Shown here: one piece after another, positions 1 to 64,000 of the stretch
Position numbering within the stretch: position 1 is the stretch's first letter
Layout of the letters: every line of letters starts with the position of its first letter
Sequence record: OL739525.1
Strand: one strand, 5' to 3'
From: Escherichia phage dw-ec
DNA length: 64,000 bases
Program-made: the position numbers and the translations under genes
Notes under the pieces: model-generated
The model's database searches: none
Seen by the model: only the letters and a program-made list of their open reading frames with translations
What the model was told of the DNA's origin: nothing

Positions 1-17
1 CTTTAGCCATTTACTTC

Positions 18-167
18 CTATTCGTCGTCTCCTACTCCGTGATCCAACTCGTTAAACAACAGATGTTCTGGAGAAGTTTCACGTTTTGGTTTCGTTTTCT
101 TTATGTTGGACTTCAGCTCATTTGCCAAAGCACGAGAAAAGATCTTACGTTTCTGTTTACTTTTCAT
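18..167 (-). CDS. small basic hypothetical protein (about 49 aa, below ORF-track cutoff)
   Basis: ATG at 167 on minus strand, open to a TAG near 18; Lys/Arg-rich; same orientation as flanking operon; coordinates approximate. Confidence 0.25.
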   Translation of the reverse strand: MKSKQKRKIFSRALANELKSNIKKTKPKRETSPEHLLFNELDHGVGDDE

Positions 168-172
168 AATTG

Positions 173-433
173 TTACTCCGCAATTTGAGCCATGAGATCA
201 CGCAGTTCGGTAAAACCGCCTACGTATGTTACCTCCCCGTTCACTTCAGACAGAATTTGTGGAAATGTGCGTGGAGGAACTCCGGTAAGATCAACAACTG
301 TTTTAGTCATTGATTCTAAATCATAGTCTTGATCAAGACTTAAATATTCAAACTGTTTATTGCGCATGGTTAATAGTTGTTTTGACATTTCGCAAAATTG
401 ACAGTTAGGTTTACCAAAAATTACAAATTCCAT
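173..433 (-). CDS. glutaredoxin (NrdC/Grx-like thiol-disulfide redox protein)
   Basis: CQFC active-site motif near N-terminus, TFPQI...GG glutaredoxin signature, 86 aa; sits in the ribonucleotide reductase neighbourhood. Confidence 0.75.
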   Translation of the reverse strand: MEFVIFGKPNCQFCEMSKQLLTMRNKQFEYLSLDQDYDLESMTKTVVDLTGVPPRTFPQILSEVNGEVTYVGGFTELRDLMAQIAE

Positions 434-1275
434 TACCTCTCCTTATTAAGTAATACTGCTAAAGACTGTTCAATACCTTTATTTAAATCTGATTTTGTAA
501 GATAGTGACTGGTTACTAGTTGTGACTTCACCGGACGTGCTGCTGGAGCATTATAGGTTGAAGCTGATACCGCCGATATCTTAACAGGTTCTGGCATCTG
601 TGTCAAGATCTTTTCCGCAAACTCCGCCCAAGAAATAAAATGGCTTCCTGCAAAATGGTAAGTCTTAACAGACCTTGACCAACCTGTTTTTAATACTTCA
701 AAAATAGCTTCTGCTAAATCTGGAGCATATGTTGGGCAAGAGAACTGATCAGCAACAACAATAAAATCACGTTGTCCATCATTATAGCGAGACAACATGG
801 TTTTTAGAAAGTTATTTCCAAATTCGCTATATACCGAGGCTGTTCGAATAATATATGCATTTGGGTTAACTCCTCGCACCATTTTTTCACCAAGTTCTTT
901 CGTATACCCATAATTGTTTATTGGGTTAGGTGTAGTATCTTCAAAAATAGGATGAGAATAATTAAAAATATAATCTGTAGAAATATGCACAAAATCAATT
1001 TTAAGTTTGCTGCACACTGCCGCAATATTTGCAGGTCCATATGCATTAACAGCCAAAGCAGTAGCAAAATCATGTTCTGCTTTATCTACAGCCGTATAAG
1101 CAGCGCAGTTAATAACACCGTCTACATAATCTTCAACAATAGCGTTTCGCACAGCTTCAAAATTTGTAATATCTACACGTTCTTTAGGATAAATTAAAGA
1201 TACATTTGAAGGAACCACTTTACGTAAAGCTTGTCCCAGTTGTCCATTACCACCCAATACCAGATATATTAGCAT
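433..1275 (-). CDS. rmlD: dTDP-4-dehydrorhamnose reductase-like (RmlD family)
   Basis: N-terminal GGNGQLG Rossmann motif; NCAAYTAVDKAE, ISTDYIF, YGYTKELGE, GNNFLKTML, DQFSCPT match RmlD landmark blocks; 280 aa. Confidence 0.7.
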   Translation of the reverse strand: MLIYLVLGGNGQLGQALRKVVPSNVSLIYPKERVDITNFEAVRNAIVEDYVDGVINCAAYTAVDKAEHDFATALAVNAYGPANIAAVCSKLKIDFVHISTDYIFNYSHPIFEDTTPNPINNYGYTKELGEKMVRGVNPNAYIIRTASVYSEFGNNFLKTMLSRYNDGQRDFIVVADQFSCPTYAPDLAEAIFEVLKTGWSRSVKTYHFAGSHFISWAEFAEKILTQMPEPVKISAVSASTYNAPAARPVKSQLVTSHYLTKSDLNKGIEQSLAVLLNKER

Positions 1276-1835
1276 ACACCCTCACTACGCAACTGTTGAA
1301 AAGATTTAGCCATTGCATCTTTTGTTGATAAGATAGGTTTAAAATCTTCATCAAAAATCATATCAAAGCCCCAATCGATCCCTATATCAGGATCATCCCA
1401 ACGTAAACTTTGTTCGCTAGAAGGGTCGTATGGAGTTGTGCATTTGTATTCAAAGATAGCATCCATACTCAAAACTATAAAACCATGTGCCAAACCAGGT
1501 GGAAGCCAAAATTGCGTATGGTGTCGTGCACGAAGAACAACACCGTCCCAAGCACCGTAAGTTGGACTATCTTTACGTAAATCTACAGCGAAATCCAATA
1601 CTTCTCCACTTACACAACGAACAAGCTTACCTTGCGGGTTGTTTGTTTGGAAGTGCATTCCTCGCAAAACACCGAAGTTTGATTTAGACATGTTATCTTG
1701 AACGAAAGTTTGTCTACCAATAATATCTTCGTATTTTTGTTCATTGTATGTTTCTAAAAAGAAACCACGATCATCTTTATAAACGTCTGGTTTGATAATT
1801 ACCGCACCTTCAATTTTTGTTTTTTCTACTTTCAT
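1269..1835 (-). CDS. rmlC: dTDP-4-dehydrorhamnose 3,5-epimerase-like (RmlC cupin)
   Basis: DDRGFFLETY...QDNMSKSNFGVLRGMHFQ matches RmlC signature; 188 aa; 7-nt overlap with rmlD-like gene. Confidence 0.7.
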   Translation of the reverse strand: MKVEKTKIEGAVIIKPDVYKDDRGFFLETYNEQKYEDIIGRQTFVQDNMSKSNFGVLRGMHFQTNNPQGKLVRCVSGEVLDFAVDLRKDSPTYGAWDGVVLRARHHTQFWLPPGLAHGFIVLSMDAIFEYKCTTPYDPSSEQSLRWDDPDIGIDWGFDMIFDEDFKPILSTKDAMAKSFQQLRSEGVC

Positions 1836-1844
1836 TTTCTCTCC

Positions 1845-2171
1845 TTACCAGACATGTTGAGAAATAATAGTTTCCGTTTTAATGTTATATTTTTCAAGTA
1901 GCTCTGCATAGGCTTCTTTTGCATTCTCATTTAATTGCTCAAGATCTACAGCTACGCTTCCTTCTCCGCCTTCTAAATAAATACCATATATGCAATAAGA
2001 CTCATCAGCATCGTAGAAAGGAGAGATGCGACTTAAGTCCAGACCTTCTTGTAAGAACCAGTTAAAATCTCCGTCAAATTCTTCTTCAATTCTAGGATCT
2101 TCTCCTACAGCCTCTTCCCACTTATTAAAAGGTGCACCCTGTAACATACGCCATTCGATATCAATACCCAT
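1845..2171 (-). CDS. hypothetical protein (acidic, 108 aa)
   Basis: ORF track; GAGGAGGA RBS upstream of ATG. Confidence 0.5.
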   Translation of the reverse strand: MGIDIEWRMLQGAPFNKWEEAVGEDPRIEEEFDGDFNWFLQEGLDLSRISPFYDADESYCIYGIYLEGGEGSVAVDLEQLNENAKEAYAELLEKYNIKTETIISQHVW

Positions 2172-2322
2172 TTTTCATCTCCTCCTCTTGAGCAGCTTTA
2201 ATAATTGCTTCATAAATATCGTAAGCAATGCCTCCACAACATCTAGCTTCGAAAGCTATTGCTTCTGCAATGTGGTCTGTTAGTTCTCGTGGAATTCGGA
2301 CATACTCTTTTTCACTCTCCAT
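2161..2322 (-). CDS. small hypothetical protein (about 53 aa, not in ORF track)
   Basis: ATG preceded by GGAGG; fills gap between flanking minus-strand genes; overlaps neighbours by 11 nt each side. Confidence 0.3.
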   Translation of the reverse strand: MESEKEYVRIPRELTDHIAEAIAFEARCCGGIAYDIYEAIIKAAQEEEMKNGY

Positions 2323-2463
2323 CTTCTACCTCCGACCCTGCTTTTTCAAATACTACTACTCGTCCTTCACCATGACAATTCAGGCAAGGAAATGTTACCA
2401 TAATTTCCACTTCCATCTGTCCAGTCCCACCACACACAGGACAAAAAATAAGTTTTTCAGCCA
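2312..2463 (-). CDS. small zinc-ribbon protein (about 49 aa, two CxxCxGxG motifs, DnaJ-type zinc finger-like)
   Basis: Reads MAEKLIFCPVCGGTGQMEVEIMVTFPCLNCHGEG...; strong TAAGGAGGA RBS; not in ORF track (under 60 aa). Confidence 0.35.
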
Positions 2464-2673
2464 TTATTCCTCCTTAATTATTTCAAACTTGGCAACACCA
2501 TTTACAATAATATGACCACAAGACATAACTCCTAGCCAAGGATCGCCGTTTTTCTTCAGGCGTTTACCGAATACATCACAAAAACCATTCTTCATTTCGG
2601 AGGCTTCATAAGAAGCCCCTTTGTCAAAAACGTCTTTGAATGTGTCGATTATACCAACACATCTCAAAATCAT
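2464..2673 (-). CDS. hypothetical protein (69 aa)
   Basis: ORF track; start overlaps nrdB stop (coupled). Confidence 0.45.
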   Translation of the reverse strand: MILRCVGIIDTFKDVFDKGASYEASEMKNGFCDVFGKRLKKNGDPWLGVMSCGHIIVNGVAKFEIIKEE

Positions 2674-3758
2674 TAGAAGTCAAGCTCCTCATCATCAGAG
2701 AGATCTTTGTTAGCTGAATTCAATTTGTAATTAGTTAACTGAATCTCTTGGGCTGCTGACTGAATCAAATCAGGATTCAACCATTTTTCCATCCAAGCTA
2801 AAGGACTATGTTTAGGTGCTTTAAACTTGGCTTTCATTTTCAATCGACGATAAATAGGAGCAGCATTGAAATAAACCCACTGTTTAGACAATTCGGCGTT
2901 AAGACCTACAATAAAACGACCTTCACTAAACAGGTAGTCACACCACTGTTCCTCTTGTTCAACAACAGTGTCGAGGATCAAAGTCAACTCTTCAATATTG
3001 TCTTCGTAAATTTTACGCCAAATTGGGTCATGCATCAATGCATCAATTACAGCATAATCCATCTTAACATGCAAGATTTCATCTAGCATAATTTTCTGGA
3101 TCAGCTTACAAGCCCCAACAAACAATTGTTGTTCTGCCATAGCAAAAGTAGCAGAGAAGGAAGATATAAACTGAATACCTTCTAATCCAATCAGGGCTAC
3201 CATCCCTTTAAGAATCAGCAATCGAAGTTCATCGTTAGCTTCAATCAATCCTAGAGCATACTTATGACCAGCTTCTTCCAACTGACCCATGATATCAGCA
3301 ATGATACCCATACGATTGAAAATTTTATCATTAATCATAATCTGATTGATGACTTCAATTGGATCTGGAGTACATTGACGAATTATTTCAGAATACGTTA
3401 ACGCATGGAGAACTTCCATTTCACTCTGCTTCATCATCATAGCACAGGCTTCATTGTTACTCAAGAATGGAGAGAACAAAGTGATGATTGATTTTGCAAG
3501 AGAATCATTTTCCCATTGGAACGATAAGTTTTTAATCATAACATCATAGTTGTTTTTAGAACAAGCTACGAAATCTTTACGTGTCTGATCCAAGTTAACT
3601 TCGTTTTCATCCCAATCTTGTGCTTTTTGAAGTTTGTAGAGTTTGTGCATTTCTGGATAAGTTACGTTAACAGAATCAAAGATCCCTAATTGCTCCCCCA
3701 AAAATACTGGATATTTTCCTGTTTTGTAAACTTCGTTGTGTAAATTAATTGCTGCCAT
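2673..3758 (-). CDS. nrdB: ribonucleotide reductase class Ia small subunit
   Basis: 361 aa; recognised as NrdB by overall sequence character and size, adjacent to nrdA. Confidence 0.9.
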   Translation of the reverse strand: MAAINLHNEVYKTGKYPVFLGEQLGIFDSVNVTYPEMHKLYKLQKAQDWDENEVNLDQTRKDFVACSKNNYDVMIKNLSFQWENDSLAKSIITLFSPFLSNNEACAMMMKQSEMEVLHALTYSEIIRQCTPDPIEVINQIMINDKIFNRMGIIADIMGQLEEAGHKYALGLIEANDELRLLILKGMVALIGLEGIQFISSFSATFAMAEQQLFVGACKLIQKIMLDEILHVKMDYAVIDALMHDPIWRKIYEDNIEELTLILDTVVEQEEQWCDYLFSEGRFIVGLNAELSKQWVYFNAAPIYRRLKMKAKFKAPKHSPLAWMEKWLNPDLIQSAAQEIQLTNYKLNSANKDLSDDEELDF

Positions 3759-4083
3759 TTAAATCCTCCACTATTTCACAAAAACCTCTTAAGCTTAAAA
3801 TATCTTCTTCCTCAAAATCATTGCTCCGGTAGAAAGCTTCCAGTGCTTCCCATACGCTTCTACCAAGTATAACAGTCACTGTTTCTTCACTTCTTGCCCT
3901 TGTTATTGCGTAAGCCGTGGCTTCTGGATAAAAAGATTCCCAAATCTGCATGTTAGCTATTTCAAGACCGCCAAGATAATGGTGACACCAAGTAGGGGTA
4001 AAATCTTCAGGGCGAATCAACAGAGGCTTAAACCCAGGTCGGTAGATTGGGGTTACTCCAGGTAAAACTATAAGTGTGCTCAT
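3745..4083 (-). CDS. hypothetical protein between nrdA and nrdB (about 112 aa)
   Basis: Track ORF 3745..4152 trimmed to the ATG at 4083 that follows GAGGAGG RBS and lies downstream of the nrdA terminator hairpin. Confidence 0.5.
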   Translation of the reverse strand: MSTLIVLPGVTPIYRPGFKPLLIRPEDFTPTWCHHYLGGLEIANMQIWESFYPEATAYAITRARSEETVTVILGRSVWEALEAFYRSNDFEEEDILSLRGFCEIVEDLNGSN

Positions 4084-4093
4084 AATCCTCCTC

Positions 4094-4116
4094 AATAAAA
4101 AGGGGCTGAAGCCCCT
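4094..4116 (-). terminator. intrinsic terminator after nrdA (possible attenuator before nrdB)
   Basis: AGGGGC-TGAA-GCCCCT hairpin with T-run on the minus strand directly after the nrdA stop. Confidence 0.5.
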
Positions 4117-4123
4117 AGTTTCA

Positions 4124-6364
4124 TCACATCTTGCAAGCTTCACAACCACCATCAGAATCTTCTTGTGCTAAAGAGTCTGCTGATTTTGTTCTACTATTAA
4201 GGTAATACAACGACTTACCACCCAGTCTAGCAAAATTCAGAATAAACTGCATCTCAGCTTTCACTGATAAACGTCCACCTACCAATTTAGAATAATCTAG
4301 CCAAGAATCACAAGAAATTCCTTGGTCCGTAAACTTGGTAAAGATACCATACATTTCTGCAAGGTCTTTAGCCGGAGTGTCCCAGGCGGACTGGTAGAAC
4401 ATTTTCAGTTTTTCGTAGTCTGGAACAATAAATAATACACTACCTTTCTGACTTTGTTTATACATAATAGTATCACGAACAGGATACAGAGAGTTAGTAG
4501 TATTGCTTACCAAACTGCTGGACTCATTAGGTGCGATAGCAGCCAAGACACTGTTACGGATACCACCTTGTTCAATGATTTCAGCACGTAAGCCTTCCCA
4601 GTCCATTTTAAGATCAAAATTACCGATACTATCTACTGTTTTAGCATAAGTGTCAATTGGTAGCCAACCTTGAGGCCATTTGGTCTTATCAATCCATTCC
4701 GCATTACCTTTTTCCTTAGCCAGACGCAGAGAGGCTTTTGCCAACCAGAAGTAATGACGTTCTGCAAGTTCATGCATTAATTTTTTAGCGTAAGCATCTG
4801 AATAATTTACAAAATTACTTGCCAAGTAATGCGCTAAGTTTGTAATGCCTACACCAATAGATCTACGTGCTTTAGCAGTTATTTCGTTATGTTTAAATGG
4901 ATAATCCATTGTTTCAATAACGTTGTCAATTGTCAATACAGTGTAGTATGCAACATCCTCATATTCTTCAGGTAAGACACGACCAGCAACAATAGAAGAT
5001 AAGAAGCATAAAGCCAACTCTTGATCTTCTGTATTCTCACCAGTAAAGAGATCCGGCATACTGTGGAAAGCTTTAGTTGGTAAGAAGATCTCTTGACACA
5101 GGTTTGATTGATACACCGTATCCAGGAAAGGTGTATGGTTGTTAACGTTGTCAGCAAAGAACATGTAAATACGTCCTGTTTCTGCACGTTGAACAATAAT
5201 CTCTGTCAGAAGATCACGAGCCTTAACAAATTTTTTCTTAATGCGACGACGGCTTACTTTGTCATAAACTGCATCAAACTCTTCTTCACTTTTATACAAA
5301 GCTTCATAAAGTTCAGGAGCATCATCACAACTAACTAACATCCAATCTTCGTTTTTTGCTGCTCGACGCAAGAATGAACGGTTAACAACAATAGAATAAT
5401 CCAGTTTGTCTACTCGTTTATCTATAGGTGTTGTTGGATTCTTCAGTCGAATCAGATCGTCGAAGTCTGGTTCAAGTATGGTAAAGGTAACTGTAGCACT
5501 ACCTCCACGGCTTGCTTGCTTCGAAGCTCCAACACTATCTTCCATCCATTTCAGATACGGAAGAAGACCACCATGAATAATACGATTATTCTTAACACCT
5601 TGACCTGTGGCACGAGTTTGAAGATTAACACCAATACCTGCGTTATTCAACGTATACTCATGAGCTAAGTAATTAGCAATGGCTAAAGACTCTGCTGTGT
5701 CATCTGCACGGAATAAACAACAAGACGCACTTCCTTTGATTGGAGTTCGTAGAGTTGTCAGATATGGTGATGGCAGATTAATCTTAAGATCGCTAACATA
5801 AGTATACAGTTTTTTAATATCTTCTATACGGCGTTCTTTTGGTTGGATCTCCATAACCTTCATTGCGATACCAATGAAAAGAAACTGTGGAGACTCATGC
5901 ACCACATCGTTTACTGCATCTCGGATAAGATATTTATCCACCATCTGACGTAAAACAGAATAGCCATAAGTTAGATTTTTATTATGCTTTACAATCTTAC
6001 CAATTTCTTTGATCTCTTCATCAGTATAATCCATTTTAGCCCAATGTCCACGTTCTACCATATCATGATAAAAGGTATTCAGTGAAGGGATACTGTGGTA
6101 TCCCCCATGAGCCTGTTTGTAAATCATACCCAGAAGAAGTCTTCCTGCCATATCACTGTAAGCTTGTGTTTTCTTGTCAATACACGCTGCAATCATTGCT
6201 TTATGCAGATCACGTGTAGACACACCGTCATAACACCGCTTCACAGCTTCTAATTCAATTTCAGACCAGTTTAGTTTACCTGCTGCAAATTCAGACCACT
6301 TGCGAAGTTTTTCTGGATTAAACTCCTCTGTCTTACCGTTAGATTTAGTTACAAAACGAATCAA
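4124..6364 (-). CDS. nrdA: ribonucleotide reductase class Ia large subunit
   Basis: 746 aa; recognised as NrdA by overall sequence character and size, with C-terminal Cys residues. Confidence 0.92.
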   Translation of the reverse strand: MIRFVTKSNGKTEEFNPEKLRKWSEFAAGKLNWSEIELEAVKRCYDGVSTRDLHKAMIAACIDKKTQAYSDMAGRLLLGMIYKQAHGGYHSIPSLNTFYHDMVERGHWAKMDYTDEEIKEIGKIVKHNKNLTYGYSVLRQMVDKYLIRDAVNDVVHESPQFLFIGIAMKVMEIQPKERRIEDIKKLYTYVSDLKINLPSPYLTTLRTPIKGSASCCLFRADDTAESLAIANYLAHEYTLNNAGIGVNLQTRATGQGVKNNRIIHGGLLPYLKWMEDSVGASKQASRGGSATVTFTILEPDFDDLIRLKNPTTPIDKRVDKLDYSIVVNRSFLRRAAKNEDWMLVSCDDAPELYEALYKSEEEFDAVYDKVSRRRIKKKFVKARDLLTEIIVQRAETGRIYMFFADNVNNHTPFLDTVYQSNLCQEIFLPTKAFHSMPDLFTGENTEDQELALCFLSSIVAGRVLPEEYEDVAYYTVLTIDNVIETMDYPFKHNEITAKARRSIGVGITNLAHYLASNFVNYSDAYAKKLMHELAERHYFWLAKASLRLAKEKGNAEWIDKTKWPQGWLPIDTYAKTVDSIGNFDLKMDWEGLRAEIIEQGGIRNSVLAAIAPNESSSLVSNTTNSLYPVRDTIMYKQSQKGSVLFIVPDYEKLKMFYQSAWDTPAKDLAEMYGIFTKFTDQGISCDSWLDYSKLVGGRLSVKAEMQFILNFARLGGKSLYYLNSRTKSADSLAQEDSDGGCEACKM

Positions 6365-6380
6365 CTTCTCCTCCCTATTA

Positions 6381-6635
6381 TTAATGCATATTCAAAACAT
6401 CTACATCATAACCGAACTTCATTTCATTAAAAAGTCCATTAGCATATAGAAAACCTTCAAAATGAGTTATGTCATCAAACCCTTTTGCTTTTGCTCGACG
6501 GTCTGCTTCTTGTCTTTTAGGAGATAAACGTTTTGAAGTGTCTAGAATTACAGTTACATTACAACCAACAGTTTCATCAAAATAGACTTCGATTTCACAG
6601 CCTTCATATTTATTATCAGTCATTGTCCCTCTCAT
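6381..6635 (-). CDS. hypothetical protein (84 aa)
   Basis: ORF track. Confidence 0.45.
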   Translation of the reverse strand: MRGTMTDNKYEGCEIEVYFDETVGCNVTVILDTSKRLSPKRQEADRRAKAKGFDDITHFEGFLYANGLFNEMKFGYDVDVLNMH

Positions 6636-7052
6636 TGATTAGTATCATCTGCTTTCGCAGGATCATAAGAGTTACCGAAATCATCCATCTTAATATGTGA
6701 CGCACCCCAACCTGTAAATTCTTCATCACCAAAATGAAAAATATCATTTTCTTGATAGATTCGTTTAAAACCACAATTAGGTGAAACAGGGAAAGTGAAA
6801 AGCGTTGTATTTGCAAACACTACTCGCTTATCGTTATTGCTTCGGATATTCACATTACGCTCAACAGAATAGTGTGAATCTTCAGCCATACCCAGCATTA
6901 CAAGCGACGCTCTAATAACAGCATTTTGTTTCTCGTGTGGGATATTGCCATTGTGTTTATTTGATTCTAGTTTCCAGATAGGGGTAGACATTACAGTAGA
7001 CATGCTTACGGTAGCCCAAGTTGTAGTATTTACTAATGACATATTTTCTCCT
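6632..7052 (-). CDS. hypothetical protein (about 140 aa)
   Basis: Track ORF 6632..7075 trimmed to ATG at 7052 preceded by AAGGAG RBS. Confidence 0.5.
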
Positions 7053-7096
7053 TCGTTTTGAATGGGAGGACTCACCTCCTCCCAGTATTGTGCTAT

Positions 7097-7124
7097 ATTA
7101 TACTAAAACTAATACTAAAGTCAA
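7097..7124 (-). promoter_or_regulatory. sigma70-like promoter (TTGACT-16-TATAAT)
   Basis: Near-consensus -35 and -10 on minus strand upstream of a GGGAGG...CCTCCC hairpin and the 7052 start. Confidence 0.5.
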
Positions 7125-7140
7125 TAACTATTTAAACAGA

Positions 7141-8139
7141 TCACCATTTAGTATGATTTGTTAAAAGTTGACGATGTTGAATCCAGCCTTTGAAATTGCC
7201 AGACCAAAACTTACCATTACGATCTACATGGGTAATACCTGGTTCCCAAGAGTTAAAATCCCAAGGAGCATTGATAAACAAATCTTCAAAACAGTTCTCT
7301 CCATATTGTTCGTATGTTTCTTGCATTGGAGTGGCTTGATGTTCAAACGGAGAAGCATGAACCTTGCGCCCAGTCAGCAAACGACCATAGATATCTAAAG
7401 CTTTATCTTTAGTTGCATTTAAACGACGATAGCTAACCTGTGCACAACACGAAGCTGAAATAGCTTTGGCTTCTTCCAAAGTAAGCACAACAACTTCTCC
7501 AGATTCATCTTGAACATAGTATCCACCAAAAACAAAATGATCGTCACCTTCTGTGCCAATATTATCATAGAAATGGTTTACATAAGGTGTGTGCCATTGC
7601 CCTGGTTTCAGCACTTCTGGTGTAGATTCTTCATACTCTTTGTGCATCTCTTTAGCCAAAGCTTCGATAGTAGGATCGGCTTCTTTGTCATCACGTAGCC
7701 ACCAGAAATTTTCATATTCTGTTGCTGTCAGAACTGTTTTAATTCGTTGGAAAGGTTCCAGAAGACGGTTTGCAACTTGTTTGTGGTACCCTGCCAAAGA
7801 GAATTCTTCTGCAAAACGTGCTGCACTAAGCGCGGCAAGATCCCACCACTCTTGAGCAGTATAACCTGCATCAATAAGAGCATCATGGTCAACACCTTTG
7901 TCCTGCATACCAGGTTGGTTAGCCCCGAAACGATAAGGACGAGCAGGCTGATTTCGAACCATTTCGATCAGTGTTTTAACAGGTATAGCACGGCTAGAAG
8001 CAGCATTACGACTGAACAGGCGGTGAGTCATCAGTTCTGAATGAATAATACGTGGATATTCAAGTTCGAAAGTTACAATCTCTTTTCCGTCTTCAGTGAT
8101 GGAATGTGCAATAATACTAGCCGAAATCTGTTTTGTCAT
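7141..8139 (-). CDS. ThyX-like (flavin-dependent thymidylate synthase family) protein, divergent
   Basis: TFELEYPRIIHSELMTHRLFSRNAASSRAIP resembles the ThyX RHR...S...S.RY block; HASPFEH motif present but near the C-terminus; 332 aa, longer than typical ThyX. Confidence 0.55.
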   Translation of the reverse strand: MTKQISASIIAHSITEDGKEIVTFELEYPRIIHSELMTHRLFSRNAASSRAIPVKTLIEMVRNQPARPYRFGANQPGMQDKGVDHDALIDAGYTAQEWWDLAALSAARFAEEFSLAGYHKQVANRLLEPFQRIKTVLTATEYENFWWLRDDKEADPTIEALAKEMHKEYEESTPEVLKPGQWHTPYVNHFYDNIGTEGDDHFVFGGYYVQDESGEVVVLTLEEAKAISASCCAQVSYRRLNATKDKALDIYGRLLTGRKVHASPFEHQATPMQETYEQYGENCFEDLFINAPWDFNSWEPGITHVDRNGKFWSGNFKGWIQHRQLLTNHTKW

Positions 8140-8148
8140 TTTTTCTCC

Positions 8149-8757
8149 TTAGTTTTTAAAATTGTTCAAAGTGTTAAAAACATCCAAACATGTTAGCCAC
8201 TGATCTTCTAAACCTGTGATCACAACATTTGGTTTTTTCTTTAGTTCTTCTAGATGGTTATCTTTATAAGGCGTATTAAAATATATTTTAACCACTTCAT
8301 CTGGAAAATATAGTAGGTTATCAGCCCTGTCATCTATTGCTATATCACAAGGCAATAAGTATTTTTCTTTCGTAGCAAAAAAGCCGTTGCCAGATCCTTT
8401 GCTAAAATCAATCGTATCTAATGTTCTTAAAACATGCTTATGTTTAGAACTTAAGTGACCACCTTTTGTCACACTTGCGATCAAAAGATTGCTACCTTTC
8501 CTTGAAACATACTTTAAGAAATCTGGCATACCTGGAACAAAACCCATTGTATCATAGAGATGAGGATTATCCAGAAATCCGTAAGGATCTATATTGAACT
8601 CCTCCCTGAAACCAGGAAAGTAGTTGGTAAGATCGTAATCTGCATTTTTTGTGAATGTGTCGATTTTAACACCAAGGCCACTAATCTTATTCAACCATTC
8701 TAACCAAGCAACATCTAACGGAGCCACAACTAAATCCCAATCACATACTATCTGCAT
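8149..8757 (-). CDS. HAD-superfamily hydrolase (possible 5-prime nucleotidase)
   Basis: N-terminal IVCDWDLVV (DxD motif I); 202 aa. Confidence 0.45.
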   Translation of the reverse strand: MQIVCDWDLVVAPLDVAWLEWLNKISGLGVKIDTFTKNADYDLTNYFPGFREEFNIDPYGFLDNPHLYDTMGFVPGMPDFLKYVSRKGSNLLIASVTKGGHLSSKHKHVLRTLDTIDFSKGSGNGFFATKEKYLLPCDIAIDDRADNLLYFPDEVVKIYFNTPYKDNHLEELKKKPNVVITGLEDQWLTCLDVFNTLNNFKN

Positions 8758-8775
8758 AAAACCTCCTCTCTCTTT

Positions 8776-8803
8776 TAGTATAGTTATCTTATACTAACTT
8801 TCA
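8776..8803 (-). promoter_or_regulatory. sigma70-like promoter (TTGAAA-16-TATACT)
   Basis: Minus-strand hexamers upstream of the 8757 start. Confidence 0.4.
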
Positions 8804-9369
8804 ATTTCCTGCAATAGGATTTTGACTATTTGTTTACGGCGTTTCGCTACTGTGCTTTCAGGTTCTATTTTACGCTTCTTCAGCCATGCTTTATCTTTCT
8901 TAGCTCTGCACAAAGCTATCGCTTCTTTTTCAGCTTTCGCTTCTTCAAAAGATATGCCTTGCTTGTCTGCATAAGCAAGAATAGAGTTGCACAATTTACA
9001 AACCATTCGCAAATCTTCTTCTTTCACATAGATCAAACGGAAAACAAAAAGGGGAATATCCTCAAAACATTGAAGTTGTTTTGCTGCGTGAATATGATCC
9101 ACTTGGAAGTCTTTCATTCCTCCTCTGTGTCCACATATTTCGCACTCACAATTCCAAACTTGTTTTGGTTTTCCAGTTTTCTTGTCTATCATTACATTGC
9201 CGTCTTTATCTACACGATCAACTTTAAAACGCCTTGCATTGATAACCTTAATTTTATTAGGGTGTCTCATCCATGCTTTTCTAAAACATCCCCTAAGATA
9301 AGTATAAAATTCAGCTTGTGTTTTCCAGGGTGTTCCTTCACCCCACATTATTTTTGGTTCACCTGCCAA
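8794..9369 (-). CDS. HNH endonuclease (free-standing, homing-endonuclease-like)
   Basis: CECEICGH...FQVDHIHAAKQ...CKLCN HNH motif; 191 aa. Confidence 0.7.
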   Translation of the reverse strand: MAGEPKIMWGEGTPWKTQAEFYTYLRGCFRKAWMRHPNKIKVINARRFKVDRVDKDGNVMIDKKTGKPKQVWNCECEICGHRGGMKDFQVDHIHAAKQLQCFEDIPLFVFRLIYVKEEDLRMVCKLCNSILAYADKQGISFEEAKAEKEAIALCRAKKDKAWLKKRKIEPESTVAKRRKQIVKILLQEIES

Positions 9370-9412
9370 TATTGCTCACCTTTTTAGCTGTATATTCCCC
9401 TGGTGGGATATT

Positions 9413-9447
9413 GTGTTTAAAAAACAAAAGGCGGTCTAACCCCGCCT
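9413..9447 (-). terminator. intrinsic terminator
   Basis: AAGGCGG-loop-CCGCCTT hairpin followed by T-run on the minus strand, between the 9537..9938 gene and the HNH gene. Confidence 0.5.
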
Positions 9448-9536
9448 TGCACATTGTTTCTGGAATAGTCAAAGTTAGTAAAAGTTTATCACCTTTTCGG
9501 TTGAATATTTTATAAACTTCTCCTGCTCCATATTGT

Positions 9537-9938
9537 TTAGTATTGCTCGCCACTAATACGTTCCTTAAGTTGTTTAATAGCTTCGATTGCATCTACATAA
9601 GAAGAGTTATACATGTGTTTCAGTGCTACTCGTACTAAAGGATCTTTTGTGAAGAAATCAATAAGAAGCATAGCTTGATCATGTTTAGCTGCATTTGTCA
9701 TAGATGGATAATTTTCACGAACCATATACGTGTTATTTTGCATAAGGGTTCTTTCTAGTTCAATACAATGAATAGCTTTATCTAGGTTAATCTGACGTTC
9801 ACCTTTAATACGTGTTGCGTATTTTGCCAATTTGCAAAAACAAGGTGTGCCACCAACCAAATAAGCTAGTTCAATAGGTTGCATTGCCATTTTTGTGTAG
9901 TGATCACCGTCAACCTGATTATCAAAAGCATTAGACAT
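9537..9938 (-). CDS. DUF3310-like phage protein
   Basis: GDHY...IELAYLVGGTPCFCKLAKYATRIKGE...DLDKAIHCIELE resembles the DUF3310 signature. Confidence 0.45.
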   Translation of the reverse strand: MSNAFDNQVDGDHYTKMAMQPIELAYLVGGTPCFCKLAKYATRIKGERQINLDKAIHCIELERTLMQNNTYMVRENYPSMTNAAKHDQAMLLIDFFTKDPLVRVALKHMYNSSYVDAIEAIKQLKERISGEQY

Positions 9939-10158
9939 AATTTTCCTCCTGAATTCCTACTGCGCCTTCTTCTGGGTAATCTGTATAATAAGCTACCCTA
10001 CCTTGATAGATAACATCACCATCATCATTGTAGATTGCTGTATCTTCTTGAATTGTTATTTCAACGTCAAGTAAATCTGGGTCTTTCTCGATGGTATAGT
10101 TTAAACCTAACATTTCAAACAGTTCGAAAATTTCGTTACCTGTTAATGTAATGCTCAT
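9931..10158 (-). CDS. hypothetical protein (about 75 aa)
   Basis: Track ORF 9931..10203 trimmed to ATG after AGGAGG RBS; the longer start would overlap the promoter. Confidence 0.45.
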   Translation of the reverse strand: MSITLTGNEIFELFEMLGLNYTIEKDPDLLDVEITIQEDTAIYNDDGDVIYQGRVAYYTDYPEEGAVGIQEENYV

Positions 10159-10174
10159 ATTTCCTCCTTTTATT

Positions 10175-10204
10175 GTGGTTAGCAGAGTATACACTAATAT
10201 CAAA
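10175..10204 (-). promoter_or_regulatory. sigma70-like promoter (TTGACA-17-TATACT)
   Basis: Consensus hexamers on minus strand immediately after the upstream terminator. Confidence 0.5.
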
Positions 10205-10205
10205 T

Positions 10206-10229
10206 TTTTGTCAATAAAAAAGGGAGCAA
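10206..10229 (-). terminator. intrinsic terminator
   Basis: GGGAGC-loop-GCTCCC hairpin plus T-run on the minus strand after the 10245 stop. Confidence 0.55.
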
Positions 10230-10244
10230 TAAGCTCCCTGATTA

Positions 10245-11204
10245 TTAGATTCCAATAATAGTTGCTGCTCGTTTATCTTTGGATCTGGTGTTTGCTCTAC
10301 TACGTGACAAACCTCCACAAGATTCACAACGAATGATATCGAAAGAACTTACCGCAGTGTGGTATTGCTTACCAGTAACAACGTGAACATGATCACTGCC
10401 GCAACGAGAACAACGGACTTTCTCATCTGGGTAATAAGCGGATAAGTTAGGATGCTGTGGAATCCACGGAAGGATTTTCATATACAAATCACGAAGTGAA
10501 ACAACATCACCATCATTGTAAATCTGCATACGTTCAAAAGCATCACGATCACCTTCACAACATGCTTTCCATAAAGGGAACCCCTCGTTATCCAGTTTTT
10601 CACTTTCTGTTTCAAAATACGCTCCCATCTCTTTAAGAGAATTGGAAGGAAGTGCAAACTGTTTCTTAGCTGCCTTCAAGGTATCAACAACTACATAGTT
10701 AGAAGGTGGAGCCATATCATGATATGCGAAGCGTTGGTTAATGTATGCACGGTCAAACTTGTACCCATTGTGAGCCACAACAACATCAGCTTCATTCAGA
10801 AGATTCCAAAGATCTTGGCAAAGTTCCCAATCATCTGTATGATCGATATCGAAAAGAGGATAAGAAGATAAGTTCTTACCTTCTACTTCACCTGTATACA
10901 AATCAGCAGAAGAGTAAGATAACAAATAACCCCTACGAATTACCTGGTCTGGAGAAATGAAGGCTTTGAATCGACGGAAAGTATATGCAATCTCTGGTGC
11001 AGTTTCAACATCAATAATTTTAATAACTGGTTGTTTCTTTTTAACTGGCTCTTGTTTACTTGCACCGAAACGTGCAAGAAAATCATTTACTGTGCTTTTT
11101 CTTGTTGGACTACCTAAAACAATTGCTGCAATATTGCGAGAAGACATACCCTCTGCACTCATACTAAGGATATCTGCTTTCTGCTCTTCTGTTAATCTGC
11201 TCAC
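10245..11204 (-). CDS. DEDD-family 3-prime to 5-prime exonuclease with N-terminal HTH and C-terminal zinc ribbon
   Basis: IDVETA (Exo I), HNGYKFD (Exo II), YNDGD (Exo III); N-terminal sigma-region-4-like HTH; C-terminal CSRCG...CESCGG. Confidence 0.6.
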   Translation of the reverse strand: MSRLTEEQKADILSMSAEGMSSRNIAAIVLGSPTRKSTVNDFLARFGASKQEPVKKKQPVIKIIDVETAPEIAYTFRRFKAFISPDQVIRRGYLLSYSSADLYTGEVEGKNLSSYPLFDIDHTDDWELCQDLWNLLNEADVVVAHNGYKFDRAYINQRFAYHDMAPPSNYVVVDTLKAAKKQFALPSNSLKEMGAYFETESEKLDNEGFPLWKACCEGDRDAFERMQIYNDGDVVSLRDLYMKILPWIPQHPNLSAYYPDEKVRCSRCGSDHVHVVTGKQYHTAVSSFDIIRCESCGGLSRSRANTRSKDKRAATIIGI

Positions 11205-12319
11205 TCTGCCTCCTGTTGTGAGATGTATGACTGAAGCATACTCTCAAATGTTGTATCGTCATTATCCCAGCGTTTCATGTATACCAACTGGAAAATTGTT
11301 TCTATCCATTCATCTGTTGTCATATGGACTTCTTCTCCATCCCAAGAAGTAAAATTAACGCCATCTGGGAACCACGAGTAGTAAGTATCTTTAACTGTTT
11401 GGAAAAGTTCTGCTTGAGTTTTACAAGCTGAAAGAAGATTAAAACAAGTAATATCTCCGAACTTAATATCAAAATCTTGATAAGGTCGGATACTATCTGT
11501 TTTATCTCCCATTAGCATCTGATAGGCTAACCAATAACTTCCCCAACCTTTAACTTCTTTCTTTTTACCTTTATCTACGATCCATATGTCGCCAATAGAC
11601 TCGTCAATAAGAATTATATCTGGATTTTTAAATACTCCATCCTCTTTGTAGAAATTAAAAAGGATACTAGGAGTATGTAAACTATCTTTATCTATAGACA
11701 CTACGATATAAGAAAATTTACCCGTCCTTTTATAATCTTTATAACCTTGGAAACCATACTTCTCTAACTCATCGTCAGCCTCTATTACAGTAACAACATC
11801 ACCATTGTGGAACTCCACAAGATAATCTTTGGTTTCTGAAAGCTGAAGTGGTTTGATATCTAATCGTTCAGATTTATATTCTACAGGCATTTTGAAGGCG
11901 TGTCTGAAAGTTTTTCCTACGCCAATAACCCCGCAATATTTTTCTAAACGTAGATGTTTTAGAATACCTAAGACTTTTGTTTTAGCTGCTTGGAAGGTGT
12001 GTCCGATATCTTCTGGCGGGTATTGCTTATCAATAATTTCGAACTCTTCCTTTGTGAAGGGACGTTTGTTTTTGGAGGCTCTTTCTGCATTTGTATCTCC
12101 TAGCCAACCTCCAATTTTAGTCTTACTTTTACCCCAAAACTCTGTCTTATTTTTAAATTCCTTTTGAGCACCTGAAGGGATGTGCTTCGCAATGATTGTT
12201 CTTTTCTCTAATGCAGACGCTGCTTGGAAAGCGATCTGATCATAATCAATTGCAGCTATTGTTTCTTCGTTGACATATAAATGAAGATCTTCAGGTTTAA
12301 TTAAAATATAACCGCTAAT
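11201..12319 (-). CDS. T4 RNase H-like 5-prime to 3-prime exonuclease / flap endonuclease (start codon unresolved)
   Basis: Track ORF 11201..11890 is preceded by about 145 in-frame stop-free codons; combined product has AIDYDQIAFQ, EADD, DESIGD and LMGDKTDSI landmark blocks; no ATG/GTG/TTG in the N-terminal part, candidate ATT start at 12319 after AGGGGGA. Confidence 0.55.
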   Translation of the reverse strand: MSGYILIKPEDLHLYVNEETIAAIDYDQIAFQAASALEKRTIIAKHIPSGAQKEFKNKTEFWGKSKTKIGGWLGDTNAERASKNKRPFTKEEFEIIDKQYPPEDIGHTFQAAKTKVLGILKHLRLEKYCGVIGVGKTFRHAFKMPVEYKSERLDIKPLQLSETKDYLVEFHNGDVVTVIEADDELEKYGFQGYKDYKRTGKFSYIVVSIDKDSLHTPSILFNFYKEDGVFKNPDIILIDESIGDIWIVDKGKKKEVKGWGSYWLAYQMLMGDKTDSIRPYQDFDIKFGDITCFNLLSACKTQAELFQTVKDTYYSWFPDGVNFTSWDGEEVHMTTDEWIETIFQLVYMKRWDNDDTTFESMLQSYISQQEAE

Positions 12320-12331
12320 ATTTCCCCCTAA

Positions 12332-12541
12332 TTATTCATCGTCATCCTCTGTTGAGAATGTTTTAGTATACGGACATTGACGACTTTTCGGGATTGCTAT
12401 AACTTCATCTTGGTTAGCGTTAGAATAGTAGCAATATTTTGTGTTGCCATTAACTTCAGAATCAGACAAGATTAAAGTAATTTGACCTGCTGCTACTGTG
12501 AAACTAAAAGCTAAAAGAACGACTGTCAGAATCTTTTTCAT
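12332..12541 (-). CDS. small secreted protein (signal-peptide-like N-terminus, 69 aa)
   Basis: MKKILTVVLLAFSFTVAAGQ hydrophobic leader; AGGAGG RBS; its TAA stop is in frame with the downstream nuclease reading frame. Confidence 0.5.
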   Translation of the reverse strand: MKKILTVVLLAFSFTVAAGQITLILSDSEVNGNTKYCYYSNANQDEVIAIPKSRQCPYTKTFSTEDDDE

Positions 12542-12580
12542 AACGCCTCCTAAAAAGCCTACCTCATTAAGTAGGTAGGC

Positions 12581-12609
12581 ATAATATCATAACTAATCCC
12601 GCAAGTCAA
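12581..12609 (-). promoter_or_regulatory. sigma70-like promoter (TTGACT-17-TATTAT) followed by a 5-prime UTR hairpin
   Basis: Hexamers on minus strand; GCCTACCT-loop-AGGTAGGC hairpin between -10 and RBS. Confidence 0.4.
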
Positions 12610-12613
12610 GAAC

Positions 12614-13492
12614 TTATTTAAGGATTGTTGCTTTGGTTAAATCTTCCATCAGACCTCGAATCTCATTGAAGCACAGAAGGACTGAAGCTTCAATACTACC
12701 TTCTTCGTCTGCAAAATATTTCGGAAAACGTAGTTTAGAAAGTTTAAACTCTTTATCCACTACAAAATCTACAACACCGTCATATTCAAGACCGATTGCA
12801 ACCACATCTTTACCATCTTCTTTTAGTTCGACAGCTTTAGACTCATATAAGGATTCTTTACTCCAAACAACAACGCCCTCGCTATCCTCCATTTTGATAT
12901 AATTTCCGAGAGTAATACGATCTGCTTCGTGATTCTCCAGCAATTCACCAAAACCTTTTACAATAGCTTCTTCGTGCACACTAAAACCTACTGAAGGGAA
13001 AGTCCCCAGAACGGAACGGAGGAAAGAAGTAATCTCTTCTGCAACCTTTTTACTTCCATTAAGAACATAAAGAAGATTCGTAGTTTTATCCAAGACAACA
13101 TAGTTAAAGAAATCTTCAGGTTCTGTTTCAGGCAATAGTGCAAATTCAATATCTTCCTTCATTGCTTTGACTACTTCTTTATCGACATAAAACTCTTTAC
13201 CCTCGCTCTCCATGTCCTGACGCATTTCTTCTAGACGTTCATTCAGAATACGTTTAACTTTCTTTTTATCTACCTTCTTCACAGATTGACCTACATTAAG
13301 TAGTTCAAGATCTGAAAACTCTTTTACAAATTTAGAGTCATCTTCGAAACGAACAAGACCGATGGTGTGGGACTGGGAGCCTTCTGCTGTTACAAATTCC
13401 AGAGGAATATCTGTAATGCTGTTAAGGGATGCTACAGAAGCATTGTCACCAACAACCATAGGCAGAGCGGATTTAAAAGATTTTACAAACAT
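12614..13492 (-). CDS. RdgC-like recombination-associated protein
   Basis: LLYVLNGSKKVAEEITSFLRSVLGTFPSVGFSVHEE resembles a central RdgC block; 292 aa matches family size. Confidence 0.5.
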   Translation of the reverse strand: MFVKSFKSALPMVVGDNASVASLNSITDIPLEFVTAEGSQSHTIGLVRFEDDSKFVKEFSDLELLNVGQSVKKVDKKKVKRILNERLEEMRQDMESEGKEFYVDKEVVKAMKEDIEFALLPETEPEDFFNYVVLDKTTNLLYVLNGSKKVAEEITSFLRSVLGTFPSVGFSVHEEAIVKGFGELLENHEADRITLGNYIKMEDSEGVVVWSKESLYESKAVELKEDGKDVVAIGLEYDGVVDFVVDKEFKLSKLRFPKYFADEEGSIEASVLLCFNEIRGLMEDLTKATILK

Positions 13493-13548
13493 GTTTCCTC
13501 CTATTTAATACATCTCACATTACCGCCCGTAAAGGGCGGCTTACAACA

Positions 13549-14274
13549 TTACTTGTTAATAATACCTGCAATATTAGGTTTGACAAAGGTCGATGGTTTC
13601 ATGATCTTACCTTTATCATCAAAGAACACATACACTTTCTGTTTTTCATTATAAACAGCATGAACACCAGTGTATGCCCCTTCTGGACGATTGGCATTTC
13701 GTTCTTCAATTGCAGCGCATTCTTGTGCAATGGCTGAATCGATATCCGAAGTTTTCCAAGTTTTCAGCAACTGTTGTTTAGTTGGATACTTGGAATCATT
13801 ACTTTTCAATACCTCTTTAATAACTTTCTTTTCTGGATATTTTGAACGGATTAGAGTGTCACGAGACATACGCATAATACCAGCAGCCATTAGTGCCATT
13901 TGAACTGGCTCTGTAAATGTTTGTTCCAAAGCATCAAAATCAGTATACACAGTTGGAGTAAAAACATCGCCTACAGCATAGTCCAAGAAATTCATCGTAT
14001 GTTCTTCACCAAAGAACATGTAAGTCAGATAACTGGATACTACAAAAATATCTGCTGCTGCATCCAAGAGTTCTACATGATCGTTTACTTTCGCGGCTGT
14101 TTCATACTCTTTAAGCTCTTCACGAACGAACCCGATTTGGGACATAAATAGCTCTTGAGTGAATTCAGGTTGTTCACCACCTCGTGCTTTGGCATTCCAA
14201 TCAATCACGTGCTTTGCTGCATTTTTGAAAAATTCAGTATCGAATTTAATATCTTTAAAAAAATTCTCGATCAT
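13549..14274 (-). CDS. MazG-like NTP pyrophosphohydrolase (all-alpha)
   Basis: REELKEYETAAKVNDHVELLDAAADIF EExxE...D motif pattern; 241 aa. Confidence 0.45.
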   Translation of the reverse strand: MIENFFKDIKFDTEFFKNAAKHVIDWNAKARGGEQPEFTQELFMSQIGFVREELKEYETAAKVNDHVELLDAAADIFVVSSYLTYMFFGEEHTMNFLDYAVGDVFTPTVYTDFDALEQTFTEPVQMALMAAGIMRMSRDTLIRSKYPEKKVIKEVLKSNDSKYPTKQQLLKTWKTSDIDSAIAQECAAIEERNANRPEGAYTGVHAVYNEKQKVYVFFDDKGKIMKPSTFVKPNIAGIINK

Positions 14275-14283
14275 TATAACTCC

Positions 14284-14466
14284 TTATTTAAAATAGCTTT
14301 CTAGAAAGTTGCTAATATTTACTACAGTCTCACCCATGTAAATTCCTGCGAAACCGAAAACAAGCATACGTGGAATATTGAAATACCATTTATCCGCCGG
14401 AAAAGATGCCAGAATTACAATAGCAATTGCTATCAACATCATAAGAATTGTTGCTAAAATTATCAT
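14284..14466 (-). CDS. small membrane protein (about 60 aa)
   Basis: Track ORF trimmed to the Met after a GGAGG RBS; hydrophobic segments. Confidence 0.4.
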   Translation of the reverse strand: MIILATILMMLIAIAIVILASFPADKWYFNIPRMLVFGFAGIYMGETVVNISNFLESYFK

Positions 14467-14657
14467 AAAAATGCCTCCAGGTATTTTGCACAATGGTAAG
14501 CTAAGAAACAAGAAACTACCGCATACCCAACTCCAGACATACATGAATCAATCGCAATACATACGGTTCTTTTCTTTGAATTCTTAGGAAAGCTTTCCGA
14601 AGCATTCATACAATAAAAAGAAAGCACACTGAAAACGATTAAAATGGCTAAGAACAT
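14463..14657 (-). CDS. small membrane protein (64 aa)
   Basis: ORF track; N-terminal hydrophobic helix MFLAILIVFSVLSFY. Confidence 0.4.
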   Translation of the reverse strand: MFLAILIVFSVLSFYCMNASESFPKNSKKRTVCIAIDSCMSGVGYAVVSCFLAYHCAKYLEAFL

Positions 14658-14666
14658 TTTTCCTCC

Positions 14667-15794
14667 TTATTCTGCTGGTTCCCAAGTGCCTGGGATCATT
14701 TCTCGAATACGAACACCAACAGGTTTTGTTGGAATACCTTCATCTGAAAATTCTTCATACTCTATTTCAACGAACTGATTAATCAAGGTAGAAGCATTCT
14801 CTGCTTTACGATAATTGATAGTCTCATGAGCATCTTTACGCATTAAGAATTCGACTACTTTACCATTTTCCATCTCACCTGTCAACACTCCATCACCATT
14901 TTTATCACTTTTTGAATTTGTTACTTTAACTTCAAGGGTGTGGCGAGGCTTACGTTTAATAACGTCATAAGAACGTTTATCAAATTCGTAAACTCCGTGA
15001 GCATTACGATATACTACACCTTCAGCTTTCTCAAGTAAAGCTTTTTCATAGAAAGCATCAAACTGTTCTTGGTTTTCAATATACTCTGTATGAACTACAC
15101 AAATAAGCTCGTCAAGACCATAATCTTCAACTACTGCCTTAAGAGCAGTAAGAACATCAACACGTTTTTCAAACGGTAGATCTGGAACTGGAATATCGTA
15201 TACGTAATAATTCAGCAAAGGTGTATTTGCATTATGCTTCTTCCAGGCACTGTTAATTTGTTGCAGACTAAGGACACCTAACCCAGCAAACACTTCACCA
15301 TCAAGAGGATGACCAACAACTTCACTAATAAAGTTTGGAATACCTTTCCAATGAGGTGGCAGGTTATACACTTCCCCAGCTTTTGATAAACACTCCCCTT
15401 TCATGTTAATCATAGAACGTAACCCGTTCAGTTTGTATTGTGCATAACCAGGGAACACAACCCTTTCAGGATAATCTTTATAATCCTGGCATTTCATTGG
15501 TGTAGAAGGAACATGGTTTTCAGCTTCTTCTTTTGTTTTATAATAGCCATTCTTTAACTGTTTTGTCCATTTGGCAAAAGCTTCAAGTTCAGCTTGTTCT
15601 TCTGGTGTTGTTTCATTGGAACGACCGATGTTTTTTGCTTCTGCTGTATAAGATTTTTCTGTGATTTTTCCACCTACCCTTCCATGAGCTACAGTAACAA
15701 CTGCACCATCTGTATACACTGTCCACTGTTTAAGTTTTCCTTTTGAATCTTTACCATACAGCGTTTGATTTGTTTGTTGCATTAGTCCTCCCAT
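14667..15794 (-). CDS. ATP-dependent DNA ligase
   Basis: KLNGLR adenylation motif (KxNG) with nucleotidyltransferase and OB-like C-terminal region; 375 aa. Confidence 0.8.
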   Translation of the reverse strand: MGGLMQQTNQTLYGKDSKGKLKQWTVYTDGAVVTVAHGRVGGKITEKSYTAEAKNIGRSNETTPEEQAELEAFAKWTKQLKNGYYKTKEEAENHVPSTPMKCQDYKDYPERVVFPGYAQYKLNGLRSMINMKGECLSKAGEVYNLPPHWKGIPNFISEVVGHPLDGEVFAGLGVLSLQQINSAWKKHNANTPLLNYYVYDIPVPDLPFEKRVDVLTALKAVVEDYGLDELICVVHTEYIENQEQFDAFYEKALLEKAEGVVYRNAHGVYEFDKRSYDVIKRKPRHTLEVKVTNSKSDKNGDGVLTGEMENGKVVEFLMRKDAHETINYRKAENASTLINQFVEIEYEEFSDEGIPTKPVGVRIREMIPGTWEPAE

Positions 15795-16003
15795 TTAAAA
15801 ACTGAAATTTTCAATCTGTTACACACTTCATCCAAATCTGCGTCGAGTAACGTTGTGGATGTTGCCAACATATAATCAATGCTTGTGAAACCTTGCCCTT
15901 TGGCATAGTCAAGCATATCTTCATACATATCTTCAAGATCACCGTCATCAAAAGTAGCTAGAAAATCCTCGTCCCCGCTACGAACATAAAATGCAGTACT
16001 CAT
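15782..16003 (-). CDS. hypothetical acidic protein (73 aa)
   Basis: ORF track. Confidence 0.45.
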   Translation of the reverse strand: MSTAFYVRSGDEDFLATFDDGDLEDMYEDMLDYAKGQGFTSIDYMLATSTTLLDADLDEVCNRLKISVFKWED

Positions 16004-16191
16004 TCATCTTCATCCCAAGATTCAAAAACGCAGCAATCATCGGTTTCTATAATACCAACACGTCCGCAGGTATTGCAAGTGATTTTATCACCGTAGAATA
16101 AATAATTTTTATCACCCTCTGTGTTTACAGTTATGTCATTACTACCACAAGGGCAAGTCAGCCAACCAACAACAACGATATCTTTTTTCAT
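16000..16191 (-). CDS. small zinc-ribbon protein (63 aa)
   Basis: CPCG...CNTCG Cys pairs. Confidence 0.45.
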   Translation of the reverse strand: MKKDIVVVGWLTCPCGSNDITVNTEGDKNYLFYGDKITCNTCGRVGIIETDDCCVFESWDEDE

Positions 16192-16200
16192 AATCCCTCC

Positions 16201-16527
16201 TTAAGCGTTCAGTTCGTTGTTGAGTTCGTAAATCTCTTCTTGAAGAGCATCAATCTCTTCCTCCAAACGGGAGATCTCTTCTTTTAGATATACCGTTTCT
16301 GATTCTTTCTCTTCTAATTCATTTTCAAATTTTACTTTATTCGCCTCATTTTCATAATGCAGTTCAGCGTAATCATCACGCATTTGTTCAATAAGATGAA
16401 TCAGAGATAAGATATAGTTATCCCCAGTTTCATCTCGCCACTCTTCCCCGTGGCGCAAGATTGTGATTCGTCCCGTGTTTTCATCTAAAATTGTCTCATA
16501 TTTACGATCATCTGTATAAATCTGCAT
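16201..16527 (-). CDS. hypothetical coiled-coil acidic protein (108 aa)
   Basis: ORF track; Glu/Leu-rich heptad-like C-terminus. Confidence 0.45.
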   Translation of the reverse strand: MQIYTDDRKYETILDENTGRITILRHGEEWRDETGDNYILSLIHLIEQMRDDYAELHYENEANKVKFENELEEKESETVYLKEEISRLEEEIDALQEEIYELNNELNA

Positions 16528-16536
16528 TATTACTCC

Positions 16537-16941
16537 TTATTGAAGTTTAAGTGAACCACGAAGACGTTTCTCTTGCTGATCACGAATATATTGTGGAACC
16601 TCGTGAATTGAATCATTACCGTGCCTATTTTCAACAACTAAAGAGATAACTTGATAACCAAACTCTTCAGCAAGAGTTAGATAAGGTTTAAGTTCTTTCT
16701 CTGTGGTTGAAGTGTTAGAAACAATAATCTTGTTAAGATTAGATGCCATAGCATCACGAACAATACTCTGACACCATGCGTGTGCTTTACCTACATTTTC
16801 TGGCTTCCAATCGTAAACACCACTTTCTGTATAATGATATTGATCTGCCTCACAGATAGGCCAATAACCTTCAGAAATAATTTCTGCTACCGTAGATTTA
16901 CCAGCACCTGAAACGCCACGTAAAATGATAAGTTGTTTCAT
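16537..16941 (-). CDS. P-loop polynucleotide 5-prime kinase (kinase domain only)
   Basis: GVSGAGKST Walker A near N-terminus; 134 aa; adjacent to RNA ligase. Confidence 0.6.
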   Translation of the reverse strand: MKQLIILRGVSGAGKSTVAEIISEGYWPICEADQYHYTESGVYDWKPENVGKAHAWCQSIVRDAMASNLNKIIVSNTSTTEKELKPYLTLAEEFGYQVISLVVENRHGNDSIHEVPQYIRDQQEKRLRGSLKLQ

Positions 16942-17874
16942 TTATCCTCCAAAGAAGTTTTCGATTTTTTCACGTCGCTCTTGCTGATTTAAAGCAGCCC
17001 ATTGAGTCTTCGTAAAATTATTTCGAATCCATTCTAACAAAGCGTAATATTCTTCGTCAACAATTTGTTTGGCATTTTTTGGATTATCCCAAATCAGATC
17101 CCACTTTTTATCTCCACCACGCATAAGAAACTTCTTAGTAAGATAGTGTGGTGATTTAATTTTTAAAAGTAAGTTGAACGGATAGTTTGTTTCACGAACT
17201 ACAAACCCTTCGTGTTTACAATGTTTAGACATTTCAACAACATCTGAAAACTTAACCATTGGATGAACTTCAGGACGCTTAAATTTGGTGACAGAAGCAA
17301 TTCCATCAAGAGCACCTTCAGGTAACATAAAACTTGTCCCATCAGGATTTTGAATTCTGGCACCAATTAAGTATGCACCTGGTTCTTCTTCGACAATATG
17401 TGGATCAGAAGGATCACAGATTTCAAACAGGAAAGTTGCTTTTGCACTCTCTGCCCATTTGATGAAATGTTCTATGTCATCGCACTCTGAAACAATATGA
17501 TTCTTTGCAATACTTGCAAAATCTGATTCAAGGCTTCCTGTTGTCGATACAATAAGTTGACCTTTATATACACCTACAGAGGCCATAAAACCATTTACTT
17601 TACGAACCACATCTACAAGTTCATCCGCTGGTAGATCTGTGCCATTCTCAAAACGATTAAAAATCTTAGTGAAAGGCCAAATAACAACATTGTCATCAGC
17701 ATCAACAACGATTCCGCGACATTCTAGAAGACGAGAATCAATGCTCCATAAATTATCCCAGAAAACTTTGTTCTTATACTTAAGAACAGATAGACCAGAA
17801 TACTCTCCTTCTTTATATGTTTTCTTATGAACTAAACCTTTTTCAACCAAATCGTCGCAATTAAATTTAGTCAC
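16942..17874 (-). CDS. RNA ligase (Rnl family nucleotidyltransferase)
   Basis: VVRKVNGFMASVGVY contains the KxNG lysine-adenylate motif; 310 aa. Confidence 0.65.
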   Translation of the reverse strand: MTKFNCDDLVEKGLVHKKTYKEGEYSGLSVLKYKNKVFWDNLWSIDSRLLECRGIVVDADDNVVIWPFTKIFNRFENGTDLPADELVDVVRKVNGFMASVGVYKGQLIVSTTGSLESDFASIAKNHIVSECDDIEHFIKWAESAKATFLFEICDPSDPHIVEEEPGAYLIGARIQNPDGTSFMLPEGALDGIASVTKFKRPEVHPMVKFSDVVEMSKHCKHEGFVVRETNYPFNLLLKIKSPHYLTKKFLMRGGDKKWDLIWDNPKNAKQIVDEEYYALLEWIRNNFTKTQWAALNQQERREKIENFFGG

Positions 17875-17875
17875 A

Positions 17876-18427
17876 TTACTCTCCTTTGATTATTTTGTGA
17901 TGGTCTACAGTCACGATATCTCGTTTACTCATCATAGAAATTATCTCATCAAAATGCAAGATTTTTCCGTGTGCATCCCAACCCACATCTAACATTTTAC
18001 CATAAGCTTCATCAGGGAAAGATCCGTGGGAATGCCCGTGTAGCATGATTGATCCACGACCTTGTTTATTCCAGGAGGCAATAGGGTAATGACTTAAGAC
18101 GAAGAACAGCTTCTGGTATTTCACTTCGTCATAATACACCACTTCGCCATACTCTGCAAGCACTTCTCGGTGCTTGCTGTAATCATGATTCCCAACAAGA
18201 TAAGTGATATCCCCTTGCAGACGGGAAGCAATCTTACGGGTATCTTCTTCAGTCCCGAAACAGAAGTCGCCCAAATGCCACATCTTAACACCAGGGGTAG
18301 TAGCACATTTGTTCCATGCTTCGATCAAGGCTTCTGTCATGTGGTCCATATCTTCCCACGGACGATATTCAGGAGCAAACTCTCGAATGCGTTTATGCAT
18401 AAAATGCAAATCGCTTGTAATAAACAT
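17876..18427 (-). CDS. calcineurin-like metallophosphoesterase
   Basis: SDLHFMH, LGDFCFG, GNHDY, HGHSHG metallophosphatase motifs; 183 aa. Confidence 0.7.
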   Translation of the reverse strand: MFITSDLHFMHKRIREFAPEYRPWEDMDHMTEALIEAWNKCATTPGVKMWHLGDFCFGTEEDTRKIASRLQGDITYLVGNHDYSKHREVLAEYGEVVYYDEVKYQKLFFVLSHYPIASWNKQGRGSIMLHGHSHGSFPDEAYGKMLDVGWDAHGKILHFDEIISMMSKRDIVTVDHHKIIKGE

Positions 18428-18783
18428 TAGTATAATCCCTCGCTAAATAATTCATGGTCGTGACCATTACGCTCATGGTCGATCTGGTCAGCATTTTCCG
18501 CGATGATGTAAGCATCCGCACGACTCCACCAATTGTAATACTGATCGATAAAGCCTTGATTATCTGGTGTGCACAAAGTTTTGTTGATTACACCTGCTTC
18601 TTTCAACACGTTTAACTGTGCATATAGTACAGGATTTGCATGTCGAACACAAGGAATAATTAACTCTTCGCCATTATTCAAAATATACTTATTTGCAGCA
18701 CAGACAATAACACGTTGCGCATAATGACCCTCACCCATCCAGGTAAGAGGTTGGTAACAAATGTTGTTTTCAATACCACTCAT
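18427..18783 (-). CDS. hypothetical protein (118 aa)
   Basis: ORF track; start coupled to downstream metallophosphatase gene. Confidence 0.5.
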   Translation of the reverse strand: MSGIENNICYQPLTWMGEGHYAQRVIVCAANKYILNNGEELIIPCVRHANPVLYAQLNVLKEAGVINKTLCTPDNQGFIDQYYNWWSRADAYIIAENADQIDHERNGHDHELFSEGLY

Positions 18784-18789
18784 TGTTTC

Positions 18790-18933
18790 CTAATCCTCCT
18801 CTCTTAAATTATCCTCGAAAAAACTAGTATCTGGAAGTAAAAGATCATTGCTTGTGTCGGGCGAATCCTCTTCTTCTCTGTAGATAAAGTAACCTTCGTC
18901 CTCTTCTTGTTCCGACCAAACCGAATGATGCAT
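18790..18933 (-). CDS. small acidic hypothetical protein (about 47 aa, not in ORF track)
   Basis: ATG after AGGAGA RBS; fills the 18784-18942 gap. Confidence 0.3.
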   Translation of the reverse strand: MHHSVWSEQEEDEGYFIYREEEDSPDTSNDLLLPDTSFFEDNLREED

Positions 18934-18942
18934 GTTCTCTCC

Positions 18943-19299
18943 TTAGTAGTGCACACGAATCATTTTAATACCATAACGCTGCATGGATTCTTTTGCAAGC
19001 ATGAATTTATCCCCAGCGGCGGGATTAGAAGTATGCACGAAAATGGTAGGTGAACCAAAGCAAGGTTTACCAAACGCCAGAAGTTCTTCCAGGTGCAGGA
19101 AAACATCATACCCATCTTGGTCTGACTCCATACCTAAATCGTTGTCAAAATGCCACTCGTCTACAAAACGATAACCCTTCTGCACCTCATTCATGTAACG
19201 AGAGGCAAGAAGTTCCTGTGAGGTTTTAAACCAGATTGCATCTGGACAACCATAATCTTTTGGATCACGTAAATCATCAAGCCAAATAATAGTACCCAT
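18943..19299 (-). CDS. hypothetical protein with receiver-domain-like signature
   Basis: IIWLDD ... FDNDLG ... VHTSN ... AGDK spacing resembles CheY-like DD/D/T/K landmarks; 118 aa. Confidence 0.4.
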   Translation of the reverse strand: MGTIIWLDDLRDPKDYGCPDAIWFKTSQELLASRYMNEVQKGYRFVDEWHFDNDLGMESDQDGYDVFLHLEELLAFGKPCFGSPTIFVHTSNPAAGDKFMLAKESMQRYGIKMIRVHY

Positions 19300-19309
19300 A
19301 TAACCTCCT

Positions 19310-19780
19310 CTAAGCTGGCATGATTAAAAAAGAACTCTCCACTTCAAAATGCCAATCATCCACAAGCCCTGATTCCCAATCCTTCTCTTCATGGAAAGAG
19401 CAAATCCAACGGTACATACCTGGCGGTGTATTCTCAACATCTTCTGGCAACCCATAATCCAAAGCTGTCTTACCGTTCTCTGTAAAACCAGGATGGAGAT
19501 TAGGAGCTTTCAGTACAGAAACCATACCTCCAACATCCACAGCTACGATCCACTCTGTCATGTATGGGCTGTCATATTGAGGCTCATCAGAACCTACCTC
19601 AACAGCCTCTGTGCGTAAGATGATAATAGCCTGCTCTGTGATTGGGGCTTTGACAATATACCCGTGATCCTCAAAAAGATCGATAACCTCGAACTCATCG
19701 CCGTTTTCGACACCATAACTCTTATTCAAAGAGATAAACTTCGGGTTATCATCATAAGCTTTAGTTACTTTAATTCTCAT
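19310..19780 (-). CDS. hypothetical protein (156 aa)
   Basis: ORF track. Confidence 0.5.
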   Translation of the reverse strand: MRIKVTKAYDDNPKFISLNKSYGVENGDEFEVIDLFEDHGYIVKAPITEQAIIILRTEAVEVGSDEPQYDSPYMTEWIVAVDVGGMVSVLKAPNLHPGFTENGKTALDYGLPEDVENTPPGMYRWICSFHEEKDWESGLVDDWHFEVESSFLIMPA

Positions 19781-20001
19781 TTTTCCTCCTTCACTTTAAC
19801 CTCAAATTCTACAGGCTTACCCTCAATGTAAAAACACTGATACTCTGCCTTATCATCCTCATCATGAGGCCAAGTTACCAAGGAGTTATAGCAATCTTCT
19901 GGTGCTTTGAAGATGGTTTTAGTCTCCACAGTAACATTCCCATTAAGTGTTGCCAATACCACCCACCCAGCTACATGGATCATAGTGCCTCCACTTTCCA
20001 C
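19777..20001 (-). CDS. hypothetical protein (74 aa)
   Basis: ORF track; 4-nt overlap with downstream gene. Confidence 0.45.
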   Translation of the reverse strand: MESGGTMIHVAGWVVLATLNGNVTVETKTIFKAPEDCYNSLVTWPHDEDDKAEYQCFYIEGKPVEFEVKVKEEK

Positions 20002-20162
20002 GTTTTACCCTTATCAACCAAGGTCTTTGCTACAGCATACTCCTTCCCATTAACAAGGAAATAATAAACGATAAAAGATTTCCCGATTGTTACTGTCTTA
20101 GTAACCTCTACACGTTTAACACCTTGCATGTATTTTGCCTTACCGGAATAGAGTAGAATCAT
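19980..20162 (-). CDS. hypothetical protein (60 aa)
   Basis: ORF track. Confidence 0.4.
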   Translation of the reverse strand: MILLYSGKAKYMQGVKRVEVTKTVTIGKSFIVYYFLVNGKEYAVAKTLVDKGKTWKVEAL

Positions 20163-20440
20163 TTTGCATTCCTCTTGTTGTTGATAACATCCATAGCAGT
20201 ATATGGTTTATTAGTGCCATGATACTCCAGAATCATTGGAGAGCCTTCTTGCACTACTTCAAAGATACCATAAACAGAACTTTCAGCAAATACCATTTGC
20301 TTCGTTCCTTCATCATTTACAACAAGAGAAAACTTCTTGCCTGTTCCGTTGAGGATCTCGTATTTCTTGCCAGCAGTGAATAATCCAGAGTACCACTCAT
20401 TATCTGTTGCTTTTACACACTTCAGAAAAGTCTTGATCAT
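20159..20440 (-). CDS. hypothetical protein (93 aa)
   Basis: ORF track. Confidence 0.45.
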   Translation of the reverse strand: MIKTFLKCVKATDNEWYSGLFTAGKKYEILNGTGKKFSLVVNDEGTKQMVFAESSVYGIFEVVQEGSPMILEYHGTNKPYTAMDVINNKRNAK

Positions 20441-20790
20441 TTCTTTTTGCTCCTCTTTTTAGATTTCTCATACAAACCTAACACAGCCGCTTCTTTTGCA
20501 CAAGTAGGAACTGAAGTCATTCCTCTTCTTTTTGCTTCTGGTAGTTGCAAAGTCCATATTCCCCACCAATAAATTTGGTCTGCCGTGAGTGGTTCAGCCA
20601 TTGGATCTGCCTCCTGCTCCTCAAGACGTTGCAACGCTTCTTCAATCTTCTCGATTGGTGTGTCAAAGACGAATGCCTCCGTATCAAATTTATCTTTCTT
20701 AGGAACTGATTTGGCTACTTTGAGAACCTCGTTTTTCGGTTTCTTAGTAACGTTCTTTGGCTTTGATAACTTCTTCGGTGTTTTCGCCAC
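20437..20790 (-). CDS. lysine-rich basic protein (possible nucleic-acid binding)
   Basis: Lys-rich N- and C-termini; 117 aa. Confidence 0.45.
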   Translation of the reverse strand: MAKTPKKLSKPKNVTKKPKNEVLKVAKSVPKKDKFDTEAFVFDTPIEKIEEALQRLEEQEADPMAEPLTADQIYWWGIWTLQLPEAKRRGMTSVPTCAKEAAVLGLYEKSKKRSKKK

Positions 20791-20983
20791 TTACTACCTC
20801 CATACGATCTAAAAAGTCATTCACAAATCTCCAGTAACGTTGACCTGTTCTAAGATCTTCATAGATAACCACAGGATCAAACACTTTAGATATTCCGGCA
20901 GGTTTTGGAAATTCCACTACCGTATATAAACCACCTTTTGCTACACAAGAATAGGTTACGCCTGTAATTGGATAGTTGCTCAT
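20744..20983 (-). CDS. hypothetical protein (79 aa)
   Basis: ORF track. Confidence 0.4.
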   Translation of the reverse strand: MSNYPITGVTYSCVAKGGLYTVVEFPKPAGISKVFDPVVIYEDLRTGQRYWRFVNDFLDRMEVVSGENTEEVIKAKERY

Positions 20984-21174
20984 TTCTTTACGTACTCCAT
21001 GATTGGGGTATGGTCGCCAGTAAGCGTAACACGGCTGTAGGACACATCTTGTGTCTTCAGTGTATCAATCCACTCTAAGAAGTGTTCTTTCGCTTCTGTG
21101 TAGTTCTGTGTGCCTTTAACAACGTGTATACCATCTAGAGTTACACGGAATACCATTTGAATAACGTCTTTCAT
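20980..21174 (-). CDS. hypothetical protein (64 aa)
   Basis: ORF track. Confidence 0.4.
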   Translation of the reverse strand: MKDVIQMVFRVTLDGIHVVKGTQNYTEAKEHFLEWIDTLKTQDVSYSRVTLTGDHTPIMEYVKK

Positions 21175-21287
21175 TTCTTACCTCCTTTGTTGTCAAAATA
21201 ACTTACCAGAACATCGTGAACCACACACATGGCAAAAATCAGAACAATTGTTGTCAGGACTGGATTCTCACTAATTAGTGCTATCAT
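21171..21287 (-). CDS. small membrane protein (about 38 aa)
   Basis: Track ORF 21171..21368 trimmed to internal Met; hydrophobic helix. Confidence 0.3.
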   Translation of the reverse strand: MIALISENPVLTTIVLIFAMCVVHDVLVSYFDNKGGKK

Positions 21288-21594
21288 CTTCAACCACCTC
21301 CAATTGCCTTTCGAGTTTGACTTTGTTTGAGAACTGATAATGACACAACTTACATTGCATGTCAACAATCTGATCGTGATTTAACCCTACAATTTTAACT
21401 TCCTTTGCACCATCCCATTCCAAATACTCAAAGCCATCCAAATGATTACTCTTGTCCAACAAGAATGCTATCTGCTGCCATTCAATCTGAATGTCATTTA
21501 AATGATATGCTGCACAGAAGATATCCTCGTAGTAAAAGACGATCATTGTCATTGCTTCGTCCAGCACAACTACCTCTTGTCTTGTAAATCTCAT
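21271..21594 (-). CDS. hypothetical protein, first gene of leftward operon (107 aa)
   Basis: ORF track; GGAGG RBS; adjacent to divergent control region. Confidence 0.45.
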   Translation of the reverse strand: MRFTRQEVVVLDEAMTMIVFYYEDIFCAAYHLNDIQIEWQQIAFLLDKSNHLDGFEYLEWDGAKEVKIVGLNHDQIVDMQCKLCHYQFSNKVKLERQLEVVEDDSTN

Positions 21595-21840
21595 TCTAGC
21601 CTCCTAAACGCGTCTCTGACGCACTTTTTATATATAAGATGATAAATCACCTTACCTAGTAAGTGAACTTGCTCTACGAGCCTCTTATGAAGCTTATGTT
21701 ATAGGCTATACTATTGCTACCTGTTTAAGCAAGGTTTTTGCACACAGAAAATAATTTTTAATTAAACTCTTGACTTTTGTGTTCGAAGTATGCTACCCTA
21801 GAAATCTATTAACGAGCGCAGCGAGTTAAGGTTTTAGGTT

Positions 21841-22040
21841 GTTGATGTAGTACTCTGTACTCCGTACTAGATTAATAATTATTAAATATTAATAATAAAT
21901 AATTATTAGATCTAACAAACAGGTACAGTGTATCAGAACTGGTACGTACAGATCAACTTCTATCAATTAAAAAAATAAAATAATAAATTATTATAAATAA
22001 TACTTGATCTATAGATCAGTATGAAGTACAGTACGTAACA
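21841..22040. repeat. AT-rich divergent control region with clustered GTAC-core repeats and short palindromes
   Basis: Eight GTAC cores in about 200 bp; palindromes TAGATCTA and TGATCTATAGATCA; long AT tracts; no ORFs. Confidence 0.5.
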
Positions 22041-22064
22041 TCTTAACAAGAATGGAGGTGTGCA

Positions 22065-22250
22065 ATGATTAGTGAGAATCCGTGCAAATGGCATCATGTG
22101 CCTATTAAAGATTGTATGTCTTGTAATCCACGTTCTATTTATAACATTGCATCTTATGATGATGACAATGTGTTAGACGATGATGAAGGCTGGGAGGATT
22201 TGGATTGGACTGGTTATGAAACCAAAAAGGATAAAATTATTCCTAGTTGA
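22065..22250 (+). CDS. hypothetical Cys/His-containing small protein (61 aa)
   Basis: GGAGG RBS; first rightward gene. Confidence 0.45.
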   Translation: MISENPCKWHHVPIKDCMSCNPRSIYNIASYDDDNVLDDDEGWEDLDWTGYETKKDKIIPS

Positions 22251-22287
22251 CTTAAGATATCCTTCGTGCTAAACTAGAAGTGAGGAG

Positions 22288-22539
22288 ATGCCGATCACTC
22301 CCCATTTGGGGTTCGAAGGATATATGCAAAATAGCTTTTATTTTAGGTGCCGTGCTTGTAATAGGCATTTGACAAACCACTCCAGACGTGATAAAAATGG
22401 AGTCATCAAGGAATCAGACCTCTGTTCTATTTGCACAGGTTTGGCTTTTGATGATAGTCCCGAAAGGGTTTATCAGCATCAATGTATAACAGACGTTCTC
22501 GTGTCAAACTTGGTAGAGGACGAACAACTAACAGATTAG
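22288..22539 (+). CDS. hypothetical zinc-finger-like protein (83 aa)
   Basis: GAGGAG RBS; CRACN...CSIC Cys pairs. Confidence 0.45.
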   Translation: MPITPHLGFEGYMQNSFYFRCRACNRHLTNHSRRDKNGVIKESDLCSICTGLAFDDSPERVYQHQCITDVLVSNLVEDEQLTD

Positions 22540-22547
22540 GAGGAACA

Positions 22548-22796
22548 ATGTCTCTATTAGAAAAACACGTGTTTGAAGATGGTAACGGCAATGCAGTTTT
22601 TCTTTTCCATCCAGAAAAATACACATCTGAAAACAATGGTACAACTTCTATTGTAATCACTAAAGATGTTAAAGTTATTGATTTCTTGGCTCTGATGCGA
22701 GAGATGGATCTTGAAATTAATACTTTTAACGCAGAAGCTTTGGTTGTTGCTCTTCTGGAAAAGAAAGATAGTGAAGAAGTAGCAGAATATGCTTAA
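22548..22796 (+). CDS. hypothetical protein (about 82 aa)
   Basis: Track ORF 22482..22796 trimmed to ATG after AGGAGG RBS. Confidence 0.45.
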   Translation: MSLLEKHVFEDGNGNAVFLFHPEKYTSENNGTTSIVITKDVKVIDFLALMREMDLEINTFNAEALVVALLEKKDSEEVAEYA

Positions 22797-22803
22797 ATAA
22801 CTA

Positions 22804-22833
22804 TTGACAAACGTATCCTTCATATGTTAGGAT
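22804..22833 (+). promoter_or_regulatory. sigma70-like promoter P1 of tRNA array (CTATTGACAA ... TGtTAGGAT) with 10-bp inverted repeat
   Basis: TTGACA, 18-bp spacer, extended -10; AACGTATCCT / AGGATACGTT inverted repeat spans spacer and -10. Confidence 0.5.
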
Positions 22834-23042
22834 ACGTTCATCAAGTGTGGTAACAGGGTCGTTGACTTTTGTTAAGAGGGGCTTGCACTGCGGTAGTGTT
22901 AGAGACTACTTCTTCAGAGGTTAGCTACCAAAGAGGAAAAGGAATAGTCTCGGCTCAAGAACTTTTACGCTGAAAGTTGGGCTTGGTCTTAGAGAATGTA
23001 GCGGTTCTCTACAATCGTCAGCGTCTCTGTTACCACATTTAT

Positions 23043-23117
23043 GGCCCTGTAGCTCAATGGGAGAGCTGTCGGCTCATAACCGATAGGTAGCTGGATCGAA
23101 ACCAGCCAGGGCCACCA
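23043..23117 (+). tRNA. tRNA with CAT anticodon (Met or lysidine-type Ile2)
   Basis: Cloverleaf folds by hand: GGCCCTG/CAGGGCC acceptor, anticodon loop CTCATAA, CCA encoded. Confidence 0.75.
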
Positions 23118-23119
23118 AC

Positions 23120-23194
23120 GTCTTTATGGTGTAATGGATAGCACAGGAGTCTTCTAAACTCTTAGTCAAGGTTCGATTCCTTGTAAAGACACCA
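23120..23194 (+). tRNA. tRNA-Arg (TCT)
   Basis: 7-bp acceptor, anticodon loop CTTCTAA, T-arm CAAGG-TTCGATT-CCTTG, CCA encoded. Confidence 0.8.
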
Positions 23195-23390
23195 GAACAT
23201 TTTAACATGAATTAGCTCAAGTGATTTGAACCCACTACTGATCATGGTGGCAGAGAATGAGGCAAGTATGTCAGACATTATAAACAAAGGCCACGGTTAT
23301 ATTAGAAGACATAAATGCTCGAAGAGCACCGTTCGTTGAGAACGGGGGTTGGTGGAGTCACCATTCATGGTAAAATGTTTTAAAAAACTA

Positions 23391-23420
23391 TTGACAACTA
23401 ACATTATTTTATGTTAGATT
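23391..23420 (+). promoter_or_regulatory. sigma70-like promoter P2 inside tRNA array (CTATTGACAA ... TGtTAGATT)
   Basis: TTGACA, 18-bp spacer, extended -10; CTAACAT/ATGTTAG inverted repeat. Confidence 0.5.
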
Positions 23421-23428
23421 ATAAGTAT

Positions 23429-23519
23429 GGAAGGGCAAATCGATGTGGCGACGAAAACGGTCTTGAAAACCGCCGAGCTTGAAAGAGCCTTGGGAGTTCG
23501 ACTCTCCCTCCTTCCGCCA
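23429..23519 (+). tRNA. tRNA-Ser (TGA), class II
   Basis: Anticodon loop CTTGAAA, long variable arm, T-arm GGGAG-TTCGACT-CTCCC, CCA encoded. Confidence 0.8.
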
Positions 23520-23524
23520 GATTA

Positions 23525-23610
23525 GGTAGATTGGTGAAATGGTAGCCACAACAGTTTGCTAAACTGTAGTCGGAAACGGCGTGTAGGTTCGAGTCCTACA
23601 TCTACCGCCA
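23525..23610 (+). tRNA. tRNA-Ser (GCT), class II
   Basis: GGTAGAT/ATCTACC acceptor, anticodon loop TTGCTAA, long variable arm, CCA encoded. Confidence 0.8.
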
Positions 23611-23740
23611 AGTTCTTTTTAATATAGCTTACTTTAATAGAGTAAACTTTCGGCAGATGGCCTCCACCATCTTACCGATAACTCATAGTTAGTGGTGTGA
23701 ACACTGGCTATTTTAAAAAGAATTTAAATATTAGTATTTA

Positions 23741-23828
23741 GGTGAGTTAATTCCGTAGGGGTAGCGGGGCAGACTGTAAATCTGTTATCATTGCGATTCG
23801 GGTGGTTCGACTCCATCACTCACCACCA
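23741..23828 (+). tRNA. tRNA-Tyr (GTA), class II
   Basis: GGTGAGT/ACTCACC acceptor, anticodon loop CTGTAAA, long variable arm, CCA encoded. Confidence 0.8.
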
Positions 23829-23834
23829 AATTAA

Positions 23835-23920
23835 GATGAGTTGGCTGAATGGTTTAAGCGGCGGACTGTTAATCCGTGTTCGAAAGAACGATATAGGTTC
23901 AAATCCTATACTCATCGCCA
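23835..23920 (+). tRNA. class II tRNA with apparent GTT (Asn-type) anticodon; isotype uncertain
   Basis: Good acceptor and T-arm, 15-nt variable arm, anticodon stem GCGGA/TCCGT with loop CTGTTAA; class II architecture with an Asn anticodon is non-canonical. Confidence 0.55.
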
Positions 23921-23927
23921 GAATTAT

Positions 23928-24004
23928 GGACTTGTAGAGTTAAGGTAAACCCCCAGTCGCCAAGAGGCTTCTGGAATTGCAGGTATCGAATCCTGCCGAG
24001 TCCC
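23928..24004 (+). pseudogene. degenerate tRNA-like element
   Basis: Acceptor pairing GGACTTG/CGAGTCC and T-arm-like GCAGG-TATCGAAT-CCTGC (8-nt loop), but no canonical anticodon arm could be folded. Confidence 0.35.
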
Positions 24005-24010
24005 AGTTTT

Positions 24011-24085
24011 GCTCCTATAGTATAATGGCTATTACAACGGTTTTGTAATCCGTGGATCTCTGTTCGATTCAGAGTGGGAGCACCA
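24011..24085 (+). tRNA. tRNA-Thr (TGT)
   Basis: GCTCCTA/TGGGAGC acceptor, anticodon loop TTTGTAA (one non-WC pair closing the stem), CCA encoded. Confidence 0.7.
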
Positions 24086-24358
24086 ACATAACATTAAGAG
24101 CACTGTGATTGATCGTCGTATCCTGTGCACAAGGTCTGCTCGAAAGACAGTGTTCTTAGTATTGTGTTGATCACACAAAGAGTTACCTGAAACTTGACCG
24201 GAGTAGGGTTGGATGGGGCAAAAGAAGAAGCGGCTCTCCCATCGACAGCAACGAAGAATAATATTTGACTTTGGTTTTGTATTATTTTAAGTTAGCTTAC
24301 CGAACGTAGGGCTAGTCACCCAATGGGATACTCGTCACTGTCCCACTCAATAAAACTA

Positions 24359-24388
24359 TTGACAACCAATAGTAAAATGTAGTATAGT
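24359..24388 (+). promoter_or_regulatory. sigma70-like promoter P3 inside tRNA array (CTATTGACAA-18-TATAGT)
   Basis: Consensus hexamers about 10 nt upstream of tRNA-Gly. Confidence 0.5.
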
Positions 24389-24399
24389 AAAGATGTAGG

Positions 24400-24473
24400 G
24401 CGTTCTTGGTGTAGCGGTAGCATTCCGTCCTTCCAAGTCGGCGGCACGAGTTCGATCCTCGTAGAACGCTCCA
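24400..24473 (+). tRNA. tRNA-Gly (TCC)
   Basis: Anticodon loop CTTCCAA, T-arm ACGAG-TTCGATC-CTCGT, CCA encoded. Confidence 0.75.
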
Positions 24474-24571
24474 AATTATTTAATAAAGGGTTGCCAGAAA
24501 ACTTTCTCTTTTACTCATGGTTTTCTCCTTCTCTCACACCTCTTCTGGTTGCCCTTCATTAAATGATTTAT

Positions 24572-24647
24572 TGGTTTGTAGTGTAGTCCGGTAGCACACG
24601 ACACTTTGACTGTCGTAGGTTTGGTTCAAATCCAGACAGACCAGCCA
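24572..24647 (+). tRNA. tRNA-Gln (TTG)
   Basis: TGGTTTG/CAGACCA acceptor, anticodon stem CGACA/TGTCG with loop CTTTGAC, CCA encoded. Confidence 0.75.
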
Positions 24648-24652
24648 TATAA

Positions 24653-24729
24653 CGGAATTTAGCTCAGTTTGGTAGAGCATACGCTTTGGGAGCGTAGGGT
24701 CGCAGGTTCGAATCCTGCAATTCCGACCA
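24653..24729 (+). tRNA. tRNA-Pro (TGG)
   Basis: CGGAATT/AATTCCG acceptor, anticodon loop TTTGGGA, T-arm GCAGG-TTCGAAT-CCTGC, CCA encoded. Confidence 0.85.
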
Positions 24730-24735
24730 ATCAAA

Positions 24736-24809
24736 TGTTTCGTAGTTCAATGGTAGAACCCACGACTGATAATCGTGAGACACAAGTTCGATTCTTGTCG
24801 AAACAACCA
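24736..24809 (+). tRNA. tRNA-Ile (GAT)
   Basis: TGTTTCG/CGAAACA acceptor, anticodon stem CACGA/TCGTG with loop CTGATAA, CCA encoded. Confidence 0.8.
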
Positions 24810-24811
24810 GT

Positions 24812-24881
24812 TTCCCGTTAGACTTACAGGATAAGAGTTCCACAACTTATTGTGATGCTGGTTCGAATCCAGCACGGGATA
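24812..24881 (+). pseudogene. tRNA-like element with aberrant anticodon arm
   Basis: Canonical T-arm GCTGG-TTCGAAT-CCAGC and acceptor (1-72 mismatch), but anticodon region folds only as a 4-bp stem with 6-nt loop ACTTAT; 70 nt, no CCA. Confidence 0.4.
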
Positions 24882-24887
24882 CATAAT

Positions 24888-24966
24888 AGCGGGATAGAGG
24901 AGTCTGGTCGTCCTCGCCAGTTTCATATGCTGGAGATCATCGGTTCAAATCCGATTCCCGCCTCCA
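24888..24966 (+). tRNA. tRNA-Met (CAT), second CAT-anticodon tRNA
   Basis: Anticodon stem CCAGT/GCTGG with loop TTCATAT, T-arm ATCGG-TTCAAAT-CCGAT, CCA encoded; A1-C72 mismatch at top of acceptor. Confidence 0.65.
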
Positions 24967-25081
24967 AATATCGCTTGCCAGCGGTATCTTTGAAGACCTT
25001 GCCTGGTTCCTTCTAAGATGGAGGGGTGCGACTCCTTAACGCACAATTATAATAAAGCATTTCAAATTAACAGTATTTATT

Positions 25082-25104
25082 AGCCTCCTTATTGGAGGCT
25101 TTTT
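25082..25104 (+). terminator. intrinsic terminator closing the tRNA array
   Basis: AGCCTCC-loop-GGAGGCT hairpin followed by TTTTT. Confidence 0.6.
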
Positions 25105-25123
25105 GCTATCTATTGAATAAAAC

Positions 25124-25152
25124 TTGACTTATTATTTTTTATATGTTAAGAT
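25124..25152 (+). promoter_or_regulatory. sigma70-like promoter (TTGACT-17-TGtTAAGAT)
   Basis: Hexamers upstream of the 25174 gene; shares TATGTTA motif with array promoters. Confidence 0.45.
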
Positions 25153-25173
25153 AAAGTTTAGGAGGATTTTATT

Positions 25174-25470
25174 ATGCCTAAACTAAAACGTGGTCGTGGA
25201 AGACCAACAGCCGAAATGCAACAGATCTACGCAATGGATGCGGCGCAAGCAAGTGTAAAAGAATTATTTGCAGAGCATTATTTAGAAGCTATGCGATATA
25301 TTGTTGAACTTGTTAATGATAAGGATGCAGCAAAACCTCTCCGCTTCCAAGCAGCTAAAGCTATTAAAGAGCAAGTAGAAGAATGGTTAGAAGAACATTA
25401 TGAAGCTATGGAAGAAGAAACCCCTGCCGTGCAGAATACAGATGACGTTCCTAAAAAGATCGTAATCTAA
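25174..25470 (+). CDS. hypothetical DNA-binding protein (KRGRGRP motif); small-terminase candidate
   Basis: N-terminal basic AT-hook-like KRGRGRPT; AGGAGG RBS; upstream of terminase region. Confidence 0.35.
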   Translation: MPKLKRGRGRPTAEMQQIYAMDAAQASVKELFAEHYLEAMRYIVELVNDKDAAKPLRFQAAKAIKEQVEEWLEEHYEAMEEETPAVQNTDDVPKKIVI

Positions 25471-25485
25471 TCCCTCTCCTCTCTT

Positions 25486-25550
25486 GGGGCTTTGCCCCTC
25501 CTCCTTGTTATTTTTAACACCCCTCTCCGAAAGGTTAGGGGCTTTTTTTA
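25486..25550 (+). terminator. tandem intrinsic terminator hairpins
   Basis: GGGGC-TTT-GCCCC then CCCCT...AGGGG hairpin followed by CTTTTTTTATTTTT. Confidence 0.5.
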
Positions 25551-25560
25551 TTTTTAATGC

Positions 25561-25590
25561 TTGCAATTGTATATCATTTTGTGATAAGAT
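25561..25590 (+). promoter_or_regulatory. sigma70-like promoter (TTGCAA-18-TGaTAAGAT)
   Basis: Hexamers upstream of GAGGAGGA RBS and ATG at 25612. Confidence 0.45.
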
Positions 25591-25611
25591 CAGATATGAG
25601 GAGGATAAAAT

Positions 25612-25782
25612 ATGCGCAATTTTGTAGTTAAAAATGATTTTAACCGTTCTTCTTATCATAAAGATAAAAAGAATGATTACACACGGGTTTGGAACTTGGA
25701 GGAAGAACTTTATGATGACAGAGAAGACTTGGGAAGAGATCCTAGCGGAGGCTCAACCAATGGAAGTGAAGAAGATAGTTAA
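25612..25782 (+). CDS. small hypothetical acidic protein (56 aa, not in ORF track)
   Basis: ATG 7 nt after GAGGAGGA RBS; overlaps track ORF 25634..25849 in another frame. Confidence 0.3.
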   Translation: MRNFVVKNDFNRSSYHKDKKNDYTRVWNLEEELYDDREDLGRDPSGGSTNGSEEDS

Positions 25783-25832
25783 CAACGCCCCTTCTCTTCC
25801 TAAAATAAAATTTTATGAGGAAGTAGAAGATA

Positions 25833-26225
25833 ATGAATCTAAAGACTAAAACTGTATTAAGTTTTGTTTTAATTGTTGTTCTTATTCTTGCCGGAATGTT
25901 TGCTTATAACAAGATACGTGAGTCTGGTTACAAAGATGGTGTTGCCTATCAAACGCAAGTATATCAAGCAGCCCAAGCAAAAGCAAAACAAGATTTCGAT
26001 GTTCTTCAAAAAAGAGCGGATGAAGAAAGAGCATTATTAAATACTCAAATAAACAACTTGTCTAAAAACAATGCACAATTAAAAGCAGATTTAGAGAAGA
26101 AGAAACAAACGATCAATGAGGATACAACGAATTATGCAAAAACTAATTCTGGCAGTATGTCTTGCTTTGCCCCTAATGATGACGGGTTGTTCATCATCAA
26201 CAAAAGTTTCCCCAGTTCTTATTGA
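25833..26225 (+). CDS. i-spanin-like protein (N-terminal TM helix plus coiled coil)
   Basis: TM helix VLSFVLIVVLILAGMFAY followed by Ala/Gln/Lys-rich helical region; 130 aa. Confidence 0.45.
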   Translation: MNLKTKTVLSFVLIVVLILAGMFAYNKIRESGYKDGVAYQTQVYQAAQAKAKQDFDVLQKRADEERALLNTQINNLSKNNAQLKADLEKKKQTINEDTTNYAKTNSGSMSCFAPNDDGLFIINKSFPSSY

Positions 26226-26460
26226 TGAGTGTAAGGCTGTAGCCATAGAAAAGGTTAAAGGTCCAGATTCGGACTTGATGGATAAAGTATCGACACCTGT
26301 GCCATACACTAAAAATCAAATTGCAAAAGGGGCTAGTAGATCTGAAGTTGTTAACAACCAAACTCAAAACAATGCTCTTTGGGAGCAAGATAGACGAAAG
26401 GTTCTAGGTTTACAAACATATATTAAAACACTGCAAGAAAAAGGTATTATTGCTGAATAA
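26116..26460 (+). CDS. o-spanin-like lipoprotein, overlapped architecture
   Basis: Signal peptide with lipobox-like LMMTGC; starts inside the i-spanin-like gene in another frame and extends past it. Confidence 0.45.
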   Translation: MRIQRIMQKLILAVCLALPLMMTGCSSSTKVSPVLIDECKAVAIEKVKGPDSDLMDKVSTPVPYTKNQIAKGASRSEVVNNQTQNNALWEQDRRKVLGLQTYIKTLQEKGIIAE

Positions 26461-26469
26461 GGAGGGAAT

Positions 26470-28545
26470 GTGGCAAAGAAAAAGGCAGCAGGTAGTTTAG
26501 CTGGAGTAGATATTGAAGTAAAGGCTCAACCAGGTAAACAGACTCTTGCAATGGATTTAATGCCAGAAGTTATGATTTATGGTGGTGCCGCTGGATGTGT
26601 TTCTGCTGAAACGGAATATCTTACAAAAGATGGTTGGAGGCAGATTAGTGAATATTCGGGAGAGGATATTTACCAATACAATCCTAAGAATAAGCGTTTA
26701 GAATTGGTAACACCTTATTTTGTAGAATACGATTTAAATGGAGATAACCTATACAGAATAACAAATGGTGTAGGATTGTTCCAAGAACTTAGTATGGAAC
26801 ACCGTTTTGTATTCTATAAGAAAAAGAAATCAAAGAAACATTTCGAGATTCTTGTAGGAGATCTTATTGCATTACAGCAAATAGGAAAACCCCTTCAAGG
26901 TTATGTAGAAAATCCATTCGGTAAACGTGTTCCTTTTAACATACCTGGTAAAAAGAGCACTTACTTAAAAATACACGAGGTTATTTCAACAGATGATAAG
27001 AAATATTGTTTTGAGACTCCAAGCAGTTATATTGTCTTTAGACGTGGCGATCACTGCTTCGTTACTGGGAATAGCGGCAAGTCTCGTCTGCTATTGCTGA
27101 AAGCTTTAAAATACGCCTACAAAGACCCTTTGTTTGGTGGAATACTTTTCCGTAAGAACACCACTGCTCACCGTAAACCAGGTGGTCTGTTTACAGAAGC
27201 AAAACGTTTGTATCTTCCTTTACAACCGCACGTAAAAGAAAGTACAATGGATATCATTTTTGAAGCCACTGGTGGTGGAACCCTCAAATTTGACCATTTG
27301 GAAAATGATAACGTAACAGCAGAAACAAACCATCAGGGTACACAGTATTCAATGGTAGGTTTTGACGAGTTAACCCACTTCACACAATATGAAATGCTCT
27401 ATCTTCTGGGACGTATGCGTTCAGAGTCAGAAACAAGTTTCATGTTGTGCACATGTAACCCTGACGCAGATAGTTGGGTTTTGAATTGGGTGTTACCTTA
27501 TCTTGATGAGGGTGGTTATCCTAGAGAAGATATGTGTGGTAAACAAAAATATTTCATCATTGTTAACGATGAACCTGTTTTTGCTGACACACCTGAAGAA
27601 CTGAAAGAAAAATATCCAGAAAACTGTTTCATGGAAAACCCTAATACAGGGGAGACAGTTGTTATTGAACCACAAACTTTCGTATTTATTGGTGGGACAA
27701 TATTTGATAACCCAGAACTCATTAGGCTTAACCCTAATTACTTAGCACAGCTTAAATCACAAACAGCGATTAAAAGAGCACAGCTTCTGGACGGTTGTTG
27801 GTTTGCACGTATTCAGAAAGAATCTTTCTTTCAACGTGAATGGTTACATAAAATATCTTATAAAGATGTTCCTAACAATCTTAAACTAATGCGAGCATGG
27901 GATAAAGCTGTTTCAGTTCCTACAGAAACTTACCGTTATCCAGACTATACAACATCTGTCAAAATGGGTAAAGACCAAGATGGTAATATCTACATCTTTG
28001 GCGACTATGATTATGATGCTGTGGATGAGAAAAGTAAAATTTTTGGAAGGTTTCGAAGACTACCTGGGGAAAGGGATAACCTGATTCTAAATCAATGTAA
28101 GATCGATGGACCAGAAGTTACAGTAGTTCTTCCTAAAGACCCATCTGGTGCTGGGACAATAGAATATACAGAGTCTGCAAAGAAACTCATTCTGGAAGGT
28201 TTTGTTGTTAAACCAGATGCTATGCCAGGTAACAAGAAAAAGCTTCAGCGTTTTATGCCTTTTAGTAGTGCGTGTCAAAACGGTTTTGTTTATATTGTTG
28301 AAGATTCTTTCCCTAATGTGGAAACTTTAACCCACTTTTATAAAGAATTGGAATCTTTCAATGGTGAAAGATCTACAGCCACTATTAAAGATGACATTCC
28401 CGATGCTGCTGCCTCTTGTTTTAATACTCTGTCAAAAGAGAATACTTTCAAGGCAGTAGCTATCCCTACAACAACAAATGCTCCTACAGGATACAGTAGA
28501 ATGAACAGCGGATTTCACCAACCGTATAGTGTCCGTAAAAGATAA
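26470..28545 (+). CDS. terminase large subunit, interrupted by an in-frame mini-intein
   Basis: GTG start; Walker A split as GGAAG / insert / SGKS; 691 aa; located before portal. Confidence 0.85.
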   Translation: MAKKKAAGSLAGVDIEVKAQPGKQTLAMDLMPEVMIYGGAAGCVSAETEYLTKDGWRQISEYSGEDIYQYNPKNKRLELVTPYFVEYDLNGDNLYRITNGVGLFQELSMEHRFVFYKKKKSKKHFEILVGDLIALQQIGKPLQGYVENPFGKRVPFNIPGKKSTYLKIHEVISTDDKKYCFETPSSYIVFRRGDHCFVTGNSGKSRLLLLKALKYAYKDPLFGGILFRKNTTAHRKPGGLFTEAKRLYLPLQPHVKESTMDIIFEATGGGTLKFDHLENDNVTAETNHQGTQYSMVGFDELTHFTQYEMLYLLGRMRSESETSFMLCTCNPDADSWVLNWVLPYLDEGGYPREDMCGKQKYFIIVNDEPVFADTPEELKEKYPENCFMENPNTGETVVIEPQTFVFIGGTIFDNPELIRLNPNYLAQLKSQTAIKRAQLLDGCWFARIQKESFFQREWLHKISYKDVPNNLKLMRAWDKAVSVPTETYRYPDYTTSVKMGKDQDGNIYIFGDYDYDAVDEKSKIFGRFRRLPGERDNLILNQCKIDGPEVTVVLPKDPSGAGTIEYTESAKKLILEGFVVKPDAMPGNKKKLQRFMPFSSACQNGFVYIVEDSFPNVETLTHFYKELESFNGERSTATIKDDIPDAAASCFNTLSKENTFKAVAIPTTTNAPTGYSRMNSGFHQPYSVRKR
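26596..27072 (+). mobile_element. mini-intein (Hint domain, about 159 aa) inserted in the terminase Walker A P-loop
   Basis: Insert starts with Cys (CVSAETEYLTKDG, block A-like), has SMEH block B-like motif, ends ...FVTGN followed by Ser; excision restores GGAAGSGKS (GxxxxGKS). Confidence 0.55.
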
Positions 28546-28548
28546 TTG

Positions 28549-28577
28549 TTGACAAAAGTCACTTTAAAGTGTATTAT
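28549..28577 (+). promoter_or_regulatory. sigma70-like promoter (TTGACA-17-TATTAT)
   Basis: Consensus hexamers between terminase and portal genes. Confidence 0.5.
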
Positions 28578-28646
28578 AACTAGATAGGTGAGGTTGTATA
28601 TAATACAGCCTTGCCTTAACGATTTTATACCTGACTGGAGGAACAA

Positions 28647-30212
28647 GTGTCAACAGGAAAAAGAACGTACACTAAAAAGTCAGAATACTGGGACAAAGGT
28701 GCTGCAAATAAAGCTGCTCTCTCTCCAACAAAAGAAGCAGAGAAAGAGAAAACGTTACTCCTGTCACCTGAAATAGGAACGATCGGATTAAACTCAATCA
28801 AAGCATTTACGAATTTCATGCAACCCTATGAGACTCGTTTCCCAGAATGTATTCGCACTTTTAAAGAGATGGGTGAAGACCCTGATGTAGCTACTGCTCT
28901 TGACGCTACATATATCTTTGTAGATAGAGCATTCTTTGATTTCAAGATAAAATACAATGTAAACTCGGCAAAGTCAAGAAAAGCTGCTAAGTTTATTGAT
29001 TACATGTTACGCAATATGCAAGCCCCTCTACGTCAATATGTTAGATCACTTTTGACATATAAGCAATATGGTTTTGCATTCGCAGAGAAAGTTTATGAGT
29101 TGGATGAAGATCCTAAAAGTCCTTACTTTGGGTATTGGCGATTGACCAAATTGGCTTTTAGACCACAAGACACTCTTCACATGGCTCAACCTTTTACATA
29201 TTCGGCAGACGGACGTTCTATTCTATCTGTTAACCAGAATATCACCAATACGATGTTAGCTCCAGGTAATACAACTTTAGAAACGGGTATTAAAGAAATT
29301 CCTTTCAGTAAAGTTTTATTTGTTGGTAGCAACATTACAGAGAATAACCCATTAGGAGTTAGTCCGCTTTTAGCTGTATATCGTAGCTGGCGTGAAAAAT
29401 CTCTTATTCAGGAATTTGAGGTTATTGGGGTATCTAAAGATTTAGGCGGTATGCCAGTTCTTAAGGTTCCAAGTGACATTCTAAACAGGGCATCTTTAGA
29501 TCCTGCGGGGGATGAAGCACAATCTCTTCGAGTTCTCCAAGCCAACATCGCTAACCTGCACTCTGGTGAGCAAGCCTACATGGTGTTGCCTTCAGACGTT
29601 TATGAAGGCACAGTGATGCGTCAATACGATCTTGTATTCCAAGGTGTTGATGGCACGGGTAAACAGTTTGACACTCAAGCACTAATCAAACAACGTAAAC
29701 TGGATATTTATAACCGCTTTGGTGCGGGTGTGTTGATTATGGGTGATGGTGACGCAGGAAGTTTTGCGCTTTCTGACAACAAACAAACACTATTGTCTCA
29801 TTTTATTGAGCGAGATGTAGATATTGTTGTAGAAGCTATAAACTCTCAACTGATTCCTCAAACACTACGACTAAACAATATCTTCCTTTCTGATGAAGAT
29901 ATGCCTAAGTTTGTCAGTGGTGAAATGGGTGATCCTGATATTGAAGTAAATGCTAAAGCTATTCAGCAGTTGGTAGCCTCTGGTGCAATACCTTTAACCC
30001 CAGAAGTTATTAACGAGTTTCTTGAAAAAATTGGTTTTGAATATCGCATCCCTGATGATATTGTTGCCAATAAAGAGAAATTCTTTGAATTCATGGATAA
30101 CTATATGCCTGACAAAACTTCACGATCAGGAGATGGTTTAGCTACAGCGGGAACTGGAACGTCTGATACTGTTTCTGCTCTAGATCCTTCAGCACAAAAC
30201 CTGTCGAATTAA
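28647..30212 (+). CDS. portal protein
   Basis: 521 aa; position immediately after terminase large subunit; GTG start after GGAGG RBS. Confidence 0.65.
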   Translation: MSTGKRTYTKKSEYWDKGAANKAALSPTKEAEKEKTLLLSPEIGTIGLNSIKAFTNFMQPYETRFPECIRTFKEMGEDPDVATALDATYIFVDRAFFDFKIKYNVNSAKSRKAAKFIDYMLRNMQAPLRQYVRSLLTYKQYGFAFAEKVYELDEDPKSPYFGYWRLTKLAFRPQDTLHMAQPFTYSADGRSILSVNQNITNTMLAPGNTTLETGIKEIPFSKVLFVGSNITENNPLGVSPLLAVYRSWREKSLIQEFEVIGVSKDLGGMPVLKVPSDILNRASLDPAGDEAQSLRVLQANIANLHSGEQAYMVLPSDVYEGTVMRQYDLVFQGVDGTGKQFDTQALIKQRKLDIYNRFGAGVLIMGDGDAGSFALSDNKQTLLSHFIERDVDIVVEAINSQLIPQTLRLNNIFLSDEDMPKFVSGEMGDPDIEVNAKAIQQLVASGAIPLTPEVINEFLEKIGFEYRIPDDIVANKEKFFEFMDNYMPDKTSRSGDGLATAGTGTSDTVSALDPSAQNLSN

Positions 30213-30242
30213 AAATATTTAATATTTTTTAATTTTTCTATT

Positions 30243-30271
30243 GACAAAACAACAAATATCCTGTAGACTAA
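30243..30271 (+). promoter_or_regulatory. sigma70-like promoter (CTATTGACAA-17-TAGACT)
   Basis: Same extended -35 motif as tRNA array promoters. Confidence 0.45.
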
Positions 30272-30305
30272 GATTTATGGGATATCTGTTTTTAAGAGGT
30301 TTCAA

Positions 30306-30785
30306 ATGGAACTCAATAAAGATACACTGTGGGAACTCTTCAAAACCTTCGCTGGTTTTAAAGAGAATTCTGAATCCCAACAAGATTCTATACCATCTCA
30401 AAAACCTGAAACTCTAGTCAAACAAAATAAATTTGATGAAGAAAAGATGCAGGTTATTGAGGTCTTGTATTGTCCACCTGAAGAAGACGATCTCCACGGA
30501 GAGCGCATGTCTGATTTGGAAATCAGGAAGATGGTTGACAACTTCAATGAGAATATTACCAATATTAGCGGTAATCTTGGTCACATGAAGAACACCGATA
30601 AGTTTGCTCCAATTAAAGCTTGGGTAAATGAAGTCGATTGTTACATTGGTGACGAACTCGTTGTGGAAGGAACTCCCCTCGTTAAAATCCAATTCAACGA
30701 CCCTGAATTATATCAAGCTCGTAAAGACGGCGTTCTTAAAGGTTTGAGTATAGGCGCAATGGGCGTTAAAGTCAAGAAGGACTAA
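30306..30785 (+). CDS. head morphogenesis protein (possible prohead protease or scaffold accessory)
   Basis: 159 aa, between portal and scaffold genes; function by position only. Confidence 0.35.
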   Translation: MELNKDTLWELFKTFAGFKENSESQQDSIPSQKPETLVKQNKFDEEKMQVIEVLYCPPEEDDLHGERMSDLEIRKMVDNFNENITNISGNLGHMKNTDKFAPIKAWVNEVDCYIGDELVVEGTPLVKIQFNDPELYQARKDGVLKGLSIGAMGVKVKKD

Positions 30786-30787
30786 TC

Positions 30788-31903
30788 GTGGCAAATACAT
30801 ATTTAACTAACGTAGACTTTTCAGGAAAAGCTACGGAAGAGTCACTAGGTGCTCATATTGCTTACACTTTTGATTTTCAAGGTGGAGCGGCATCTGGTTA
30901 TAATACCCCCCTTTTATTTAAGTCAGACGGATCTCCAGACATAACTTTTGAAAAGTTAGAAGCTCTCACTAAAATGGGAGAAGATGTTACAGAGTTACGT
31001 AAAAGCTATATTCAACAAGTGATGGATCGCATTTCTGAAAAAGTGCGTGAAAAATTTGAAGCTGGTTGGGATTGGGTTTACGTTATTGATGCTGACTTCG
31101 ATGCGAACGTTGCAATTTTCTGTTCAGATAACGGTATGTTCTCTGTTGGCTTTAAAGTTGACGGACTGAATGTTGAAGTTGAAGAGGTTGCTAAACCTGT
31201 TGTTCGTGTTACTGATTATCAAGTTGTTGATGGTGATGTAATGATCTCCATTGATTTCTTTGAGGACGTTTTAGACGATGCTTTGAGTAATCTCGTTAAG
31301 AGTTCCTTAAAACAAAGTCAAGTTAAAGATTATTTAGTGAAAGCTCACGCTAAAGCTAATACAAACTCTGTGGATGCAGAGGCTAACCCCGCAGGTGATA
31401 AATCTGCAAACACAACTGGAATCAATAAAGGAGAAACCCCTTTGGAAAATATCAACAAAGAAGAATTCCTGAAATCTGCTGAATTCCAAGAACTGATGAA
31501 AGCACAGATCGCTGAAGCTGTAGAAAAAGCAGCCGCAGATGCACGTGCAGCCGCAGAACTTGAAGCACAGGAAAAAATCGCTAAGGCAGAACAGGAAGCA
31601 GAAGAACTTCGTAAAGCTGAACAAGCTCGTATCGAAGAAGAATATACAACTGTTGTTAAATCCTATTCTTTCGTAGAAGAAGACAAAGTTGAAGCTCTCG
31701 TTAAATATCTGGTAGACAATAAAGATATCGCTGAAACTATCGTCAAAGCATTCGAAAAAGCACGTGCAGAAGTGGACGCAGTTAAGAAAGAATTTGGAAC
31801 AGAACGTGGTGTTGACGTGATCAATACTCAACCTGTAGCTAAATCTTCTTCTGAACTGATTAGTCAGAAAGCTGCTGAACTTAAAAAAGCCCAGAAACAA
31901 TAA
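30788..31903 (+). CDS. scaffolding protein
   Basis: Ala/Glu/Lys-rich coiled-coil C-terminal half (AAADARAAAELEAQEKIAKAEQEAEELRKAEQ); upstream of capsid gene; 371 aa. Confidence 0.5.
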   Translation: MANTYLTNVDFSGKATEESLGAHIAYTFDFQGGAASGYNTPLLFKSDGSPDITFEKLEALTKMGEDVTELRKSYIQQVMDRISEKVREKFEAGWDWVYVIDADFDANVAIFCSDNGMFSVGFKVDGLNVEVEEVAKPVVRVTDYQVVDGDVMISIDFFEDVLDDALSNLVKSSLKQSQVKDYLVKAHAKANTNSVDAEANPAGDKSANTTGINKGETPLENINKEEFLKSAEFQELMKAQIAEAVEKAAADARAAAELEAQEKIAKAEQEAEELRKAEQARIEEEYTTVVKSYSFVEEDKVEALVKYLVDNKDIAETIVKAFEKARAEVDAVKKEFGTERGVDVINTQPVAKSSSELISQKAAELKKAQKQ

Positions 31904-31922
31904 TCTTAGGAGATTAAATTAA

Positions 31923-32321
31923 ATGGCTAAAGGAATTACTTTATCTAACTCTCGCCAGGAATTCGGACACCTGGTTCTGGGTGGAGTGTTTAGCTCTGAC
32001 CTTGGACACTGTGTACGTGAAGTTAACCTGGTTAAAACAGCAACCATGAAAATTGGTTCTATCCTGAAAGCTGACAACACTGAAGCTGCTAAAGCTGAAG
32101 CTGCCGATGCTGCTAAAGTTCTGATTTGGACTGATGCTCTGTTCGGTATTGACGATGTAGCAGTAGGTGACACTTTCACCGCAGTCGTTGGCGTACGTGA
32201 TCTTACTCTGAACCGCTTTGCAGTATACTACAAAGATGGCTCCCTGGTAGATGAAGCTGGCGTAGCAGCACTGGAAACACATGATCTGAAACTGACCGAA
32301 AAAGTCGTTTTCACTTCTTAA
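31923..32321 (+). CDS. head decoration / capsid accessory protein
   Basis: 132 aa directly upstream of major capsid gene; host-optimised codon usage like the capsid gene. Confidence 0.4.
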   Translation: MAKGITLSNSRQEFGHLVLGGVFSSDLGHCVREVNLVKTATMKIGSILKADNTEAAKAEAADAAKVLIWTDALFGIDDVAVGDTFTAVVGVRDLTLNRFAVYYKDGSLVDEAGVAALETHDLKLTEKVVFTS

Positions 32322-32342
32322 TTTTAATAGGAGATTAATATA

Positions 32343-33344
32343 ATGCCAGCAGTAATTTTAGATCAGGTTGTAGATTTCAGCCCTATGATCGAACTTCAGG
32401 ATTCCCCTGATACACTGATTGCCAGCCTGAATCTGTTCAGTGTTGACTATCATTCAACTACCGCTATTGAAATCGGTAAAGAAAAAGCTGAAGATGCTCT
32501 GATCTCCGCTCGTGAGCGTGGTGGTGAGCGTAACTTCCTGAGCATGAAAAATCCAGAACTGAAAGCGTTCCGCATTCCGTTCTTCCCTCTGGATAAAAAC
32601 ATCAAAGCTCAAGATATTCAATCTTTCCGTAGCTTTGCAATGGCAGGAATCAATGACTCTCTGCGCACAGACGCTGAAGTTGTTAACCGCTATATGTCCC
32701 AGATTCTGCGTGACGTAGCAAAAACCAAAGAGAAAATCTTTGCAGAAGCAGTTATGGGTCGTGCCTATAACGGCGTAGGTGGTGCAGCTAACTCTGCATA
32801 CAACTGGTATACCGAATGGGGTGCTACCCAGAAATCTGTTGCTGTAGACTTTGCTTCTACCACTGTTTCTCCAGCAGCCACTATCGAGAAAGAAGCTCGT
32901 GCTTACATCATCGATACTAAACAAGATGGTTCTACCGCTACTCGTATCGTAGCTCTGTGTTCTCGTGAATTTTTCGCATCTCTGGTTAACTCTCCATTTG
33001 TTCGCCAGGCATATCAGTATTTCCAGGGAACTCCTAACCTTCTGCGTGATCGCCTTAGCGGTAACATGGATGTTCAGGTGTTCGAATGGAACGGTGTAAC
33101 TTACATTGAAGATATCCACGGTAACATCCCTGCTGGTGAAGCATATGTTCTGCCTATGGGTATCGAAGGTATGTTCCAGGCGCACTACGCTCCTGCGGAT
33201 ACTCCAGAACTGGCTAACACCCAGGCTCGTGAACTGTATACCTTCATGATCAGCCAGCACCGCACTATTCAGCTTCAGTCTGAATTCTCGCTGCTCGCAG
33301 TTAACACCCGTCCAGAACTGGTAGTTAAACTGACTACGGCTTAA
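32343..33344 (+). CDS. major capsid protein
   Basis: 333 aa; strongly host-adapted codon usage (CTG, CGT, GGT rich); followed by a terminator; position after scaffold. Confidence 0.7.
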   Translation: MPAVILDQVVDFSPMIELQDSPDTLIASLNLFSVDYHSTTAIEIGKEKAEDALISARERGGERNFLSMKNPELKAFRIPFFPLDKNIKAQDIQSFRSFAMAGINDSLRTDAEVVNRYMSQILRDVAKTKEKIFAEAVMGRAYNGVGGAANSAYNWYTEWGATQKSVAVDFASTTVSPAATIEKEARAYIIDTKQDGSTATRIVALCSREFFASLVNSPFVRQAYQYFQGTPNLLRDRLSGNMDVQVFEWNGVTYIEDIHGNIPAGEAYVLPMGIEGMFQAHYAPADTPELANTQARELYTFMISQHRTIQLQSEFSLLAVNTRPELVVKLTTA

Positions 33345-33364
33345 TAGAACTCTGTTAAGATTAG

Positions 33365-33399
33365 AGGCTCGTCCGTGATGGGCGAGCCTTTTCTGTTTA
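33365..33399 (+). terminator. intrinsic terminator after major capsid gene
   Basis: AGGCTCG-loop-CGAGCCT hairpin followed by TTTTCTGTTT. Confidence 0.5.
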
Positions 33400-33428
33400 C
33401 AATAAGAGTTTACAACGAGGAGATTGAT

Positions 33429-33773
33429 ATGTCAAACCCAGAATTGAAACGTTACTTTAGTTATCACGAAATGATTCGTGATTTCGAATCGCTTTCACCA
33501 CTGATCGATGCTGATAAAACATTAGTATCTGCGCCACCAATGTCTTTCTATCTGAAAGATGGTCGTATTGCATTAGGTGGAAACTTCATTCACTTCCTCA
33601 CGCGTTTGAGAGAAGAAACAGGTATTCTTGTGCATCCTTTTGCAAGTGAAGAACACATGGGTTACTATCTTGTAAGTTACGAAGACTATGCACCTGTAAA
33701 AATCAAAGAAGAAGTTTTAAAAGTAGAAGCGGTAGACACTCCAGCTAAAAAACGTTCCCTTCGTAAAAAATAA
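33429..33773 (+). CDS. head-tail connector / completion protein candidate (about 114 aa)
   Basis: Track ORF 33375..33773 trimmed to ATG after AGGAG RBS (longer start lies inside terminator hairpin). Confidence 0.4.
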   Translation: MSNPELKRYFSYHEMIRDFESLSPLIDADKTLVSAPPMSFYLKDGRIALGGNFIHFLTRLREETGILVHPFASEEHMGYYLVSYEDYAPVKIKEEVLKVEAVDTPAKKRSLRKK

Positions 33774-33782
33774 GGTGGGCTT

Positions 33783-34331
33783 ATGCTGAATGCGGTAGAG
33801 TTGGCACCACTGATCCGAATTCTTGTTTATAACCCTTCTCAAGAAGTATTGCCAGATGCAATGCTGATTCAGATCATCCAAACTTGGATTGATATTATAG
33901 GGAATGAAGATAAGGATAAGTGTGCAGTATTGTGGAACAGCTTGATTTCTGTTTTAGAGTATTTATGGAACAACGATGTTCTTAACAATAGTACTCAAAC
34001 AGGAGGAGCTATGTCCCGCAGAGAAAAGATGGGTGAAGTCGAAGTTGAAGTTAAATTTAACAACGGTCAAGTAACTTATAAGTCTCCGTGGGAAGATATC
34101 TATCATAACTATTTAAATGGTCTTATGGTCATTCCTGGGTGCACGGCAGGACGAGGGGCAACCAGTAAAGTTCTTATTGGCGGTGTTGATGCTCGTGAGA
34201 TTGATCGAGTAAACAGCGATCCTAACTCTGTGAATGGTCTTGGTAATGTTGCAAGTGTTGATCGTAATACCCGCAACGTTAATTATTTGCGAAATTACGG
34301 ACCTGTTTCTTTTTATCGTAGGGACAAATAA
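33783..34331 (+). CDS. hypothetical head-tail joining protein
   Basis: ORF track; 182 aa. Confidence 0.4.
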   Translation: MLNAVELAPLIRILVYNPSQEVLPDAMLIQIIQTWIDIIGNEDKDKCAVLWNSLISVLEYLWNNDVLNNSTQTGGAMSRREKMGEVEVEVKFNNGQVTYKSPWEDIYHNYLNGLMVIPGCTAGRGATSKVLIGGVDAREIDRVNSDPNSVNGLGNVASVDRNTRNVNYLRNYGPVSFYRRDK

Positions 34332-34819
34332 TGGAAAGTGAGATCTTACCAGGTGATGATACAGATTGGGAAACCATTATCAAAAAGATGATGGATCTCG
34401 AACAAGTTCAAATCGAAGCTGGTTTTTTAACAAACAAAAGGCATCCTGAATCAGATCTCACTATTCCTGCAATAGCAGCTATTCAACAATATGGTAATGA
34501 AACAAATAACATACCTGCTCGTCCTTTTATAACAGATGGTGCTGTTATCTCACAGAACAATATCGCTAAAAAGATGAAGCAGGTTTTTGCAAATTACCTA
34601 ATGAACAATGTCGGATTAGCTGTTTTTGAGCCTATAGCGAGAGCCTCTAGAGAAGGAATAGCTCAAGCGATTGCAATGCAACGTTATCGTCCTTTATCTC
34701 CTGTGACAATTAAGATACGACAAGATAAAGGCAACTATTCTAATCATATCTTAATAGATACGGCATATATGATAAATGCAATCGAAACAAAAATCACAAA
34801 AAGCAAGTCTAAAAAATAA
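34331..34819 (+). CDS. hypothetical head-tail joining protein
   Basis: ORF track; ATGA start/stop overlap with upstream gene; 162 aa. Confidence 0.4.
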   Translation: MESEILPGDDTDWETIIKKMMDLEQVQIEAGFLTNKRHPESDLTIPAIAAIQQYGNETNNIPARPFITDGAVISQNNIAKKMKQVFANYLMNNVGLAVFEPIARASREGIAQAIAMQRYRPLSPVTIKIRQDKGNYSNHILIDTAYMINAIETKITKSKSKK

Positions 34820-34820
34820 C

Positions 34821-34849
34821 TTGCATAAACTTTGTTTTTGATGTATACT
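34821..34849 (+). promoter_or_regulatory. sigma70-like promoter (TTGCAT-17-TGTATACT)
   Basis: Near-consensus hexamers with extended -10 TG. Confidence 0.45.
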
Positions 34850-34864
34850 AAAAAGGAGATACAA

Positions 34865-35281
34865 GTGTTACTAGATCAATTTACTCTCCTTGATCTAACT
34901 GAATACCAAGGTCGTAGACGAGTCTACAAAGAGGCAGTTGGTTCAGTTATTGCTAACTTAGAAAGTAGTGTAGAATATGAACCATTTACTATTGAAGCGG
35001 CAAGCTTACAACCGATATCTGGTAAAACACTGAATGCACTACCTGAAGGTTACAGATCTAAGGCTCAATATAGTTTCTGGACTAAAACAGAAATGAAGGG
35101 GTTACAACAAGGAACAGAACAGTTATCAGATCAGATATTGATAGATGGTAAATGGTATTCTGTTTATTCCCTTAAAGATTGGACCAGAACATCTTTCTTA
35201 GTCCATCATCACTGTGTTGCGATATTAGACGATCAAAACAACTCCTGGTCTTATGGAACAGAAGGAGGAAACTTTGGCTAA
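34865..35281 (+). CDS. hypothetical tail/connector protein (about 138 aa)
   Basis: Track ORF 34832..35281 trimmed to GTG after AAAAGGAG RBS, downstream of the promoter -10. Confidence 0.4.
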   Translation: MLLDQFTLLDLTEYQGRRRVYKEAVGSVIANLESSVEYEPFTIEAASLQPISGKTLNALPEGYRSKAQYSFWTKTEMKGLQQGTEQLSDQILIDGKWYSVYSLKDWTRTSFLVHHHCVAILDDQNNSWSYGTEGGNFG

Positions 35282-35912
35282 TATTTACCAACAAATAGAA
35301 GCATACGAAAATGCCATCTACTTAAATATAGGTGGCTTCCTTCAAGAATTAGTGGGGTTGCCAGTCTATGTTATGGATAAGCCATTCATTAAACCGGATA
35401 CTCCTTACCTAGCACTACGTATTATCACTTCCAGCGATTCTGGAGGTTGGTCTTACCGAAGCTCTATTCAAAATGATATGTATTCCTACGAGATGGATAA
35501 TACCTACGAGATTGAACTTGTAGCCTATCGTGGAAGACCTACCACTTTGATGAGCTATGTTCTGGCTGCTCTCCGTGGTGCAGAGGAATTAAAATACAAA
35601 CATCTCTATTCTAAAGGTCTTGGTTTTTTAGGAGCCTCTAATATAGCTCAAGCCAATACAATTGTAGACGGAGATAAGACTGAATTAAGAGCGCGTATGG
35701 TTATGACGTTCAACACTCGTATGAGTATTGAAGATATTGCTACTACACCAATAGAAGCAATCAACATGCACATCCGTTCATTCAGAGATAGTTACAATGA
35801 TCCTATCCCTTTAGATTTAATTCTAAACAGGGTTTATGCAATTACTTTGGTTCCAGGCGAATACTCGTCAGTTAATCAAAATGGATCATTATTTAACAAC
35901 CCTACCGAATAA
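35253..35912 (+). CDS. hypothetical tail protein (219 aa)
   Basis: ORF track; AAGGAGG RBS; overlaps upstream gene by 29 nt. Confidence 0.4.
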   Translation: MEQKEETLANIYQQIEAYENAIYLNIGGFLQELVGLPVYVMDKPFIKPDTPYLALRIITSSDSGGWSYRSSIQNDMYSYEMDNTYEIELVAYRGRPTTLMSYVLAALRGAEELKYKHLYSKGLGFLGASNIAQANTIVDGDKTELRARMVMTFNTRMSIEDIATTPIEAINMHIRSFRDSYNDPIPLDLILNRVYAITLVPGEYSSVNQNGSLFNNPTE

Positions 35913-35946
35913 ACTCATTGGAATTAAGTTTCTAACAGGAGCATAA

Positions 35947-37320
35947 ATGGCAACTTTTCGTGAAAAGGTAGCAACCGTAACTTTACTGTATGGTGCTACA
36001 TCAATTCGTGAAACCCAGTTCGATATTCCCCTGATCCTTACAGGTCAGAACGTAACTGGCGAAGCGATTCAATATTACTCTTCTTCCGATGCACTTTTGG
36101 AAGCAGGTTATGGATTAAATGATCCAGCGTATATTATGGCAGTCAAACTGTTTAACGGTTTGTTCCCACCAGATCAAGTCATGGTTGGTAAGCGTGAAGT
36201 TACAAACTTTACTCTAACTCCAATCGTAGAAGATAGTGCAACTTACACAATTACCATCAAAAATGGTACCAAGAAAAAAGAATTTAAATTCATTGCTGAT
36301 GACACTGCAACTGCACAAGAGATTGTAGTTGGTCTGACTGAAATGATCAATGCAGATCTTGTTTATGGCCCACTGTTTACAGTAGCTAACAACGGCGCTG
36401 CAATGACTTTCACTCCAGTAGAAGGTAAGTTTGGTTCTATTGACAGCACAGGTTTCACTCAAGAAACTGTCTATGCTAATGCTATTACGGAAGATATTGC
36501 TGCTCTGCATGATATTGATAGTAGCTGGTTCTGGACCCTTTCAGATTCCCATGAAACAGAAGATGTTCTAGCTTTGGCTGCATGGGTAGAAGAGAATGAT
36601 AAAGTTTACTTCTTCTCTAGCTCTGAACCTGGAATTAAAACGAAAGCAGAAGATAACGTTCTGGAACGACTGAATGACCTCGGTTATAATAACACTTGCT
36701 TTGCTTTGTGGATGACCGATGCAGATTCTGTATTCCCAGAAGCAGCAGTTGTTGGTGCAATCTGTTCTCGTCAACCTGGTTTAACTACTCTTCACGGTAA
36801 AACACTGGTAGGTGTAGAGATCGAGAAACTGGATCAGACTTCGGAAAACAATATTGTTCAACAGAACGGCAACATCTATCGTAAAGAGCATGGAACTCTG
36901 TTCTATCGTGATGGATTGATGGTTAGCGGTTTCTTTGTTGACTATGTTGTTCATGCTTTGTGGTTTAAAGCTCGCACAGAAGAATCACTGTTTACACTGT
37001 TTAAACAACAGTCTATGCTGGGTGGTGGCGTTCGTGCTACTTCAAACGGTCTGGCTTTGATTCGACAAGCTGTTCTGGCTAACCCGATCCAAGTAGGTAT
37101 CCTCAACGGTTCCATCGCTAATGAAGTTGTTACTTCTGAAGAGACTGGTTTGCGTGTCGATCTGAAACCTATTGTTTATATTCCTTCTCGTGCTGATATG
37201 ACTGATGCGCAAATCAATGCTCGTCTGGTCGATGGGATGAAGATTGAATATGTTTACGCTGGCTTCTTCCATTACGTTAAAGTTCAGGTCAACGTCCTGA
37301 CTAACCGTACTGCAAACTAA
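35947..37320 (+). CDS. tail sheath protein
   Basis: 457 aa; precedes a small tube-sized gene, chaperone pair and tape measure; host-adapted codon usage. Confidence 0.5.
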   Translation: MATFREKVATVTLLYGATSIRETQFDIPLILTGQNVTGEAIQYYSSSDALLEAGYGLNDPAYIMAVKLFNGLFPPDQVMVGKREVTNFTLTPIVEDSATYTITIKNGTKKKEFKFIADDTATAQEIVVGLTEMINADLVYGPLFTVANNGAAMTFTPVEGKFGSIDSTGFTQETVYANAITEDIAALHDIDSSWFWTLSDSHETEDVLALAAWVEENDKVYFFSSSEPGIKTKAEDNVLERLNDLGYNNTCFALWMTDADSVFPEAAVVGAICSRQPGLTTLHGKTLVGVEIEKLDQTSENNIVQQNGNIYRKEHGTLFYRDGLMVSGFFVDYVVHALWFKARTEESLFTLFKQQSMLGGGVRATSNGLALIRQAVLANPIQVGILNGSIANEVVTSEETGLRVDLKPIVYIPSRADMTDAQINARLVDGMKIEYVYAGFFHYVKVQVNVLTNRTAN

Positions 37321-37366
37321 TACGGCGGGGGTTAAGCCCCCGTTATCAAAATAAAGAGGATCTATA

Positions 37367-37846
37367 ATGGATAAAATGCTTACTGGCGTAATGGCCTACG
37401 ACCCATCTCAAGTTATCCTTTCATTAGGTGGTTGGGAACCGTGGGGTTTTGCGGCTGATACTAAAATCGTTATTGCTAAATCTAACGATATTATCAACCC
37501 TTATTCAGGGACTGATGGTGACGTTTCACTAGCTTTGAGTCGTAACCGTTTGGGAACACTCACAATGTCTTTGCAACGCACATCTCCAGCTAACGAAGTA
37601 CTTGCAACATATGCACAAACAATGTATTCTACTCGTCAAGTAGCATTCAGCGTTTACTTGGAAGACCCACGTGGCTATTACATTAGCACGATTGGATGGA
37701 TTCAAAGTCAGCCTGAAGATACTATTGGCGAAATGATTACAGAGAACCAATGGGTTATTGGTCTTAAAGATGCAAGCCTTCTGCGTAATGAAGTTGGTGT
37801 AGGTTTGAGCACCCTTAACTCAATCTCTGCTCTGACAATTCAATAA
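37367..37846 (+). CDS. tail tube protein
   Basis: 159 aa between sheath and chaperone genes. Confidence 0.45.
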   Translation: MDKMLTGVMAYDPSQVILSLGGWEPWGFAADTKIVIAKSNDIINPYSGTDGDVSLALSRNRLGTLTMSLQRTSPANEVLATYAQTMYSTRQVAFSVYLEDPRGYYISTIGWIQSQPEDTIGEMITENQWVIGLKDASLLRNEVGVGLSTLNSISALTIQ

Positions 37847-37852
37847 TAAATA

Positions 37853-37875
37853 AAGGGCAGAAATGCCCTTTTTAT
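37853..37875 (+). terminator. intrinsic terminator after tube gene
   Basis: AAGGGCA-GAAA-TGCCCTT hairpin followed by TTTTT. Confidence 0.55.
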
Positions 37876-37891
37876 CATTAGAGAGGAAAAT

Positions 37892-38374
37892 ATGTCACAA
37901 GAACAAGATAACACAATTCAAAAATATGCTCGACCAGAAGAAGTAGTTGAGATTCCGTTAGATGGAAACAGATCTGTTACTTTCCGTATTATGAAGTGGA
38001 GTCCATCTAAAGTGTTTGACAGGATTCCAGAATTAGGTAGTGTTCTGGTTGTTCCTATGACTATGTATAGCACAGCAACAATGTCCGCAGACGAAGACCT
38101 TGAGTCACGTATTGCTATGGCACTGATCCAACTTTTTGCAGGTTTGGAAGAAAAGAATTTAACTGTCTTTTTGCGTAAAATTTTAGATGAGGTTTATACT
38201 CAAGACGGTTATAACGTTGCAGAAAATTTTGATGAATTATTTATGGCTCACCCAGAACTAGTGTTAGATCTTACTGCTAAAGTTCTGGAGGTAAACTACG
38301 GCCCTTTTTTCAAACGAGGTTTCGGAAAACTGTTCACACAGCTTCAGGCGATGACGAGTTTAGCAGCAAATTAA
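37892..38374 (+). CDS. tail assembly chaperone (short form)
   Basis: 160 aa acidic protein immediately upstream of tape measure; overlapped by a -1 frame ORF at its end. Confidence 0.5.
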   Translation: MSQEQDNTIQKYARPEEVVEIPLDGNRSVTFRIMKWSPSKVFDRIPELGSVLVVPMTMYSTATMSADEDLESRIAMALIQLFAGLEEKNLTVFLRKILDEVYTQDGYNVAENFDELFMAHPELVLDLTAKVLEVNYGPFFKRGFGKLFTQLQAMTSLAAN

Positions 38375-38640
38375 CACCTGCGATTGAACATGCTATCGAC
38401 ACAGCAACGAAAACCCTTACTTTGAAGTGGTATGAGGTTATTCTTTGCAAAGTCGTTAAAGATACCTCGGAAACACTGAAAACATTGGATAACTACGGTG
38501 TAGATTATCTTTTAAAACTATATGAGTATTTAACATACGAAGAGTATGTTGAAGCCATGTATGTTAAAGACACTTCAATAAAGAGAAAACATCAAAACCA
38601 GACAAATAAAATGTCAGATTTGTTTAAGAAACTTGTTTAA
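38281..38640 (+). CDS. -1 frame extension ORF (long-form tail assembly chaperone C-terminus)
   Basis: -1 frame open from about 38281 through track ORF 38422..38640; overlaps chaperone 3-prime end by about 94 nt; no independent RBS or ATG. Confidence 0.4.
   Translation, partial: SSGGKLRPFFQTRFRKTVHTASGDDEFSSKLTPAIEHAIDTATKTLTLKWYEVILCKVVKDTSETLKTLDNYGVDYLLKLYEYLTYEEYVEAMYVKDTSIKRKHQNQTNKMSDLFKKLV
38305..38311 (+). other. candidate -1 programmed frameshift slippery heptamer T_TTT_TTC
   Basis: X_XXY_YYZ heptamer in the chaperone zero frame (codons P-F-F) inside the overlap where the -1 frame is open. Confidence 0.4.
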
Positions 38641-38660
38641 TCCAACACGAGGAACATACT

Positions 38661-40649
38661 TTGTTAGAAATTAACGCCTCCAAAATTAGTAACGTGGTTA
38701 CGTTTAAGGTGGACAAGAACAGTCTCAAGGAAGCAAAAGATGCCGTGTTGAGTGTTCAGAAGTTTGCAAATAAAATGCAACCCACTATGAACATGACCAA
38801 GTTTAGACAACAAATGAAAGAGATTGAGCGTGAACTTAAGAAAGCTCAAACTCAAAGTCAAAAACCTATGCGAGCACCTACTCCCGCTGGAGCGGGTGCT
38901 CCTGTAGGTGGATCTGGCAGACCAAGAACTCCTAAAACCCCGCAAGGAAGAGAAGAAGAAAAAGCTCGTAAAGCGGCTGAACGCGAAGCTAAAGCAGCAG
39001 CACGTAGGGAAGACTTAGGTAATCTTCGTTTGCAAAACTTTAACTACCGAGCAAAAGCATTTAGTAAAGCCAGCCCTGGCGCTATGCAAGAAGCTAGAGA
39101 CGTTATGGGTAAAGCTGTAGAGCAATACAAAAAGGGTGAAATAACTCTTCAACGTATGAACCAAGCTCTTGCTCACCAGTTAGATGCCTTACGCAGATCT
39201 CATCGTGAAAAGAATGCTGAAATAGAAGACGAGGTTCGCGGTCGTCGCCGTATTCGTAGAGAGCTAGAAGCAGAAGCTAAAATGCGTATACGTATGCGAA
39301 ATCGTGAACTTAGAGATATAGAACGCAACCGTAAGCGTGAATTAGCTCAACAAAAACGTGATCGTGATCGTCGATATGGACAATTAAAAGAAGGTGCAGC
39401 AGGTCTTAATCCACGTATGATTGCATCCTCTTTGATAGGTGCTGGGCTGTTTGCAGGTGGTTCTGTAGTTGGTAACACGTTGATGAATACTAACGAAAGA
39501 ATTAAACTTGTAAGTCGTGGCGCTGAAAACGTTCAGACAAACGCCAACGCTATTTTGGCAATGACAGCTTGGGGTGAACAGAACGGTGTAGACTCTGCAA
39601 ATATTATTAAATCAATAGATAATATTAAAGACGTTCGTGAACGTCTTGGTAATACAGTTTTAGCCTCAAAATGGAATGAGAAAGAAGGGAAGTGGAAAGG
39701 CGGTGATAATGGCATAAATGACATTATGAACTTGTTTGGATGGAATCCAGAACAGCTTAAACCTTTACAGAACGACCCTTTAGCTTTTATTCAGGCTACT
39801 GTTAATGAAGGTGAGCGTCGAGGTATGAACTCTGCTCAAATCGGGCGACTTCTTGAAAACCTTGGTGACGACCTTATGCACTACCAGCGCATGTTTAGTA
39901 AAAACGGCGAAGGGTATAATGAGGTATTGAAAATGCTTCAAAGAACAGGTGCAACATTAACTCAAGAACAAATAGATGCTTCTAAAGAGTTTACTCGTTT
40001 TGCTGCAACAGTTCAGCTTGTAGGTCAAGGTATGCAGAACCATTTCTTAGAGGGTTTTGTGAAAGCCTTACCTAAAGATGATTCTTGGTTGGATAACGTT
40101 AAAGTGCTAGATCAGTTTGCCAAAGATTTAGGTGAAGAACTTGGTAAAACAACAGTTCAACTTGGTGGTTTTGCTAAAGAATTGGGAGATGGTTTCGGAT
40201 CTTTTACCAATTGGCTTAAAGAAACATTCCCAGATACCTTCGGAGACAACACAGATCCTAATAAATCTATGGCACAAAAAGCATACGAGGCAACGCAAAG
40301 TGGAGACAGTAACCCTGTAGCAGATTGGTTGTACAATTTAACAGGTATTGATACACAAGATATTGGTCGTATGTGGAGAGGAGAACAAACAAGGACACGT
40401 GCTTTTGGATTTGGTAATCCTCTTGAAGATTTACGTGAATCAGCCTATACACCTAACGTAAGTTTGGCTCGTAATCAACCTGTTGTTGAGAATACGGTAG
40501 CAATACCAAGTGATCTTATCAAAGTTACGATCAGCCCTTCTTCCGAGTTTGGAAATATTCTTGATGCAAGAATTCAAAATAGCGGAAATAGCATTTTCCA
40601 ACGTTTGTCTCTTTCAACTCTAAGTGGACAATCTAACACTGGTGGTTAA
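38661..40649 (+). CDS. tail tape measure protein
   Basis: 662 aa; long Arg/Glu/Ala-rich coiled-coil segments and Gly-rich hydrophobic stretch; position after chaperone pair. Confidence 0.7.
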   Translation: MLEINASKISNVVTFKVDKNSLKEAKDAVLSVQKFANKMQPTMNMTKFRQQMKEIERELKKAQTQSQKPMRAPTPAGAGAPVGGSGRPRTPKTPQGREEEKARKAAEREAKAAARREDLGNLRLQNFNYRAKAFSKASPGAMQEARDVMGKAVEQYKKGEITLQRMNQALAHQLDALRRSHREKNAEIEDEVRGRRRIRRELEAEAKMRIRMRNRELRDIERNRKRELAQQKRDRDRRYGQLKEGAAGLNPRMIASSLIGAGLFAGGSVVGNTLMNTNERIKLVSRGAENVQTNANAILAMTAWGEQNGVDSANIIKSIDNIKDVRERLGNTVLASKWNEKEGKWKGGDNGINDIMNLFGWNPEQLKPLQNDPLAFIQATVNEGERRGMNSAQIGRLLENLGDDLMHYQRMFSKNGEGYNEVLKMLQRTGATLTQEQIDASKEFTRFAATVQLVGQGMQNHFLEGFVKALPKDDSWLDNVKVLDQFAKDLGEELGKTTVQLGGFAKELGDGFGSFTNWLKETFPDTFGDNTDPNKSMAQKAYEATQSGDSNPVADWLYNLTGIDTQDIGRMWRGEQTRTRAFGFGNPLEDLRESAYTPNVSLARNQPVVENTVAIPSDLIKVTISPSSEFGNILDARIQNSGNSIFQRLSLSTLSGQSNTGG

Positions 40650-40656
40650 TAAAATA

Positions 40657-40678
40657 CCTCGCTTCGGCGGGGTTTTTT
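40657..40678 (+). terminator. intrinsic terminator after tape measure gene
   Basis: CCTCGC-TTCG-GCGGGG hairpin followed by TTTTTT. Confidence 0.6.
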
Positions 40679-40686
40679 CGTTTCCC

Positions 40687-40716
40687 TTGACACGAAGTTT
40701 CTATATGTGTTACAAT
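40687..40716 (+). promoter_or_regulatory. sigma70-like promoter (TTGACA-18-TGtTACAAT)
   Basis: Consensus hexamers with extended -10 upstream of baseplate genes. Confidence 0.5.
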
Positions 40717-40775
40717 AATCAATATGGGAAGATCTTGCATCTTCCTTTTGGCATTATCATTACTACGAGGTTATC

Positions 40776-41477
40776 ATGGCAGCAATGACTCCACAACAGT
40801 CGGTGAGAGCCGTCTATAAGGCAGAACAGGAAATCAACTCTACCGAGAATAAAAATACCTCGGCATCTACTGTAAAGGGTGATAATGGTTTCTGCATTTT
40901 AGCAAGTGTTTATAATAGTTCAAGTGATCAATACATTCAAAACTTTAAAGCAATTACTTTCGATTCAGTCCCTGAAATAGGTGTAACTCGTGAGGCAGAT
41001 GTTACAAGTTTTCCAGTAGAATCAGGATCGGATGTAAGCGACCACGTTCAAATAAAAAACAACAGATTTAAACTTTCAGGTATAATTACCGAAACACCAA
41101 TTCGGCTTATGCGAGATCAATTATACAGTGCAGGTGTAAATGGGGCAAGGATTTCTCAAGCAATAGAATATCTAGATCAAATATTTGAGTCAAGACAACC
41201 AATAGTTCTTTTGACAGAACACAGAACTTTTGAAAATGTTATTCTCAAAGGTTATTCATATGATTATAAATCTGAATTTGCTATGCAATTTGATTTAGAG
41301 TTTGAACAAATCCGTCTCGTTTCTAAGGCCACTACTAACGCTATTGCTGTAAAAACAGCACCAAATAAGTCAACTGGTGGTGATGTGAAAGGTCAAGTTG
41401 CTTCTAATGGTCCTAAGTCAGATATTACAGTAAGAACTGCTGAAGCTACTAATACCCCAACAAACAATGGAGGTTAA
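40776..41477 (+). CDS. tail/baseplate protein (P2 gpU-position)
   Basis: 233 aa; gene order after tape measure. Confidence 0.35.
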   Translation: MAAMTPQQSVRAVYKAEQEINSTENKNTSASTVKGDNGFCILASVYNSSSDQYIQNFKAITFDSVPEIGVTREADVTSFPVESGSDVSDHVQIKNNRFKLSGIITETPIRLMRDQLYSAGVNGARISQAIEYLDQIFESRQPIVLLTEHRTFENVILKGYSYDYKSEFAMQFDLEFEQIRLVSKATTNAIAVKTAPNKSTGGDVKGQVASNGPKSDITVRTAEATNTPTNNGG

Positions 41478-41479
41478 TA

Positions 41480-41893
41480 GTGACAACTTATTCTAAAACA
41501 ACAAGGTCTACAAGTAATACTGGCTACAGTGCAGTTTATCTGGAGGACCATTCTACTTATTTTGCATGGTATCTGAAAACTGAAGAGTACCCCGATCAAA
41601 CATATACAGTTACATTGGATGGAGTTGATTATGACATTCGTTTAAGGTGGAACACTAGGGACGAATCTTGGCAATGTCAAATGGGATTATCTGGAGATGA
41701 TCCGAGTATAAGTTTCAAAGTTACAAATGGTTTAGATCTTCTTAAACCTTATAAATATCTTGAAAGTGTACCAGATGGTCAATTGTATATAGTAGATACA
41801 GTTAAGATTAATGGTCGTCCTGGGTATACAACTACAGGTCGAGATAAACGTTTTGTATTGGTTTATATTGATAACAAACCTAATCAGGCGTAA
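41480..41893 (+). CDS. hypothetical tail protein
   Basis: 137 aa; ORF track. Confidence 0.35.
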   Translation: MTTYSKTTRSTSNTGYSAVYLEDHSTYFAWYLKTEEYPDQTYTVTLDGVDYDIRLRWNTRDESWQCQMGLSGDDPSISFKVTNGLDLLKPYKYLESVPDGQLYIVDTVKINGRPGYTTTGRDKRFVLVYIDNKPNQA

Positions 41894-41902
41894 GGAGATA
41901 AT

Positions 41903-42913
41903 ATGGCAGAAAGAGAGTATACAAAAGCTCCTGCCCCTAATTTAAACAGGGCATACAAATTATTAATTGGTTCTGCCACAAACACAATACAGAAGAGAAC
42001 TAAGAACTCGGCATTTAAATCTACAGTAGATTTGGATACCAAGTTAGGGACAACAGAAAAATCCTCTTCTAATTTGTATTTGTTGCAAGACCATCAAATA
42101 ACCTTCAGTATTAAGAAAGATAATAACAAAGATCCTAACCAAGCAGAGATTGTAGTTTATAACCTTTCAGATGATACTGTTAACTATATAAACCGTGGTA
42201 TCCGAAATAACTTGGCTGTTGCTTTAGCGGTAGGATACGAAGGTGAAGAGTTGGTTATGATCTTCAAAGGAACTATCCAGTGGGTTAGTGATACTTTTGA
42301 CTCGGTAGACAGGAAAACCACTTTACACTGTTTGGATGGTGGTATTAACATTGCAGAAGCAAGAACAAGCCGCAGTTACCCAAAAGGAACTAAAATCAAA
42401 CGTGTTGTGACAGATTTGGTAAAGGATTTAGGGACTACAGAAGGTAATATACATGTAGACAATGACCAAACCCTATCTTCAGCAACAGCTATGTGTGGGA
42501 ACACTTCACATTACCTAGAACATATTTGTAAGAGTATTGATCACAATGTGTCAATACAAGACGGATCTGTTTATGTTACTCCACGTTCCCAAATGTCTAG
42601 TGCACGTAGCGCCTACATTAGTCCTGAAACTGGTTTAATAGGAAGCCCAGAACCATTCCACAACGATATTAAACCTACTAAAAAAGTTACCAAATCCTCT
42701 AAGAAGGCAAAGAAACCTACAGATGGTGTTAAATTTAAATGCCAAATGAATGGTGCAATCTTACCAGAAAAAACAATCTGGTTAAAAAGCCGAGATTATG
42801 ATGGTCCATTTAAAGTAGTCTCTGTTTCCCACAATGGGGATAAAGAAGGTAAAGAGTGGGTTACTGAAGTGGAATGTGTATCCGTGTCTGAAATAATGAC
42901 TAAGGAGAAATAA
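41903..42913 (+). CDS. baseplate hub / late control gpD-like tail protein
   Basis: 336 aa; position and size consistent with P2 gpD-like protein. Confidence 0.4.
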   Translation: MAEREYTKAPAPNLNRAYKLLIGSATNTIQKRTKNSAFKSTVDLDTKLGTTEKSSSNLYLLQDHQITFSIKKDNNKDPNQAEIVVYNLSDDTVNYINRGIRNNLAVALAVGYEGEELVMIFKGTIQWVSDTFDSVDRKTTLHCLDGGINIAEARTSRSYPKGTKIKRVVTDLVKDLGTTEGNIHVDNDQTLSSATAMCGNTSHYLEHICKSIDHNVSIQDGSVYVTPRSQMSSARSAYISPETGLIGSPEPFHNDIKPTKKVTKSSKKAKKPTDGVKFKCQMNGAILPEKTIWLKSRDYDGPFKVVSVSHNGDKEGKEWVTEVECVSVSEIMTKEK

Positions 42914-43647
42914 TGGACGCATTAAATTTTGTCACAGCAATGCGTGGCTTAATGACAGAACAATTGGCAGAAGTCCATACAGCCCTGCCAGTCCGTGTGA
43001 CTGGCGTTAATTATGGTGCTAAGACTGTCACCTTAGAATCTATTGTTAAAAACACCCGATCTAGCGAAGATGAAATAGATTACCCTACTTTTGAAGATGT
43101 TCCTTTTATGGTTAATGGCGGTGGGACAGGAAGAATCTCATTCCCTATTAAAGCTGGCGATTTAGGAACTGTTATATTTTCTGAAAGAGATCCTTCTAAT
43201 GCACTGCAAACTAGTGGGGAAACCTCTTCATCATCCACTTTTATGCAGCCTTGTGGATTATACCCTATTTGTTTTATTCCTAAAATAGCTACAGGAACAG
43301 ATTCAACAGAAGCTGTAGATTCTGAAAAGGTAGTTATTTCTAATAACAAAAACACGTACGCTTCTTTCGACCCTACAGGTAATATTTCAATATGGAATAG
43401 TCAAGGGATGAAAATAGATATTACTACCTCCGGTATTACTATTACAGACGGCACAGGGACTTTGGATCTAAAAGGTGGTAATTTAACTTTCAAAGGCGGC
43501 GTAGCAGATATCAATGGTCTTAAAATAGATCAGAACGGTTTGATGACAGATGGTAATGGCATCGGATTCCATACTCACACGCACACGGTTCGTAATATTC
43601 AGAGCGGTAGCTCAAGTGCCGAGTCCTTAAAACCAACAGGAGCCTAA
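42913..43647 (+). CDS. baseplate central spike (gpV / gp5-like) with His-rich apex motif
   Basis: C-terminal repetitive Gly/Thr-rich region and HTHTHT motif near C-terminus; 244 aa. Confidence 0.45.
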   Translation: MDALNFVTAMRGLMTEQLAEVHTALPVRVTGVNYGAKTVTLESIVKNTRSSEDEIDYPTFEDVPFMVNGGGTGRISFPIKAGDLGTVIFSERDPSNALQTSGETSSSSTFMQPCGLYPICFIPKIATGTDSTEAVDSEKVVISNNKNTYASFDPTGNISIWNSQGMKIDITTSGITITDGTGTLDLKGGNLTFKGGVADINGLKIDQNGLMTDGNGIGFHTHTHTVRNIQSGSSSAESLKPTGA

Positions 43648-43648
43648 C

Positions 43649-44275
43649 ATGGGAATCCCTTTTGACTTAAAACTTGGACCAAACAACGACCTCATCATGG
43701 ACGATGGGGATTTGGTCCTTACCACAACCAGAACAGAAATTGCAGCACAAACTCTTGGGATAACTCTGAACACGTATCGTGGAGAGTGGTTTTTAAATAC
43801 TAACTTCGGTGTGCCTTATTTACAAGAGATTATTGGTGTTGCCAGAAAGAAAGATATTGTAGATAGAATATTTTTAGCAGAGATTGCCAAAAACGTTTAC
43901 GTAGATACAATAAACAGTTATAAATCTGCTTATGATATGGACCAACGTTATTACTCAATGACAGTTATGGTCACAGTTGGAGCAGATACAGTAACATCTA
44001 TATTCAATACTCAACCTTCTGAAGAGTTTATTTACCCTGAAGCTGGTGAAGACAATGCAGCGATCATTTGTGAAGCTTACAGTATTGTTGAGAATTCGAA
44101 TAGACTTTATCGCTTTATCAACTTTGTTGGTTTGCCACGTGATACCTACTCTACTTGGTGGAATGAATGGTCTACAGAGTCAGCAGTGGAAAGAATCATG
44201 GTTAACGAAAAAGGTGATGCATTAGCTACAAACAATGACTTCGGTATAACAGCTATGACAGGAGTAGAAGAGTAA
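43649..44275 (+). CDS. baseplate wedge protein (gp25 / gpW-like)
   Basis: N-terminal MGIPFDLKLG...DLVLTTT...GEWFLNTNFGVPY resembles gp25/GPW family start; 208 aa. Confidence 0.45.
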   Translation: MGIPFDLKLGPNNDLIMDDGDLVLTTTRTEIAAQTLGITLNTYRGEWFLNTNFGVPYLQEIIGVARKKDIVDRIFLAEIAKNVYVDTINSYKSAYDMDQRYYSMTVMVTVGADTVTSIFNTQPSEEFIYPEAGEDNAAIICEAYSIVENSNRLYRFINFVGLPRDTYSTWWNEWSTESAVERIMVNEKGDALATNNDFGITAMTGVEE

Positions 44276-44748
44276 TGGCAGATTTAACTACGATCAAAAT
44301 TTCTGATCTTACACAAACAACCTCTGTGTCTGATACAGATTTCTTTGTAACAGATCAGGCTGGAATAACAAAGAAAACTTCTTTGAAAGTGCTGTTGAGT
44401 GGTGCAGGGGTAACTAGAAACCGTCTGAATGCACGGGGAACAGTAACTAGCACCTTGGCATTAGATATTAGTTCAGCAGAATATTTTTCTGCAACTTTAT
44501 CTTCTGCAACGTGCACAATTAGTTTTACTAATATTCCAGTAGCAACAAATGCAGTTTTAAACTTTACTTTAGCTTTGCGTCAAGGAAGTGGTGCAAATAA
44601 AGTCGTATGGCCTTCTTCTGTAAAATGGAGTTTTGGTCGCCCCCCAGTTTTGAGTTATCGTCAAGGTGCAACAGACACTTTTGAGTTTATCAGTTATGAT
44701 AATGGAGCAACTTGGACAGGTAGCTTAGTTTTAGCAGGAGTTATTTAA
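44275..44748 (+). CDS. hypothetical tail fiber-associated protein
   Basis: 157 aa; ORF track; coupled ATGA junctions. Confidence 0.35.
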   Translation: MADLTTIKISDLTQTTSVSDTDFFVTDQAGITKKTSLKVLLSGAGVTRNRLNARGTVTSTLALDISSAEYFSATLSSATCTISFTNIPVATNAVLNFTLALRQGSGANKVVWPSSVKWSFGRPPVLSYRQGATDTFEFISYDNGATWTGSLVLAGVI

Positions 44749-47624
44749 TGTCAAGAGTTAAGCACAATATTGACAACACGTTTCAGTTGATTGAAGGGTT
44801 GGTTCAGTTTTTGGAAAGAAATACTGGTCTTACCATAGATCCTACGGTTCAGCACTACATTATCAACCCACAAAACGTATTGGCGAACAACAGACACTTT
44901 ATTAACTGGACAGCGCAGGAAGGGCAACCAAACGGTGACGCTACTACCGAAGGTCAATCTGTGCTTATCACTGGTTTTGCTTATGCATATTTGGCTACAG
45001 GAGATAAAAAATATCTTGAATCTGCCGAGAAGTATTGGCAAGCCTATATAGATCACTTCTTCGGGGGCCAACCTATTCCTGATCCTCCAGCTAAGTATCG
45101 TCCCAACTGGATCATCAATGGTAAAGAACCACGTTTAGCACACTACCCTCTCACAGATGATGGGTATCCTACGCACGGTGGGTTCAAAGGTAGCATGATG
45201 ACTTGGATTAACGGAAGGACTGTTATTCCTAAAGGTGCGCCACATTGGGGAGAATACTTAGATAAAGCTTGGTTTGCTTTCAATGGTAATCTTGGTTGGA
45301 ACTCTGTTAACGCAACAGTGTATGCAACTAACCCAGATGGTTCAACCAACTGGAAAGAATATGGAGATCAGTGGGACGTTGAATGGATTATAGATCGTCT
45401 AGGACGTAAAGTTGATTGGGATGGTAACATTTTATCCACTGGGCATAGCTTTGCAGAATATGGAACAGTGCAACTTAAAAACGCTTCTGTGAACGGAGAC
45501 TATAAATTCAACTACGCTACATGCAATCCTGTAGAACACGGTGGATATCTGCTTAAGCGTAATGAGATGTGGCATAACCGTCCTGTAAACGTTCCGGTAG
45601 AGTTAGGTTATCAAGACAATGCTTCCGATGCTGAAACGTGGTGGTGTGATGCAAACTACTTAATGTATCAGATCACAGGAGAGAGAAAATACTGGCTTTG
45701 CTGGCAATCTTCTTTATTGTTGTGTCAAGACTACTCAAACATCGATATGTTTGATAAATTCTTCCGTAGATCTACGACAGCAATAATTCCTTTTACAGAT
45801 GGTATCTCGTATGATTACTCATACCCATCTACAGCAATACCTAAATATTCTCGTGACGAGTTAGGATACACAGTAATTCGCCAAGATGTTGCAGCACAAA
45901 CAACTCTAGAACAACAGGCAGTTTGGTTCAGAGTGGATCAGAATTCAAAACTGCGTATTGAGTTTCAAGGCGTAGATGATGCAGGGGAAGGTGTTCTTTT
46001 CCGTCCAGAGTTAGAATTAAGCAAGACTAAGAGTGAAACAGACACAGTGACATATCGTTGTGGCTTACCTCTTGGTGCAGCTAATATGACTAAGATGGAT
46101 ATACCTTTATCCAGTTTTATGCGCACTGAACCTCCTGGAGGTGGTGTATATATTATTGCCGAACCTAGAATCATTGTTGACTGGGGAAGCAATACTGTGA
46201 TACAATATAAATATGCAACTGGTATTGCTGGGACAAATAGTGATCAGATAGTTTCTGCTAATATGGATTCAGATGGTGGTTTTACTATTGGGTTTTGGTT
46301 AACACCAACTAAAACAACCAATTTAAAATCTATTACGTATCGTTCATACGCAGATGATTTTAACATCACTATTACGGATTCCGCAGGTTGGAGATGGTGG
46401 GCCATGTTAGAAAAAACAAATTCTGCATGGGTTACTAAAGCTTTAAGTCCTGCTGATTTCAAATTAAGTACTTGGCAACCTAATCACAATGACACAGAGA
46501 CAAAACCTTCGTCAATAAACCTGACTGCTGTTGATCAGATGAACATTGCATTGGATTCTGAACCTGCAAATGGCTTGACAGGGGCAATCGACTTTTATTG
46601 CGTTAACGATATCCCATCTTTGTATTCTTCAGCCGCTGGTGATGATTACACAATGTATTTCAGGGTTACAGTTTCATCTGAAAATCCTTATACAGCAAAA
46701 CTTGGAGATTGTACAATACTGGACTACAAACTTGACAGTTTGAATTATACTCCAGGAATCATCCCATTTTCCAATATTAGTGATCCTAATACAGCATTAT
46801 ATGACGGTTGGCGTGGTATTCCTTACCCAGGTTATCAATACCCATCCTTATATTGTTTTAAAGGGAGAGATATTGACTGGGTTCGTATGAACAACAGTAT
46901 AGACTTTTTATATGATTCACAAATGTGGTTTTATAATAAGTTTGCCCCTGTAATGCCTGGGCCAATGGCACAAGCTTATGTTTGGGATCGTTGGGATGCT
47001 CATAAATATGGAAACAAAAATGAGTTCACAATGTATCATTGGAACGATAAAGCTTGGGATGGTTATGAAGCAAGAGCATTCTTCTGTGCGTGTCATACGG
47101 TATACGAACTAAAGCGACGAGGAGCCGAAGTTCCTGAAAAACTTTTAACAGTTTGTAAAAACTGGATCAACTACCTGAAGTGGTTCCAAGATAACAACGA
47201 AGGAAGAACACCAACAATATTTTATCCCAACGGAGAAGTGGCTGCGCCTGTAGATGACTTTACAAGTCACATGTCTGCGCTCTTTATGGCGGGATGTGCT
47301 ATAATGGGGATGGCTGGATATGATTCAGAAATTCCTAACATTAAAATAGTAGCAGATCGCTGTTTTGAACTTATTCAGGAAAATTATATTGTTCTTGGTC
47401 CTAATCACGTTATGAATGGTTGTTGGAGTGCTGCTCCTAGACCAGACAGTGATAACGGAGTCTTCTTTGGCTTCCACGCTGGAGAGTTGTTACGTGGTTT
47501 TGGGTTGTATGCTTTATACAAAAAACTTAATCCCCAAAATGCATTACCTGTTTTGGATTCGAGCAATATTCCTGCACTTACTGTTTTGACAATGGCAAAC
47601 ATTAGTGTGGACGTTACCGAGTAA
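44748..47624 (+). CDS. large tailspike / tail fiber protein
   Basis: 958 aa, Trp/Tyr/Asn-rich; within tail module. Confidence 0.45.
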   Translation: MSRVKHNIDNTFQLIEGLVQFLERNTGLTIDPTVQHYIINPQNVLANNRHFINWTAQEGQPNGDATTEGQSVLITGFAYAYLATGDKKYLESAEKYWQAYIDHFFGGQPIPDPPAKYRPNWIINGKEPRLAHYPLTDDGYPTHGGFKGSMMTWINGRTVIPKGAPHWGEYLDKAWFAFNGNLGWNSVNATVYATNPDGSTNWKEYGDQWDVEWIIDRLGRKVDWDGNILSTGHSFAEYGTVQLKNASVNGDYKFNYATCNPVEHGGYLLKRNEMWHNRPVNVPVELGYQDNASDAETWWCDANYLMYQITGERKYWLCWQSSLLLCQDYSNIDMFDKFFRRSTTAIIPFTDGISYDYSYPSTAIPKYSRDELGYTVIRQDVAAQTTLEQQAVWFRVDQNSKLRIEFQGVDDAGEGVLFRPELELSKTKSETDTVTYRCGLPLGAANMTKMDIPLSSFMRTEPPGGGVYIIAEPRIIVDWGSNTVIQYKYATGIAGTNSDQIVSANMDSDGGFTIGFWLTPTKTTNLKSITYRSYADDFNITITDSAGWRWWAMLEKTNSAWVTKALSPADFKLSTWQPNHNDTETKPSSINLTAVDQMNIALDSEPANGLTGAIDFYCVNDIPSLYSSAAGDDYTMYFRVTVSSENPYTAKLGDCTILDYKLDSLNYTPGIIPFSNISDPNTALYDGWRGIPYPGYQYPSLYCFKGRDIDWVRMNNSIDFLYDSQMWFYNKFAPVMPGPMAQAYVWDRWDAHKYGNKNEFTMYHWNDKAWDGYEARAFFCACHTVYELKRRGAEVPEKLLTVCKNWINYLKWFQDNNEGRTPTIFYPNGEVAAPVDDFTSHMSALFMAGCAIMGMAGYDSEIPNIKIVADRCFELIQENYIVLGPNHVMNGCWSAAPRPDSDNGVFFGFHAGELLRGFGLYALYKKLNPQNALPVLDSSNIPALTVLTMANISVDVTE

Positions 47625-47632
47625 GGGGTAAA

Positions 47633-49786
47633 ATGAAACAAGCTATATTTACTGTCACGCGAGACAAGAGAGTAAATGCGAGTTCATTTAACTACACGAC
47701 TGTTGACGGAACAGCAGTCGCTGGTAGAGATTATATTGCAAAATCGGGAACACTTGTGTTCCCTGATGATGCTGATTCTGCTACTATTGTGGTTGAAGTA
47801 TTTGAACGACCAAAGAACTCAATAGATCTTAACTTCTCCCTCCAAGTTTCAGGGATTAGTCAAAATAACATGATGGTTGAAACAACCATCAATTGTATTA
47901 TAACTACTATCCAAGAAAATACTACTCCAATAACTTGGACTACAAAAGACGTTAAAATGTTCTCTCCTATGTATTGGACAATAGACTCTCAAGCAACGGA
48001 AAGTTGTTCTATTGTATCTCATGGAGACTCTTTTACTGCAAGATTTGTAAACAGAACAACAGCAGGTTTGGCAGGGGTTATCTGGAGCACAGTTGACAAA
48101 TATGATCACAAAGGTGTTGGGTATTTACCACACACAGATTTAAGTTCAGATAAACTTTGGTTTAAAATGGAAATTAGTCAAAACATGCCAGGTTTTAAAG
48201 AAGAACCTTTGGTGCCGACTTTGACTGTAACTCTCCTGGATAAAAGTGTTCATTATGTCAGTTTAGGATTCTACGCTTCGGATATTTCAGAAGATGGTAA
48301 AACAGCTACAATCAAGTTAGATTTTGGTAATATCTTTTCTGGCCCTAATAATGATATTCCTTTGGATATGAGTGCTGTAGATAATATTTTCTTCTCTTTG
48401 ATTACAGCAAGGTATGAAGAAATAGAAGAGGTTGTACCTATTGACAGTCAAGAGGCTTGGTTTACTTTCACTCTTCTTGAACCTACCTCTGGTTATAGTA
48501 TGATGAAAGTCAGCAACCTTGTCCAGCCTGAACATGATATTCGCATGTGCACATCTTATGATGATATGTATAACCTGACTCCAGAAAGAGTTATTTATAA
48601 TACATATGCGCTAGGTTATCGTGGAATGATTAACCATTACAACGGAATGTCTCACTATTATGAGTTCTCATGGAACGGAACATCTTGGGCTTTAAATAGA
48701 TCTGTTTTCCTGAATCCGGCTACAGAAGCTTGGCTAAATAGTTTCCATTCTATAGCAAACGAGAAGGGCTACACGATAATGAACTCTTTAAGTTTTGAAT
48801 TGATGAGCACAGTTTGTCCTGTAGAATGGGTCCAGCATGATTGGAACGATGCTCTTGCAGCAACAGGGTATGAACCTCCTAGTTATGTGTTGTCTCCAAC
48901 TATTGACGAAGGTATGGAATATTTGCAAAATGTTATTAATAAAATAGCATCTATTTCGCAAGCTAATAATATTCCAGTTGTCATTCAAATTGGTGAGCCT
49001 TGGTGGTGGTATAATACAGCAAGTAAAATGCCTTGCATATATGATTACACTACCAAACTGGCATTCAACACAGAAACAGGTTTATTTGCACAAGATGCAG
49101 GAACAATAGATAATTATAAAACAGGAACGCCGTTTGACGAATACTATGCATTTTTGTCTCGTAAACTAGGATTAAGAGTTACAAAGTTTGCAACAGATAC
49201 TAGAGCAACTTACCCAGGAGCCAAGGTAACATTGCTTCCGTTCTTGCCATCAATTATCGGCAACGGTTTGATGGAGAAAGTTAACTTCCCGTCTGATTAC
49301 TACATTCCTGAAGCTTTTGATTTTTACTGTTCAGAGTGTTATGACTGGCTTCTGGAAGGTAAGATGATGAAAGCATTTGATGCAATTACCATACCACATG
49401 AAAAATTAGGTTTTGAATATTCTGATATTCACTACCTTTCAGGTTTTGTTCCAGATGCTACTCTTGCACCTTTGTATGGCTTTGATCCTAAATCAAACTA
49501 CCGCACATATCTTTGGAAGATGATTATAGGTAACATAGTGTTGAACGCCAATAAGTTTGACGGACTTACACAATATATATGGGCCTATCCTCAAATAATG
49601 CATGATTCTATCACGGTAGTTAATTCTCAATCCCAAGTTTTCTATATGGGTAACGTGCCTTTGAACGTTTATTTACAGGATATCACTCTTAAACAGGTAA
49701 ATGTTGAGATTGCCACCATAAGTGGAATTACATTAGCCACTAAATCTGGAGAAGATTTAGTAACAACACAAAAATTTTATATATAG
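47633..49786 (+). CDS. tail fiber / tailspike protein
   Basis: 717 aa; ORF track. Confidence 0.4.
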   Translation: MKQAIFTVTRDKRVNASSFNYTTVDGTAVAGRDYIAKSGTLVFPDDADSATIVVEVFERPKNSIDLNFSLQVSGISQNNMMVETTINCIITTIQENTTPITWTTKDVKMFSPMYWTIDSQATESCSIVSHGDSFTARFVNRTTAGLAGVIWSTVDKYDHKGVGYLPHTDLSSDKLWFKMEISQNMPGFKEEPLVPTLTVTLLDKSVHYVSLGFYASDISEDGKTATIKLDFGNIFSGPNNDIPLDMSAVDNIFFSLITARYEEIEEVVPIDSQEAWFTFTLLEPTSGYSMMKVSNLVQPEHDIRMCTSYDDMYNLTPERVIYNTYALGYRGMINHYNGMSHYYEFSWNGTSWALNRSVFLNPATEAWLNSFHSIANEKGYTIMNSLSFELMSTVCPVEWVQHDWNDALAATGYEPPSYVLSPTIDEGMEYLQNVINKIASISQANNIPVVIQIGEPWWWYNTASKMPCIYDYTTKLAFNTETGLFAQDAGTIDNYKTGTPFDEYYAFLSRKLGLRVTKFATDTRATYPGAKVTLLPFLPSIIGNGLMEKVNFPSDYYIPEAFDFYCSECYDWLLEGKMMKAFDAITIPHEKLGFEYSDIHYLSGFVPDATLAPLYGFDPKSNYRTYLWKMIIGNIVLNANKFDGLTQYIWAYPQIMHDSITVVNSQSQVFYMGNVPLNVYLQDITLKQVNVEIATISGITLATKSGEDLVTTQKFYI

Positions 49787-49794
49787 GAGTAAAA

Positions 49795-51693
49795 ATGTCA
49801 ACTACAATTACTAATTTACCCGAAACATCAAAAGTTAATGGTTCAGATTACCTGGTTTTAGATCAACCTGATAAAACTGTTAAAAGCACAGTTTCCAACT
49901 TTCTTACTGACACTGGGGTGGTTTTAGCCACCCAGTTGAAAGATACAAATGGAGCAGATTTAATACAATCCTCAAATGGTAATACTGTTCAGGAAGAGTT
50001 GAATAACAATCTTCTTAATGATCGTGAACAGTGGCGTCGTAGTCTTGCCGAGGCTGGGTTAACTCTTGTTGATGGTAGTTTTGAAGAAGGGGCTACAGTG
50101 GGCAGTGTAACTGATGCTGTTTGGCACATTTCTGTTGGACAGTGTTATACATGGCATGGCGCTTTCCCTAAAACTGTTCCTGCTGACTCAACCCCTGAAG
50201 CATCTGGTGGTGTTGGTATTGGTGCATGGGTTAGTGTTGGAGATGCATCTTTGAGAAGCAATCTTGCATCTGATGATGGCGCGGGTCTGGTCGGATTTAA
50301 GTCGCCTCTGGCCAACTCTATTAAGCGAGCACTACATGATAAAAATAATGACCTGGTGTCAGTCAAGGACTTTGGAGTTGTTGGCGACGGTGTGACCGAC
50401 GATACCGCCGCATTTCAGGCAGCAATAGATTCGAAAAAGAGTTTATACATACCGGATGGTATTTATCTTATAAGCTCTACTTTAATCATAACTGCCACTG
50501 ATAGTTTATGTATTGTTGGTAATAGTTTTGGACATGTTAATGACCAAACAACAGGTTCAGTAATTAAGTTTACTGGGTTAGCGTCACCCGCCATTCGGGT
50601 TCAAGGTGGTGCGATAGGAGCTAAGATTTCTGGACTTTTTCTGGATATCCAGGATTCATCATCTGATGGCTTTGATTTCGGTGGGGCTTGGTATTTAAAA
50701 CTTCAAGATTGCGTTGTCAGAAACGCTCGATATGGGGTCTATTTACATTACGATAGCCCAGACTATTTTTCCGGAGTAGCTGAGCTAACTTCGTGCTATT
50801 TCGCTAAATGCGCAAATGGCGTAAAAACGTCAAAAGTAGATATCAACGTAGTTAAAGTTGATAATTGCACCTTCTTTGACGGAGTTAACGGTGTTCTTAT
50901 TGGTGACTCAGGTGCTGCAAGTAGTGTGCGAAATTTCATAGTCAGAGACTCTCTATTCGAAGCGAACACAGGTTATGACGTAGGCGTCGTCGCTGGGGGT
51001 GCGCAGCAGTTACTGGTAGATGGTAACTATTTCGAAGAGAATACCGCTTCCTCTTTAGCGAGGGTATATGTTGCAGATGATGTTCGCTCTCCGCGTTCTT
51101 CCTCGGTTTCAATAACTAACAACACGTTTAGTAAAGATACGACAGGCGACCTTGTTTTCTTGTCCGGTGTTTCCGGCGTTCTTGTTAAACAAAACTGGTC
51201 TGCGTTCGGAGGTATAGGTTTTGTACGGGCGATTAATATTGACAATTATGAGATAGATAGATGCTCCACAGTATCAGGTGCGGCTCCATGTAATGTTGTC
51301 ATAGACAACATCTTACAAGTACCGGACACTTCTGTTAATAAGATTTCTATTAACAAGGCCCAAGAATACTCGTTTATTGGGACTACTGTCGTAAAAAGGT
51401 CTAGTGCATGTACACGGGCTATGATTCAATTTAATGGAATTTCTGGGTCGTTAGTGTATGCAGACGGAGCAACTGTATCTAAAACCGGGACCGGTAAATA
51501 TACCATCAACCTATCTAATGCTTTACCCTCTTCCGCATACGCTGTTTCGTGTAGTGTCGGCAATACTACAGGCGGAGAGAAATTAGCAATTAATGTTGTA
51601 AGTACATCCGCTGGTTCTTTTAACCTTGAAGTTTTCGACCTTTCAGGGGCGTATCAGGATTCTGGATACATATCTGCCGCAGTTATTATGTAA
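49795..51693 (+). CDS. tailspike with pectate-lyase-like beta-helix (polysaccharide depolymerase candidate)
   Basis: DFGVVGDGVTDDTAAFQAAID motif typical of pectate lyase superfamily N-terminus; 632 aa. Confidence 0.55.
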   Translation: MSTTITNLPETSKVNGSDYLVLDQPDKTVKSTVSNFLTDTGVVLATQLKDTNGADLIQSSNGNTVQEELNNNLLNDREQWRRSLAEAGLTLVDGSFEEGATVGSVTDAVWHISVGQCYTWHGAFPKTVPADSTPEASGGVGIGAWVSVGDASLRSNLASDDGAGLVGFKSPLANSIKRALHDKNNDLVSVKDFGVVGDGVTDDTAAFQAAIDSKKSLYIPDGIYLISSTLIITATDSLCIVGNSFGHVNDQTTGSVIKFTGLASPAIRVQGGAIGAKISGLFLDIQDSSSDGFDFGGAWYLKLQDCVVRNARYGVYLHYDSPDYFSGVAELTSCYFAKCANGVKTSKVDINVVKVDNCTFFDGVNGVLIGDSGAASSVRNFIVRDSLFEANTGYDVGVVAGGAQQLLVDGNYFEENTASSLARVYVADDVRSPRSSSVSITNNTFSKDTTGDLVFLSGVSGVLVKQNWSAFGGIGFVRAINIDNYEIDRCSTVSGAAPCNVVIDNILQVPDTSVNKISINKAQEYSFIGTTVVKRSSACTRAMIQFNGISGSLVYADGATVSKTGTGKYTINLSNALPSSAYAVSCSVGNTTGGEKLAINVVSTSAGSFNLEVFDLSGAYQDSGYISAAVIM

Positions 51694-51726
51694 ATAATGC
51701 TCACTCCAGATATCCATCATGTAAAA

Positions 51727-51750
51727 AACCCCTCTTCGGAGGGGTTTCCT
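51727..51750 (+). terminator. intrinsic terminator
   Basis: CCCCTC-TTCG-GAGGGG hairpin followed by TTT. Confidence 0.5.
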
Positions 51751-51770
51751 AGAAAAACAATGAGGTTTAT

Positions 51771-52079
51771 ATGAACGAAATGTTCTCACAAGGTGGTAAG
51801 GGTTCAACTGGAATCTTAACCAACAAACAAGCAGTAGCCCGTCACTTTGGGGTTAAGCAATCTGAGGTTGTTTACTTCTCAGTTGGTGTGGATTTGGGTG
51901 GGTATAAGGTTATCTATGATAAGGAGACGCAAAGGGCGTATTCCCTACCTGCTGATATTGCCCCAGGTACTACTGCCATTAGTCTTAGTGCTGCTGTACT
52001 TGTGCATTCAGCGGGTTCTGTAGACCTTGGGGAATTAGCTGTATCTCGTGATTTAAAAAGTAATGAGAATGCACTATGA
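51771..52079 (+). CDS. hypothetical protein (102 aa)
   Basis: ORF track. Confidence 0.4.
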   Translation: MNEMFSQGGKGSTGILTNKQAVARHFGVKQSEVVYFSVGVDLGGYKVIYDKETQRAYSLPADIAPGTTAISLSAAVLVHSAGSVDLGELAVSRDLKSNENAL

Positions 52080-52318
52080 GAAAATTTTTAATAGGTATGT
52101 TCTGTACATATCCTGATAATAAAGTCAGTTCTACGAAAGTCTGGAACGCTGTAGGCATGTCGGTTATGACAGGCATGTTTATCTTTTTAGGAATAGAAAA
52201 AGAAATTCCTGAATGGATGGGTTGGGCTTTTGTTTTCATGATAACTCCTTCTCGCCTCATGAAAAATCTTATTGATTTACGCTGGGGCAGATCACAATCT
52301 ACCAAAGAGGATGACTAA
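52076..52318 (+). CDS. small two-TM membrane protein (holin-like topology)
   Basis: Two hydrophobic helices and charged C-terminus RWGRSQSTKEDD; 80 aa. Confidence 0.35.
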   Translation: MRKFLIGMFCTYPDNKVSSTKVWNAVGMSVMTGMFIFLGIEKEIPEWMGWAFVFMITPSRLMKNLIDLRWGRSQSTKEDD

Positions 52319-53805
52319 TGGACGAATATGGTTTGACAGATGCGGGATTTGTAATCCCGACTTTTGACGATGTTTTAAACAACTACATGACAGCAGTAAA
52401 AAACACATTTGGTGCAGATGCAGCCACTTCGGAAGATACTGTGATCGGACAACTGTTTAGAATAATTGCATACACAGATTACACATTGTGGGAAGGTATG
52501 CAAGGTGTTTATAATACTCAAACACTGGATGGTGCAGAAGGTATTTATCTTGATGAAATCTTTTCTAAACGCGGTTTCTATCGAGCAGGTGCAGCAGCAA
52601 GTACAGGTTATGCATATGTTAAGAGTAATAACAAAGCAGCTTGGACTTATGAGCTAGGCACGGATATTTACTTCAACTCTGACAGCGATATGAACTACTA
52701 TGTTAGCACACCAACTATGTTGAATGCTAAGATTGCAGCTTATCAAATCTCTCGTGCTAATGCAACTGCTACAGGTGTTCCAAATATTACTTTTTATGCA
52801 CAAAGTGCGGTCGATGGAGGACTAAACAGTAAAACACTTGCACCTGGTTCTTCTACATTTATAACCGATCTTGAAACTTTTATCAAGGCAAATTTAACAG
52901 AAGCTGATCGTAGTCTTGTATTTTCTGATTCAGGTAACTTATCAATTGGTTTTACTTCTTTAACCAGTGATACTCCAGTGGGGCTGGTAACTCCTATTAA
53001 ATTTTATGCTAGTGTTCCGGTTGGAACTAAATGGAGTGAGATTCCGGTAGTTGCAGCAGAGAAAGGATACAATCCTGTTGGTGTGGAGTCTATTACAGGG
53101 ATATCTTCTACCTTTACAGGTTATCTTGACAGTGGTAACTTCTATTCATTTTCTCCTGGTCGAGATGTTGAGACAGACGCAGAATTCCGCTCTCGTTTCA
53201 ATGACAACGTTGATGAAGCTAACGCAGGGACACGAGCAGCTATTGTGAAAGCTCTGTTGCTTACAGATGGTGTTACTAAGGTGAAGATTTATGATAACCC
53301 TACGTTACATGATCAAGAACACGCTCCAGCTATGACTTTCCAGACTATAGTTTATGGTGGCAGTGCAGAAGAAATTGCAAATGTTATCTATAAAACCAAA
53401 CCAATCAACACTTTGACACACGGAACAACTAACATAACAGTTACAACAGAAGATGGAGGACAAGAAATTATTCGCTTCTCCCCTGGTGCTTCTGCTATGT
53501 ATTCTGTAAAACTTGTTTATCAAACTGTCAACGGAACAACTTTAAGTGGAACAGAAAAACAAAACATCGTAGAAGCTTTACAAAACCTGCAAGCTTACTT
53601 TGAGTTAGGTTCTTCAGTAACGAACGATCAAATCAAAGGTGTTATTTATGCAGCACTTGCTTTTGGACGCTTGACTTCTCTTCGTGTTTATGTTAAACTT
53701 AATACTGAGGATGACAGTAAATATACAGAGAATAATATAGTTCCTGCTTATAATGTTGTCCCTTCTTTTGACCTTGATAACATTTCTTACGAGTATGGAG
53801 TGTAA
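52318..53805 (+). CDS. baseplate J-like protein
   Basis: 495 aa; position before I/H/G-like genes in P2-like order. Confidence 0.4.
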   Translation: MDEYGLTDAGFVIPTFDDVLNNYMTAVKNTFGADAATSEDTVIGQLFRIIAYTDYTLWEGMQGVYNTQTLDGAEGIYLDEIFSKRGFYRAGAAASTGYAYVKSNNKAAWTYELGTDIYFNSDSDMNYYVSTPTMLNAKIAAYQISRANATATGVPNITFYAQSAVDGGLNSKTLAPGSSTFITDLETFIKANLTEADRSLVFSDSGNLSIGFTSLTSDTPVGLVTPIKFYASVPVGTKWSEIPVVAAEKGYNPVGVESITGISSTFTGYLDSGNFYSFSPGRDVETDAEFRSRFNDNVDEANAGTRAAIVKALLLTDGVTKVKIYDNPTLHDQEHAPAMTFQTIVYGGSAEEIANVIYKTKPINTLTHGTTNITVTTEDGGQEIIRFSPGASAMYSVKLVYQTVNGTTLSGTEKQNIVEALQNLQAYFELGSSVTNDQIKGVIYAALAFGRLTSLRVYVKLNTEDDSKYTENNIVPAYNVVPSFDLDNISYEYGV

Positions 53806-53807
53806 AA

Positions 53808-54437
53808 ATGGCAGTGAGTGTTGACCATGTAACAACTTGGGCCAGTATCAATGAAGACGTTAAAAACCTTCTGATTGAAGATTTTAAATCTTCTCCTAAC
53901 ATTGTCAAGCTCCTCTACATCGTATCCAGTGAAAAGCAAAAGATAGATCAGGCAATGATCTATCTTGCTAAACACCGCTTGATCTCTACAGCTACAGGCA
54001 AATACCTAGATATTCTAGGGGAAGAAATGGGGATCGAACGTAATGGCTCTGATGATGAAGAGTATAGAACAATATTAAAAATCAGGGCTTACCGCGTAGC
54101 CTCATCGGGGACTCGTGGTGACATAATTGATATCTTCGCCCGTTTCACAGGAACAGAGCGTGAAACGCTTAATACTTACGTAGGTTTGAATAAAACCTTT
54201 GATGTGTTTTTCTACAACCTGTGTCTTCAATCTGATCAAGCTTTAGAGCAGTTGCTAAGTGTTTTCCCTATTATTAGTAGCTACCGTCTTGGAGCAAAAG
54301 CAGGATCAGCTTTTGGTTTTAGTTCTTATTATGCTACCAAACCGCCTCATGGTATTGGTGGTTTAGGTTCCCTGTACATGGAATCTACTGGGGATGAAAC
54401 AGGACGCATGTGTACGCTTCTCAAGCAAATAGATTAA
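53808..54437 (+). CDS. baseplate protein (gpI-position)
   Basis: 209 aa; gene order. Confidence 0.35.
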   Translation: MAVSVDHVTTWASINEDVKNLLIEDFKSSPNIVKLLYIVSSEKQKIDQAMIYLAKHRLISTATGKYLDILGEEMGIERNGSDDEEYRTILKIRAYRVASSGTRGDIIDIFARFTGTERETLNTYVGLNKTFDVFFYNLCLQSDQALEQLLSVFPIISSYRLGAKAGSAFGFSSYYATKPPHGIGGLGSLYMESTGDETGRMCTLLKQID

Positions 54438-54446
54438 GGAGTTTAA

Positions 54447-55508
54447 ATGGCGAAGCCAATATATTATCCTGACTGGGCTACACAAACTGTAACGCTCCCA
54501 GGAACTTTAAACACAAACAAAATTAGACCTAAAGAAACCATCCGCACAGTTGGTATGGATTATGGTCAAATCATGACTTGCGAAGAAATGAACTGGATTC
54601 TTAATAATATCGGTTTATGGATTCGCTATTTGGTGGATGACTTTCTTCCAACTTTACCTAATACCTACTTGCCTTTAGTGGGAACTAAGATTACAATGGC
54701 AGGTGATGCTACTGGTGAGGCTACTTGGAACGGTAACAAAGAAGTTACTTTATCTATCCAGGTTCAAGATAACAGTCATAATCACTTGTCGGCAAACATT
54801 ACAGATGCCACTAGTTCAACAGTAACACCAAACGTGCTGGTAAAACGTGATGCGGGTGGTGCTATTTATGGTGGCGATGTTTATGTTAACGGTACTTCCA
54901 CAACAGATCCTGCAACACTGTTCTTCAAAAACTTTGCAGGACAAACAAATGGTGAGATTTCTGCCGAGTATCAAAGCGGAGGTCAGCTTTATATTTATCG
55001 TAGAAATCCTAGCACAGGTAGTGTATCGGCAGGTGTTCGTTTATATGATGCAGGTTATGTTCTAATAGATAGTCCAAGATCAAACAGTGGACAAGATACT
55101 TCTAACGGAAATGCTTTAGTTCGTTTAGATTATCTGAACTCTCGTTTGACTTCCCTTCAGAACACATTGCAGACGAATATTAACACTGTTCAAAACAACT
55201 TGAATAATGTTAACAACAACCTCTCTTCTCGTATAAACAATGTAGAAAGTAATCATCAAAGTCAGATTACAAATAACTACAACTATGCTAACGGAACCTT
55301 TGTAAGAGATATTCGTTATACTAGCCAAGGTGTGTATTATCCACCAGGGAACGAGGTTTCTTGGACTTATATCTGTTCTTCTGGTTATGTTCTTTCTGGT
55401 ATTATCGTACAGGAAACAGGACGTAGCTCTGCGGATAACATCGGTGGGGTTTACTTCAAACGCCTCCAGCGCAACGTTAACGGAAACTGGTACGATATTG
55501 GAGGCTAA
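54447..55508 (+). CDS. tail fiber protein (gpH-position)
   Basis: 353 aa; Asn/Ser/Thr-rich repetitive C-terminus. Confidence 0.45.
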   Translation: MAKPIYYPDWATQTVTLPGTLNTNKIRPKETIRTVGMDYGQIMTCEEMNWILNNIGLWIRYLVDDFLPTLPNTYLPLVGTKITMAGDATGEATWNGNKEVTLSIQVQDNSHNHLSANITDATSSTVTPNVLVKRDAGGAIYGGDVYVNGTSTTDPATLFFKNFAGQTNGEISAEYQSGGQLYIYRRNPSTGSVSAGVRLYDAGYVLIDSPRSNSGQDTSNGNALVRLDYLNSRLTSLQNTLQTNINTVQNNLNNVNNNLSSRINNVESNHQSQITNNYNYANGTFVRDIRYTSQGVYYPPGNEVSWTYICSSGYVLSGIIVQETGRSSADNIGGVYFKRLQRNVNGNWYDIGG

Positions 55509-56054
55509 ATGATATTTACAAACTTTAAAAAATATATTCCTGAAGACCCTGAACTAAAAGAATTGGTAGAAGCAGAGAACATTCTTTTTCTTCGTTGCGA
55601 TCAAGGTTACGATTGGTATGATTTACGTAGCACAGAATTCAATAACGATAAAATGAAAGTCGTTTTTGATGATCAAAATCGTATTGTGTTTTGGAATACT
55701 GATCCTACACTACTTTGCCCTGAAGATCTTTCTATAGCACAAGTAGACTTTAATATAGATACTTTTGAGGATATTAGGAACAAGGTTCTGGATTTAGAAA
55801 CCTTAACTCTTAAGGATAAAGAGTATTCCCGTGAAGAGTTGATGACACAAGCTAGTGCAAAAATTCGCTCTTTACAAGAAACAGCGGTAGCACTTATAAC
55901 ACCTTTACAGTATGCTAAAGATTTAGAAATGGCTACTGAAGACGAATTAGCTTATCTTAAAAATCTTCAAGTTTATGTAGTTAAACTAAATCGTGTTCCG
56001 CTTCAAAAAGACTATCCTTACGCTATAGATTGGCCTACATTACCGACAGAATAA
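55509..56054 (+). CDS. tail fiber assembly protein candidate (gpG-position)
   Basis: 181 aa directly after fiber gene. Confidence 0.35.
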   Translation: MIFTNFKKYIPEDPELKELVEAENILFLRCDQGYDWYDLRSTEFNNDKMKVVFDDQNRIVFWNTDPTLLCPEDLSIAQVDFNIDTFEDIRNKVLDLETLTLKDKEYSREELMTQASAKIRSLQETAVALITPLQYAKDLEMATEDELAYLKNLQVYVVKLNRVPLQKDYPYAIDWPTLPTE

Positions 56055-56063
56055 GGGATCACT

Positions 56064-56399
56064 ATGGAATTTCAAGAAGCATGGGGACTTGCAAAGGATG
56101 CAATAATCCCTTTAATCGGAGTCATCTGGTTCTTTTTCAAACAAAAAATGGATAAATTCGGCTCTGATCTTGAGGAAATGGAGGAGAAAAGTCGAGAGCT
56201 AGAGAAGAAGTTGGTCTTTGTTGAATCAACTTACGCAACTAAAGCCGAACTTACCCAGATGCTAAATCAAATTAACTCTACATTAATGGCAAATAACAAC
56301 ACCCTTGAGCAAAAAATTGAAAAGATTATGGACCTCAAGAATGCGACTATCCAAATGATGCTAGATGACATAGTTAAACGTACACAGAATAAGGGGTAA
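56064..56399 (+). CDS. membrane-anchored coiled-coil protein
   Basis: N-terminal hydrophobic helix then Glu/Lys-rich helical region; 111 aa. Confidence 0.35.
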   Translation: MEFQEAWGLAKDAIIPLIGVIWFFFKQKMDKFGSDLEEMEEKSRELEKKLVFVESTYATKAELTQMLNQINSTLMANNNTLEQKIEKIMDLKNATIQMMLDDIVKRTQNKG

Positions 56400-56402
56400 T
56401 TA

Positions 56403-59400
56403 ATGGCAACATTCCCAACATATCCAGCAACGTCTCTCGAACAGGGCGTAGACCTGGTTATTTTCTCATCTAACCAACTCCATGATGTTATTAATGGAAG
56501 TGCTACAGAGAGTATTGAAACAGAATCAGGGTTGATACCAACCCTGAGAAAAGCCCTTGTTGACAACTTTTTCTTTAAAAGCCCATTGGATTGGGCGCAA
56601 GGCACAAACGAAACAGTTTTTAACCAACTTCGTTATTTCCAGAATGGAGTATTGAGCGGTTATTACTATGCTCCTAACGCTACATTGGTTAACCCAATCC
56701 CTATGCAAGGGACTCCAGTAGGAGATAACAACTGGGTATTGTGGGGACTGAAAACAGAACAATTAGCAACAGAAGTCACCCCGTGGGTATACTCTGGTGC
56801 AACTGGTTATGAAACAGTAATTAGTCCTCCTTACATCTTTGATAGTGCTATTGTTACGATCAATGGTGTTATTCAGGTTCTGGGGGAAGCTTTCCGTATA
56901 GAAGACAGTAAGATCATCTTATCTGAACCTTTGGGACACGATCCTGCAACAGGACTGCCAAACAAGCTTTTTGCTTATATTGGTAAAATCGTAGCTTCAG
57001 CAGATACAGATCCTAATCTAGAGAACCGTCTTGTTAGTTTAGAAACAAAAACGGAAGAACTAACAGAAAGCATGGATAAAGTCCCTCTGCAAACTATTGC
57101 TCGTAAGTATGGTTTGTTAGATGATGAGGTGGCTTACGCAACAGCAGGTCAATCGTTAACAGGGATTAAAGCTCTGTACGATCCGGTAGCACAGTCTTCC
57201 TACACATTACCTCCTAACATCACAGGAACTTTAACATCCTTATCTGTTTCTGGAGTAATGACTTATTCTGGAGGATCTGTAGACCTTTCTGCACTGGCTG
57301 TTGAGCGTGGACAGTTTGTTCATTTGCCTACAAGCTTTGGTAATAACGTAACTCTGACAGCTAAAAATCAGACGATTGGACGTGGTGCTGGTCGTTATCG
57401 TTGGGCTGGAAGTTTACCAAAAAGTATTTTGGCCTCTGATACATTGGAGACAAGCGGAGGATTAGGTCCAAATGCATGGGTTCTGACTAATACAGAAGGA
57501 CTGTTAACCCCTCGTGGTGGAACATACAACGATCTATTCGATGTTGTCTACTTGTCAGAATTTGCTAACAATACAACTACCTATACCACACCAGAAGCAG
57601 CTTTCCAGGCGGCACTGTTAGCAGCAAAAGCTTCGAAAAGCAAGATTCTCGATGCTTACGGTTGCGACATGACTTTCACGACAAGCTCTTTTGATATTCA
57701 AGATATCACTTTGCGTGGTGGTGTGTTCCGTGGTCAACGCGACTATCGTGTGCAGAATGCTACAGTAGAAGGCACAACTTTCCGTAACTCTCGTGTTATG
57801 TATTGGGGTGGTGCTGTGCGCATGTTCGATTGTTTGTGGGACGGTGCTCCTCGCGCAGGTCAAGTTGGTAGCTTGGTATTCCAAGGCAACCCAATATCAG
57901 GTACTTTTGAAATTGATAATTGTACTTTTAAAAACGGGTTATATGGTATTCTTCAACAAGGAACAGGGGAACCAGTAACACGCGGTGTCTTCCGTAACCT
58001 TACCTTCATGGACATGCAAGGTGATGCAATAGAACTGAACGTCATCAATAAACATTATGACGATGGTTGTGTGATTGAGAATATTTACCTGTCTAATATC
58101 GATGGGACTAACGCTCCTATTCCTCTGTCCAACTGGGGTATCGGTATCGGTGTAGCTGGTAAAGGACCATATGGTTACGGAATCCCTGATGATCAATATT
58201 GTAAGAACATTACAATTCGTAACGTTTTTGCAAAACGTTGTCGTCAGATTGTCCACGTAGAAGTTGGTCGTAATATCTCTATCGAAAACATTCATGGCGA
58301 TCCAGATCAAACCGTATCTGTTGGGACAGGTTTGGCAACTGGCGCAGTTGTAATGTATGGAAGTAAAGACTTTACGATTGATGGTGTTTATGGAGAGCCT
58401 AAAACAGACGGTAGCACACTTGCAAGTAATATCCGTATGATTTACTTGGAGTGGGGAACTAACGCAGTTCTGGATGAAGAGGGTAATCCGGTAGTTCCGG
58501 CACAGGGCAGACCTTCAAACCCATGCTTTAACTATTCTGTTCGTAACGTTCACACCAAAACTGGGCGTGTTTTTGCGGGAGTTTCCGCTGGGCCAGGTTA
58601 TGAAAACAGAGTTAGCTTTGAAAATATTCGTTGCGCTGCCTTGCAGTTGTTCGGTATAGCTTCTTGGCTTTCAATGTCTAACATCACCTGTAATATCTTC
58701 GATTGTGTTGGTCAACCTGAATCTGGTCCAGGGACATTTTATGATGGATTCTTCCGTAGAGAAAAATCTGTTCTTGAAATGGTTAACGTAAACTGTTACC
58801 CAGATGGCAAGACGATGGTTACTGGTCGTCCACAGTGGAGCCGTTGCCGTTACTCGGATATTCATCGTGTCAACTGTAATGTTGAAGCTAATATGTATAC
58901 CAATATCGCAGGTGGTATTGGAGCTATTGTAGGGACAACGGGCAAAGTTTATTACTTAGAGCCTAATCCTAGTCGAAACATTGATGGAATGCATTTCCCA
59001 ACAGGGAAAGAGTTTGACAAAGGGGATATGATAGTCAAGGCGGATAATACGTTCTTCCTTGTAACAACAAGTGGGGCATATATTCCAGATATCCCAGCTT
59101 TCGGTATTCGAGCTACACAGGCAGGAGATACCTTCCTGACACAGAACTTGACTCCTAACGGGACAGCAACAAATGCTTCTTGGTTGTATCATTACCCTCT
59201 GTCAGCAGGGACACGTATCCGTATTCCTGGCGCTGGTGTAGGTGGAGCAGATTTGGACACAGTTATTACTCGTGCACCTTATCAAGATAATGATACGTGG
59301 ACTAACCCAGTTAAAATAGACATTGCAGATCCAATTGTAACGCCTACAAGTGCTGGAGTTAGAATTAAAACCATACCTAATGATTCCAGTAATGTTTCTG

Positions 59401-59456
59401 TAGGTAATACTGCGGTTATTCGCCCAACGCCAGTAGTAGATGTGCCAACAACCTAA
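56403..59456 (+). CDS. large tailspike protein
   Basis: 1017 aa; Gly/Asn/Thr-rich repetitive central region. Confidence 0.45.
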   Translation: MATFPTYPATSLEQGVDLVIFSSNQLHDVINGSATESIETESGLIPTLRKALVDNFFFKSPLDWAQGTNETVFNQLRYFQNGVLSGYYYAPNATLVNPIPMQGTPVGDNNWVLWGLKTEQLATEVTPWVYSGATGYETVISPPYIFDSAIVTINGVIQVLGEAFRIEDSKIILSEPLGHDPATGLPNKLFAYIGKIVASADTDPNLENRLVSLETKTEELTESMDKVPLQTIARKYGLLDDEVAYATAGQSLTGIKALYDPVAQSSYTLPPNITGTLTSLSVSGVMTYSGGSVDLSALAVERGQFVHLPTSFGNNVTLTAKNQTIGRGAGRYRWAGSLPKSILASDTLETSGGLGPNAWVLTNTEGLLTPRGGTYNDLFDVVYLSEFANNTTTYTTPEAAFQAALLAAKASKSKILDAYGCDMTFTTSSFDIQDITLRGGVFRGQRDYRVQNATVEGTTFRNSRVMYWGGAVRMFDCLWDGAPRAGQVGSLVFQGNPISGTFEIDNCTFKNGLYGILQQGTGEPVTRGVFRNLTFMDMQGDAIELNVINKHYDDGCVIENIYLSNIDGTNAPIPLSNWGIGIGVAGKGPYGYGIPDDQYCKNITIRNVFAKRCRQIVHVEVGRNISIENIHGDPDQTVSVGTGLATGAVVMYGSKDFTIDGVYGEPKTDGSTLASNIRMIYLEWGTNAVLDEEGNPVVPAQGRPSNPCFNYSVRNVHTKTGRVFAGVSAGPGYENRVSFENIRCAALQLFGIASWLSMSNITCNIFDCVGQPESGPGTFYDGFFRREKSVLEMVNVNCYPDGKTMVTGRPQWSRCRYSDIHRVNCNVEANMYTNIAGGIGAIVGTTGKVYYLEPNPSRNIDGMHFPTGKEFDKGDMIVKADNTFFLVTTSGAYIPDIPAFGIRATQAGDTFLTQNLTPNGTATNASWLYHYPLSAGTRIRIPGAGVGGADLDTVITRAPYQDNDTWTNPVKIDIADPIVTPTSAGVRIKTIPNDSSNVSVGNTAVIRPTPVVDVPTT

Positions 59457-59462
59457 TGGAAT

Positions 59463-59486
59463 AGAGGGGGATTCCCCCTCTTCTTC
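59463..59486 (+). terminator. terminator-like hairpin (weak U-tract)
   Basis: GAGGGGG-ATT-CCCCCTC hairpin followed by TTCTTCC. Confidence 0.4.
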
Positions 59487-59517
59487 CAATAGAATGGTCT
59501 AATGATAGGAGAGATAA

Positions 59518-61542
59518 ATGAATTTAACAAGACCTAATAGTGCGATAGCCGATCTGGTAGAAGCTACTTATCGAAAACGTCGCAGCTTTGAGGCAGGTTT
59601 TACATTACGTAATTCCCGTGAAGTTTTGCTGTTAGCAGCAGAAGGGAATTATTACCAATGGAAAGGAACTTTTCCTAAAGTTGTTCCAGCAAACTCTACG
59701 CCAGCCACCACAGGTGGTATTTCTTCCCTTGCATGGCAAAGTGTTGGGACCGCTGATGATATAGCAATTATCAATGCCAAGTTTACGGCAATGCAGCAAC
59801 AGATTGATGATCTGTCGGAAACAATACCTGAAGCTGGTAAATCGGCTTATCAGATCGCACTTGATAATGGTTTTGTTGGAACAGAAGCACAATGGCTTGC
59901 TTCTTTGAAAGGGGATACTGGTGCTCAACTTAATATTAAAGGATCATTAGCAAACACTAGTGAACTACCATCCACAGGTAACGTTGCAGGGGATGGTTAT
60001 ATCGTAGGTGATGTAATCTACGCTTGGGACGGTTCTGTTTGGAAACTTATTTCTTCTCTTGGGCCAGAAGGTAAATCAGCTTACGAGGTATGGTTGGCAG
60101 ATGGTAATACAGGATCTGTTTATGATTTTCTTACCTCTATAAAAGGTGATAAAGGTGATGTTGGTCCTACAGGGCCACAGGGAGCACCTGGTGTTAACGC
60201 CAACGGTTTTGATTATCGTGGGGATTTGCCTTCTACAAGTAACTTACCACAACCAAACTCTGAAAACGTAAGTCAAGCTTATTCTATCAATGGTAATCTT
60301 TATGTCTCTAATGGGACAGCTTGGGTCAACATGGGTAATATTGTTGGTCCTCAAGGTCCACAAGGTGAGGCAGGTAAAGACGGTCTTGATGGAACAGATG
60401 GAGATGAAGGGAAATCTGCATATCAAAGTTGGCTGGATGCTGGTAATGAAGGGACAGAAGTAGATTTTATTGCCTCACTTAAAGGTCCAAAAGGAGACAA
60501 AGGTGATCAAGGAGAGCGAGGTCCACAAGGTGAACTAGGTCCACAAGGACCAGTGGGTGCAACAGGATCAGGCTTAGATATTATCGGGGTTCTGAACAGT
60601 GAAGCTGAACTTCCTCCTACCGGAGAAGTAGGTGATGCATATAAAATTAATAATGATTTATATGTTTGGGTTCAAGATGCTACGGAATGGATGAATGTTG
60701 GCAGTCTTGGAGGAACATCAATTACAGCTAAAGGTCATGTTCCGAACAGTGAAGCTCTCCCTGTTTATAATAACTATGGCGATGCCTACTTAACTGAAGA
60801 CACTAGTAATCTTTACATCTATACCTACGATCAAGACACCAATTCCGCATCTTTTGTTGACATGGGAAGTATTAAAGGCGACAAAGGTGAAAAAGGGGAT
60901 AAAGGAGATAAGGGTGATCCTGGAACAAACGGAACCAACGGTACTGATGGGACCAACGGTAAGGACGGCGCACAGTGGTTTGTAGCAACAACTAATCCAG
61001 TTGCAGGAGACGGTGTTATCAATGATTACGCCTTCAATACTACCACTGGAGCAGTGTTTAAGAAAACAGATTCTTCTACGTGGACGCTTATAGGCACTCT
61101 TCCTAGTATACCAGAAGCCCCTCAAGACGGCTTGACGTATGGTCGGTCTGATGGAAACTGGATCGAAATATCAGGATCAGATCCTACGGAAGCTATAACA
61201 CCAACTAGAGTTACAGCAGGTTTCATGGAACTTGAAACAACTGCTGCCAACTCTGGAGCATCTTGGACTCCTTCTGGAACTTCCAATATGTATGTTGTTA
61301 CAGTAACTGATGCTCTGACAGTTGGAGCATGGCCTGGTGTCACTGGCTCTACAAAACCTAAAGCGTTTTCAGCAATGATTTATTTGATTCAAGATACAAC
61401 GGGACACACGGTTACACTAGATGCGTCTTATGGAGCACTAAATGATACAGAAATAGCAACTGCTGCTAACGCAGTAACAATTTTGCAATTAACGTATCCT
61501 GGTGTGGGTGATATCGTGGACATGGTTGTTGTAACACGATAA
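59518..61542 (+). CDS. tail fiber with collagen-like Gly-X-Y repeats
   Basis: Multiple G-X-Y runs (GDKGDVGPTGPQGAPG; GPQGPQGEAGKDGLDGTDGDEGKS; GDKGEKGDKGDKGDPGTNGTNGTDGTNGKDG); 674 aa. Confidence 0.55.
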   Translation: MNLTRPNSAIADLVEATYRKRRSFEAGFTLRNSREVLLLAAEGNYYQWKGTFPKVVPANSTPATTGGISSLAWQSVGTADDIAIINAKFTAMQQQIDDLSETIPEAGKSAYQIALDNGFVGTEAQWLASLKGDTGAQLNIKGSLANTSELPSTGNVAGDGYIVGDVIYAWDGSVWKLISSLGPEGKSAYEVWLADGNTGSVYDFLTSIKGDKGDVGPTGPQGAPGVNANGFDYRGDLPSTSNLPQPNSENVSQAYSINGNLYVSNGTAWVNMGNIVGPQGPQGEAGKDGLDGTDGDEGKSAYQSWLDAGNEGTEVDFIASLKGPKGDKGDQGERGPQGELGPQGPVGATGSGLDIIGVLNSEAELPPTGEVGDAYKINNDLYVWVQDATEWMNVGSLGGTSITAKGHVPNSEALPVYNNYGDAYLTEDTSNLYIYTYDQDTNSASFVDMGSIKGDKGEKGDKGDKGDPGTNGTNGTDGTNGKDGAQWFVATTNPVAGDGVINDYAFNTTTGAVFKKTDSSTWTLIGTLPSIPEAPQDGLTYGRSDGNWIEISGSDPTEAITPTRVTAGFMELETTAANSGASWTPSGTSNMYVVTVTDALTVGAWPGVTGSTKPKAFSAMIYLIQDTTGHTVTLDASYGALNDTEIATAANAVTILQLTYPGVGDIVDMVVVTR

Positions 61543-61546
61543 CAGA

Positions 61547-61572
61547 AGCCCCGAAAGGGGCTTTCTTTTTAT
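61547..61572 (+). terminator. intrinsic terminator
   Basis: AGCCCC-GAAA-GGGGCT hairpin followed by TTCTTTTT. Confidence 0.55.
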
Positions 61573-61583
61573 GGAGGGTTTAA

Positions 61584-64000
61584 ATGTTTCCAATTCCAAT
61601 ATTTACTATTATGACCAGCACTGGTGTCGTTCCTCTGCCAGCGGGTATTGTTAAAAAAGTAATCACTTTAGATTACCCAGATAATGCTGGTAATTCTAAC
61701 AGCAGTTTAGCAATTTTGCTTAATGATGGTAGATTGTTTACTCAAGGCGCAAACCTTTTTGGTGAGATTGCAGATGGAACTCGTAGTGCACGATTCAATA
61801 ATTTCCACTTAGCTTCTACTGTAGTAGCGGATGTGTTTACCGCAGATCGTTGTTTTGTTATTAAAACTAACAGCGGGGGATGGCAATATTCAGGATTGAC
61901 AGCAGGGTTGGTAGGATCTATAGCAGCAGGTGGTACGGATGCATGTGTAACTACTTGGACCAGCTTTCCATCTGTAATAACAGGGACTATCTCTTTAGCC
62001 AATCTTAAAGAGGTTAAAGGAGGGTATAACAATACTCTTTGGTTAATGAATAGCGGTGTTCTTTATGGATCGGGTCAAAACACAGTAGGCAGTTTAGGTG
62101 CAAGCACTACTAACGAAGTTTCTACTCCCCGTCAGATAACAAGTTCAGCAGTTGCTTTTGATGCAGGTTATAACCAATGCTCTTATGTCAACAATGCGGG
62201 AACCTTGCGTGTTTGTGGAGCTAGTAAAGGTTTAGCAGGTAATAATAACACAACAACCGCTTTTGTCAATGCCACGATATCCACTACTGAAACAGTGTAT
62301 GTCAAAGATTACATCAATACAGTTTCCCAGACAATAGTTGTAGGAGATACCTCCGGTGGCGCGGGTACAGTAAACTACTTATATGTTAGATCTAATACAG
62401 AAACAACCTACACTAAACTGGACACCTTTGCAGCAGGTTTCTCAACATGGAAATTTCCACCAAGCCGCCACTCTTTTTTCGTTGGGATCAATAATTCCTT
62501 GTGGGCTATTGGTAAGAACTACACTGCAAACTTAGGTTTGGGATATGATTCTGCGAGCGGAGATCCACTCCAAGTGGGAAAACCAGTTAAACCTGAAGGA
62601 GTGGGTTCCTGGGATATAAACAAGCTCACAAGCGTTCATACGTTGAATATGGATATTACTAACCAATTAGGTTATCAAGGAACCTTTTTCGTTTATAACG
62701 GGGATATGTATTATTCCGGTATTTGGAAAGATGGGAAAGCCTCGTATCTGTTCAATAGTGGTCTAAACTATAATAAATTCACACCAATAGCAAGCTCCGT
62801 GATTACGGGGGATGTTCTGGCAACTGGCTTAACTACAGATTCTTTAGGAATTTGTATTGTAGGTGGAACTAAACAGTTGACACATTCTGTTAGCCCAGAA
62901 GGAGGTAAACTTTTCAATATTAAATACACTTCTTCTGCCCCTGCAAACATGACAATATCATCTACTGGTTTAATGACTTTCCATGCAGAAGGTGGTTTTG
63001 ATGCAGGTATGACAGCCTTAAACGCTGAAGGAACAACTTTATCAGATACCTCTGGAGGATATGCTTCAACATTGAGTGTTTACACCCCTAGCTTATCTGC
63101 GATGGATGTAGGAACAACACAAACAATGGTAGCAGAAATAACGCCAACAGGAGCAGCAAGCTTACCTGGTATGGTTGTTGAGTATACAACTACAGATCCT
63201 AATGTTGCTACAGTAGATCCTACAACTGGTGTAATAACTGGTGTTGGTGATGGTGGTTGTAGAATTGGTTGCACAGCTACATATCAAGGTGTTGTTACCG
63301 CTTCTGATAGTTCTTATTTAACGGTGAACGCTGTTGCGGGAAAGGAGTTAGCTCCATCTCCGAGTAGTAGTTTAACGGTTCTAAACGGATATTTCAACCA
63401 CTCGGCAGATGGGGCAATTACGTTCCCAATTTTATCGGGTACTGTCACACCAGCTAACTTTGTAGTTAAGGTGGATGACGTTGTAATACCTTCAAATAAA
63501 GTAATATTTAGAAATAAAGCTTTCTCTACAGTGGATAGTTATCCAGCAGGAGAATATAGACTGGCTATTGAATTTGCAAGTGCTTCAGTAGTGAATAGTG
63601 TTGATGTGTCTATGGAAGCAAATCCAGATCTTTTAGAATTATGGGGCGGCAACAGAATTGGTTATTCTACAAGCCCAGCCTCACAATTCTTAAAAGGTTG
63701 TGCTAACTTAAGACGAATAACTTCTGATTGTTTTAGTAACACATCTTACACCGGAACATCTATAAGTGGTATCTTCTCTGGCTGTACAAGTTTGACAGCT
63801 ATCCCTGAAGGATTATTCAGTGATGCTTTATTTCCTTCAATGACAACAATGTCAAGCACGTTTGAAGGTTGTACATCTTTAACATCTATTCCTTCAGATT
63901 TATTTAAAAATCTATCAAAAGTTACAAGATATTCTTACACCTTTAAAGATTGCACCTCTCTTGCAGAAGTTCCAGCAGGAATGTTTGATAATATTCCAAC
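61584..64000 (+). CDS. large tail fiber / adhesin, 3-prime partial (Ig-like and BspA-type leucine-rich repeat segments)
   Basis: Frame open from ATG at 61584 to window end; Big_2-like segment (TTDPNVATVDPTTGVITGVGDGG); repeated F..GCTSLTSIP LRR-like units near the end. Confidence 0.45.
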   Translation, partial: MFPIPIFTIMTSTGVVPLPAGIVKKVITLDYPDNAGNSNSSLAILLNDGRLFTQGANLFGEIADGTRSARFNNFHLASTVVADVFTADRCFVIKTNSGGWQYSGLTAGLVGSIAAGGTDACVTTWTSFPSVITGTISLANLKEVKGGYNNTLWLMNSGVLYGSGQNTVGSLGASTTNEVSTPRQITSSAVAFDAGYNQCSYVNNAGTLRVCGASKGLAGNNNTTTAFVNATISTTETVYVKDYINTVSQTIVVGDTSGGAGTVNYLYVRSNTETTYTKLDTFAAGFSTWKFPPSRHSFFVGINNSLWAIGKNYTANLGLGYDSASGDPLQVGKPVKPEGVGSWDINKLTSVHTLNMDITNQLGYQGTFFVYNGDMYYSGIWKDGKASYLFNSGLNYNKFTPIASSVITGDVLATGLTTDSLGICIVGGTKQLTHSVSPEGGKLFNIKYTSSAPANMTISSTGLMTFHAEGGFDAGMTALNAEGTTLSDTSGGYASTLSVYTPSLSAMDVGTTQTMVAEITPTGAASLPGMVVEYTTTDPNVATVDPTTGVITGVGDGGCRIGCTATYQGVVTASDSSYLTVNAVAGKELAPSPSSSLTVLNGYFNHSADGAITFPILSGTVTPANFVVKVDDVVIPSNKVIFRNKAFSTVDSYPAGEYRLAIEFASASVVNSVDVSMEANPDLLELWGGNRIGYSTSPASQFLKGCANLRRITSDCFSNTSYTGTSISGIFSGCTSLTAIPEGLFSDALFPSMTTMSSTFEGCTSLTSIPSDLFKNLSKVTRYSYTFKDCTSLAEVPAGMFDNIP

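What the first reader, a model, noticed from the sequence alone, without database searches (positions are those of the whole stretch)
24812..24881. tRNA-like element with 6-nt anticodon loop
Between tRNA-Ile and the second CAT tRNA lies a 70-nt element with a perfect T-arm (GCTGG-TTCGAAT-CCAGC) and acceptor pairing apart from a T-T at position 1-72. Its anticodon region CACA-ACTTAT-TGTG can only form a 4-bp stem with a 6-nt loop (or a 5-bp stem with a tetraloop), and no CCA is encoded. It is either a decaying pseudo-tRNA or a tRNA-derived RNA with another role. I considered an ochre-suppressor reading (TTA) but the loop geometry does not support it.
Basis: seen in the sequence. Interest (0 to 1): 0.5.

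Follow-up and report, generated by a model that had tools for sequence, protein, structure and literature searches.

The report
Disabled tRNA copy in phage tRNA operon
A 70-base gene in a coliphage tRNA operon still folds like the body of a tRNA but cannot read codons; it is most likely a decaying copy of an odd tRNA-like gene that three unrelated groups of E. coli phages share.

Summary
Window 24812-24881 (+) has a consensus T-arm, a 6-bp acceptor stem with an unpaired 1-72 position, a 5-bp hairpin with a 4-nt loop where the anticodon arm should be, a 2-nt variable region and no CCA. All 12 other tRNAs of the cluster encode CCA. ARAGORN and the Rfam tRNA model do not call it.

It is not an assembly error. 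The short loop (3-4 nt) is present in all 23 Phapecoctavirus sequences examined.

Homologues exist in four Vequintavirinae phages and in the siphovirus phiEB49, where it is annotated tRNA-Val. Across these lineages the D region and T arm are almost invariant, while the acceptor and anticodon stems change by compensatory substitutions. That pattern indicates selection on a tRNA-shaped fold. The nearest canonical tRNAs are tRNA-Arg.

Within Phapecoctavirus the element varies as much as 4-fold degenerate sites and about 8 times more than tRNA-Ile and tRNA-Gln. It also carries lineage-specific defects.

Best reading (about 0.55): a co-transcribed, decaying pseudo-tRNA. Main rival (about 0.3): a non-decoding tRNA mimic that is still in use.

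Moderate interest; a new member of a known kind.

The parts
24812..24881 (+). The tRNA-like element (70 nt), positions 1-73 in tRNA numbering
   Evidence: Sequence. It scores 100.5 bits with family model R1. ARAGORN and Rfam do not call it.
24812..24818 (+). Acceptor stem, 5' strand (TTCCCGT). T1 is unpaired against T72.
   Evidence: Pairs 2-71 to 7-66 are kept in all members. Pairs 1-72, 2-71 and 3-70 change on both sides between lineages.
24819..24840 (+). D region, TAGACTTACAGGATAAGAGTTC. It contains GG (G18 G19), A20 and a possible CTTA-CAGGA-TAAG hairpin. The D stem is ill defined.
   Evidence: The region is nearly invariant across three phage families: 0 of 22 differences between A7_1 and phiEB49. 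Neither D-stem register covaries (alignment, read by eye).
24841..24854 (+). Anticodon-arm substitute: a 5-bp stem (CACAA/TTGTG) closed by the tetraloop CTTA
   Evidence: All cells pair, and 3 of 5 pairs show changes on both sides. The loop is 3-4 nt in 23 of 23 Phapecoctavirus sequences.
24855..24856 (+). Two-nucleotide variable region (AT); canonical tRNAs have 4-5 nt or a long arm
   Evidence: The feature is shared by all family members, with 2-3 nt in phiEB49.
24857..24873 (+). T arm, GCTGG-TTCGAAT-CCAGC, matching the consensus T-loop
   Evidence: Pair 49-65 covaries: G-C, A-U and G.U.
24874..24881 (+). Acceptor stem 3' strand (ACGGGAT) plus discriminator A, followed by CAT rather than CCA
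   Evidence: The 12 other tRNAs of the cluster all have CCA directly after the discriminator.
24359..24388 (+). Sigma-70-like promoter (TTGACA-18-TATAGT, 11 of 12 matches) upstream of tRNA-Gly. Probable start of the Gly-Gln-Pro-Ile-element-Met2 transcript.
   Evidence: This is a consensus match only; transcription was not shown.
24736..24809 (+). tRNA-Ile(GAT), ending in an encoded CCA 2 nt before the element
   Evidence: 72.2 bits.
24888..24966 (+). tRNA(CAT) 'Met2', starting 6 nt after the element, with an A1.C72 mismatch
   Evidence: (50 bits).
25082..25107 (+). Intrinsic-terminator-like hairpin plus T run, the probable end of the operon

Best explanation
The element is a pseudo-tRNA: a disabled copy of a non-canonical, tRNA-Arg-related gene that has lost the ability to decode.

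Proposed sequence of events:
1. It sits inside a sigma-70-type operon (promoter near 24359, then tRNA-Gly, Gln, Pro, Ile, the element and tRNA-Met2, then a terminator near 25082), so it is co-transcribed with real tRNAs. This is inferred from consensus signals.
2. Its acceptor/T-arm minihelix and D/T elbow are intact. RNase P and the 3' trimming enzymes should therefore cut it out like a tRNA, which also frees the 3' end of tRNA-Ile and the 5' end of tRNA-Met2. This is inferred from established knowledge of RNase P substrate recognition.
3. The product cannot act as an adaptor. The anticodon arm is a closed 5-bp hairpin with a 3-4-nt loop, the variable region is 2 nt, position 1-72 is unpaired and no CCA is encoded. 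These features are shown by the sequence.
4. In Phapecoctavirus the sequence now drifts at about the neutral rate. The same gene family appears to be held by selection on the tRNA fold in a few Vequintavirinae phages and in phiEB49. These points are shown by comparison.

I put about 0.55 on the copy in this phage having no function of its own beyond being a harmless, processable spacer.
For: Not a working tRNA:
- No ARAGORN call.
- No Rfam tRNA hit at E<=10, while 12 neighbours score 36-72 bits.
- It is the only member of the cluster without an encoded CCA.
- The loop is 3-4 nt in 23 of 23 genomes.

Relaxed constraint within Phapecoctavirus:
- In 19 genomes there are 7 segregating sites in 70 nt, against 2 in 150 nt for tRNA-Ile plus tRNA-Gln (Fisher p=0.005).
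- This is indistinguishable from 4-fold degenerate sites of neighbouring genes, 20 of 140 (p=0.51).
- Nucleotide diversity (pi) is 0.032 for the element, 0.023 at 4-fold sites and 0.004-0.005 for tRNA-Ile and tRNA-Gln.
- A sample not chosen for element divergence gives the same ranking: 0.0135, 0.0163 and 0.003-0.007.
- Disruptive variants occur: G18 to A, an inserted A in the T-loop, G49 to A against C65, and 1-nt loop deletions.

Derived defects specific to this lineage, relative to the A7_1/UPEC06 and phiEB49 copies:
- 3 substitutions in the otherwise invariant D region
- a loop 3 nt shorter
- T1.T72 or T1.C72 in place of a pair
- loss of CCA

Precedent: ARAGORN reports 'tRNA-???' genes with 6-nt anticodon loops in four other phage tRNA clusters fetched here. 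Degenerate tRNA copies are therefore a recurrent feature of such clusters.

Transcription unit: promoter-like and terminator-like sites bracket the Gly-to-Met2 block.
Against: The family is not plain junk.
- Homologues occur in three unrelated phage lineages, each next to a different tRNA: Ile/Met2, Tyr, and Arg(CCT). Between Phapecoctavirus and Vequintavirinae, identity (81-86%) is as high as or higher than for shared genuine tRNAs.
- Three helices are supported by covariation. 95% of cells pair, and 7 pairs change on both sides against 2.1+-1.0 in shuffles (0 of 500); slid controls give 0-1.
- Between A7_1 and phiEB49 the D region shows 0 of 22 differences and the T arm 1 of 17, while the acceptor shows 7 of 14 and the anticodon arm 13 of 18 (p=4e-8).
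- All of roughly 70 Phapecoctavirus records keep the element, although the cluster gains and loses other pieces.
- The common polymorphisms within the genus fall at unpaired positions or keep a pair (A-U to G.U). The helix-breaking variants are singletons.
- The diversity sample is small. About half of it was chosen for divergence of the element.
Confidence: 0.55

Rival explanations
1. A functional, non-decoding tRNA mimic. The RNA keeps the tRNA body (acceptor, elbow, T-arm) but presents a closed hairpin where the anticodon loop should be. It could then occupy proteins that recognise tRNA shape without being decoded or cut in the anticodon loop. Candidate targets are host tRNA-targeting defence nucleases and tRNA processing or modification enzymes. 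In short, it would be a decoy or sponge made from the tRNA operon.
For: - Fold-preserving evolution and a nearly invariant D/T elbow across three phage families.
- A patchy, horizontally transferred distribution with different neighbours in each lineage.
- Universal retention in Phapecoctavirus.
- Variation concentrated in the loop and the 3' tail.
- The phage carries a T4 Rnl1-type RNA ligase (PF09511, E=4e-15) next to a weak phosphoesterase match, as expected for a phage exposed to anticodon nucleases.
- The literature shows that phage tRNAs are shaped by such nucleases (PMC10264068; PMC13056530).
Against: - There is no direct evidence for any target.
- Within Phapecoctavirus the element changes as fast as 4-fold degenerate sites and tolerates hits to G18, the T-loop and the T-stem.
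- This copy has lost CCA and the 1-72 pair.
- No co-transferred protein partner lies next to it in the three contexts.
- The sister genus Justusliebigvirus lacks it.
Confidence: 0.25
2. A cis-acting processing module. The tRNA-shaped fold would be kept only so that RNase P cuts 1-3 nt downstream of the preceding tRNA's CCA, giving that tRNA a short trailer that is easily trimmed. The excised piece would then be discarded.
For: - In all three lineages the element starts 1-3 nt after the encoded CCA of a genuine tRNA: Ile here, Tyr in A7_1/UPEC06, Arg in phiEB49.
- In A7_1 and phiEB49 it is the last tRNA-shaped unit before coding sequence.
- Selection on fold but not on loop sequence fits this role.
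Against: - Here tRNA-Met2 follows within 78 nt and could serve tRNA-Ile equally well.
- Relatives such as Rogue1 and Justusliebigvirus process the same tRNAs without the element.
- A near-invariant 22-nt D region is more constraint than RNase P recognition should need.
Confidence: 0.1
3. A working but unusual tRNA that decodes with a non-standard anticodon loop, for example as a suppressor or frameshifter.
For: - The phiEB49 homologue has an encoded CCA, a perfect acceptor stem and a possible 7-nt loop, UUAACAA. ARAGORN and GenBank call it tRNA-Val(AAC).
- The A7_1 and UPEC06 copies have 17-nt arms.
Against: - In this phage the loop is 3-4 nt.
- The putative anticodons differ in every lineage: UAU, UCU and AAC. 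Those of A7_1/UPEC06 sit in a loop with G33 and C37 that closes into a 7-bp stem.
- The variable region is 2-3 nt.
- The Rfam tRNA model gives only 24.6 bits (below the 29-bit threshold) for phiEB49 and nothing for the others.
Confidence: 0.03
4. Not an RNA at all: a chance hairpin cluster, or part of a small protein gene. Some records annotate a hypothetical protein across this stretch, and a 59-aa minus-strand ORF spans 24747-24926.
For: - ORFs overlap the region.
- The WPEC and EP57 records annotate 'hypothetical protein' here.
Against: - Those ORFs run through the neighbouring tRNA genes.
- Substitutions are compensatory in RNA helices.
- Conservation ends at the tRNA-like boundaries in three different contexts.
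- Loop indels of 1 and 3 nt occur.
Confidence: 0.01

Closest known systems
Canonical phage tRNA-Arg (CCU/UCU), e.g. the tRNA-Arg(CCT) directly upstream of the homologue in phiEB49 and in Rogue1
   Same: - Six of the nine best canonical-tRNA matches to the family model are tRNA-Arg, at 30-40 bits.
- The D-loop motif ACAGGAUAA, including A20, is shared, as are the T arm and the 3' acceptor strand.
- The UPEC06 copy still has UCU at the centre of its loop.
   Different: - No 7-nt anticodon loop with U33 and R37.
- A 2-nt variable region.
- T instead of A at position 14.
- A degenerate D stem.
- In this phage, no CCA and no 1-72 pair.
- Part of the comparison set was fetched with a pattern that favours this D-loop, so descent from tRNA-Arg is likely rather than proven.
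Degenerate tRNA genes of phage tRNA clusters (ARAGORN 'tRNA-???' with 2-base anticodons; tRNAscan-SE 'pseudo')
   Same: - The setting is the same: a tRNA-shaped gene with a shortened anticodon loop inside a large phage tRNA cluster.
- Four such genes occur in unrelated clusters fetched here: L028 8659-8738, L039 7178-7248, L040 5286-5355 and L047 13432-13521.
   Different: - This element is too aberrant even for those callers.
- Unlike a typical one-off pseudogene, it has homologues with covarying stems in three phage families.
T4 RNAC and RNAD, small stable RNAs encoded in the T4 tRNA gene region
   Same: They are small non-tRNA RNAs transcribed from a coliphage tRNA region, with unknown biological roles (PMC3014915).
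   Different: From my own knowledge they are longer (about 120-140 nt).
tRNA-mimic modules of non-coding RNAs (bacterial YrlA Y-RNA-like, Rfam RF02553; mascRNA, RF01684)
   Same: They share the concept of a retained acceptor, T-arm and D-arm with the anticodon arm replaced (PMC4201824, listed).
   Different: - Neither model matches the element. The only YrlA hit, at 22.8 bits against a 69-bit threshold, spans two real tRNAs at 24674-24793.
- No Ro60/Rsr gene turned up among the 18 window ORFs scanned against Pfam; the rest of the window was not searched.

Membership tests
Canonical (decoding) tRNA, Rfam RF00005 | Score at or above the family gathering threshold (29 bits), or a call by a tRNA finder | tested here: not met
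   There is no RF00005 match at E<=10 over 22800-25300, while 12 neighbours score 36-72 bits. ARAGORN makes no call. tRNAscan-SE-based annotations of relatives skip it.
Canonical (decoding) tRNA, Rfam RF00005 | A 5-bp anticodon stem closing a 7-nt loop with U33 and a purine at position 37 | tested here: not met
   The arm is CACAA-CTTA-TTGTG, 5 bp plus 4 nt, and the loop is 3-4 nt in 23 of 23 Phapecoctavirus sequences.
Canonical (decoding) tRNA, Rfam RF00005 | A 7-bp acceptor stem and a 3' CCA, either encoded or added | tested here: inconclusive
   Six pairs are present, plus T1.T72 (T.C in some relatives). CAT follows the discriminator, whereas all 12 neighbours encode CCA. Post-transcriptional CCA addition cannot be tested here.
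Canonical (decoding) tRNA, Rfam RF00005 | A T arm with the T-loop consensus, plus G18 G19 in the D loop to form the elbow | tested here: met
   GCTGG-TTCGAAT-CCAGC and ...ACAGGAUAA... are both present and nearly invariant across the family.
Canonical (decoding) tRNA, Rfam RF00005 | A 3-4-bp D stem and a variable region of 4-5 nt (or a long arm) | tested here: not met
   The variable region is 2 nt. The two possible D-stem registers each lose pairs in some members and neither covaries (alignments, read by eye).
Canonical (decoding) tRNA, Rfam RF00005 | Aminoacylation and use on the ribosome | not testable with these tools
   This needs acid-gel or periodate assays on RNA from infected cells.
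Pseudo-tRNA (decaying tRNA gene copy) | Recognisable descent from a tRNA gene | tested here: met
   The element has a cloverleaf-like fold. The nearest non-family matches of model R1 are genuine tRNAs, mostly tRNA-Arg, at 30-40 bits.
Pseudo-tRNA (decaying tRNA gene copy) | Loss of features needed for function | tested here: met
   It has a closed short loop, a 2-nt variable region, no CCA and a 1-72 mismatch.
Pseudo-tRNA (decaying tRNA gene copy) | Evolution at about the neutral rate, faster than functional paralogues | tested here: met
   There are 7 segregating sites in 70 nt, against 2 in 150 nt for tRNA-Ile plus tRNA-Gln (p=0.005) and 20 in 140 at 4-fold degenerate sites (p=0.51). The sample is small and partly biased.
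Pseudo-tRNA (decaying tRNA gene copy) | No selection on the fold | tested here: not met
   Across the three phage lineages the stems covary and the elbow is nearly invariant. Within Phapecoctavirus the test has too little power.
tRNA-mimic non-coding RNA (YrlA RF02553, mascRNA RF01684, tmRNA) | A match to the family covariance model or to the ARAGORN tmRNA search | tested here: not met
   None of these models matches 24812-24881.
tRNA-mimic non-coding RNA (generic: works through its tRNA shape) | A stable processed product and a binding partner or phenotype | not testable with these tools
   This needs small-RNA sequencing, pull-downs and deletion mutants.

The most novel reading that the evidence does not exclude
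The element and its homologues in A7_1/UPEC06-type Vequintavirinae and in phiEB49 would form a mobile family of 'anticodon-less' tRNA decoys. Each is a tRNA body with a sealed anticodon hairpin, produced from phage tRNA operons. It would soak up host tRNA-directed defence nucleases, or other proteins that bind tRNA shape, and so protect the real tRNA pool during infection.
Probability: 0.2. Interest if true: 0.8.

Novelty: new member of a known kind. Interest (0 to 1): 0.35.

Why it matters
If it is a relic, it documents birth-and-death turnover of tRNA genes in coliphage tRNA clusters. It also explains a constant 78-nt 'gap' that annotation pipelines leave empty in about 70 Phapecoctavirus genomes.

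If the family is functional, it would be a tRNA-shaped RNA that is selected for its body rather than its anticodon and that moves between unrelated phages. That bears on the current question of how phages cope with bacterial defences that target tRNA. It could be tested directly with a clean deletion and small-RNA sequencing.

Tried and rejected
**Searches for more family members**
- IMG/VR, pattern TTAGNCTTANAGGATAAGA: only one Phapecoctavirus contig, the phiEB49 contig and chance matches in coding DNA.
- IMG/VR, looser pattern AGGATAAG...GGTTCGAATCC: ordinary tRNAs, mostly Arg and Glu, and no new member.
- L033 looked like a tRNA-like with a triloop. It has a poor T stem, no neighbouring tRNAs and no ARAGORN call, so I dropped it as chance.
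- Metagenome and GTDB genome scans: three more Phapecoctavirus-type contigs only.
- No homologue in 5,426 E. coli genomes.

**Other leads**
- Flanking ORFs of the three contexts share no protein, so there is no co-transferred partner gene next to the element.
- The extra 88 nt between tRNA-Gln and tRNA-Pro in many relatives is unrelated sequence. The 'second tRNA-Pro' of vB_EcoM_01 contains N bases and looks like an assembly artefact.
- Neither D-stem register is supported. I also considered GGAU/AUCC and CTTA/TAAG hairpins; the latter is invariant and therefore uninformative.
- Initiator identity of the neighbouring tRNA-Met2: it has a 1-72 mismatch but lacks the three G-C pairs in the anticodon stem. 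I did not pursue this further.
- Literature searches found no description of this element.

Full report
**What is there**

The window comes from a Phapecoctavirus (Stephanstirmvirinae) coliphage. Positions 24400-25100 are identical to Escherichia phage anhysbys, MN850648. Other parts of the window match other members of the genus better.

The finding lies in a plus-strand tRNA cluster at 23043-24966. ARAGORN finds 10 tRNAs there. The Rfam tRNA models add two more, at 23429-23515 and 23741-23825. Neither tool reports anything at 24812-24881, even at E<=10.

- acceptor TTCCCGT/ACGGGAT, with T1 opposite T72
- a consensus T arm, GCTGG-TTCGAAT-CCAGC
- a D region with GG
- CACAA-CTTA-TTGTG where the anticodon arm should be
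- only AT as the variable region
- discriminator A followed by CAT

All 12 genuine tRNAs of the cluster carry CCA directly after the discriminator. The strand folds into a cloverleaf at -20.8 kcal/mol, with z = -3.05 against shuffles. A promoter-like site (TTGACA-18-TATAGT, 24359-24388) and a strong terminator-like hairpin (25082-25107) bracket tRNA-Gly, Gln, Pro, Ile, the element and tRNA-Met2. The element is therefore most likely co-transcribed with real tRNAs.

**It is not an error, and it is not unique to this phage**

About 70 Phapecoctavirus records contain the element at 96-100% identity, always between tRNA-Ile and tRNA-Met2 and never annotated. In 23 sequences read here, the arm is always a 5-bp stem with a 3-4-nt loop.

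More distant homologues exist in two other groups:
- Four Vequintavirinae phages (A7_1, A73, W70 and UPEC06; 81-86% identity). There the element directly follows tRNA-Tyr, is unannotated, and is not called by ARAGORN or Rfam.
- The 47-kb siphovirus phiEB49 (79% identity). There it directly follows tRNA-Arg(CCT), has a perfect acceptor stem and an encoded CCA, and is annotated tRNA-Val(AAC). It reaches only 24.6 bits with the Rfam tRNA model, below the 29-bit threshold.

Pattern scans of IMG/VR, metagenomes and GTDB genomes, and a BLAST of 5,426 E. coli genomes, added only more Phapecoctavirus-type contigs. The sister genus Justusliebigvirus has an identical tRNA-Met2 with tRNA-Leu upstream and no element. 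The family is therefore small, patchy, and found next to different tRNAs in each lineage.

**Anatomy across the family**

A covariance model built from 13 distinct sequences scores members at 76-100 bits and everything else at 41 bits or less. Most of the best canonical matches are tRNA-Arg (CCU, UCU, GCG), including the tRNA-Arg next to the phiEB49 copy.

The D-loop motif ACAGGAUAA (with A20), the T arm and the 3' acceptor strand resemble those tRNA-Arg genes. UPEC06 keeps UCU in the middle of its loop. Descent from a tRNA-Arg-type gene is therefore likely. Part of the comparison set was fetched with a pattern biased to this D loop, so this is not proven.

On the model-guided alignment:
- 95% of cells pair.
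- 7 of 17 pairs show changes on both sides, against 2.1+-1.0 in shuffles (0 of 500) and 0-1 in slid controls. The changes are spread over the acceptor stem, anticodon stem and T stem.
- The alignment is fitted to the model, which favours the structure somewhat.
- The D stem is not supported in either register.

All members share the non-canonical traits: a 2-3-nt variable region, T at position 14 and a weak D stem. These traits were therefore already present in the common ancestor.

The anticodon arm differs by lineage:
- A7_1: CACAAC-GUAUC-GUUGUG
- UPEC06: CGCAAC-GUCUC-GUUGUG. Both this and the A7_1 arm are predicted to close into 7 bp plus a triloop.
- phiEB49: CGUAC-UUAACAA-GUA(U)CG
- Phapecoctavirus: the 14- or 15-nt version

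No 'anticodon' is conserved.

**Is it under selection?**

The two timescales give different answers.

Between lineages the answer is yes. A7_1 and phiEB49 differ at 7 of 14 acceptor positions and 13 of 18 anticodon-arm positions. They differ at 0 of 22 D-region positions and 1 of 17 T-arm positions (Fisher p=4e-8). This is the signature of a constrained tRNA elbow with covarying stems.

Between Phapecoctavirus and Vequintavirinae, the element is as well conserved as the shared genuine tRNAs: 81-86% against 75% for tRNA-Pro and 84-86% for tRNA-Tyr. The spacers do not align at all.

Within Phapecoctavirus the picture is one of relaxation:
- In 19 genomes the element has 7 segregating sites in 70 nt (pi 0.032).
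- tRNA-Ile and tRNA-Gln together have 2 in 150 nt (pi 0.004-0.005; p=0.005).
- 4-fold degenerate sites of the adjacent genes have 20 in 140 (pi 0.023; p=0.51).
- The neighbouring spacers have 13 in 305 nt (p=0.07).
- A sub-sample not chosen for element divergence ranks the same way.

Singleton variants hit G18, the T loop and the T stem, and the loop carries 1-nt deletions. The Phapecoctavirus copy also carries derived states absent from the other two lineages. These are three substitutions in the otherwise invariant D region, a loop shortened by 3 nt, the unpaired 1-72 position (T.T or T.C) and the loss of CCA.

Against pure neutrality, the common polymorphisms sit at unpaired positions or convert A-U to G.U, and no genome has lost the element. 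The numbers are too small for a significant test.

**Interpretation**

The element is certainly tRNA-derived and certainly not a decoding tRNA in this phage.

I commit to the reading that it is a pseudo-tRNA: a decaying copy of a non-canonical, probably Arg-derived, tRNA-like gene. It is co-transcribed in the Gly-to-Met2 operon. Because its acceptor/T-arm minihelix and elbow are intact, it should be excised by RNase P and the 3' trimming enzymes like its neighbours. That step is inferred from what is known of RNase P substrates and is not shown here. Confidence is about 0.55.

The main rival, at about 0.25, is that the family acts through its tRNA body as a non-decoding mimic, for example as a decoy for tRNA-directed host nucleases. 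Three things fit this:
- the cross-family constraint
- the mobile, patchy distribution
- the phage's own T4 Rnl1-type RNA ligase at 16942-17874, with a weak phosphoesterase match next to it

The literature also describes phage tRNAs shaped by anticodon nucleases (PMC10264068; PMC13056530). There is no direct evidence for this rival, and the within-genus drift argues against strong constraint here.

A purely cis-acting role as an RNase P 'punctuation' unit gets about 0.1. It would explain why the element always starts 1-3 nt after the CCA of a real tRNA. It seems unnecessary here, because tRNA-Met2 follows. A working unusual tRNA (about 0.03) and a protein-coding or chance origin (about 0.01) are effectively excluded.

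**Comparison with known things, and novelty**

Degenerate tRNA-shaped genes are a known accompaniment of phage tRNA clusters. One further contig, L055, carries a tRNA-like with a truncated anticodon arm just upstream of a tRNA-Met.

T4 transcribes two small RNAs of unknown role, RNAC and RNAD, from its tRNA region (PMC3014915). Known tRNA-mimic families in Rfam (YrlA, mascRNA) do not match the element.

I therefore file it as a new, unannotated member of a known kind. Its unusual aspect is a homologous family with a conserved elbow and covarying stems in three phage families. Interest is moderate (0.35). The decoy reading, if true, would deserve much more.

Noticed in passing
window 23429-23515 and 23741-23825 (+): ARAGORN misses two tRNA genes that Rfam detects. 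The first is Ser(TGA)-like, scoring 35.7 bits with the tRNA-Sec model. The second is Tyr(GTA)-like, scoring 39 bits with the tRNA model. Relatives annotate them as tRNA-Ser-TGA and tRNA-Tyr-GTA (ASO2A), or as 'tRNA-Pseudo-GTA' (Mt1B1_P17). Both encode CCA.
   Followed up: partly
window 24888-24966 (+): The second tRNA(CAT), 'Met2', has an A1.C72 mismatch (C1.C72 in Justusliebigvirus PD06). phAPEC8 and Mt1B1_P17 label it tRNA-Pseudo-CAT. Even so, it is 97-100% identical in phages of E. coli, Serratia and Salmonella. It also shows a compensatory T-stem change (C to T at 24941 with G to A at 24953) within Phapecoctavirus, so it looks functional. It lacks the three G-C pairs of an initiator anticodon stem.
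   Followed up: partly
window 24967-25081 (+): A 115-nt tail lies between tRNA-Met2 and the terminator. It contains several hairpins and varies less than 4-fold degenerate sites (pi 0.004-0.009 against 0.016-0.023). It may be a small RNA or a processing element at the end of the tRNA operon. It has no Rfam match above chance.
   Followed up: partly
window 23610-23727 (+): A 118-nt non-tRNA block after tRNA-Ser(GCT) is 79-80% identical to sequence in the Vequintavirinae phages A7_1 and UPEC06, although the surrounding spacers do not align. Its nature is unknown.
   Followed up: no
window 16942-17874 (-) and 17876-18427 (-): A 310-aa T4 Rnl1-type RNA ligase (PF09511, E=4e-15) sits next to a 183-aa ORF with a weak calcineurin-like phosphoesterase match (22.6 bits, below the 27-bit cut-off). 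This looks like a heal-and-seal tRNA repair pair, about 5 kb upstream of the tRNA cluster.
   Followed up: partly
window 22804-22833, 23391-23420 and 24359-24388 (+): Three promoter-like sites share TTGACA and an 18-nt spacer, and each lies just upstream of a block of tRNAs. This suggests the cluster is made of at least three transcription units.
   Followed up: no
L002 2249-2341, L013 1771-1865 (relatives; insertion point between window 24647 and 24653): Many Phapecoctavirus genomes carry an extra 88 nt of unrelated, non-tRNA sequence between tRNA-Gln and tRNA-Pro. tRNA-Pro, Thr, Asn and Gly also occur as clearly different alleles among genomes, so the cluster is a recombination mosaic.
   Followed up: partly
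L005 1589-1655 (UPEC06), directly after its copy of the element: This is another tRNA-shaped sequence that ARAGORN does not call (19 bits with the tRNA-Sec model). It has a 5-bp stem and a 9-nt loop, CCUCCAAAA, containing CCA.
   Followed up: no
L055 10275-10341; L028 8659-8738; L039 7178-7248; L040 5286-5355; L047 13432-13521: Other phage contigs hold tRNA-like genes with truncated or 6-nt anticodon loops. ARAGORN labels four of them 'tRNA-???'. It makes no call for the L055 element, which scores 40.8 bits with the family model and lies 13 nt upstream of a tRNA-Met. Such elements may be a broader class worth a systematic census.
   Followed up: partly
window 433-1835 (-): The phage encodes dTDP-sugar enzymes: RmlD-like (PF04321, E=2e-73) and dTDP-4-dehydrorhamnose 3,5-epimerase (PF00908, E=1e-66).
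   Followed up: no

What the first reader, a model, noticed from the sequence alone, without database searches (positions are those of the whole stretch)
37892..38640. Tail assembly chaperone with candidate -1 programmed frameshift
The -1 frame is open from about 38281 to 38640 and overlaps the last about 94 nt of the chaperone gene (ends 38374). The downstream track ORF 38422..38640 has no ATG and no RBS. A T_TTT_TTC heptamer in the chaperone frame (codons P-F-F, about 38305-38311) lies at the start of the overlap. This is the lambda G/GT-type arrangement, placed between tube and tape measure genes, and would yield a chaperone with an extra C-terminal domain of about 110 aa.
Basis: partly seen in the sequence, partly recalled or inferred. 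Interest (0 to 1): 0.5.

Follow-up and report, generated by a model that had tools for sequence, protein, structure and literature searches.

The report
Unannotated tail-chaperone frameshift in phAPEC8-like phage
This E. coli phage almost certainly makes a long form of its tail assembly chaperone by a programmed -1 ribosomal slip, the same trick known from phages lambda and P2, and public genome records for this phage group simply fail to annotate it.

Summary
The window is a phAPEC8-like Phapecoctavirus with the gene order sheath, tube, tail assembly chaperone (TAC, 37892-38374, Pfam PF21822), tape measure. The -1 frame is open from 38281 to 38640. T_TTT_TTC lies in the zero frame at 38305-38311. 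The annotated 72-aa ORF (TTG at 38422) has no Shine-Dalgarno (SD) sequence.

Comparative evidence is strong:
- All 8 relatives from Stephanstirmvirinae, all 8 from Vequintavirinae and all 18 metagenomic viral contigs keep CCT/TGT-TTT-TTC, unchanged even at synonymous sites.
- All keep the -1 frame stop-free for 80-92 codons past the TAC stop.
- None shares a conserved start codon in the -1 ORF.
- The substitution pattern switches to the -1 frame from about 38372, upstream of the annotated start.

The predicted product is join(37892..38311, 38311..38640), 249 aa, against 160 aa for the short form. No conserved downstream RNA structure was found. An SD-like GGAGG/GAGG 13 nt upstream is fixed at a synonymous site in this subfamily and may stimulate the slip.

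This is a new member of the lambda G/GT and P2 E/E+E' kind. It is not annotated in any record examined and has not been shown experimentally. Interest is low to moderate.

The parts
35947..37320 (+). Tail sheath gene (context)
   Evidence: PHROG 205 tail sheath, E 2.9e-100. Pfam DUF3383.
37367..37846 (+). Tail tube gene (context)
   Evidence: PHROG 280. Annotated as potential tail tube or DUF3277 in relatives.
37892..38374 (+). Short chaperone form (TAC-N), the zero-frame product of 160 aa
38287..38291 (+). SD-like GGAGG, 13 nt 5' of the heptamer; a candidate upstream stimulator
   Evidence: The duplex with the anti-SD sequence is -10.7 kcal/mol. The Glu codon here is GAG in 14 of 14 unique Stephanstirmvirinae-like sequences, whereas GAA dominates at other Glu positions and makes up 74% of Glu codons in the 12 structural genes counted. 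The element meets the criterion of Sharma et al. 2014, an SD-like sequence 6-17 nt before base 2 of the motif.
38302..38311 (+). Slippery run C_CCT_TTT_TTC; the core heptamer T_TTT_TTC is 38305-38311
   Evidence: Its zero-frame phase was verified. CCT/TGT-TTT-TTC is invariant in 22 of 22 unique relatives, while a control invariant Phe codon 65 nt upstream is a mix of TTT and TTC.
38311..38640 (+). -1-frame segment of the long chaperone form (TAC-NC): 109 codons plus a stop. The full product is join(37892..38311, 38311..38640), 249 aa
   Evidence: Translation is. The most variable codon position switches to position 3 of the -1 frame from about 38372. The domain is conserved across two subfamilies. 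It matches PHROG 16039 and 10409.
38318..38325 (+). Invariant GGTTTCGG, coding in both frames (G-F-G in frame 0, R-F-R in frame -1)
   Evidence: In rV5, a TTC-to-TTA change is nonsynonymous in frame 0 but synonymous (CGG to AGG) in frame -1.
38422..38640 (+). ORF annotated as a 72-aa 'hypothetical protein' in GenBank records; here read as a fragment of the TAC-NC C-terminal domain
   Evidence: It has a TTG start without an SD sequence. Gene callers give its homologues 64-85 aa with arbitrary starts.
38661..40649 (+). Tape measure protein gene (context)
   Evidence: PHROG 16051 at 1248 bits.

Best explanation
Gene 37892-38374 encodes the phage's tail assembly chaperone. Most ribosomes terminate at TAA 38372-38374 and produce the 160-aa short form (TAC-N). 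A minority slip back one nucleotide on U_UUU_UUC (38305-38311), with tRNA-Phe in both the P and A sites. They may also slip on the overlapping C_CCU_UUU, which gives the same peptide. These ribosomes then read CAA ACG AGG... in the -1 frame to TAA 38638-38640. The result is a 249-aa long form (TAC-NC) with junction ...VLEVNYGPFF|QTRFRK....

By analogy with lambda gpG/gpGT and P2 gpE/gpE+E', the shared N-terminal domain should coat the tape measure protein encoded just downstream. The extra helical C-terminal domain should recruit the tube protein, and the fixed slip rate should set the ratio of the two forms. That functional part is inferred, not shown.

The slip is probably helped by pairing of the conserved SD-like GGAGG/GAGG, 13 nt upstream, with 16S rRNA in the elongating ribosome, as in dnaX and IS911, and not by a downstream RNA structure. 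This is also inferred.
For: The locus anatomy is verified.

- **Heptamer conservation.** T_TTT_TTC sits in the zero frame inside the overlap in 8 of 8 Stephanstirmvirinae relatives, 8 of 8 Vequintavirinae relatives (about 30-35% protein identity) and 18 of 18 IMG/VR contigs.
- **Open -1 frame.** It runs 80-92 codons beyond the chaperone stop in all of them. It carries stops just upstream of the heptamer in most sequences.
- **Synonymous sites.** The three heptamer codons are invariant in 22 of 22 unique sequences. A control Phe codon is mixed.
- **Local conservation.** Zero-frame third-position diversity falls from about 0.5 to 0.08-0.13 at the site.
- **Frame switch.** Substitution periodicity moves to the -1 frame from about 38372. 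This includes 38375-38421, which lies upstream of any start codon.
- **No independent start.** No conserved start or SD exists in the -1 ORF. The first candidate start lies 12 to 144 nt after the chaperone stop in 13 of the 16 relatives that carry this heptamer. Hena1 (ATG) and CR9 (TTG) also have one just upstream of the heptamer.
- **C-terminal domain.** It is homologous across both subfamilies, and its conserved segment starts upstream of the annotated TTG.
- **Domain boundary.** The AF2 model of TAC-N loses confidence exactly after the slip site, at residue 141 onward.
- **Motif efficiency.** U_UU.C is the second most efficient tetramer in E. coli, and all-pyrimidine heptamers are favoured (PMC4066793).
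- **Precedent.** P2 has the same gene order and an annotated -1 shift at T_TTT_TTG.
Against: There is no experimental evidence for the fusion protein in this phage group. None of the records inspected annotates a joined CDS.

No conserved downstream stem-loop or pseudoknot was found. RNAalifold gave -1.8 and -0.3 kcal/mol, and the single-sequence z-score was -0.76. No Rfam element matched.

No naturally fused single-ORF homologue turned up in a search of 5.8 billion proteins.

The AF2 model of the C-terminal domain has low confidence (pLDDT 65). That domain has no Pfam or PDB relative, including no match to lambda's T family.

The heptamer codes for a conserved P/C-F-F motif. Protein-level constraint therefore explains part of the conservation, though not the synonymous-site part.
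Confidence: 0.85

Rival explanations
1. The downstream ORF is translated on its own. Translation would start at the TTG at 38422, at a near-cognate codon, or by reinitiation after the chaperone stop. It would give a separate protein of about 72-85 aa that works alongside the chaperone.
For: GenBank and RefSeq records annotate it this way. Gene callers in public databases-85-aa products. Some relatives have an ATG 21-42 nt after the chaperone stop.
Against: No SD core precedes any candidate start, and candidate start positions are not conserved. The window has no ATG, GTG or TTG in the -1 frame before 38422. Even so, 38375-38421 shows -1-frame coding periodicity and a conserved helix (PAIEHAIDTATK). 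The -1 frame is stop-free back to the heptamer in all 34 relatives, and only that far. The R-F-R motif immediately after the heptamer is conserved in the -1 frame.
Confidence: 0.05
2. The long form is made by transcriptional slippage. RNA polymerase would add one U (or drop two) on the T6 run, and standard translation of the edited mRNA would give the same fusion protein.
For: The site is a homopolymeric T6 run. A non-ribosomal mechanism has been proposed for the chaperones of T4-like phages (Vladimirov et al. 2022, cited in PMC12846349). The protein product would be identical.
Against: From my own knowledge (Baranov et al. 2005), efficient slippage by bacterial RNA polymerase generally needs runs of 8-9 or more. 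The run here is exactly six T in all 34 relatives, and it is never lengthened although TTT would be a synonymous choice for the second Phe. The run is held in the X_XXY_YYZ phase. The distant Vibrio phage S4-7 relative carries A_AAT_TTT, a tandem-slip heptamer with no long homopolymer. A conserved SD-like element at a stimulatory distance suits a ribosomal mechanism.
Confidence: 0.06
3. The open -1 frame and the heptamer are incidental, and no long form is made.
For: No experimental detection exists.
Against: Chance gives P of about 2e-6 for the open frame. The frame is retained across two subfamilies with -1-frame purifying selection.
Confidence: 0.01

Closest known systems
Phage lambda gpG/gpGT tail assembly chaperone frameshift (Levin et al. 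1993; Xu et al. 2004, 2013, 2014; summarised in PMC5009743)
   Same: Two overlapping ORFs lie between the major tail gene and the tape measure gene. [quoted passage not shown] The downstream ORF has no start of its own. To my knowledge, lambda does not need a downstream structure either.
   Different: Lambda is a siphovirus and uses G_GGA_AAG. No sequence similarity to lambda G or T was detectable: there is no Pfam T-family hit, and the chaperone here belongs to Pfam Phage_TAC_15. The SD-like element upstream is not a known feature of lambda.
Phage P2 gpE/gpE+E' (annotated in NC_001895)
   Same: P2 is a myovirus with the same gene order: sheath (FI), tube (FII), chaperone with a -1 frameshift, tape measure (T). 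Its slippery site is T_TTT_TTG, also a T6 run in the same phase.
   Different: The P2 proteins are much smaller (E is 91 aa and E+E' is 142 aa, against 160 and 249 aa here). The last base of the heptamer is G, not C. No sequence homology to P2 was tested or found.
Proposed conserved -1 frameshift with a GTTTTT motif in the chaperone genes of Vandenendeviridae (Pakpunavirus) and Andersonviridae (PMC12846349, December 2025)
   Same: That paper names Vequintavirinae as a clade related to these myovirus families. It uses the same argument: a stop-free -1 frame across the 'hypothetical protein' gap and a conserved poly-T motif at the 3' end of the short-form gene. Vequintavirinae sequences here read TG TTT TTT C, which contains GTTTTT.
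   Different: In the passages read, that paper's frameshift analysis covers only Vandenendeviridae and Andersonviridae, not Stephanstirmvirinae or Vequintavirinae. In Stephanstirmvirinae the preceding codon is CCT, not TGT. That creates an additional C_CCT_TTT heptamer.
E. coli dnaX and IS911 -1 frameshift signals with an upstream SD-like stimulator (Larsen et al. 1994; PMC4066793)
   Same: An SD-like sequence (GGAGG/GAGG) lies within the experimentally stimulatory window of 6-17 nt upstream of the motif.
   Different: dnaX and IS911 also have a downstream stem-loop, and none is conserved here. The stimulatory role here is inferred only from conservation at a synonymous site.

Membership tests
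G/GT-type tail assembly chaperone with programmed -1 frameshift (Xu, Hendrix and Duda 2004) | A pair of overlapping ORFs located between the major tail or tube gene and the tape measure gene | tested here: met
   The order is tube 37367-37846, chaperone 37892-38374, -1 ORF to 38640, tape measure from 38661.
G/GT-type tail assembly chaperone with programmed -1 frameshift (Xu, Hendrix and Duda 2004) | The upstream ORF is a tail assembly chaperone | tested here: met
G/GT-type tail assembly chaperone with programmed -1 frameshift (Xu, Hendrix and Duda 2004) | The downstream ORF is in the -1 frame, overlaps the 3' end of the chaperone gene, and lacks its own start codon and ribosome binding site | tested here: met
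   The overlap is 94 nt. There is no ATG, GTG or TTG before 38422 and no SD core. No start is conserved in 16 relatives.
G/GT-type tail assembly chaperone with programmed -1 frameshift (Xu, Hendrix and Duda 2004) | A canonical X_XXY_YYZ slippery heptamer in the zero frame within the overlap | tested here: met
   T_TTT_TTC at 38305-38311, plus C_CCT_TTT at 38302-38308.
G/GT-type tail assembly chaperone with programmed -1 frameshift (Xu, Hendrix and Duda 2004) | The arrangement is conserved in diverged relatives, with coding constraint in the -1 frame downstream of the site | tested here: met
   34 of 34 relatives keep it. The synonymous sites are fixed. The substitution periodicity switches frame. 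The C-terminal domain is conserved.
G/GT-type tail assembly chaperone with programmed -1 frameshift (Xu, Hendrix and Duda 2004) | The fusion protein is actually made, at a low fixed ratio to the short form | not testable with these tools
   This needs mass spectrometry, western blotting or a reporter assay. No report was found in the literature held.
G/GT-type tail assembly chaperone with programmed -1 frameshift (Xu, Hendrix and Duda 2004) | Both forms are required for tail assembly and absent from virions; the N-terminal domain binds the tape measure and the C-terminal domain binds the tube protein | not testable with these tools
   Inferred only by analogy (PMC5009743).
Lambda gpT sequence family (Pfam minor tail protein T) | Sequence similarity of the -1-frame domain to gpT | tested here: not met
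   The Pfam scan of the -1 product gave only a sub-threshold dodecin hit. The PDB profile search found nothing. The domain works like T but does not belong to that sequence family.
SD-stimulated bacterial -1 frameshift signals (dnaX and IS911 type) | [quoted passage not shown] | tested here: met
   GGAGG lies at 38287-38291, 14 nt before base 2 of the motif. GAGG or GGAG is present in all 14 unique Stephanstirmvirinae-like sequences but is less conserved in Vequintavirinae.
SD-stimulated bacterial -1 frameshift signals (dnaX and IS911 type) | A downstream stem-loop stimulator | tested here: not met
   There is no consensus structure and no covariation. The z-score is -0.76.

The most novel reading that the evidence does not exclude
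The frameshift signal may not be a bare heptamer. It may be a conserved element of about 50 nt (roughly 38283-38333) that has no downstream structure. In that case the internal SD-like GAGG(U)G, held 13 nt upstream and fixed at a synonymous site across the subfamily, would be the main stimulator. The invariant GGUUUCGG 7 nt downstream might contribute as well. That would be a dnaX-like, rRNA-pairing-driven chaperone frameshift shared by a large group of enterobacterial myoviruses. A less likely alternative is that the long form arises by a non-ribosomal route, as proposed for T4-like phages.
Probability: 0.35. Interest if true: 0.35.

Novelty: new member of a known kind. Interest (0 to 1): 0.25.

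Why it matters
The main value is for annotation. More than 100 deposited genomes of phAPEC8-, phi92- and rV5-like phages, many of them candidates for phage therapy, list this locus in one of two ways. Some give a chaperone plus an orphan 'hypothetical protein' with an arbitrary start. Others give a chaperone followed by a 290-nt gap. The correct annotation is one joined CDS.

The finding also extends the conserved T-run frameshift signal reported for Vandenendeviridae and Andersonviridae to Stephanstirmvirinae and Vequintavirinae. That supports an ancient, shared decoding feature in this large group of myoviruses.

Finally, it offers a clean natural case for testing SD-stimulated -1 frameshifting without a downstream structure. 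It does not change what is known about tail assembly.

Tried and rejected
- **Downstream stimulatory structure.** RNAalifold on 8 Stephanstirmvirinae and 8 Vequintavirinae sequences gave -1.8 and -0.3 kcal/mol with essentially no covariation. Single-sequence folding was no better than shuffled sequence. No Rfam match reached threshold. Rejected.
- **Naturally fused homologue.** A search of 5.8 billion proteins with the 249-aa fusion returned only short forms of about 160 aa. No 'Rosetta stone' exists in that collection.
- **Structure of the C-terminal domain.** The AF2 model reached only pLDDT 65 and is all-helical. That is too weak for a fold search, so none was run on it.
- **PDB and NCBIfam sequence searches.** Neither part gave a real hit.
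- **Mixed alignment for a fusion model.** MAFFT misplaced the C-terminal halves of the short forms, so no fusion model was attempted.
- **Literature.** I found no report of this frameshift for phAPEC8, phi92 or rV5. The Vladimirov et al. 2022 paper on T4-like phages is not held.
- **-2 shift.** The +1 frame closes within about 14 codons of the site (read from the sequence), so this was not pursued.
- **First per-codon table.** It was computed in the wrong phase. It was kept only as evidence that the -1 frame carries stops upstream of the heptamer, and was redone correctly.

Full report
**Identity of the window.** The region 37300-38700 is 99.6-99.9% identical to many Escherichia phages of the genus Phapecoctavirus (phAPEC8, ESCO5, ESCO13 and others; subfamily Stephanstirmvirinae). 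A second tier of records at 72-75% nucleotide identity includes phi92 (Justusliebigvirus) and Klebsiella phages. The local gene order is:
- sheath, 35947-37320 (PHROG 205, Pfam DUF3383);
- tube, 37367-37846;
- tail assembly chaperone, 37892-38374 (PHROG 3840 at E 2.8e-55; Pfam PF21822 Phage_TAC_15 at 84 bits against a cut-off of 22);
- a short ORF;
- tape measure protein, 38661-40649 (PHROG 16051).

**Checking the observation.**
- The chaperone frame reads ...AAC TAC GGC CCT TTT TTC AAA CGA... This places T_TTT_TTC at 38305-38311 in the X_XXY_YYZ phase. An overlapping C_CCT_TTT lies at 38302-38308.
- The -1 frame is open from 38281 to 38640, overlapping the chaperone gene by 94 nt.
- The window has no ATG, GTG or TTG in that frame before the TTG at 38422. 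No SD core precedes any candidate start.
- A slip on the heptamer gives join(37892..38311, 38311..38640). That is 140 aa from frame 0 plus 109 aa from frame -1, or 249 aa, with junction VLEVNYGPFF|QTRFRK. The short form is 160 aa.
- A slip on either overlapping heptamer gives the same peptide.
- Stops make up 10.3% of -1-frame codons in the long ORFs here, so 119 open codons have P of about 2e-6. In-frame heptamers occur at 0.4% of codon positions. Every other long -1 overlap in the window is an ordinary neighbouring gene overlapping by 43 nt at most.

**Comparative evidence.** I took the locus from several sets of relatives.
- Seven are more distant Stephanstirmvirinae or close relatives: phi92, PsgM04F, phiWec181, KP2025, phi1_175008, 05F01 and KP13-16.
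- Eight are Vequintavirinae: rV5, SSE121, Hena1, CR9, KB57, CB7, 18-1-2 and UPEC06. Their chaperones are only about 30-35% identical to this one.
- Eighteen are IMG/VR viral contigs, down to 32% identity.

All of them have T_TTT_TTC in the zero frame inside the overlap, and all keep the -1 frame open for 80-92 codons past the chaperone stop. Upstream of the heptamer the -1 frame carries stops in most sequences, within 4-8 codons of the site.

The IMG/VR loci were retrieved with a peptide pattern that includes P-F-F. Their amino-acid motif is therefore partly ascertained, but their codon choice is not.

Codon choice is the sharper test. Among 14 unique Stephanstirmvirinae-like and 8 Vequintavirinae sequences, the three heptamer codons are CCT (or TGT), TTT and TTC in 22 of 22. 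An equally invariant Phe 65 nt upstream is split between TTT and TTC, 8:6 and 2:6.

In a sliding window over eight Stephanstirmvirinae sequences, zero-frame third-position diversity is about 0.5 through the chaperone body. It falls to 0.08-0.13 around 38300-38312 and then recovers. From about 38372 onward the most variable position becomes the third position of the -1 frame, at 0.5-0.6. That switch includes 38375-38421, which GenBank leaves non-coding and which has no start codon.

The fusion proteins align well across both subfamilies and a Vibrio phage. They share a conserved R-F-R directly after the slip, a G/S-rich linker of variable length, and a conserved C-terminal domain. That domain begins (PAIEHAIDTATK...W-Y) upstream of the annotated TTG. 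In rV5, a TTC-to-TTA change in the conserved GGTTTCGG changes Phe to Leu in frame 0 but is silent (CGG to AGG) in frame -1.

**How public data treat the locus.** Records annotate the downstream piece in one of three ways:
- as a separate 'hypothetical protein' with differing starts (TTG, ATG, and in rV5 a CTG placed immediately before the T-run);
- not at all;
- never, in the records examined, as a joined CDS.

In the 5.8-billion-protein collection, the short form appears as proteins of 158-175 aa. The C-terminal domain appears only as fragments of 64-85 aa covering 56-76% of the 109-aa segment. No single-ORF fusion exists there.

**Stimulatory elements.** I found no conserved structure downstream. 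RNAalifold consensus energies were -1.8 and -0.3 kcal/mol without meaningful covariation. The single-sequence z-score was -0.76, and no Rfam family matched.

Upstream there is an SD-like GGAGG at 38287-38291, 13 nt before the heptamer. Its predicted duplex with the 16S 3' end is -10.7 kcal/mol. Most relatives have GAGGTGA at the same place.

The Glu codon inside this element is GAG in 14 of 14 unique Stephanstirmvirinae-like sequences. Other Glu codons in the same gene are mostly GAA, and GAA makes up 74% of Glu codons in the 12 structural genes counted in this window. In Vequintavirinae the element is less regular (GAG 4, GAA 2, other 2).

The position meets the criterion of Sharma et al. 2014 for experimentally stimulatory SD-like sequences, 6-17 nt before base 2 of the motif. 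The same paper ranks U_UU.C as the second most efficient A-site tetramer in E. coli, and finds all-pyrimidine heptamers favoured. That the SD-like element stimulates the shift here is an inference.

**Structure.**
- An AF2 model of the short form has pLDDT 72 and pTM 0.64. It shows a beta-hairpin followed by helices, and confidence collapses after residue 141, directly after the slip site at residue 140.
- Foldseek found nothing significant.
- The C-terminal domain model is weak (pLDDT 65, all-helical).

**Mechanism.** The best-supported explanation is a programmed -1 ribosomal frameshift of the lambda G/GT type. Most ribosomes make the 160-aa chaperone. A minority slip on U_UUU_UUC and make the 249-aa long form. 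I put this at about 0.85.

What is shown:
- the anatomy of the locus;
- the chaperone identity of the upstream ORF;
- conservation of the signal down to synonymous sites;
- coding constraint in the -1 frame from the chaperone stop onward, with no start codon;
- the absence of stops in that frame back to the heptamer.

What is inferred:
- that the protein is actually made, and in what proportion;
- that the SD-like element stimulates the shift;
- that the N-terminal domain binds the tape measure and the C-terminal domain binds the tube protein, as in lambda (PMC5009743).

**Rivals.**
- **Independent initiation (about 0.05).** It fails to explain the coding signal and the conserved residues upstream of every candidate start.
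- **Transcriptional slippage on the T6 run (about 0.06).** It cannot be excluded from sequence alone, but several points argue against it. The run is exactly six T in every relative and is held in heptamer phase. The Vibrio phage S4-7 relative carries A_AAT_TTT instead. To my knowledge, bacterial RNA polymerase needs longer runs to slip efficiently.
- **No long form at all (about 0.01).**

**Comparison with what is known.** The arrangement matches the defining features of the chaperone frameshift family described by Xu et al. 2004.

The closest myovirus precedent is P2. Its RefSeq record shows FI (sheath), FII (tube), E and E+E' with a -1 shift, then T (tape measure). I read the site there as T_TTT_TTG in the same phase.

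A December 2025 paper proposes the same kind of frameshift, with a conserved GTTTTT motif, for Vandenendeviridae and Andersonviridae. It notes the relatedness of those families to Vequintavirinae (PMC12846349). In the passages I read, its frameshift analysis does not cover Stephanstirmvirinae or Vequintavirinae.

The -1-frame domain has no detectable sequence relation to lambda gpT. It therefore works like T without belonging to that sequence family.

**Verdict.** This is a new, unannotated member of a well-known kind. Its value lies mainly in correcting the annotation of a large group of therapeutically relevant coliphages. A secondary value is a possible example of SD-stimulated, structure-free -1 frameshifting. 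Interest is 0.25.

Noticed in passing
window 37852-37871 (+): A terminator-like hairpin (AAAGGGCA-GAAA-TGCCCTTT followed by a T-rich tail) sits between the tube gene and the chaperone gene. The phAPEC8 record annotates it as a putative terminator. It could lower expression of the chaperone and tape measure relative to the sheath and tube.
   Followed up: partly
window 38661: The tape measure gene starts with TTG, preceded by GAGGA about 8 nt upstream. It lies only 20 nt after the -1-frame stop at 38638-38640.
   Followed up: no
GenBank records MG065650 and others, OP562383, OR584014: Records named Campylobacter phage and Acinetobacter phage are 99.6-99.7% identical to this E. coli phage over the locus. 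A record named Pseudomonas phage (PsgM04F) is 73% identical over the locus, like the E. coli phages phiWec190 and phiWec181. The host labels look doubtful and may reflect contamination or mislabelling.
   Followed up: no
L009 (rV5, NC_011041) 1851-2219: rV5 gp050 is annotated as starting at a CTG codon placed immediately 5' of the T-run. The annotators evidently saw the long ORF but had no canonical start for it.
   Followed up: partly
L015 (Vibrio phage S4-7) 1800-1806: This distant relative has A_AAT_TTT in the zero frame in place of T_TTT_TTC, 2-3 codons upstream in the alignment. It also has an ATG 18 nt downstream in the -1 frame. It may represent an alternative slippery site in the same family.
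   Followed up: partly
L009-L017 (Vequintavirinae), the region between the slip site and the C-terminal domain: The -1-frame linker is about 20-25 aa longer and rich in G, S, T and P in Vequintavirinae, yet it stays stop-free. Linker length is the main difference between the two subfamilies' long forms.
   Followed up: no
L014 (Pectobacterium phage CB7) 2300-3370: Two extra annotated ORFs (CB7_21 and CB7_22) lie between the -1 ORF and the annotated tape measure. In CR9 the tape measure is annotated from the equivalent of the CB7_22 start. The tape measure may be split or mis-annotated in CB7.
   Followed up: no
L002 (phi92, FR775895) 159-251: The phi92 record carries a 'hypothetical tRNA' feature inside the sheath gene. 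It is probably a spurious annotation.
   Followed up: no
window 38318-38325 and the equivalent positions in all relatives: GGTTTCGG, 7 nt 3' of the heptamer, is almost invariant across both subfamilies. Coding in both frames (G-F-G and R-F-R) may explain this, but an RNA-level role was not excluded.
   Followed up: partly

Follow-up and report, generated by a model that had tools for sequence, protein, structure and literature searches.

We find that the tail locus of Escherichia phage dw-ec (sequence record OL739525.1), as contained in a window of 64,000 nucleotides, very probably consists of a baseplate core, a conserved set of genes between the W-like and J-like baseplate genes, a single slot for an exchangeable tailspike cassette, and downstream proteins of a multivalent tail. 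These four parts would together make up the adsorption apparatus of a Phapecoctavirus, an E. coli myovirus of the phAPEC8/phi92 type. The homologies, synteny, recombination junctions and fold predictions described here were established directly; enzymatic activity and target glycans we infer. A multivalent tail and variability at the gp143 position have already been published (phi92 work, BASEL collection, APEC phage collection), and the adsorption apparatus of phi92 is known as a "nanosized Swiss army knife" (Schwarzer et al. 2012, as cited in PMC8594841, PMC10269720 and PMC13450770).

Origin of the locus and gene order

The window derives from a Phapecoctavirus (Stephanstirmvirinae), and its DNA is about 97% identical to that of dozens of GenBank phages. 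Across the block from W to J, many Phapecoctavirus records share 97-98% nucleotide identity over about 80-85% of its length, and the gap falls at the gene for a 632-aa spike that we refer to as TSP632; in comparisons of the locus, identity over the aligned parts is 96-98.5%. In phage Ro121c4YLVW, 18 of the 19 window proteins are 98-100% identical in amino acid sequence, the sole exception again being this spike, and the central baseplate spike is 99-100% identical in both Ro121c4YLVW and phAPEC8. Synteny with these two phages is gene for gene, as is the match to the gp134-gp151 order of phi92; the high nucleotide identity and the synteny with the type genomes place the locus among the Phapecoctavirus/Stephanstirmvirinae tail-fibre loci. 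All of the open reading frames listed in an earlier note on this DNA are present, on the + strand, but three small ones within the block, of 157, 102 and 80 aa, had been overlooked (Table 1). A scan for terminators and promoters gave counts not above those in shuffled sequence.

Table 1. Features of the dw-ec tail locus, in window coordinates.
Feature	Coordinates	Strand	Matches or basis
Central baseplate spike, 244 aa	42913..43647	+	Pfam PF18352, PF21930 (spike N-terminal, beta-helical trimerisation domains)
Sheath initiator, gp25/W-like, 208 aa	43649..44275	+	PDB 21vq_L phi92 gp139 E=5e-101; PHROG 120 baseplate wedge subunit
p157, small trimer-type adaptor or fibre, phi92 gp140 homologue	44275..44748	+	PHROG 9017
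p958, tail-associated (alpha/alpha)6 glycosidase-like protein (predicted), CBM-like beta-sandwich inserts	44748..47624	+	phi92 gp141 / rV5 gp42 homologue
p717, Calx-beta + NCTSP_N + TIM barrel, phi92 gp142 homologue	47633..49786	+	Pfam PF03160, PF23844 (E=4e-16), PF23845 (E=5e-79)
TSP632, beta-helix tailspike, 632 aa, only hypervariable gene	49795..51693	+	Pfam PF18668, PF12708
Tailspike 5' anchor-coding segment, aa 1-54, left cassette border	49795..49956	+	95.7-98.8% nucleotide identity
GC-rich hairpin AAAAAACCCCTC-TTCG-GAGGGGTTT, spike-p102 spacer	51723..51747	+	read directly from sequence
p102, orphan D1 (N-terminal) domain of TSP1-type tailspike, right cassette border	51771..52079	+	spike N-terminus homology
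Hydrophobic putative membrane protein, 80 aa, phi92 gp144 homologue	52076..52318	+	PHROG 1322
Wedge protein, J/gp6-like, 495 aa	52318..53805	+	PDB 21vq_h phi92 gp145 E=5e-267 (two chains per entry); Pfam Baseplate_J
Wedge protein, I/TssG position, 209 aa	53808..54437	+	PDB 21vq_D phi92 gp146 E=6e-121; "wedge 1" proteins; weak DUF2612
Short tail fibre (353 aa, 54447-55508; phi92 gp147 "fibre III") and assembly chaperone (181 aa, 55509-56054)	54447..56054	+	PHROG 4465, 136; Pfam Caudo_TAP
Colanidase-type tailspike, 1017 aa, internal D1 and D2 domains	56403..59456	+	PDB 6e0v phi92 gp150 E=1.5e-78; PHROG 6117
Collagen-repeat fibre, 674 aa, D2 domain at start	59518..61542	+	Pfam PF18668 (aa 12-77), Collagen; PHROG 15437
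Further tail protein, cut by window end	61584..64000	+	Pfam WD40_RLD/RCC1 (RCC1-like propeller), Big_2 Ig-like

A P2/Mu-like baseplate core

Hub, spike, sheath initiator W, wedge J and wedge I would form a contractile-tail baseplate core of the P2/Mu type. The W-like, J-like and I-position assignments made in the earlier note all hold, since each of the three proteins matches a solved phi92 chain. The 208-aa protein also matches Pam3 gp21, E217-type and other sheath initiators in a PDB search and gave no match to Pfam GPW_gp25, and the J-like and I-like genes adjoin one another, their products matching wedge 1 and wedge 2 proteins of other phages. The resemblance to the V-W-J-I-H-G order of P2/Mu that had been proposed is likewise borne out: the spike, sheath initiator, two wedge proteins, fibre and chaperone lie in the same order as in P2/Mu, with additional genes separating W from J. 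The P2 comparison used one retrieved true P2-like prophage with the V-W-J-I order. Two differences from P2/Mu are that the I-position protein of dw-ec gives no Tail_P2_I Pfam match and that W and J are not contiguous, there being six open reading frames and about 8 kb between them.

Conserved genes between W and J

The earlier note took the whole 8-kb block to be variable cargo, with three fibre or spike genes each open to exchange on its own. In P2-like prophages and Kolesnikvirus the W gene adjoins J, and therefore extra genes must have entered this position at some time; carbohydrate-related folds in all three large proteins would also suit such a reading. Nevertheless, p157, p958 and p717 are 98.7-99.5% identical in amino acid sequence within Phapecoctavirus, are conserved in related genera (75-83% in Justusliebigvirus, 35-43% in Vequintavirus), and alignments across the block are broken by the 632-aa gene only. 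Furthermore, the 958- and 717-aa proteins are neither beta-helix spikes nor fibres, so that of the three large proteins only TSP632 is a spike. We consider this reading very improbable, and it is already largely refuted. What the earlier note had named as the opposite outcome, conserved core genes rather than variable inserts, turns out to be half true: as judged from sequence comparison, the 157-, 958- and 717-aa genes are fixed constituents of the locus and the 632-aa gene is variable. The same division is seen in the phi92/phAPEC8 adsorption apparatus, where the gene at the gp143 position varies and the homologues of 141, 142, 150 and 151 are conserved. In Seunavirus PVP-SE1, a p958 homologue (72.6% identical) is preceded by a p157-like gene, both between W and J, and no p717 homologue was seen in the stretch examined. 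In Vequintavirus the p157 and p958 homologues also lie between W and J; the p717 homologue is downstream of the I-like gene, and the adjacency of the 958- and 717-aa genes is therefore not universal.

The conserved set would thus comprise a small 157-aa adaptor, its constant 958-aa partner, an (alpha/alpha)6 glycosidase-like protein, and after these a 717-aa TIM-barrel protein resembling N4 gp64/gp65. The N-terminal anchor motif of p157 is shared with tailspike N-termini, and wherever a 958-aa homologue was examined, the gene upstream of it proved homologous to the C-terminal domain of p157. We note that this domain occurs in 523 phage records and the 958-aa protein in 533, the two being neighbours wherever both coordinates are listed. 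This adjacency in approximately 520 phage genomes, which may be new, extends over rV5-like, jumbo, Felix-O1-like and Rosemountvirus myoviruses as well as T7-like and SU10-like podoviruses. Pfam gave only a sub-threshold BNR match for p157 (E=0.067), and its PDB sequence search was empty. A domain shared between p157 and the collagen-like fibre was considered and dropped, the direct BLASTP comparison not being significant.

Structure prediction gives p958 an (alpha/alpha)6 toroid/barrel, the fold of GH8/GH105/GH76-like hydrolases. The identity of p958 comes from this prediction, sequence searches having been uninformative: nothing was returned by Pfam (E up to 1) or the PDB sequence search, there was no CAZy-type signature, and the sequence gave neither a defined GH family nor an identifiable catalytic acid and base. 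We found no functional study in the literature on the family (gp141/gp142, Rosemountvirus). p958 could instead be a binding or scaffold protein. Two natural fusions, each possibly new, join the p958 family to other tail proteins, one to p717 in a podovirus (P0108) and the other to P2 gpI in a P2-like prophage with the V-W-J-I order (P0089).

PDB searches with p717 identified N4 gp64 (9lc0_M, E=4e-30) and N4 gp65 (9lc0 chain I, E=1e-12). Like these proteins, p717 contains NCTSP_N and TIM-barrel domains and a GMSHY motif, which lies at aa 338-342, occurs once in the window, and has been linked to targeting of the N4 glycan receptor (preprint 10.64898/2026.04.02.716166). This receptor is required by phages of the present group, as by N4, whose gp64/gp65 sheath binds both NfrA and the receptor; the binding protein named for phi92 is gp142 (PMC8669472; preprint 10.64898/2026.04.02.716166). 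p717 is a candidate binder that probably recognises the broadly conserved N4 glycan receptor. The likeness has limits, in that p717 is a single 717-aa chain with a Calx-beta N-terminus that would sit on a contractile-tail baseplate, whereas the N4 proteins form a heterodimer of 417 and 1382 aa around a podovirus tube; because the phage has a contractile sheath (a tail sheath gene is annotated in relatives), the location of p717 is expected to differ from that of the N4 sheath.

It is possible, though less likely than not, that the 958- and 717-aa proteins are instead non-enzymatic peripheral baseplate scaffolds that hold the spikes, their folds serving only binding or architecture. The extreme conservation of length and sequence in the p958 family, the fusion to the structural wedge protein gpI, the lack of any CAZy-type sequence match and the fact that N4 gp64/gp65 make a structural sheath (PMC13434306) are all consistent with such a role. 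Yet the p958 family also occurs on podoviruses, in the tail-fibre position (phiR8-01), which fits a receptor-directed module better than a part of a contractile baseplate, the p958 family has many invariant aromatic and acidic residues of the kind typical of sugar-binding clefts, and a glycan deacetylase domain has been annotated in the p717 family (PMC8594841, PMC8669472). That p958 is a rigid core part of the baseplate we judge less likely, because the family is also found in the fibre position of podoviruses. Returning to the glycosidase-like and receptor-directed reading, p157, p958 and p717 may form a single physical arm on the wedge. The phi92 cryo-EM study contains no model for gp141 or gp142 and mentions neither.

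A single tailspike cassette

The pectate-lyase-type motif reported in the earlier note is in TSP632, at residues 188-250 (PF12708, E=4e-14). TSP632 has an anchor (aa 1-54), a linker, a Tail_spike_N domain (D2, aa 93-150), a beta-helix from about aa 187 and a C-terminal beta-sandwich. Its PDB matches are CBA120 TSP1/3/4 and Sf6 spikes. An AlphaFold2 model of moderate overall quality (pLDDT 67.5, the C-terminal part being poor) has a confident helix/strand ladder at about aa 187-470, mostly with pLDDT above 80, and Foldseek matched it with probability 1.0 to CBA120 TSP3, TSP1 and TSP4 and to Sf6. As modelled, therefore, TSP632 is a genuine beta-helix tailspike with the CBA120 TSP-type fold, that is, a D2 domain followed by a right-handed parallel beta-helix. 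While this D2 and beta-helix architecture is common to TSP632 and CBA120 TSP1-4 of the Ackermannviridae, TSP632 has a Stephanstirmvirinae-specific 54-residue anchor in place of D1, and dw-ec has one slot rather than a four-gene array; the 20 proteins scanned between 37.9 and 61.5 kb gave no Gp10-type Pfam match that would point to gp10-like XD branching domains, by which spikes attach to one another. In phi92 and phAPEC8 the variable slot is occupied by an endosialidase instead of a pectate-lyase-type beta-helix spike.

The earlier note proposed modular exchange at this site; exchange is present, and it is limited to the 632-aa tailspike and the 102-aa fragment that follows it. Alignments break only at window positions 49955-50256 and 51720-52081, and the homologues of gp142 and gp144/gp145 on either side are conserved. 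More than 25 spike alleles have only their N-terminal 25-36% in common, and their C-terminal domains differ. The anchor-coding segment was compared in five Stephanstirmvirinae spike genes with different receptor-binding parts, including that of Justusliebigvirus BME3, whose flanks are about 78% identical. The receptor-binding part of TSP632 is 85-91% identical in Ackermannviridae phage YX22 (90.7% in nucleotides, 89% in amino acids) and in two contigs, one of 72 kb and N4-like, the other of 48 kb and siphovirus-like. In phage EmilieFrey the tailspike slot is empty, and in other relatives the gp143 position is reported to be empty, truncated or differently occupied (PMC10269720). It appears that the first 54 residues of TSP632 act as a lineage-specific anchor and that the remainder (D2 and beta-helix) has been exchanged with unrelated phages by recombination, with left crossovers after codon 54 or in or after the shared D2 domain. 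Crossovers on the right lie either just before the conserved orphan spike fragment of 102 aa or where the next gene begins. We also note that the closest named relative of TSP632 belongs to a phage that infects APEC strain IMT5155 and carries several spikes, for which reason the TSP632 receptor is not inferable from that host.

An orphan spike domain at the right border

The 102-aa fragment, p102, corresponds to the D1 domain of TSP1-type Ackermannviridae spikes. Over residues 1-93 it reaches about 93% identity at most with the N-termini of full-length Kuttervirus and N4-like phage spikes, and its reading frame ends at the D1/D2 boundary. The hairpin in the spacer before it lies within a stretch that shares 86% nucleotide identity with the DNA preceding TSP1 in Kuttervirus SFP10, and was missed by the terminator scan because its T-run is short. 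The p102 junction is present in 48 of 86 related records. Because it is absent from about 38 of them, with phi92 and phAPEC8 among the phages that do not have it, p102 is dispensable. Downstream, the 80-aa protein has a hydrophobic segment (peak 19-residue window starting at aa 22), is annotated in the phAPEC8 record as conserved in rV5 and PVP-SE1, and is 94% identical between phAPEC8 and the window.

There is a substantial chance, if somewhat short of even, that p102 is no more than the dead remains of an earlier second tailspike gene, devoid of a role and conserved only through recent spread. Truncation of a spike N-terminus precisely at a domain boundary, the many related records that do not contain it and a dN/dS near 1 in very close pairs would all be expected of such a remnant. 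Other observations are harder to reconcile with it: the length of the reading frame and its 9-residue tail are constant in five phages of two genera, the gene has a good ribosome-binding site (GAGG) and a stop codon that overlaps the next ATG, dN/dS is 0.07-0.15 in more diverged pairs, and nucleotide identity with BME3 is 96.8% where that of the flanking genes is about 78%. As a conserved right-edge marker of the cassette, p102 is possibly a new side result. We tentatively put forward a joint reading, with reservations, in which p157 and p958 would be a mobile module of adaptor and (alpha/alpha)6 glycosidase-like protein that forms, with p717, the fibre I/II arm of phi92-type baseplates, and in which p102 would be a maintained right-hand border of the cassette and not debris.

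Downstream fibres and spikes

The multivalent tail would be completed by the short fibre and its chaperone, together with the colanidase spike, the collagen-like fibre and the Ig-domain protein. This supports the suggestion in the earlier note of a tail with several receptor-binding or depolymerase proteins. Fibre III has been assigned to gp147 (PMC13450770), and the Caudo_TAP match agrees with the proposed assembly protein. The 1017-aa spike is homologous to the colanidase gp150 of phi92 and, over residues 226-372, matches CBA120 TSP1/3/4 in their N-terminal domains. Collagen repeats are likewise present in the 674-aa fibre. The last protein had been described as an LRR/Ig-like adhesin; the Ig-like part stands and is accompanied by RCC1-like repeats, and the LRR domain we reject (LRR_5, E=0.5 only).

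Implications

As a discovery the locus is of little value, the multivalent phi92/phAPEC8/rV5-type tail and the swappable gene being established and the locus being about 97% identical to that of many sequenced phages. The 157/958 pair, together with the 958-717 and 958-gpI fusions, could help to assign the unresolved fibre densities in the 2026 phi92 cryo-EM structure. The practical value lies in phage therapy and host-range engineering, for which the borders of the cassette (codon 54 or D2 on the left, and p102 or the start of the membrane-protein gene on the right) may serve as sites for grafting a new receptor-binding module.

Results

All of the ORFs that had been named from the sequence alone are present, on the + strand and at the positions first assigned to them, in a densely packed series of genes that share one strand; three small ORFs within the block, of 157, 102 and 80 aa, had been passed over. 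Because the genes are real and conserved, chance is not a concern for the block. It aligns with dozens of Phapecoctavirus genomes (Stephanstirmvirinae; phAPEC8, Ro121c4YLVW and others) at 96-98.5% DNA identity, always in two pieces that cover ~80-85% of it and leave a gap at the 632-aa gene. The window is syntenic gene for gene with phAPEC8 and Ro121c4YLVW, and in the latter 18 of the 18 other proteins encoded at 38.6-61.5 kb (the 632-aa spike excluded) are 98-100% identical. Elsewhere in the window the GC skew changes sign at ~21000-23000, from ~-0.2 to ~+0.1, which is probably a coding-strand switch between two gene blocks, and GC content is raised (0.42-0.44) at 18-20 kb and 23-25 kb.

Features of the baseplate and tailspike locus and of related loci
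Feature	Location	Strand	Description
W-like gene	window 43649..44275	+	208 aa
157/958 pair	window 44275-47624	+	further comparison loci: L006, L012, L015, L016, L017, L018
157-aa ORF	window 44275-44748	+	small ORF in block
632-aa gene	window 49795..51693	+	tailspike, at phi92 gp143 position
102-aa ORF	window 51771-52079	+	small ORF in block
80-aa ORF	window 52076-52318	+	small ORF in block; putative membrane protein
J-like gene	window 52318..53805	+	495 aa
I-like gene	window 53808..54437	+	209 aa
111-aa gene	window 56064-56399		PHROGs label 'lipoprotein'
P0108	L012 6691-11364		SU10-like podovirus contig; fusion of 958-aa and 717-aa homologues
P0089	L011 8001-11294		P2-like V-W-J-I prophage; fusion of P2 gpI N-domain and 958-aa homologue

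The 244-aa protein carries central-spike Pfam domains. For the 208-aa protein the matches are the solved phi92 gp139 (PDB 21vq_L, E=5e-101) and sheath initiators from other phages, Pam3 among them; for the 495-aa protein they are phi92 gp145 (E=5e-267) and Pfam Baseplate_J, and for the 209-aa protein phi92 gp146 and 'wedge 1' proteins. Downstream of the last lie a 353-aa fibre and then a 181-aa Caudo_TAP chaperone. In the 2026 cryo-EM study of phi92, gp139 is the sheath initiator, gp145 and gp146 form the wedge and gp147 is fibre III (PMC13450770). Because these homologies agree with the cryo-EM assignments, the original reading of W, J, I, fibre and chaperone is correct. Directly 5' of the J-like gene, within the baseplate operon, lies the gene for the hydrophobic 80-aa protein, which the phAPEC8 record annotates as conserved in rV5 and PVP-SE1 and a homologue of which is labelled 'membrane protein-holin' in one GenBank record.

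The earlier note placed three large fibre or spike proteins between W and J; we find three unlike things, and only the 632-aa protein is a genuine tailspike. It has Tail_spike_N at aa 93-150 and a pectate-lyase-like domain (Pfam), its sequence matches in the PDB include CBA120 TSP1, TSP3 and TSP4, Sf6 and other spikes, and its model contains a confident beta-helix at ~aa 187-470, with a Foldseek probability of 1.0 to CBA120 TSP3, TSP1 and TSP4 and to Sf6.

For the 958-aa protein there was no match in Pfam and none in a PDB sequence search. Its family, of ~940 aa, is strongly conserved (109 invariant columns among 40 sequences of 43-83% identity), and an AlphaFold2 model (pLDDT 87, pTM 0.82) has an (alpha/alpha)6 barrel broken up by beta-sandwich inserts. 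Gene order makes gp42 the rV5 homologue, and the PVP-SE1 annotation ties its own 929-aa protein to rv5_gp042; gp42 is listed as one of the proteins found in rV5 virions (PMC3606486). We note that the gene also occurs in ~23 'Campylobacter phage' records, one 'Acinetobacter phage' record and 'Klebsiella phage ZCKP1' (GenBank matches; e.g. MG065650, OP562383, MH252123). Those detailed (B15, ABPW7 and ZCKP1) are 97-99% identical to the dw-ec locus, and the host names in these records look doubtful.

The 717-aa protein is made up of Calx-beta, NCTSP_N and an NCTSP TIM barrel (Pfam, E=5e-79), and in a PDB search it matches N4 gp64 (E=4e-30) and also gp65. The N4 sheath is built of gp64 and gp65, the latter being the N4 receptor-binding protein (PMC13434306). 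At aa 338-342 the protein carries GMSHY. In a 2026 preprint this motif proved to be the conserved hallmark of phages directed at the N4 glycan receptor, and phi92 gp142, the homologue of the 717-aa protein, was named as the binding protein (10.64898/2026.04.02.716166).

Related genomes separate the resident genes from the variable one. In the Justusliebigvirus EmilieFrey the 157-, 958- and 717-aa homologues are 83%, 83% and 75% identical and there is no spike gene, the small membrane-protein gene and then J coming straight after the 717 homologue. The Seunavirus PVP-SE1 has the order W, 157-like, 958-like, spike, J. Vequintavirus has W, 157-like, 958-like and then other large fibres, with the 717 homologue downstream of the I-like gene, and in Kolesnikvirus (Felix-O1 relatives) W adjoins J and the 157-like/958-like pair lies downstream of the fibre genes. 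Gene entry between W and J is real but dates to the common ancestor of the rV5-like phages, and the 157/958/717 set is resident, not variable.

The variable element is the spike. On the left, alignments break at window 49955 (codon 54) against phAPEC8, nieznany and BME3, and at ~50250, the end of the second N-terminal domain (D2), against Ro121c4YLVW and ukendt. The right-hand break lies at 51720-51740; where a genome lacks the 102-aa ORF, it coincides exactly with the ATG of the 80-aa gene (52076-52081). Alleles on 140-152-kb contigs form more than 25 protein clusters that have only the N-terminal 25-36% in common, their C-terminal domains including sialidase, GDSL esterase, peptidase S74 and other beta-helices. 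The receptor-binding part is 90.7% identical in nucleotides and 89% in amino acids to a spike of the Ackermannviridae phage YX22, and 85-90% identical in amino acids to spikes on N4-like 72-kb and siphovirus-like 48-kb contigs; full-length matches (94-96%) occur on two other ~146-150-kb contigs. Earlier work noted that Ackermannviridae and Phapecoctavirus exchange spikes (PMC10791037, PMC11414711), and the gp143 position has already been reported as empty, truncated or occupied by a different spike (PMC10269720).

Residues 1-93 of the 102-aa protein are up to ~93% identical to the N-termini of full-length spikes from Kuttervirus (e.g. SFP10 TSP1) and N4-like phages, and on this sequence evidence the protein is the first N-terminal domain (D1) of such a spike. 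It is truncated exactly where D2 would be expected to start, and its last nine residues are unrelated. The similarity continues for 52 nt on the 5' side, a stretch that contains a GC-rich hairpin. The ORF keeps its length, carries a GAGG ribosome-binding site and ends in a stop codon that overlaps the start codon (ATG) of the gene after it. Compared with the Justusliebigvirus BME3, nucleotide identity is 96.8% for the ORF and 97.5% for the opening 162 nt of the spike gene, against 77-85% for the flanks (the end of the 717-aa gene, the 80-aa gene and the J-like gene). For the more diverged pairs of orphan copies dN/dS is 0.07-0.15, and for almost identical pairs, where the changes are too few for interpretation, it is close to 1. 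The identical junction is found in 48 of 86 related records. In our reading the ORF is what is left of the 5' end of an adjacent spike gene, brought in by an earlier import from a spike array, and it now marks the right edge of the cassette.

Further downstream, the 1017-aa protein is a colanidase (PDB 6e0v match) with internal D1 and D2 domains, and the 674-aa protein begins with D2 and continues with collagen repeats. The last ORF, which is truncated by the window edge, has RCC1-like and Ig-like domains; it had been called an LRR/Ig-like adhesin, and the domain search bears out the Ig-like part and gives LRR no support. Between the fibre chaperone and the colanidase, the 111-aa protein has a hydrophobic N-terminal stretch followed by Lys/Glu-rich, helical-looking sequence.

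Discussion

We have found that the proposal of a multivalent tail with modular exchange at this site holds in outline; it is wrong in detail, because a single exchangeable spike adjoins three conserved proteins, two of which, the 958- and 717-aa proteins, are in no sense spikes.

The 157-aa protein and its neighbour appear to travel together. The C-terminal domain of the former occurs in 523 phage records and the 958-aa protein in 533, with nearly equal genus counts, and the two are neighbours in every case listed with coordinates for both. As a strictly adjacent pair they are present in about 520 phage genomes of very different lineages (among them myoviruses, jumbo phages, T7-like and SU10-like podoviruses). 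In six other lineages (Vequintavirus, Seunavirus, Kolesnikvirus, Pienvirus phiR8-01, Rosemountvirus ciri and an SU10-like podovirus contig) the domain is found in the gene 5' of the 958-aa homologue (E=1e-15 to 1e-33), behind an adaptor N-terminus that is lineage-specific. In phiR8-01 the pair lies directly 3' of the gene for a large lytic-transglycosylase virion protein and 5' of a DNA-packaging gene, which we take to be the tail-fibre gene slot of T7-like phages. A weak match to the domain (E=8e-6, 34% identity) is also seen in an archaeal Halorubrum tailed virus (OP630575).

The motif at the N-terminus of the 157-aa family recurs at the N-termini of two spikes, the 632-aa one and that of PVP-SE1 (E=1e-4 to 1e-7). 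In the natural fusion P0108 the 717-type part, which lacks the Calx-beta domain, is 52% identical across 571 residues. Pair adjacency, the shared motif and the natural fusions point, short of proof, to a single assembly of the 157-, 958- and 717-aa proteins that is attached to the wedge. We note that gp141 and gp142 go unmentioned in the phi92 cryo-EM paper, and that fibres I and II were left unmodelled there (PMC13450770).

Lastly, the finding is an ordinary one, because the biology of the locus is already in print for phi92, phAPEC8 and rV5-type phages. What the 157/958 module, the fusions, the cassette borders and the orphan D1 domain provide are not discoveries but modest leads.
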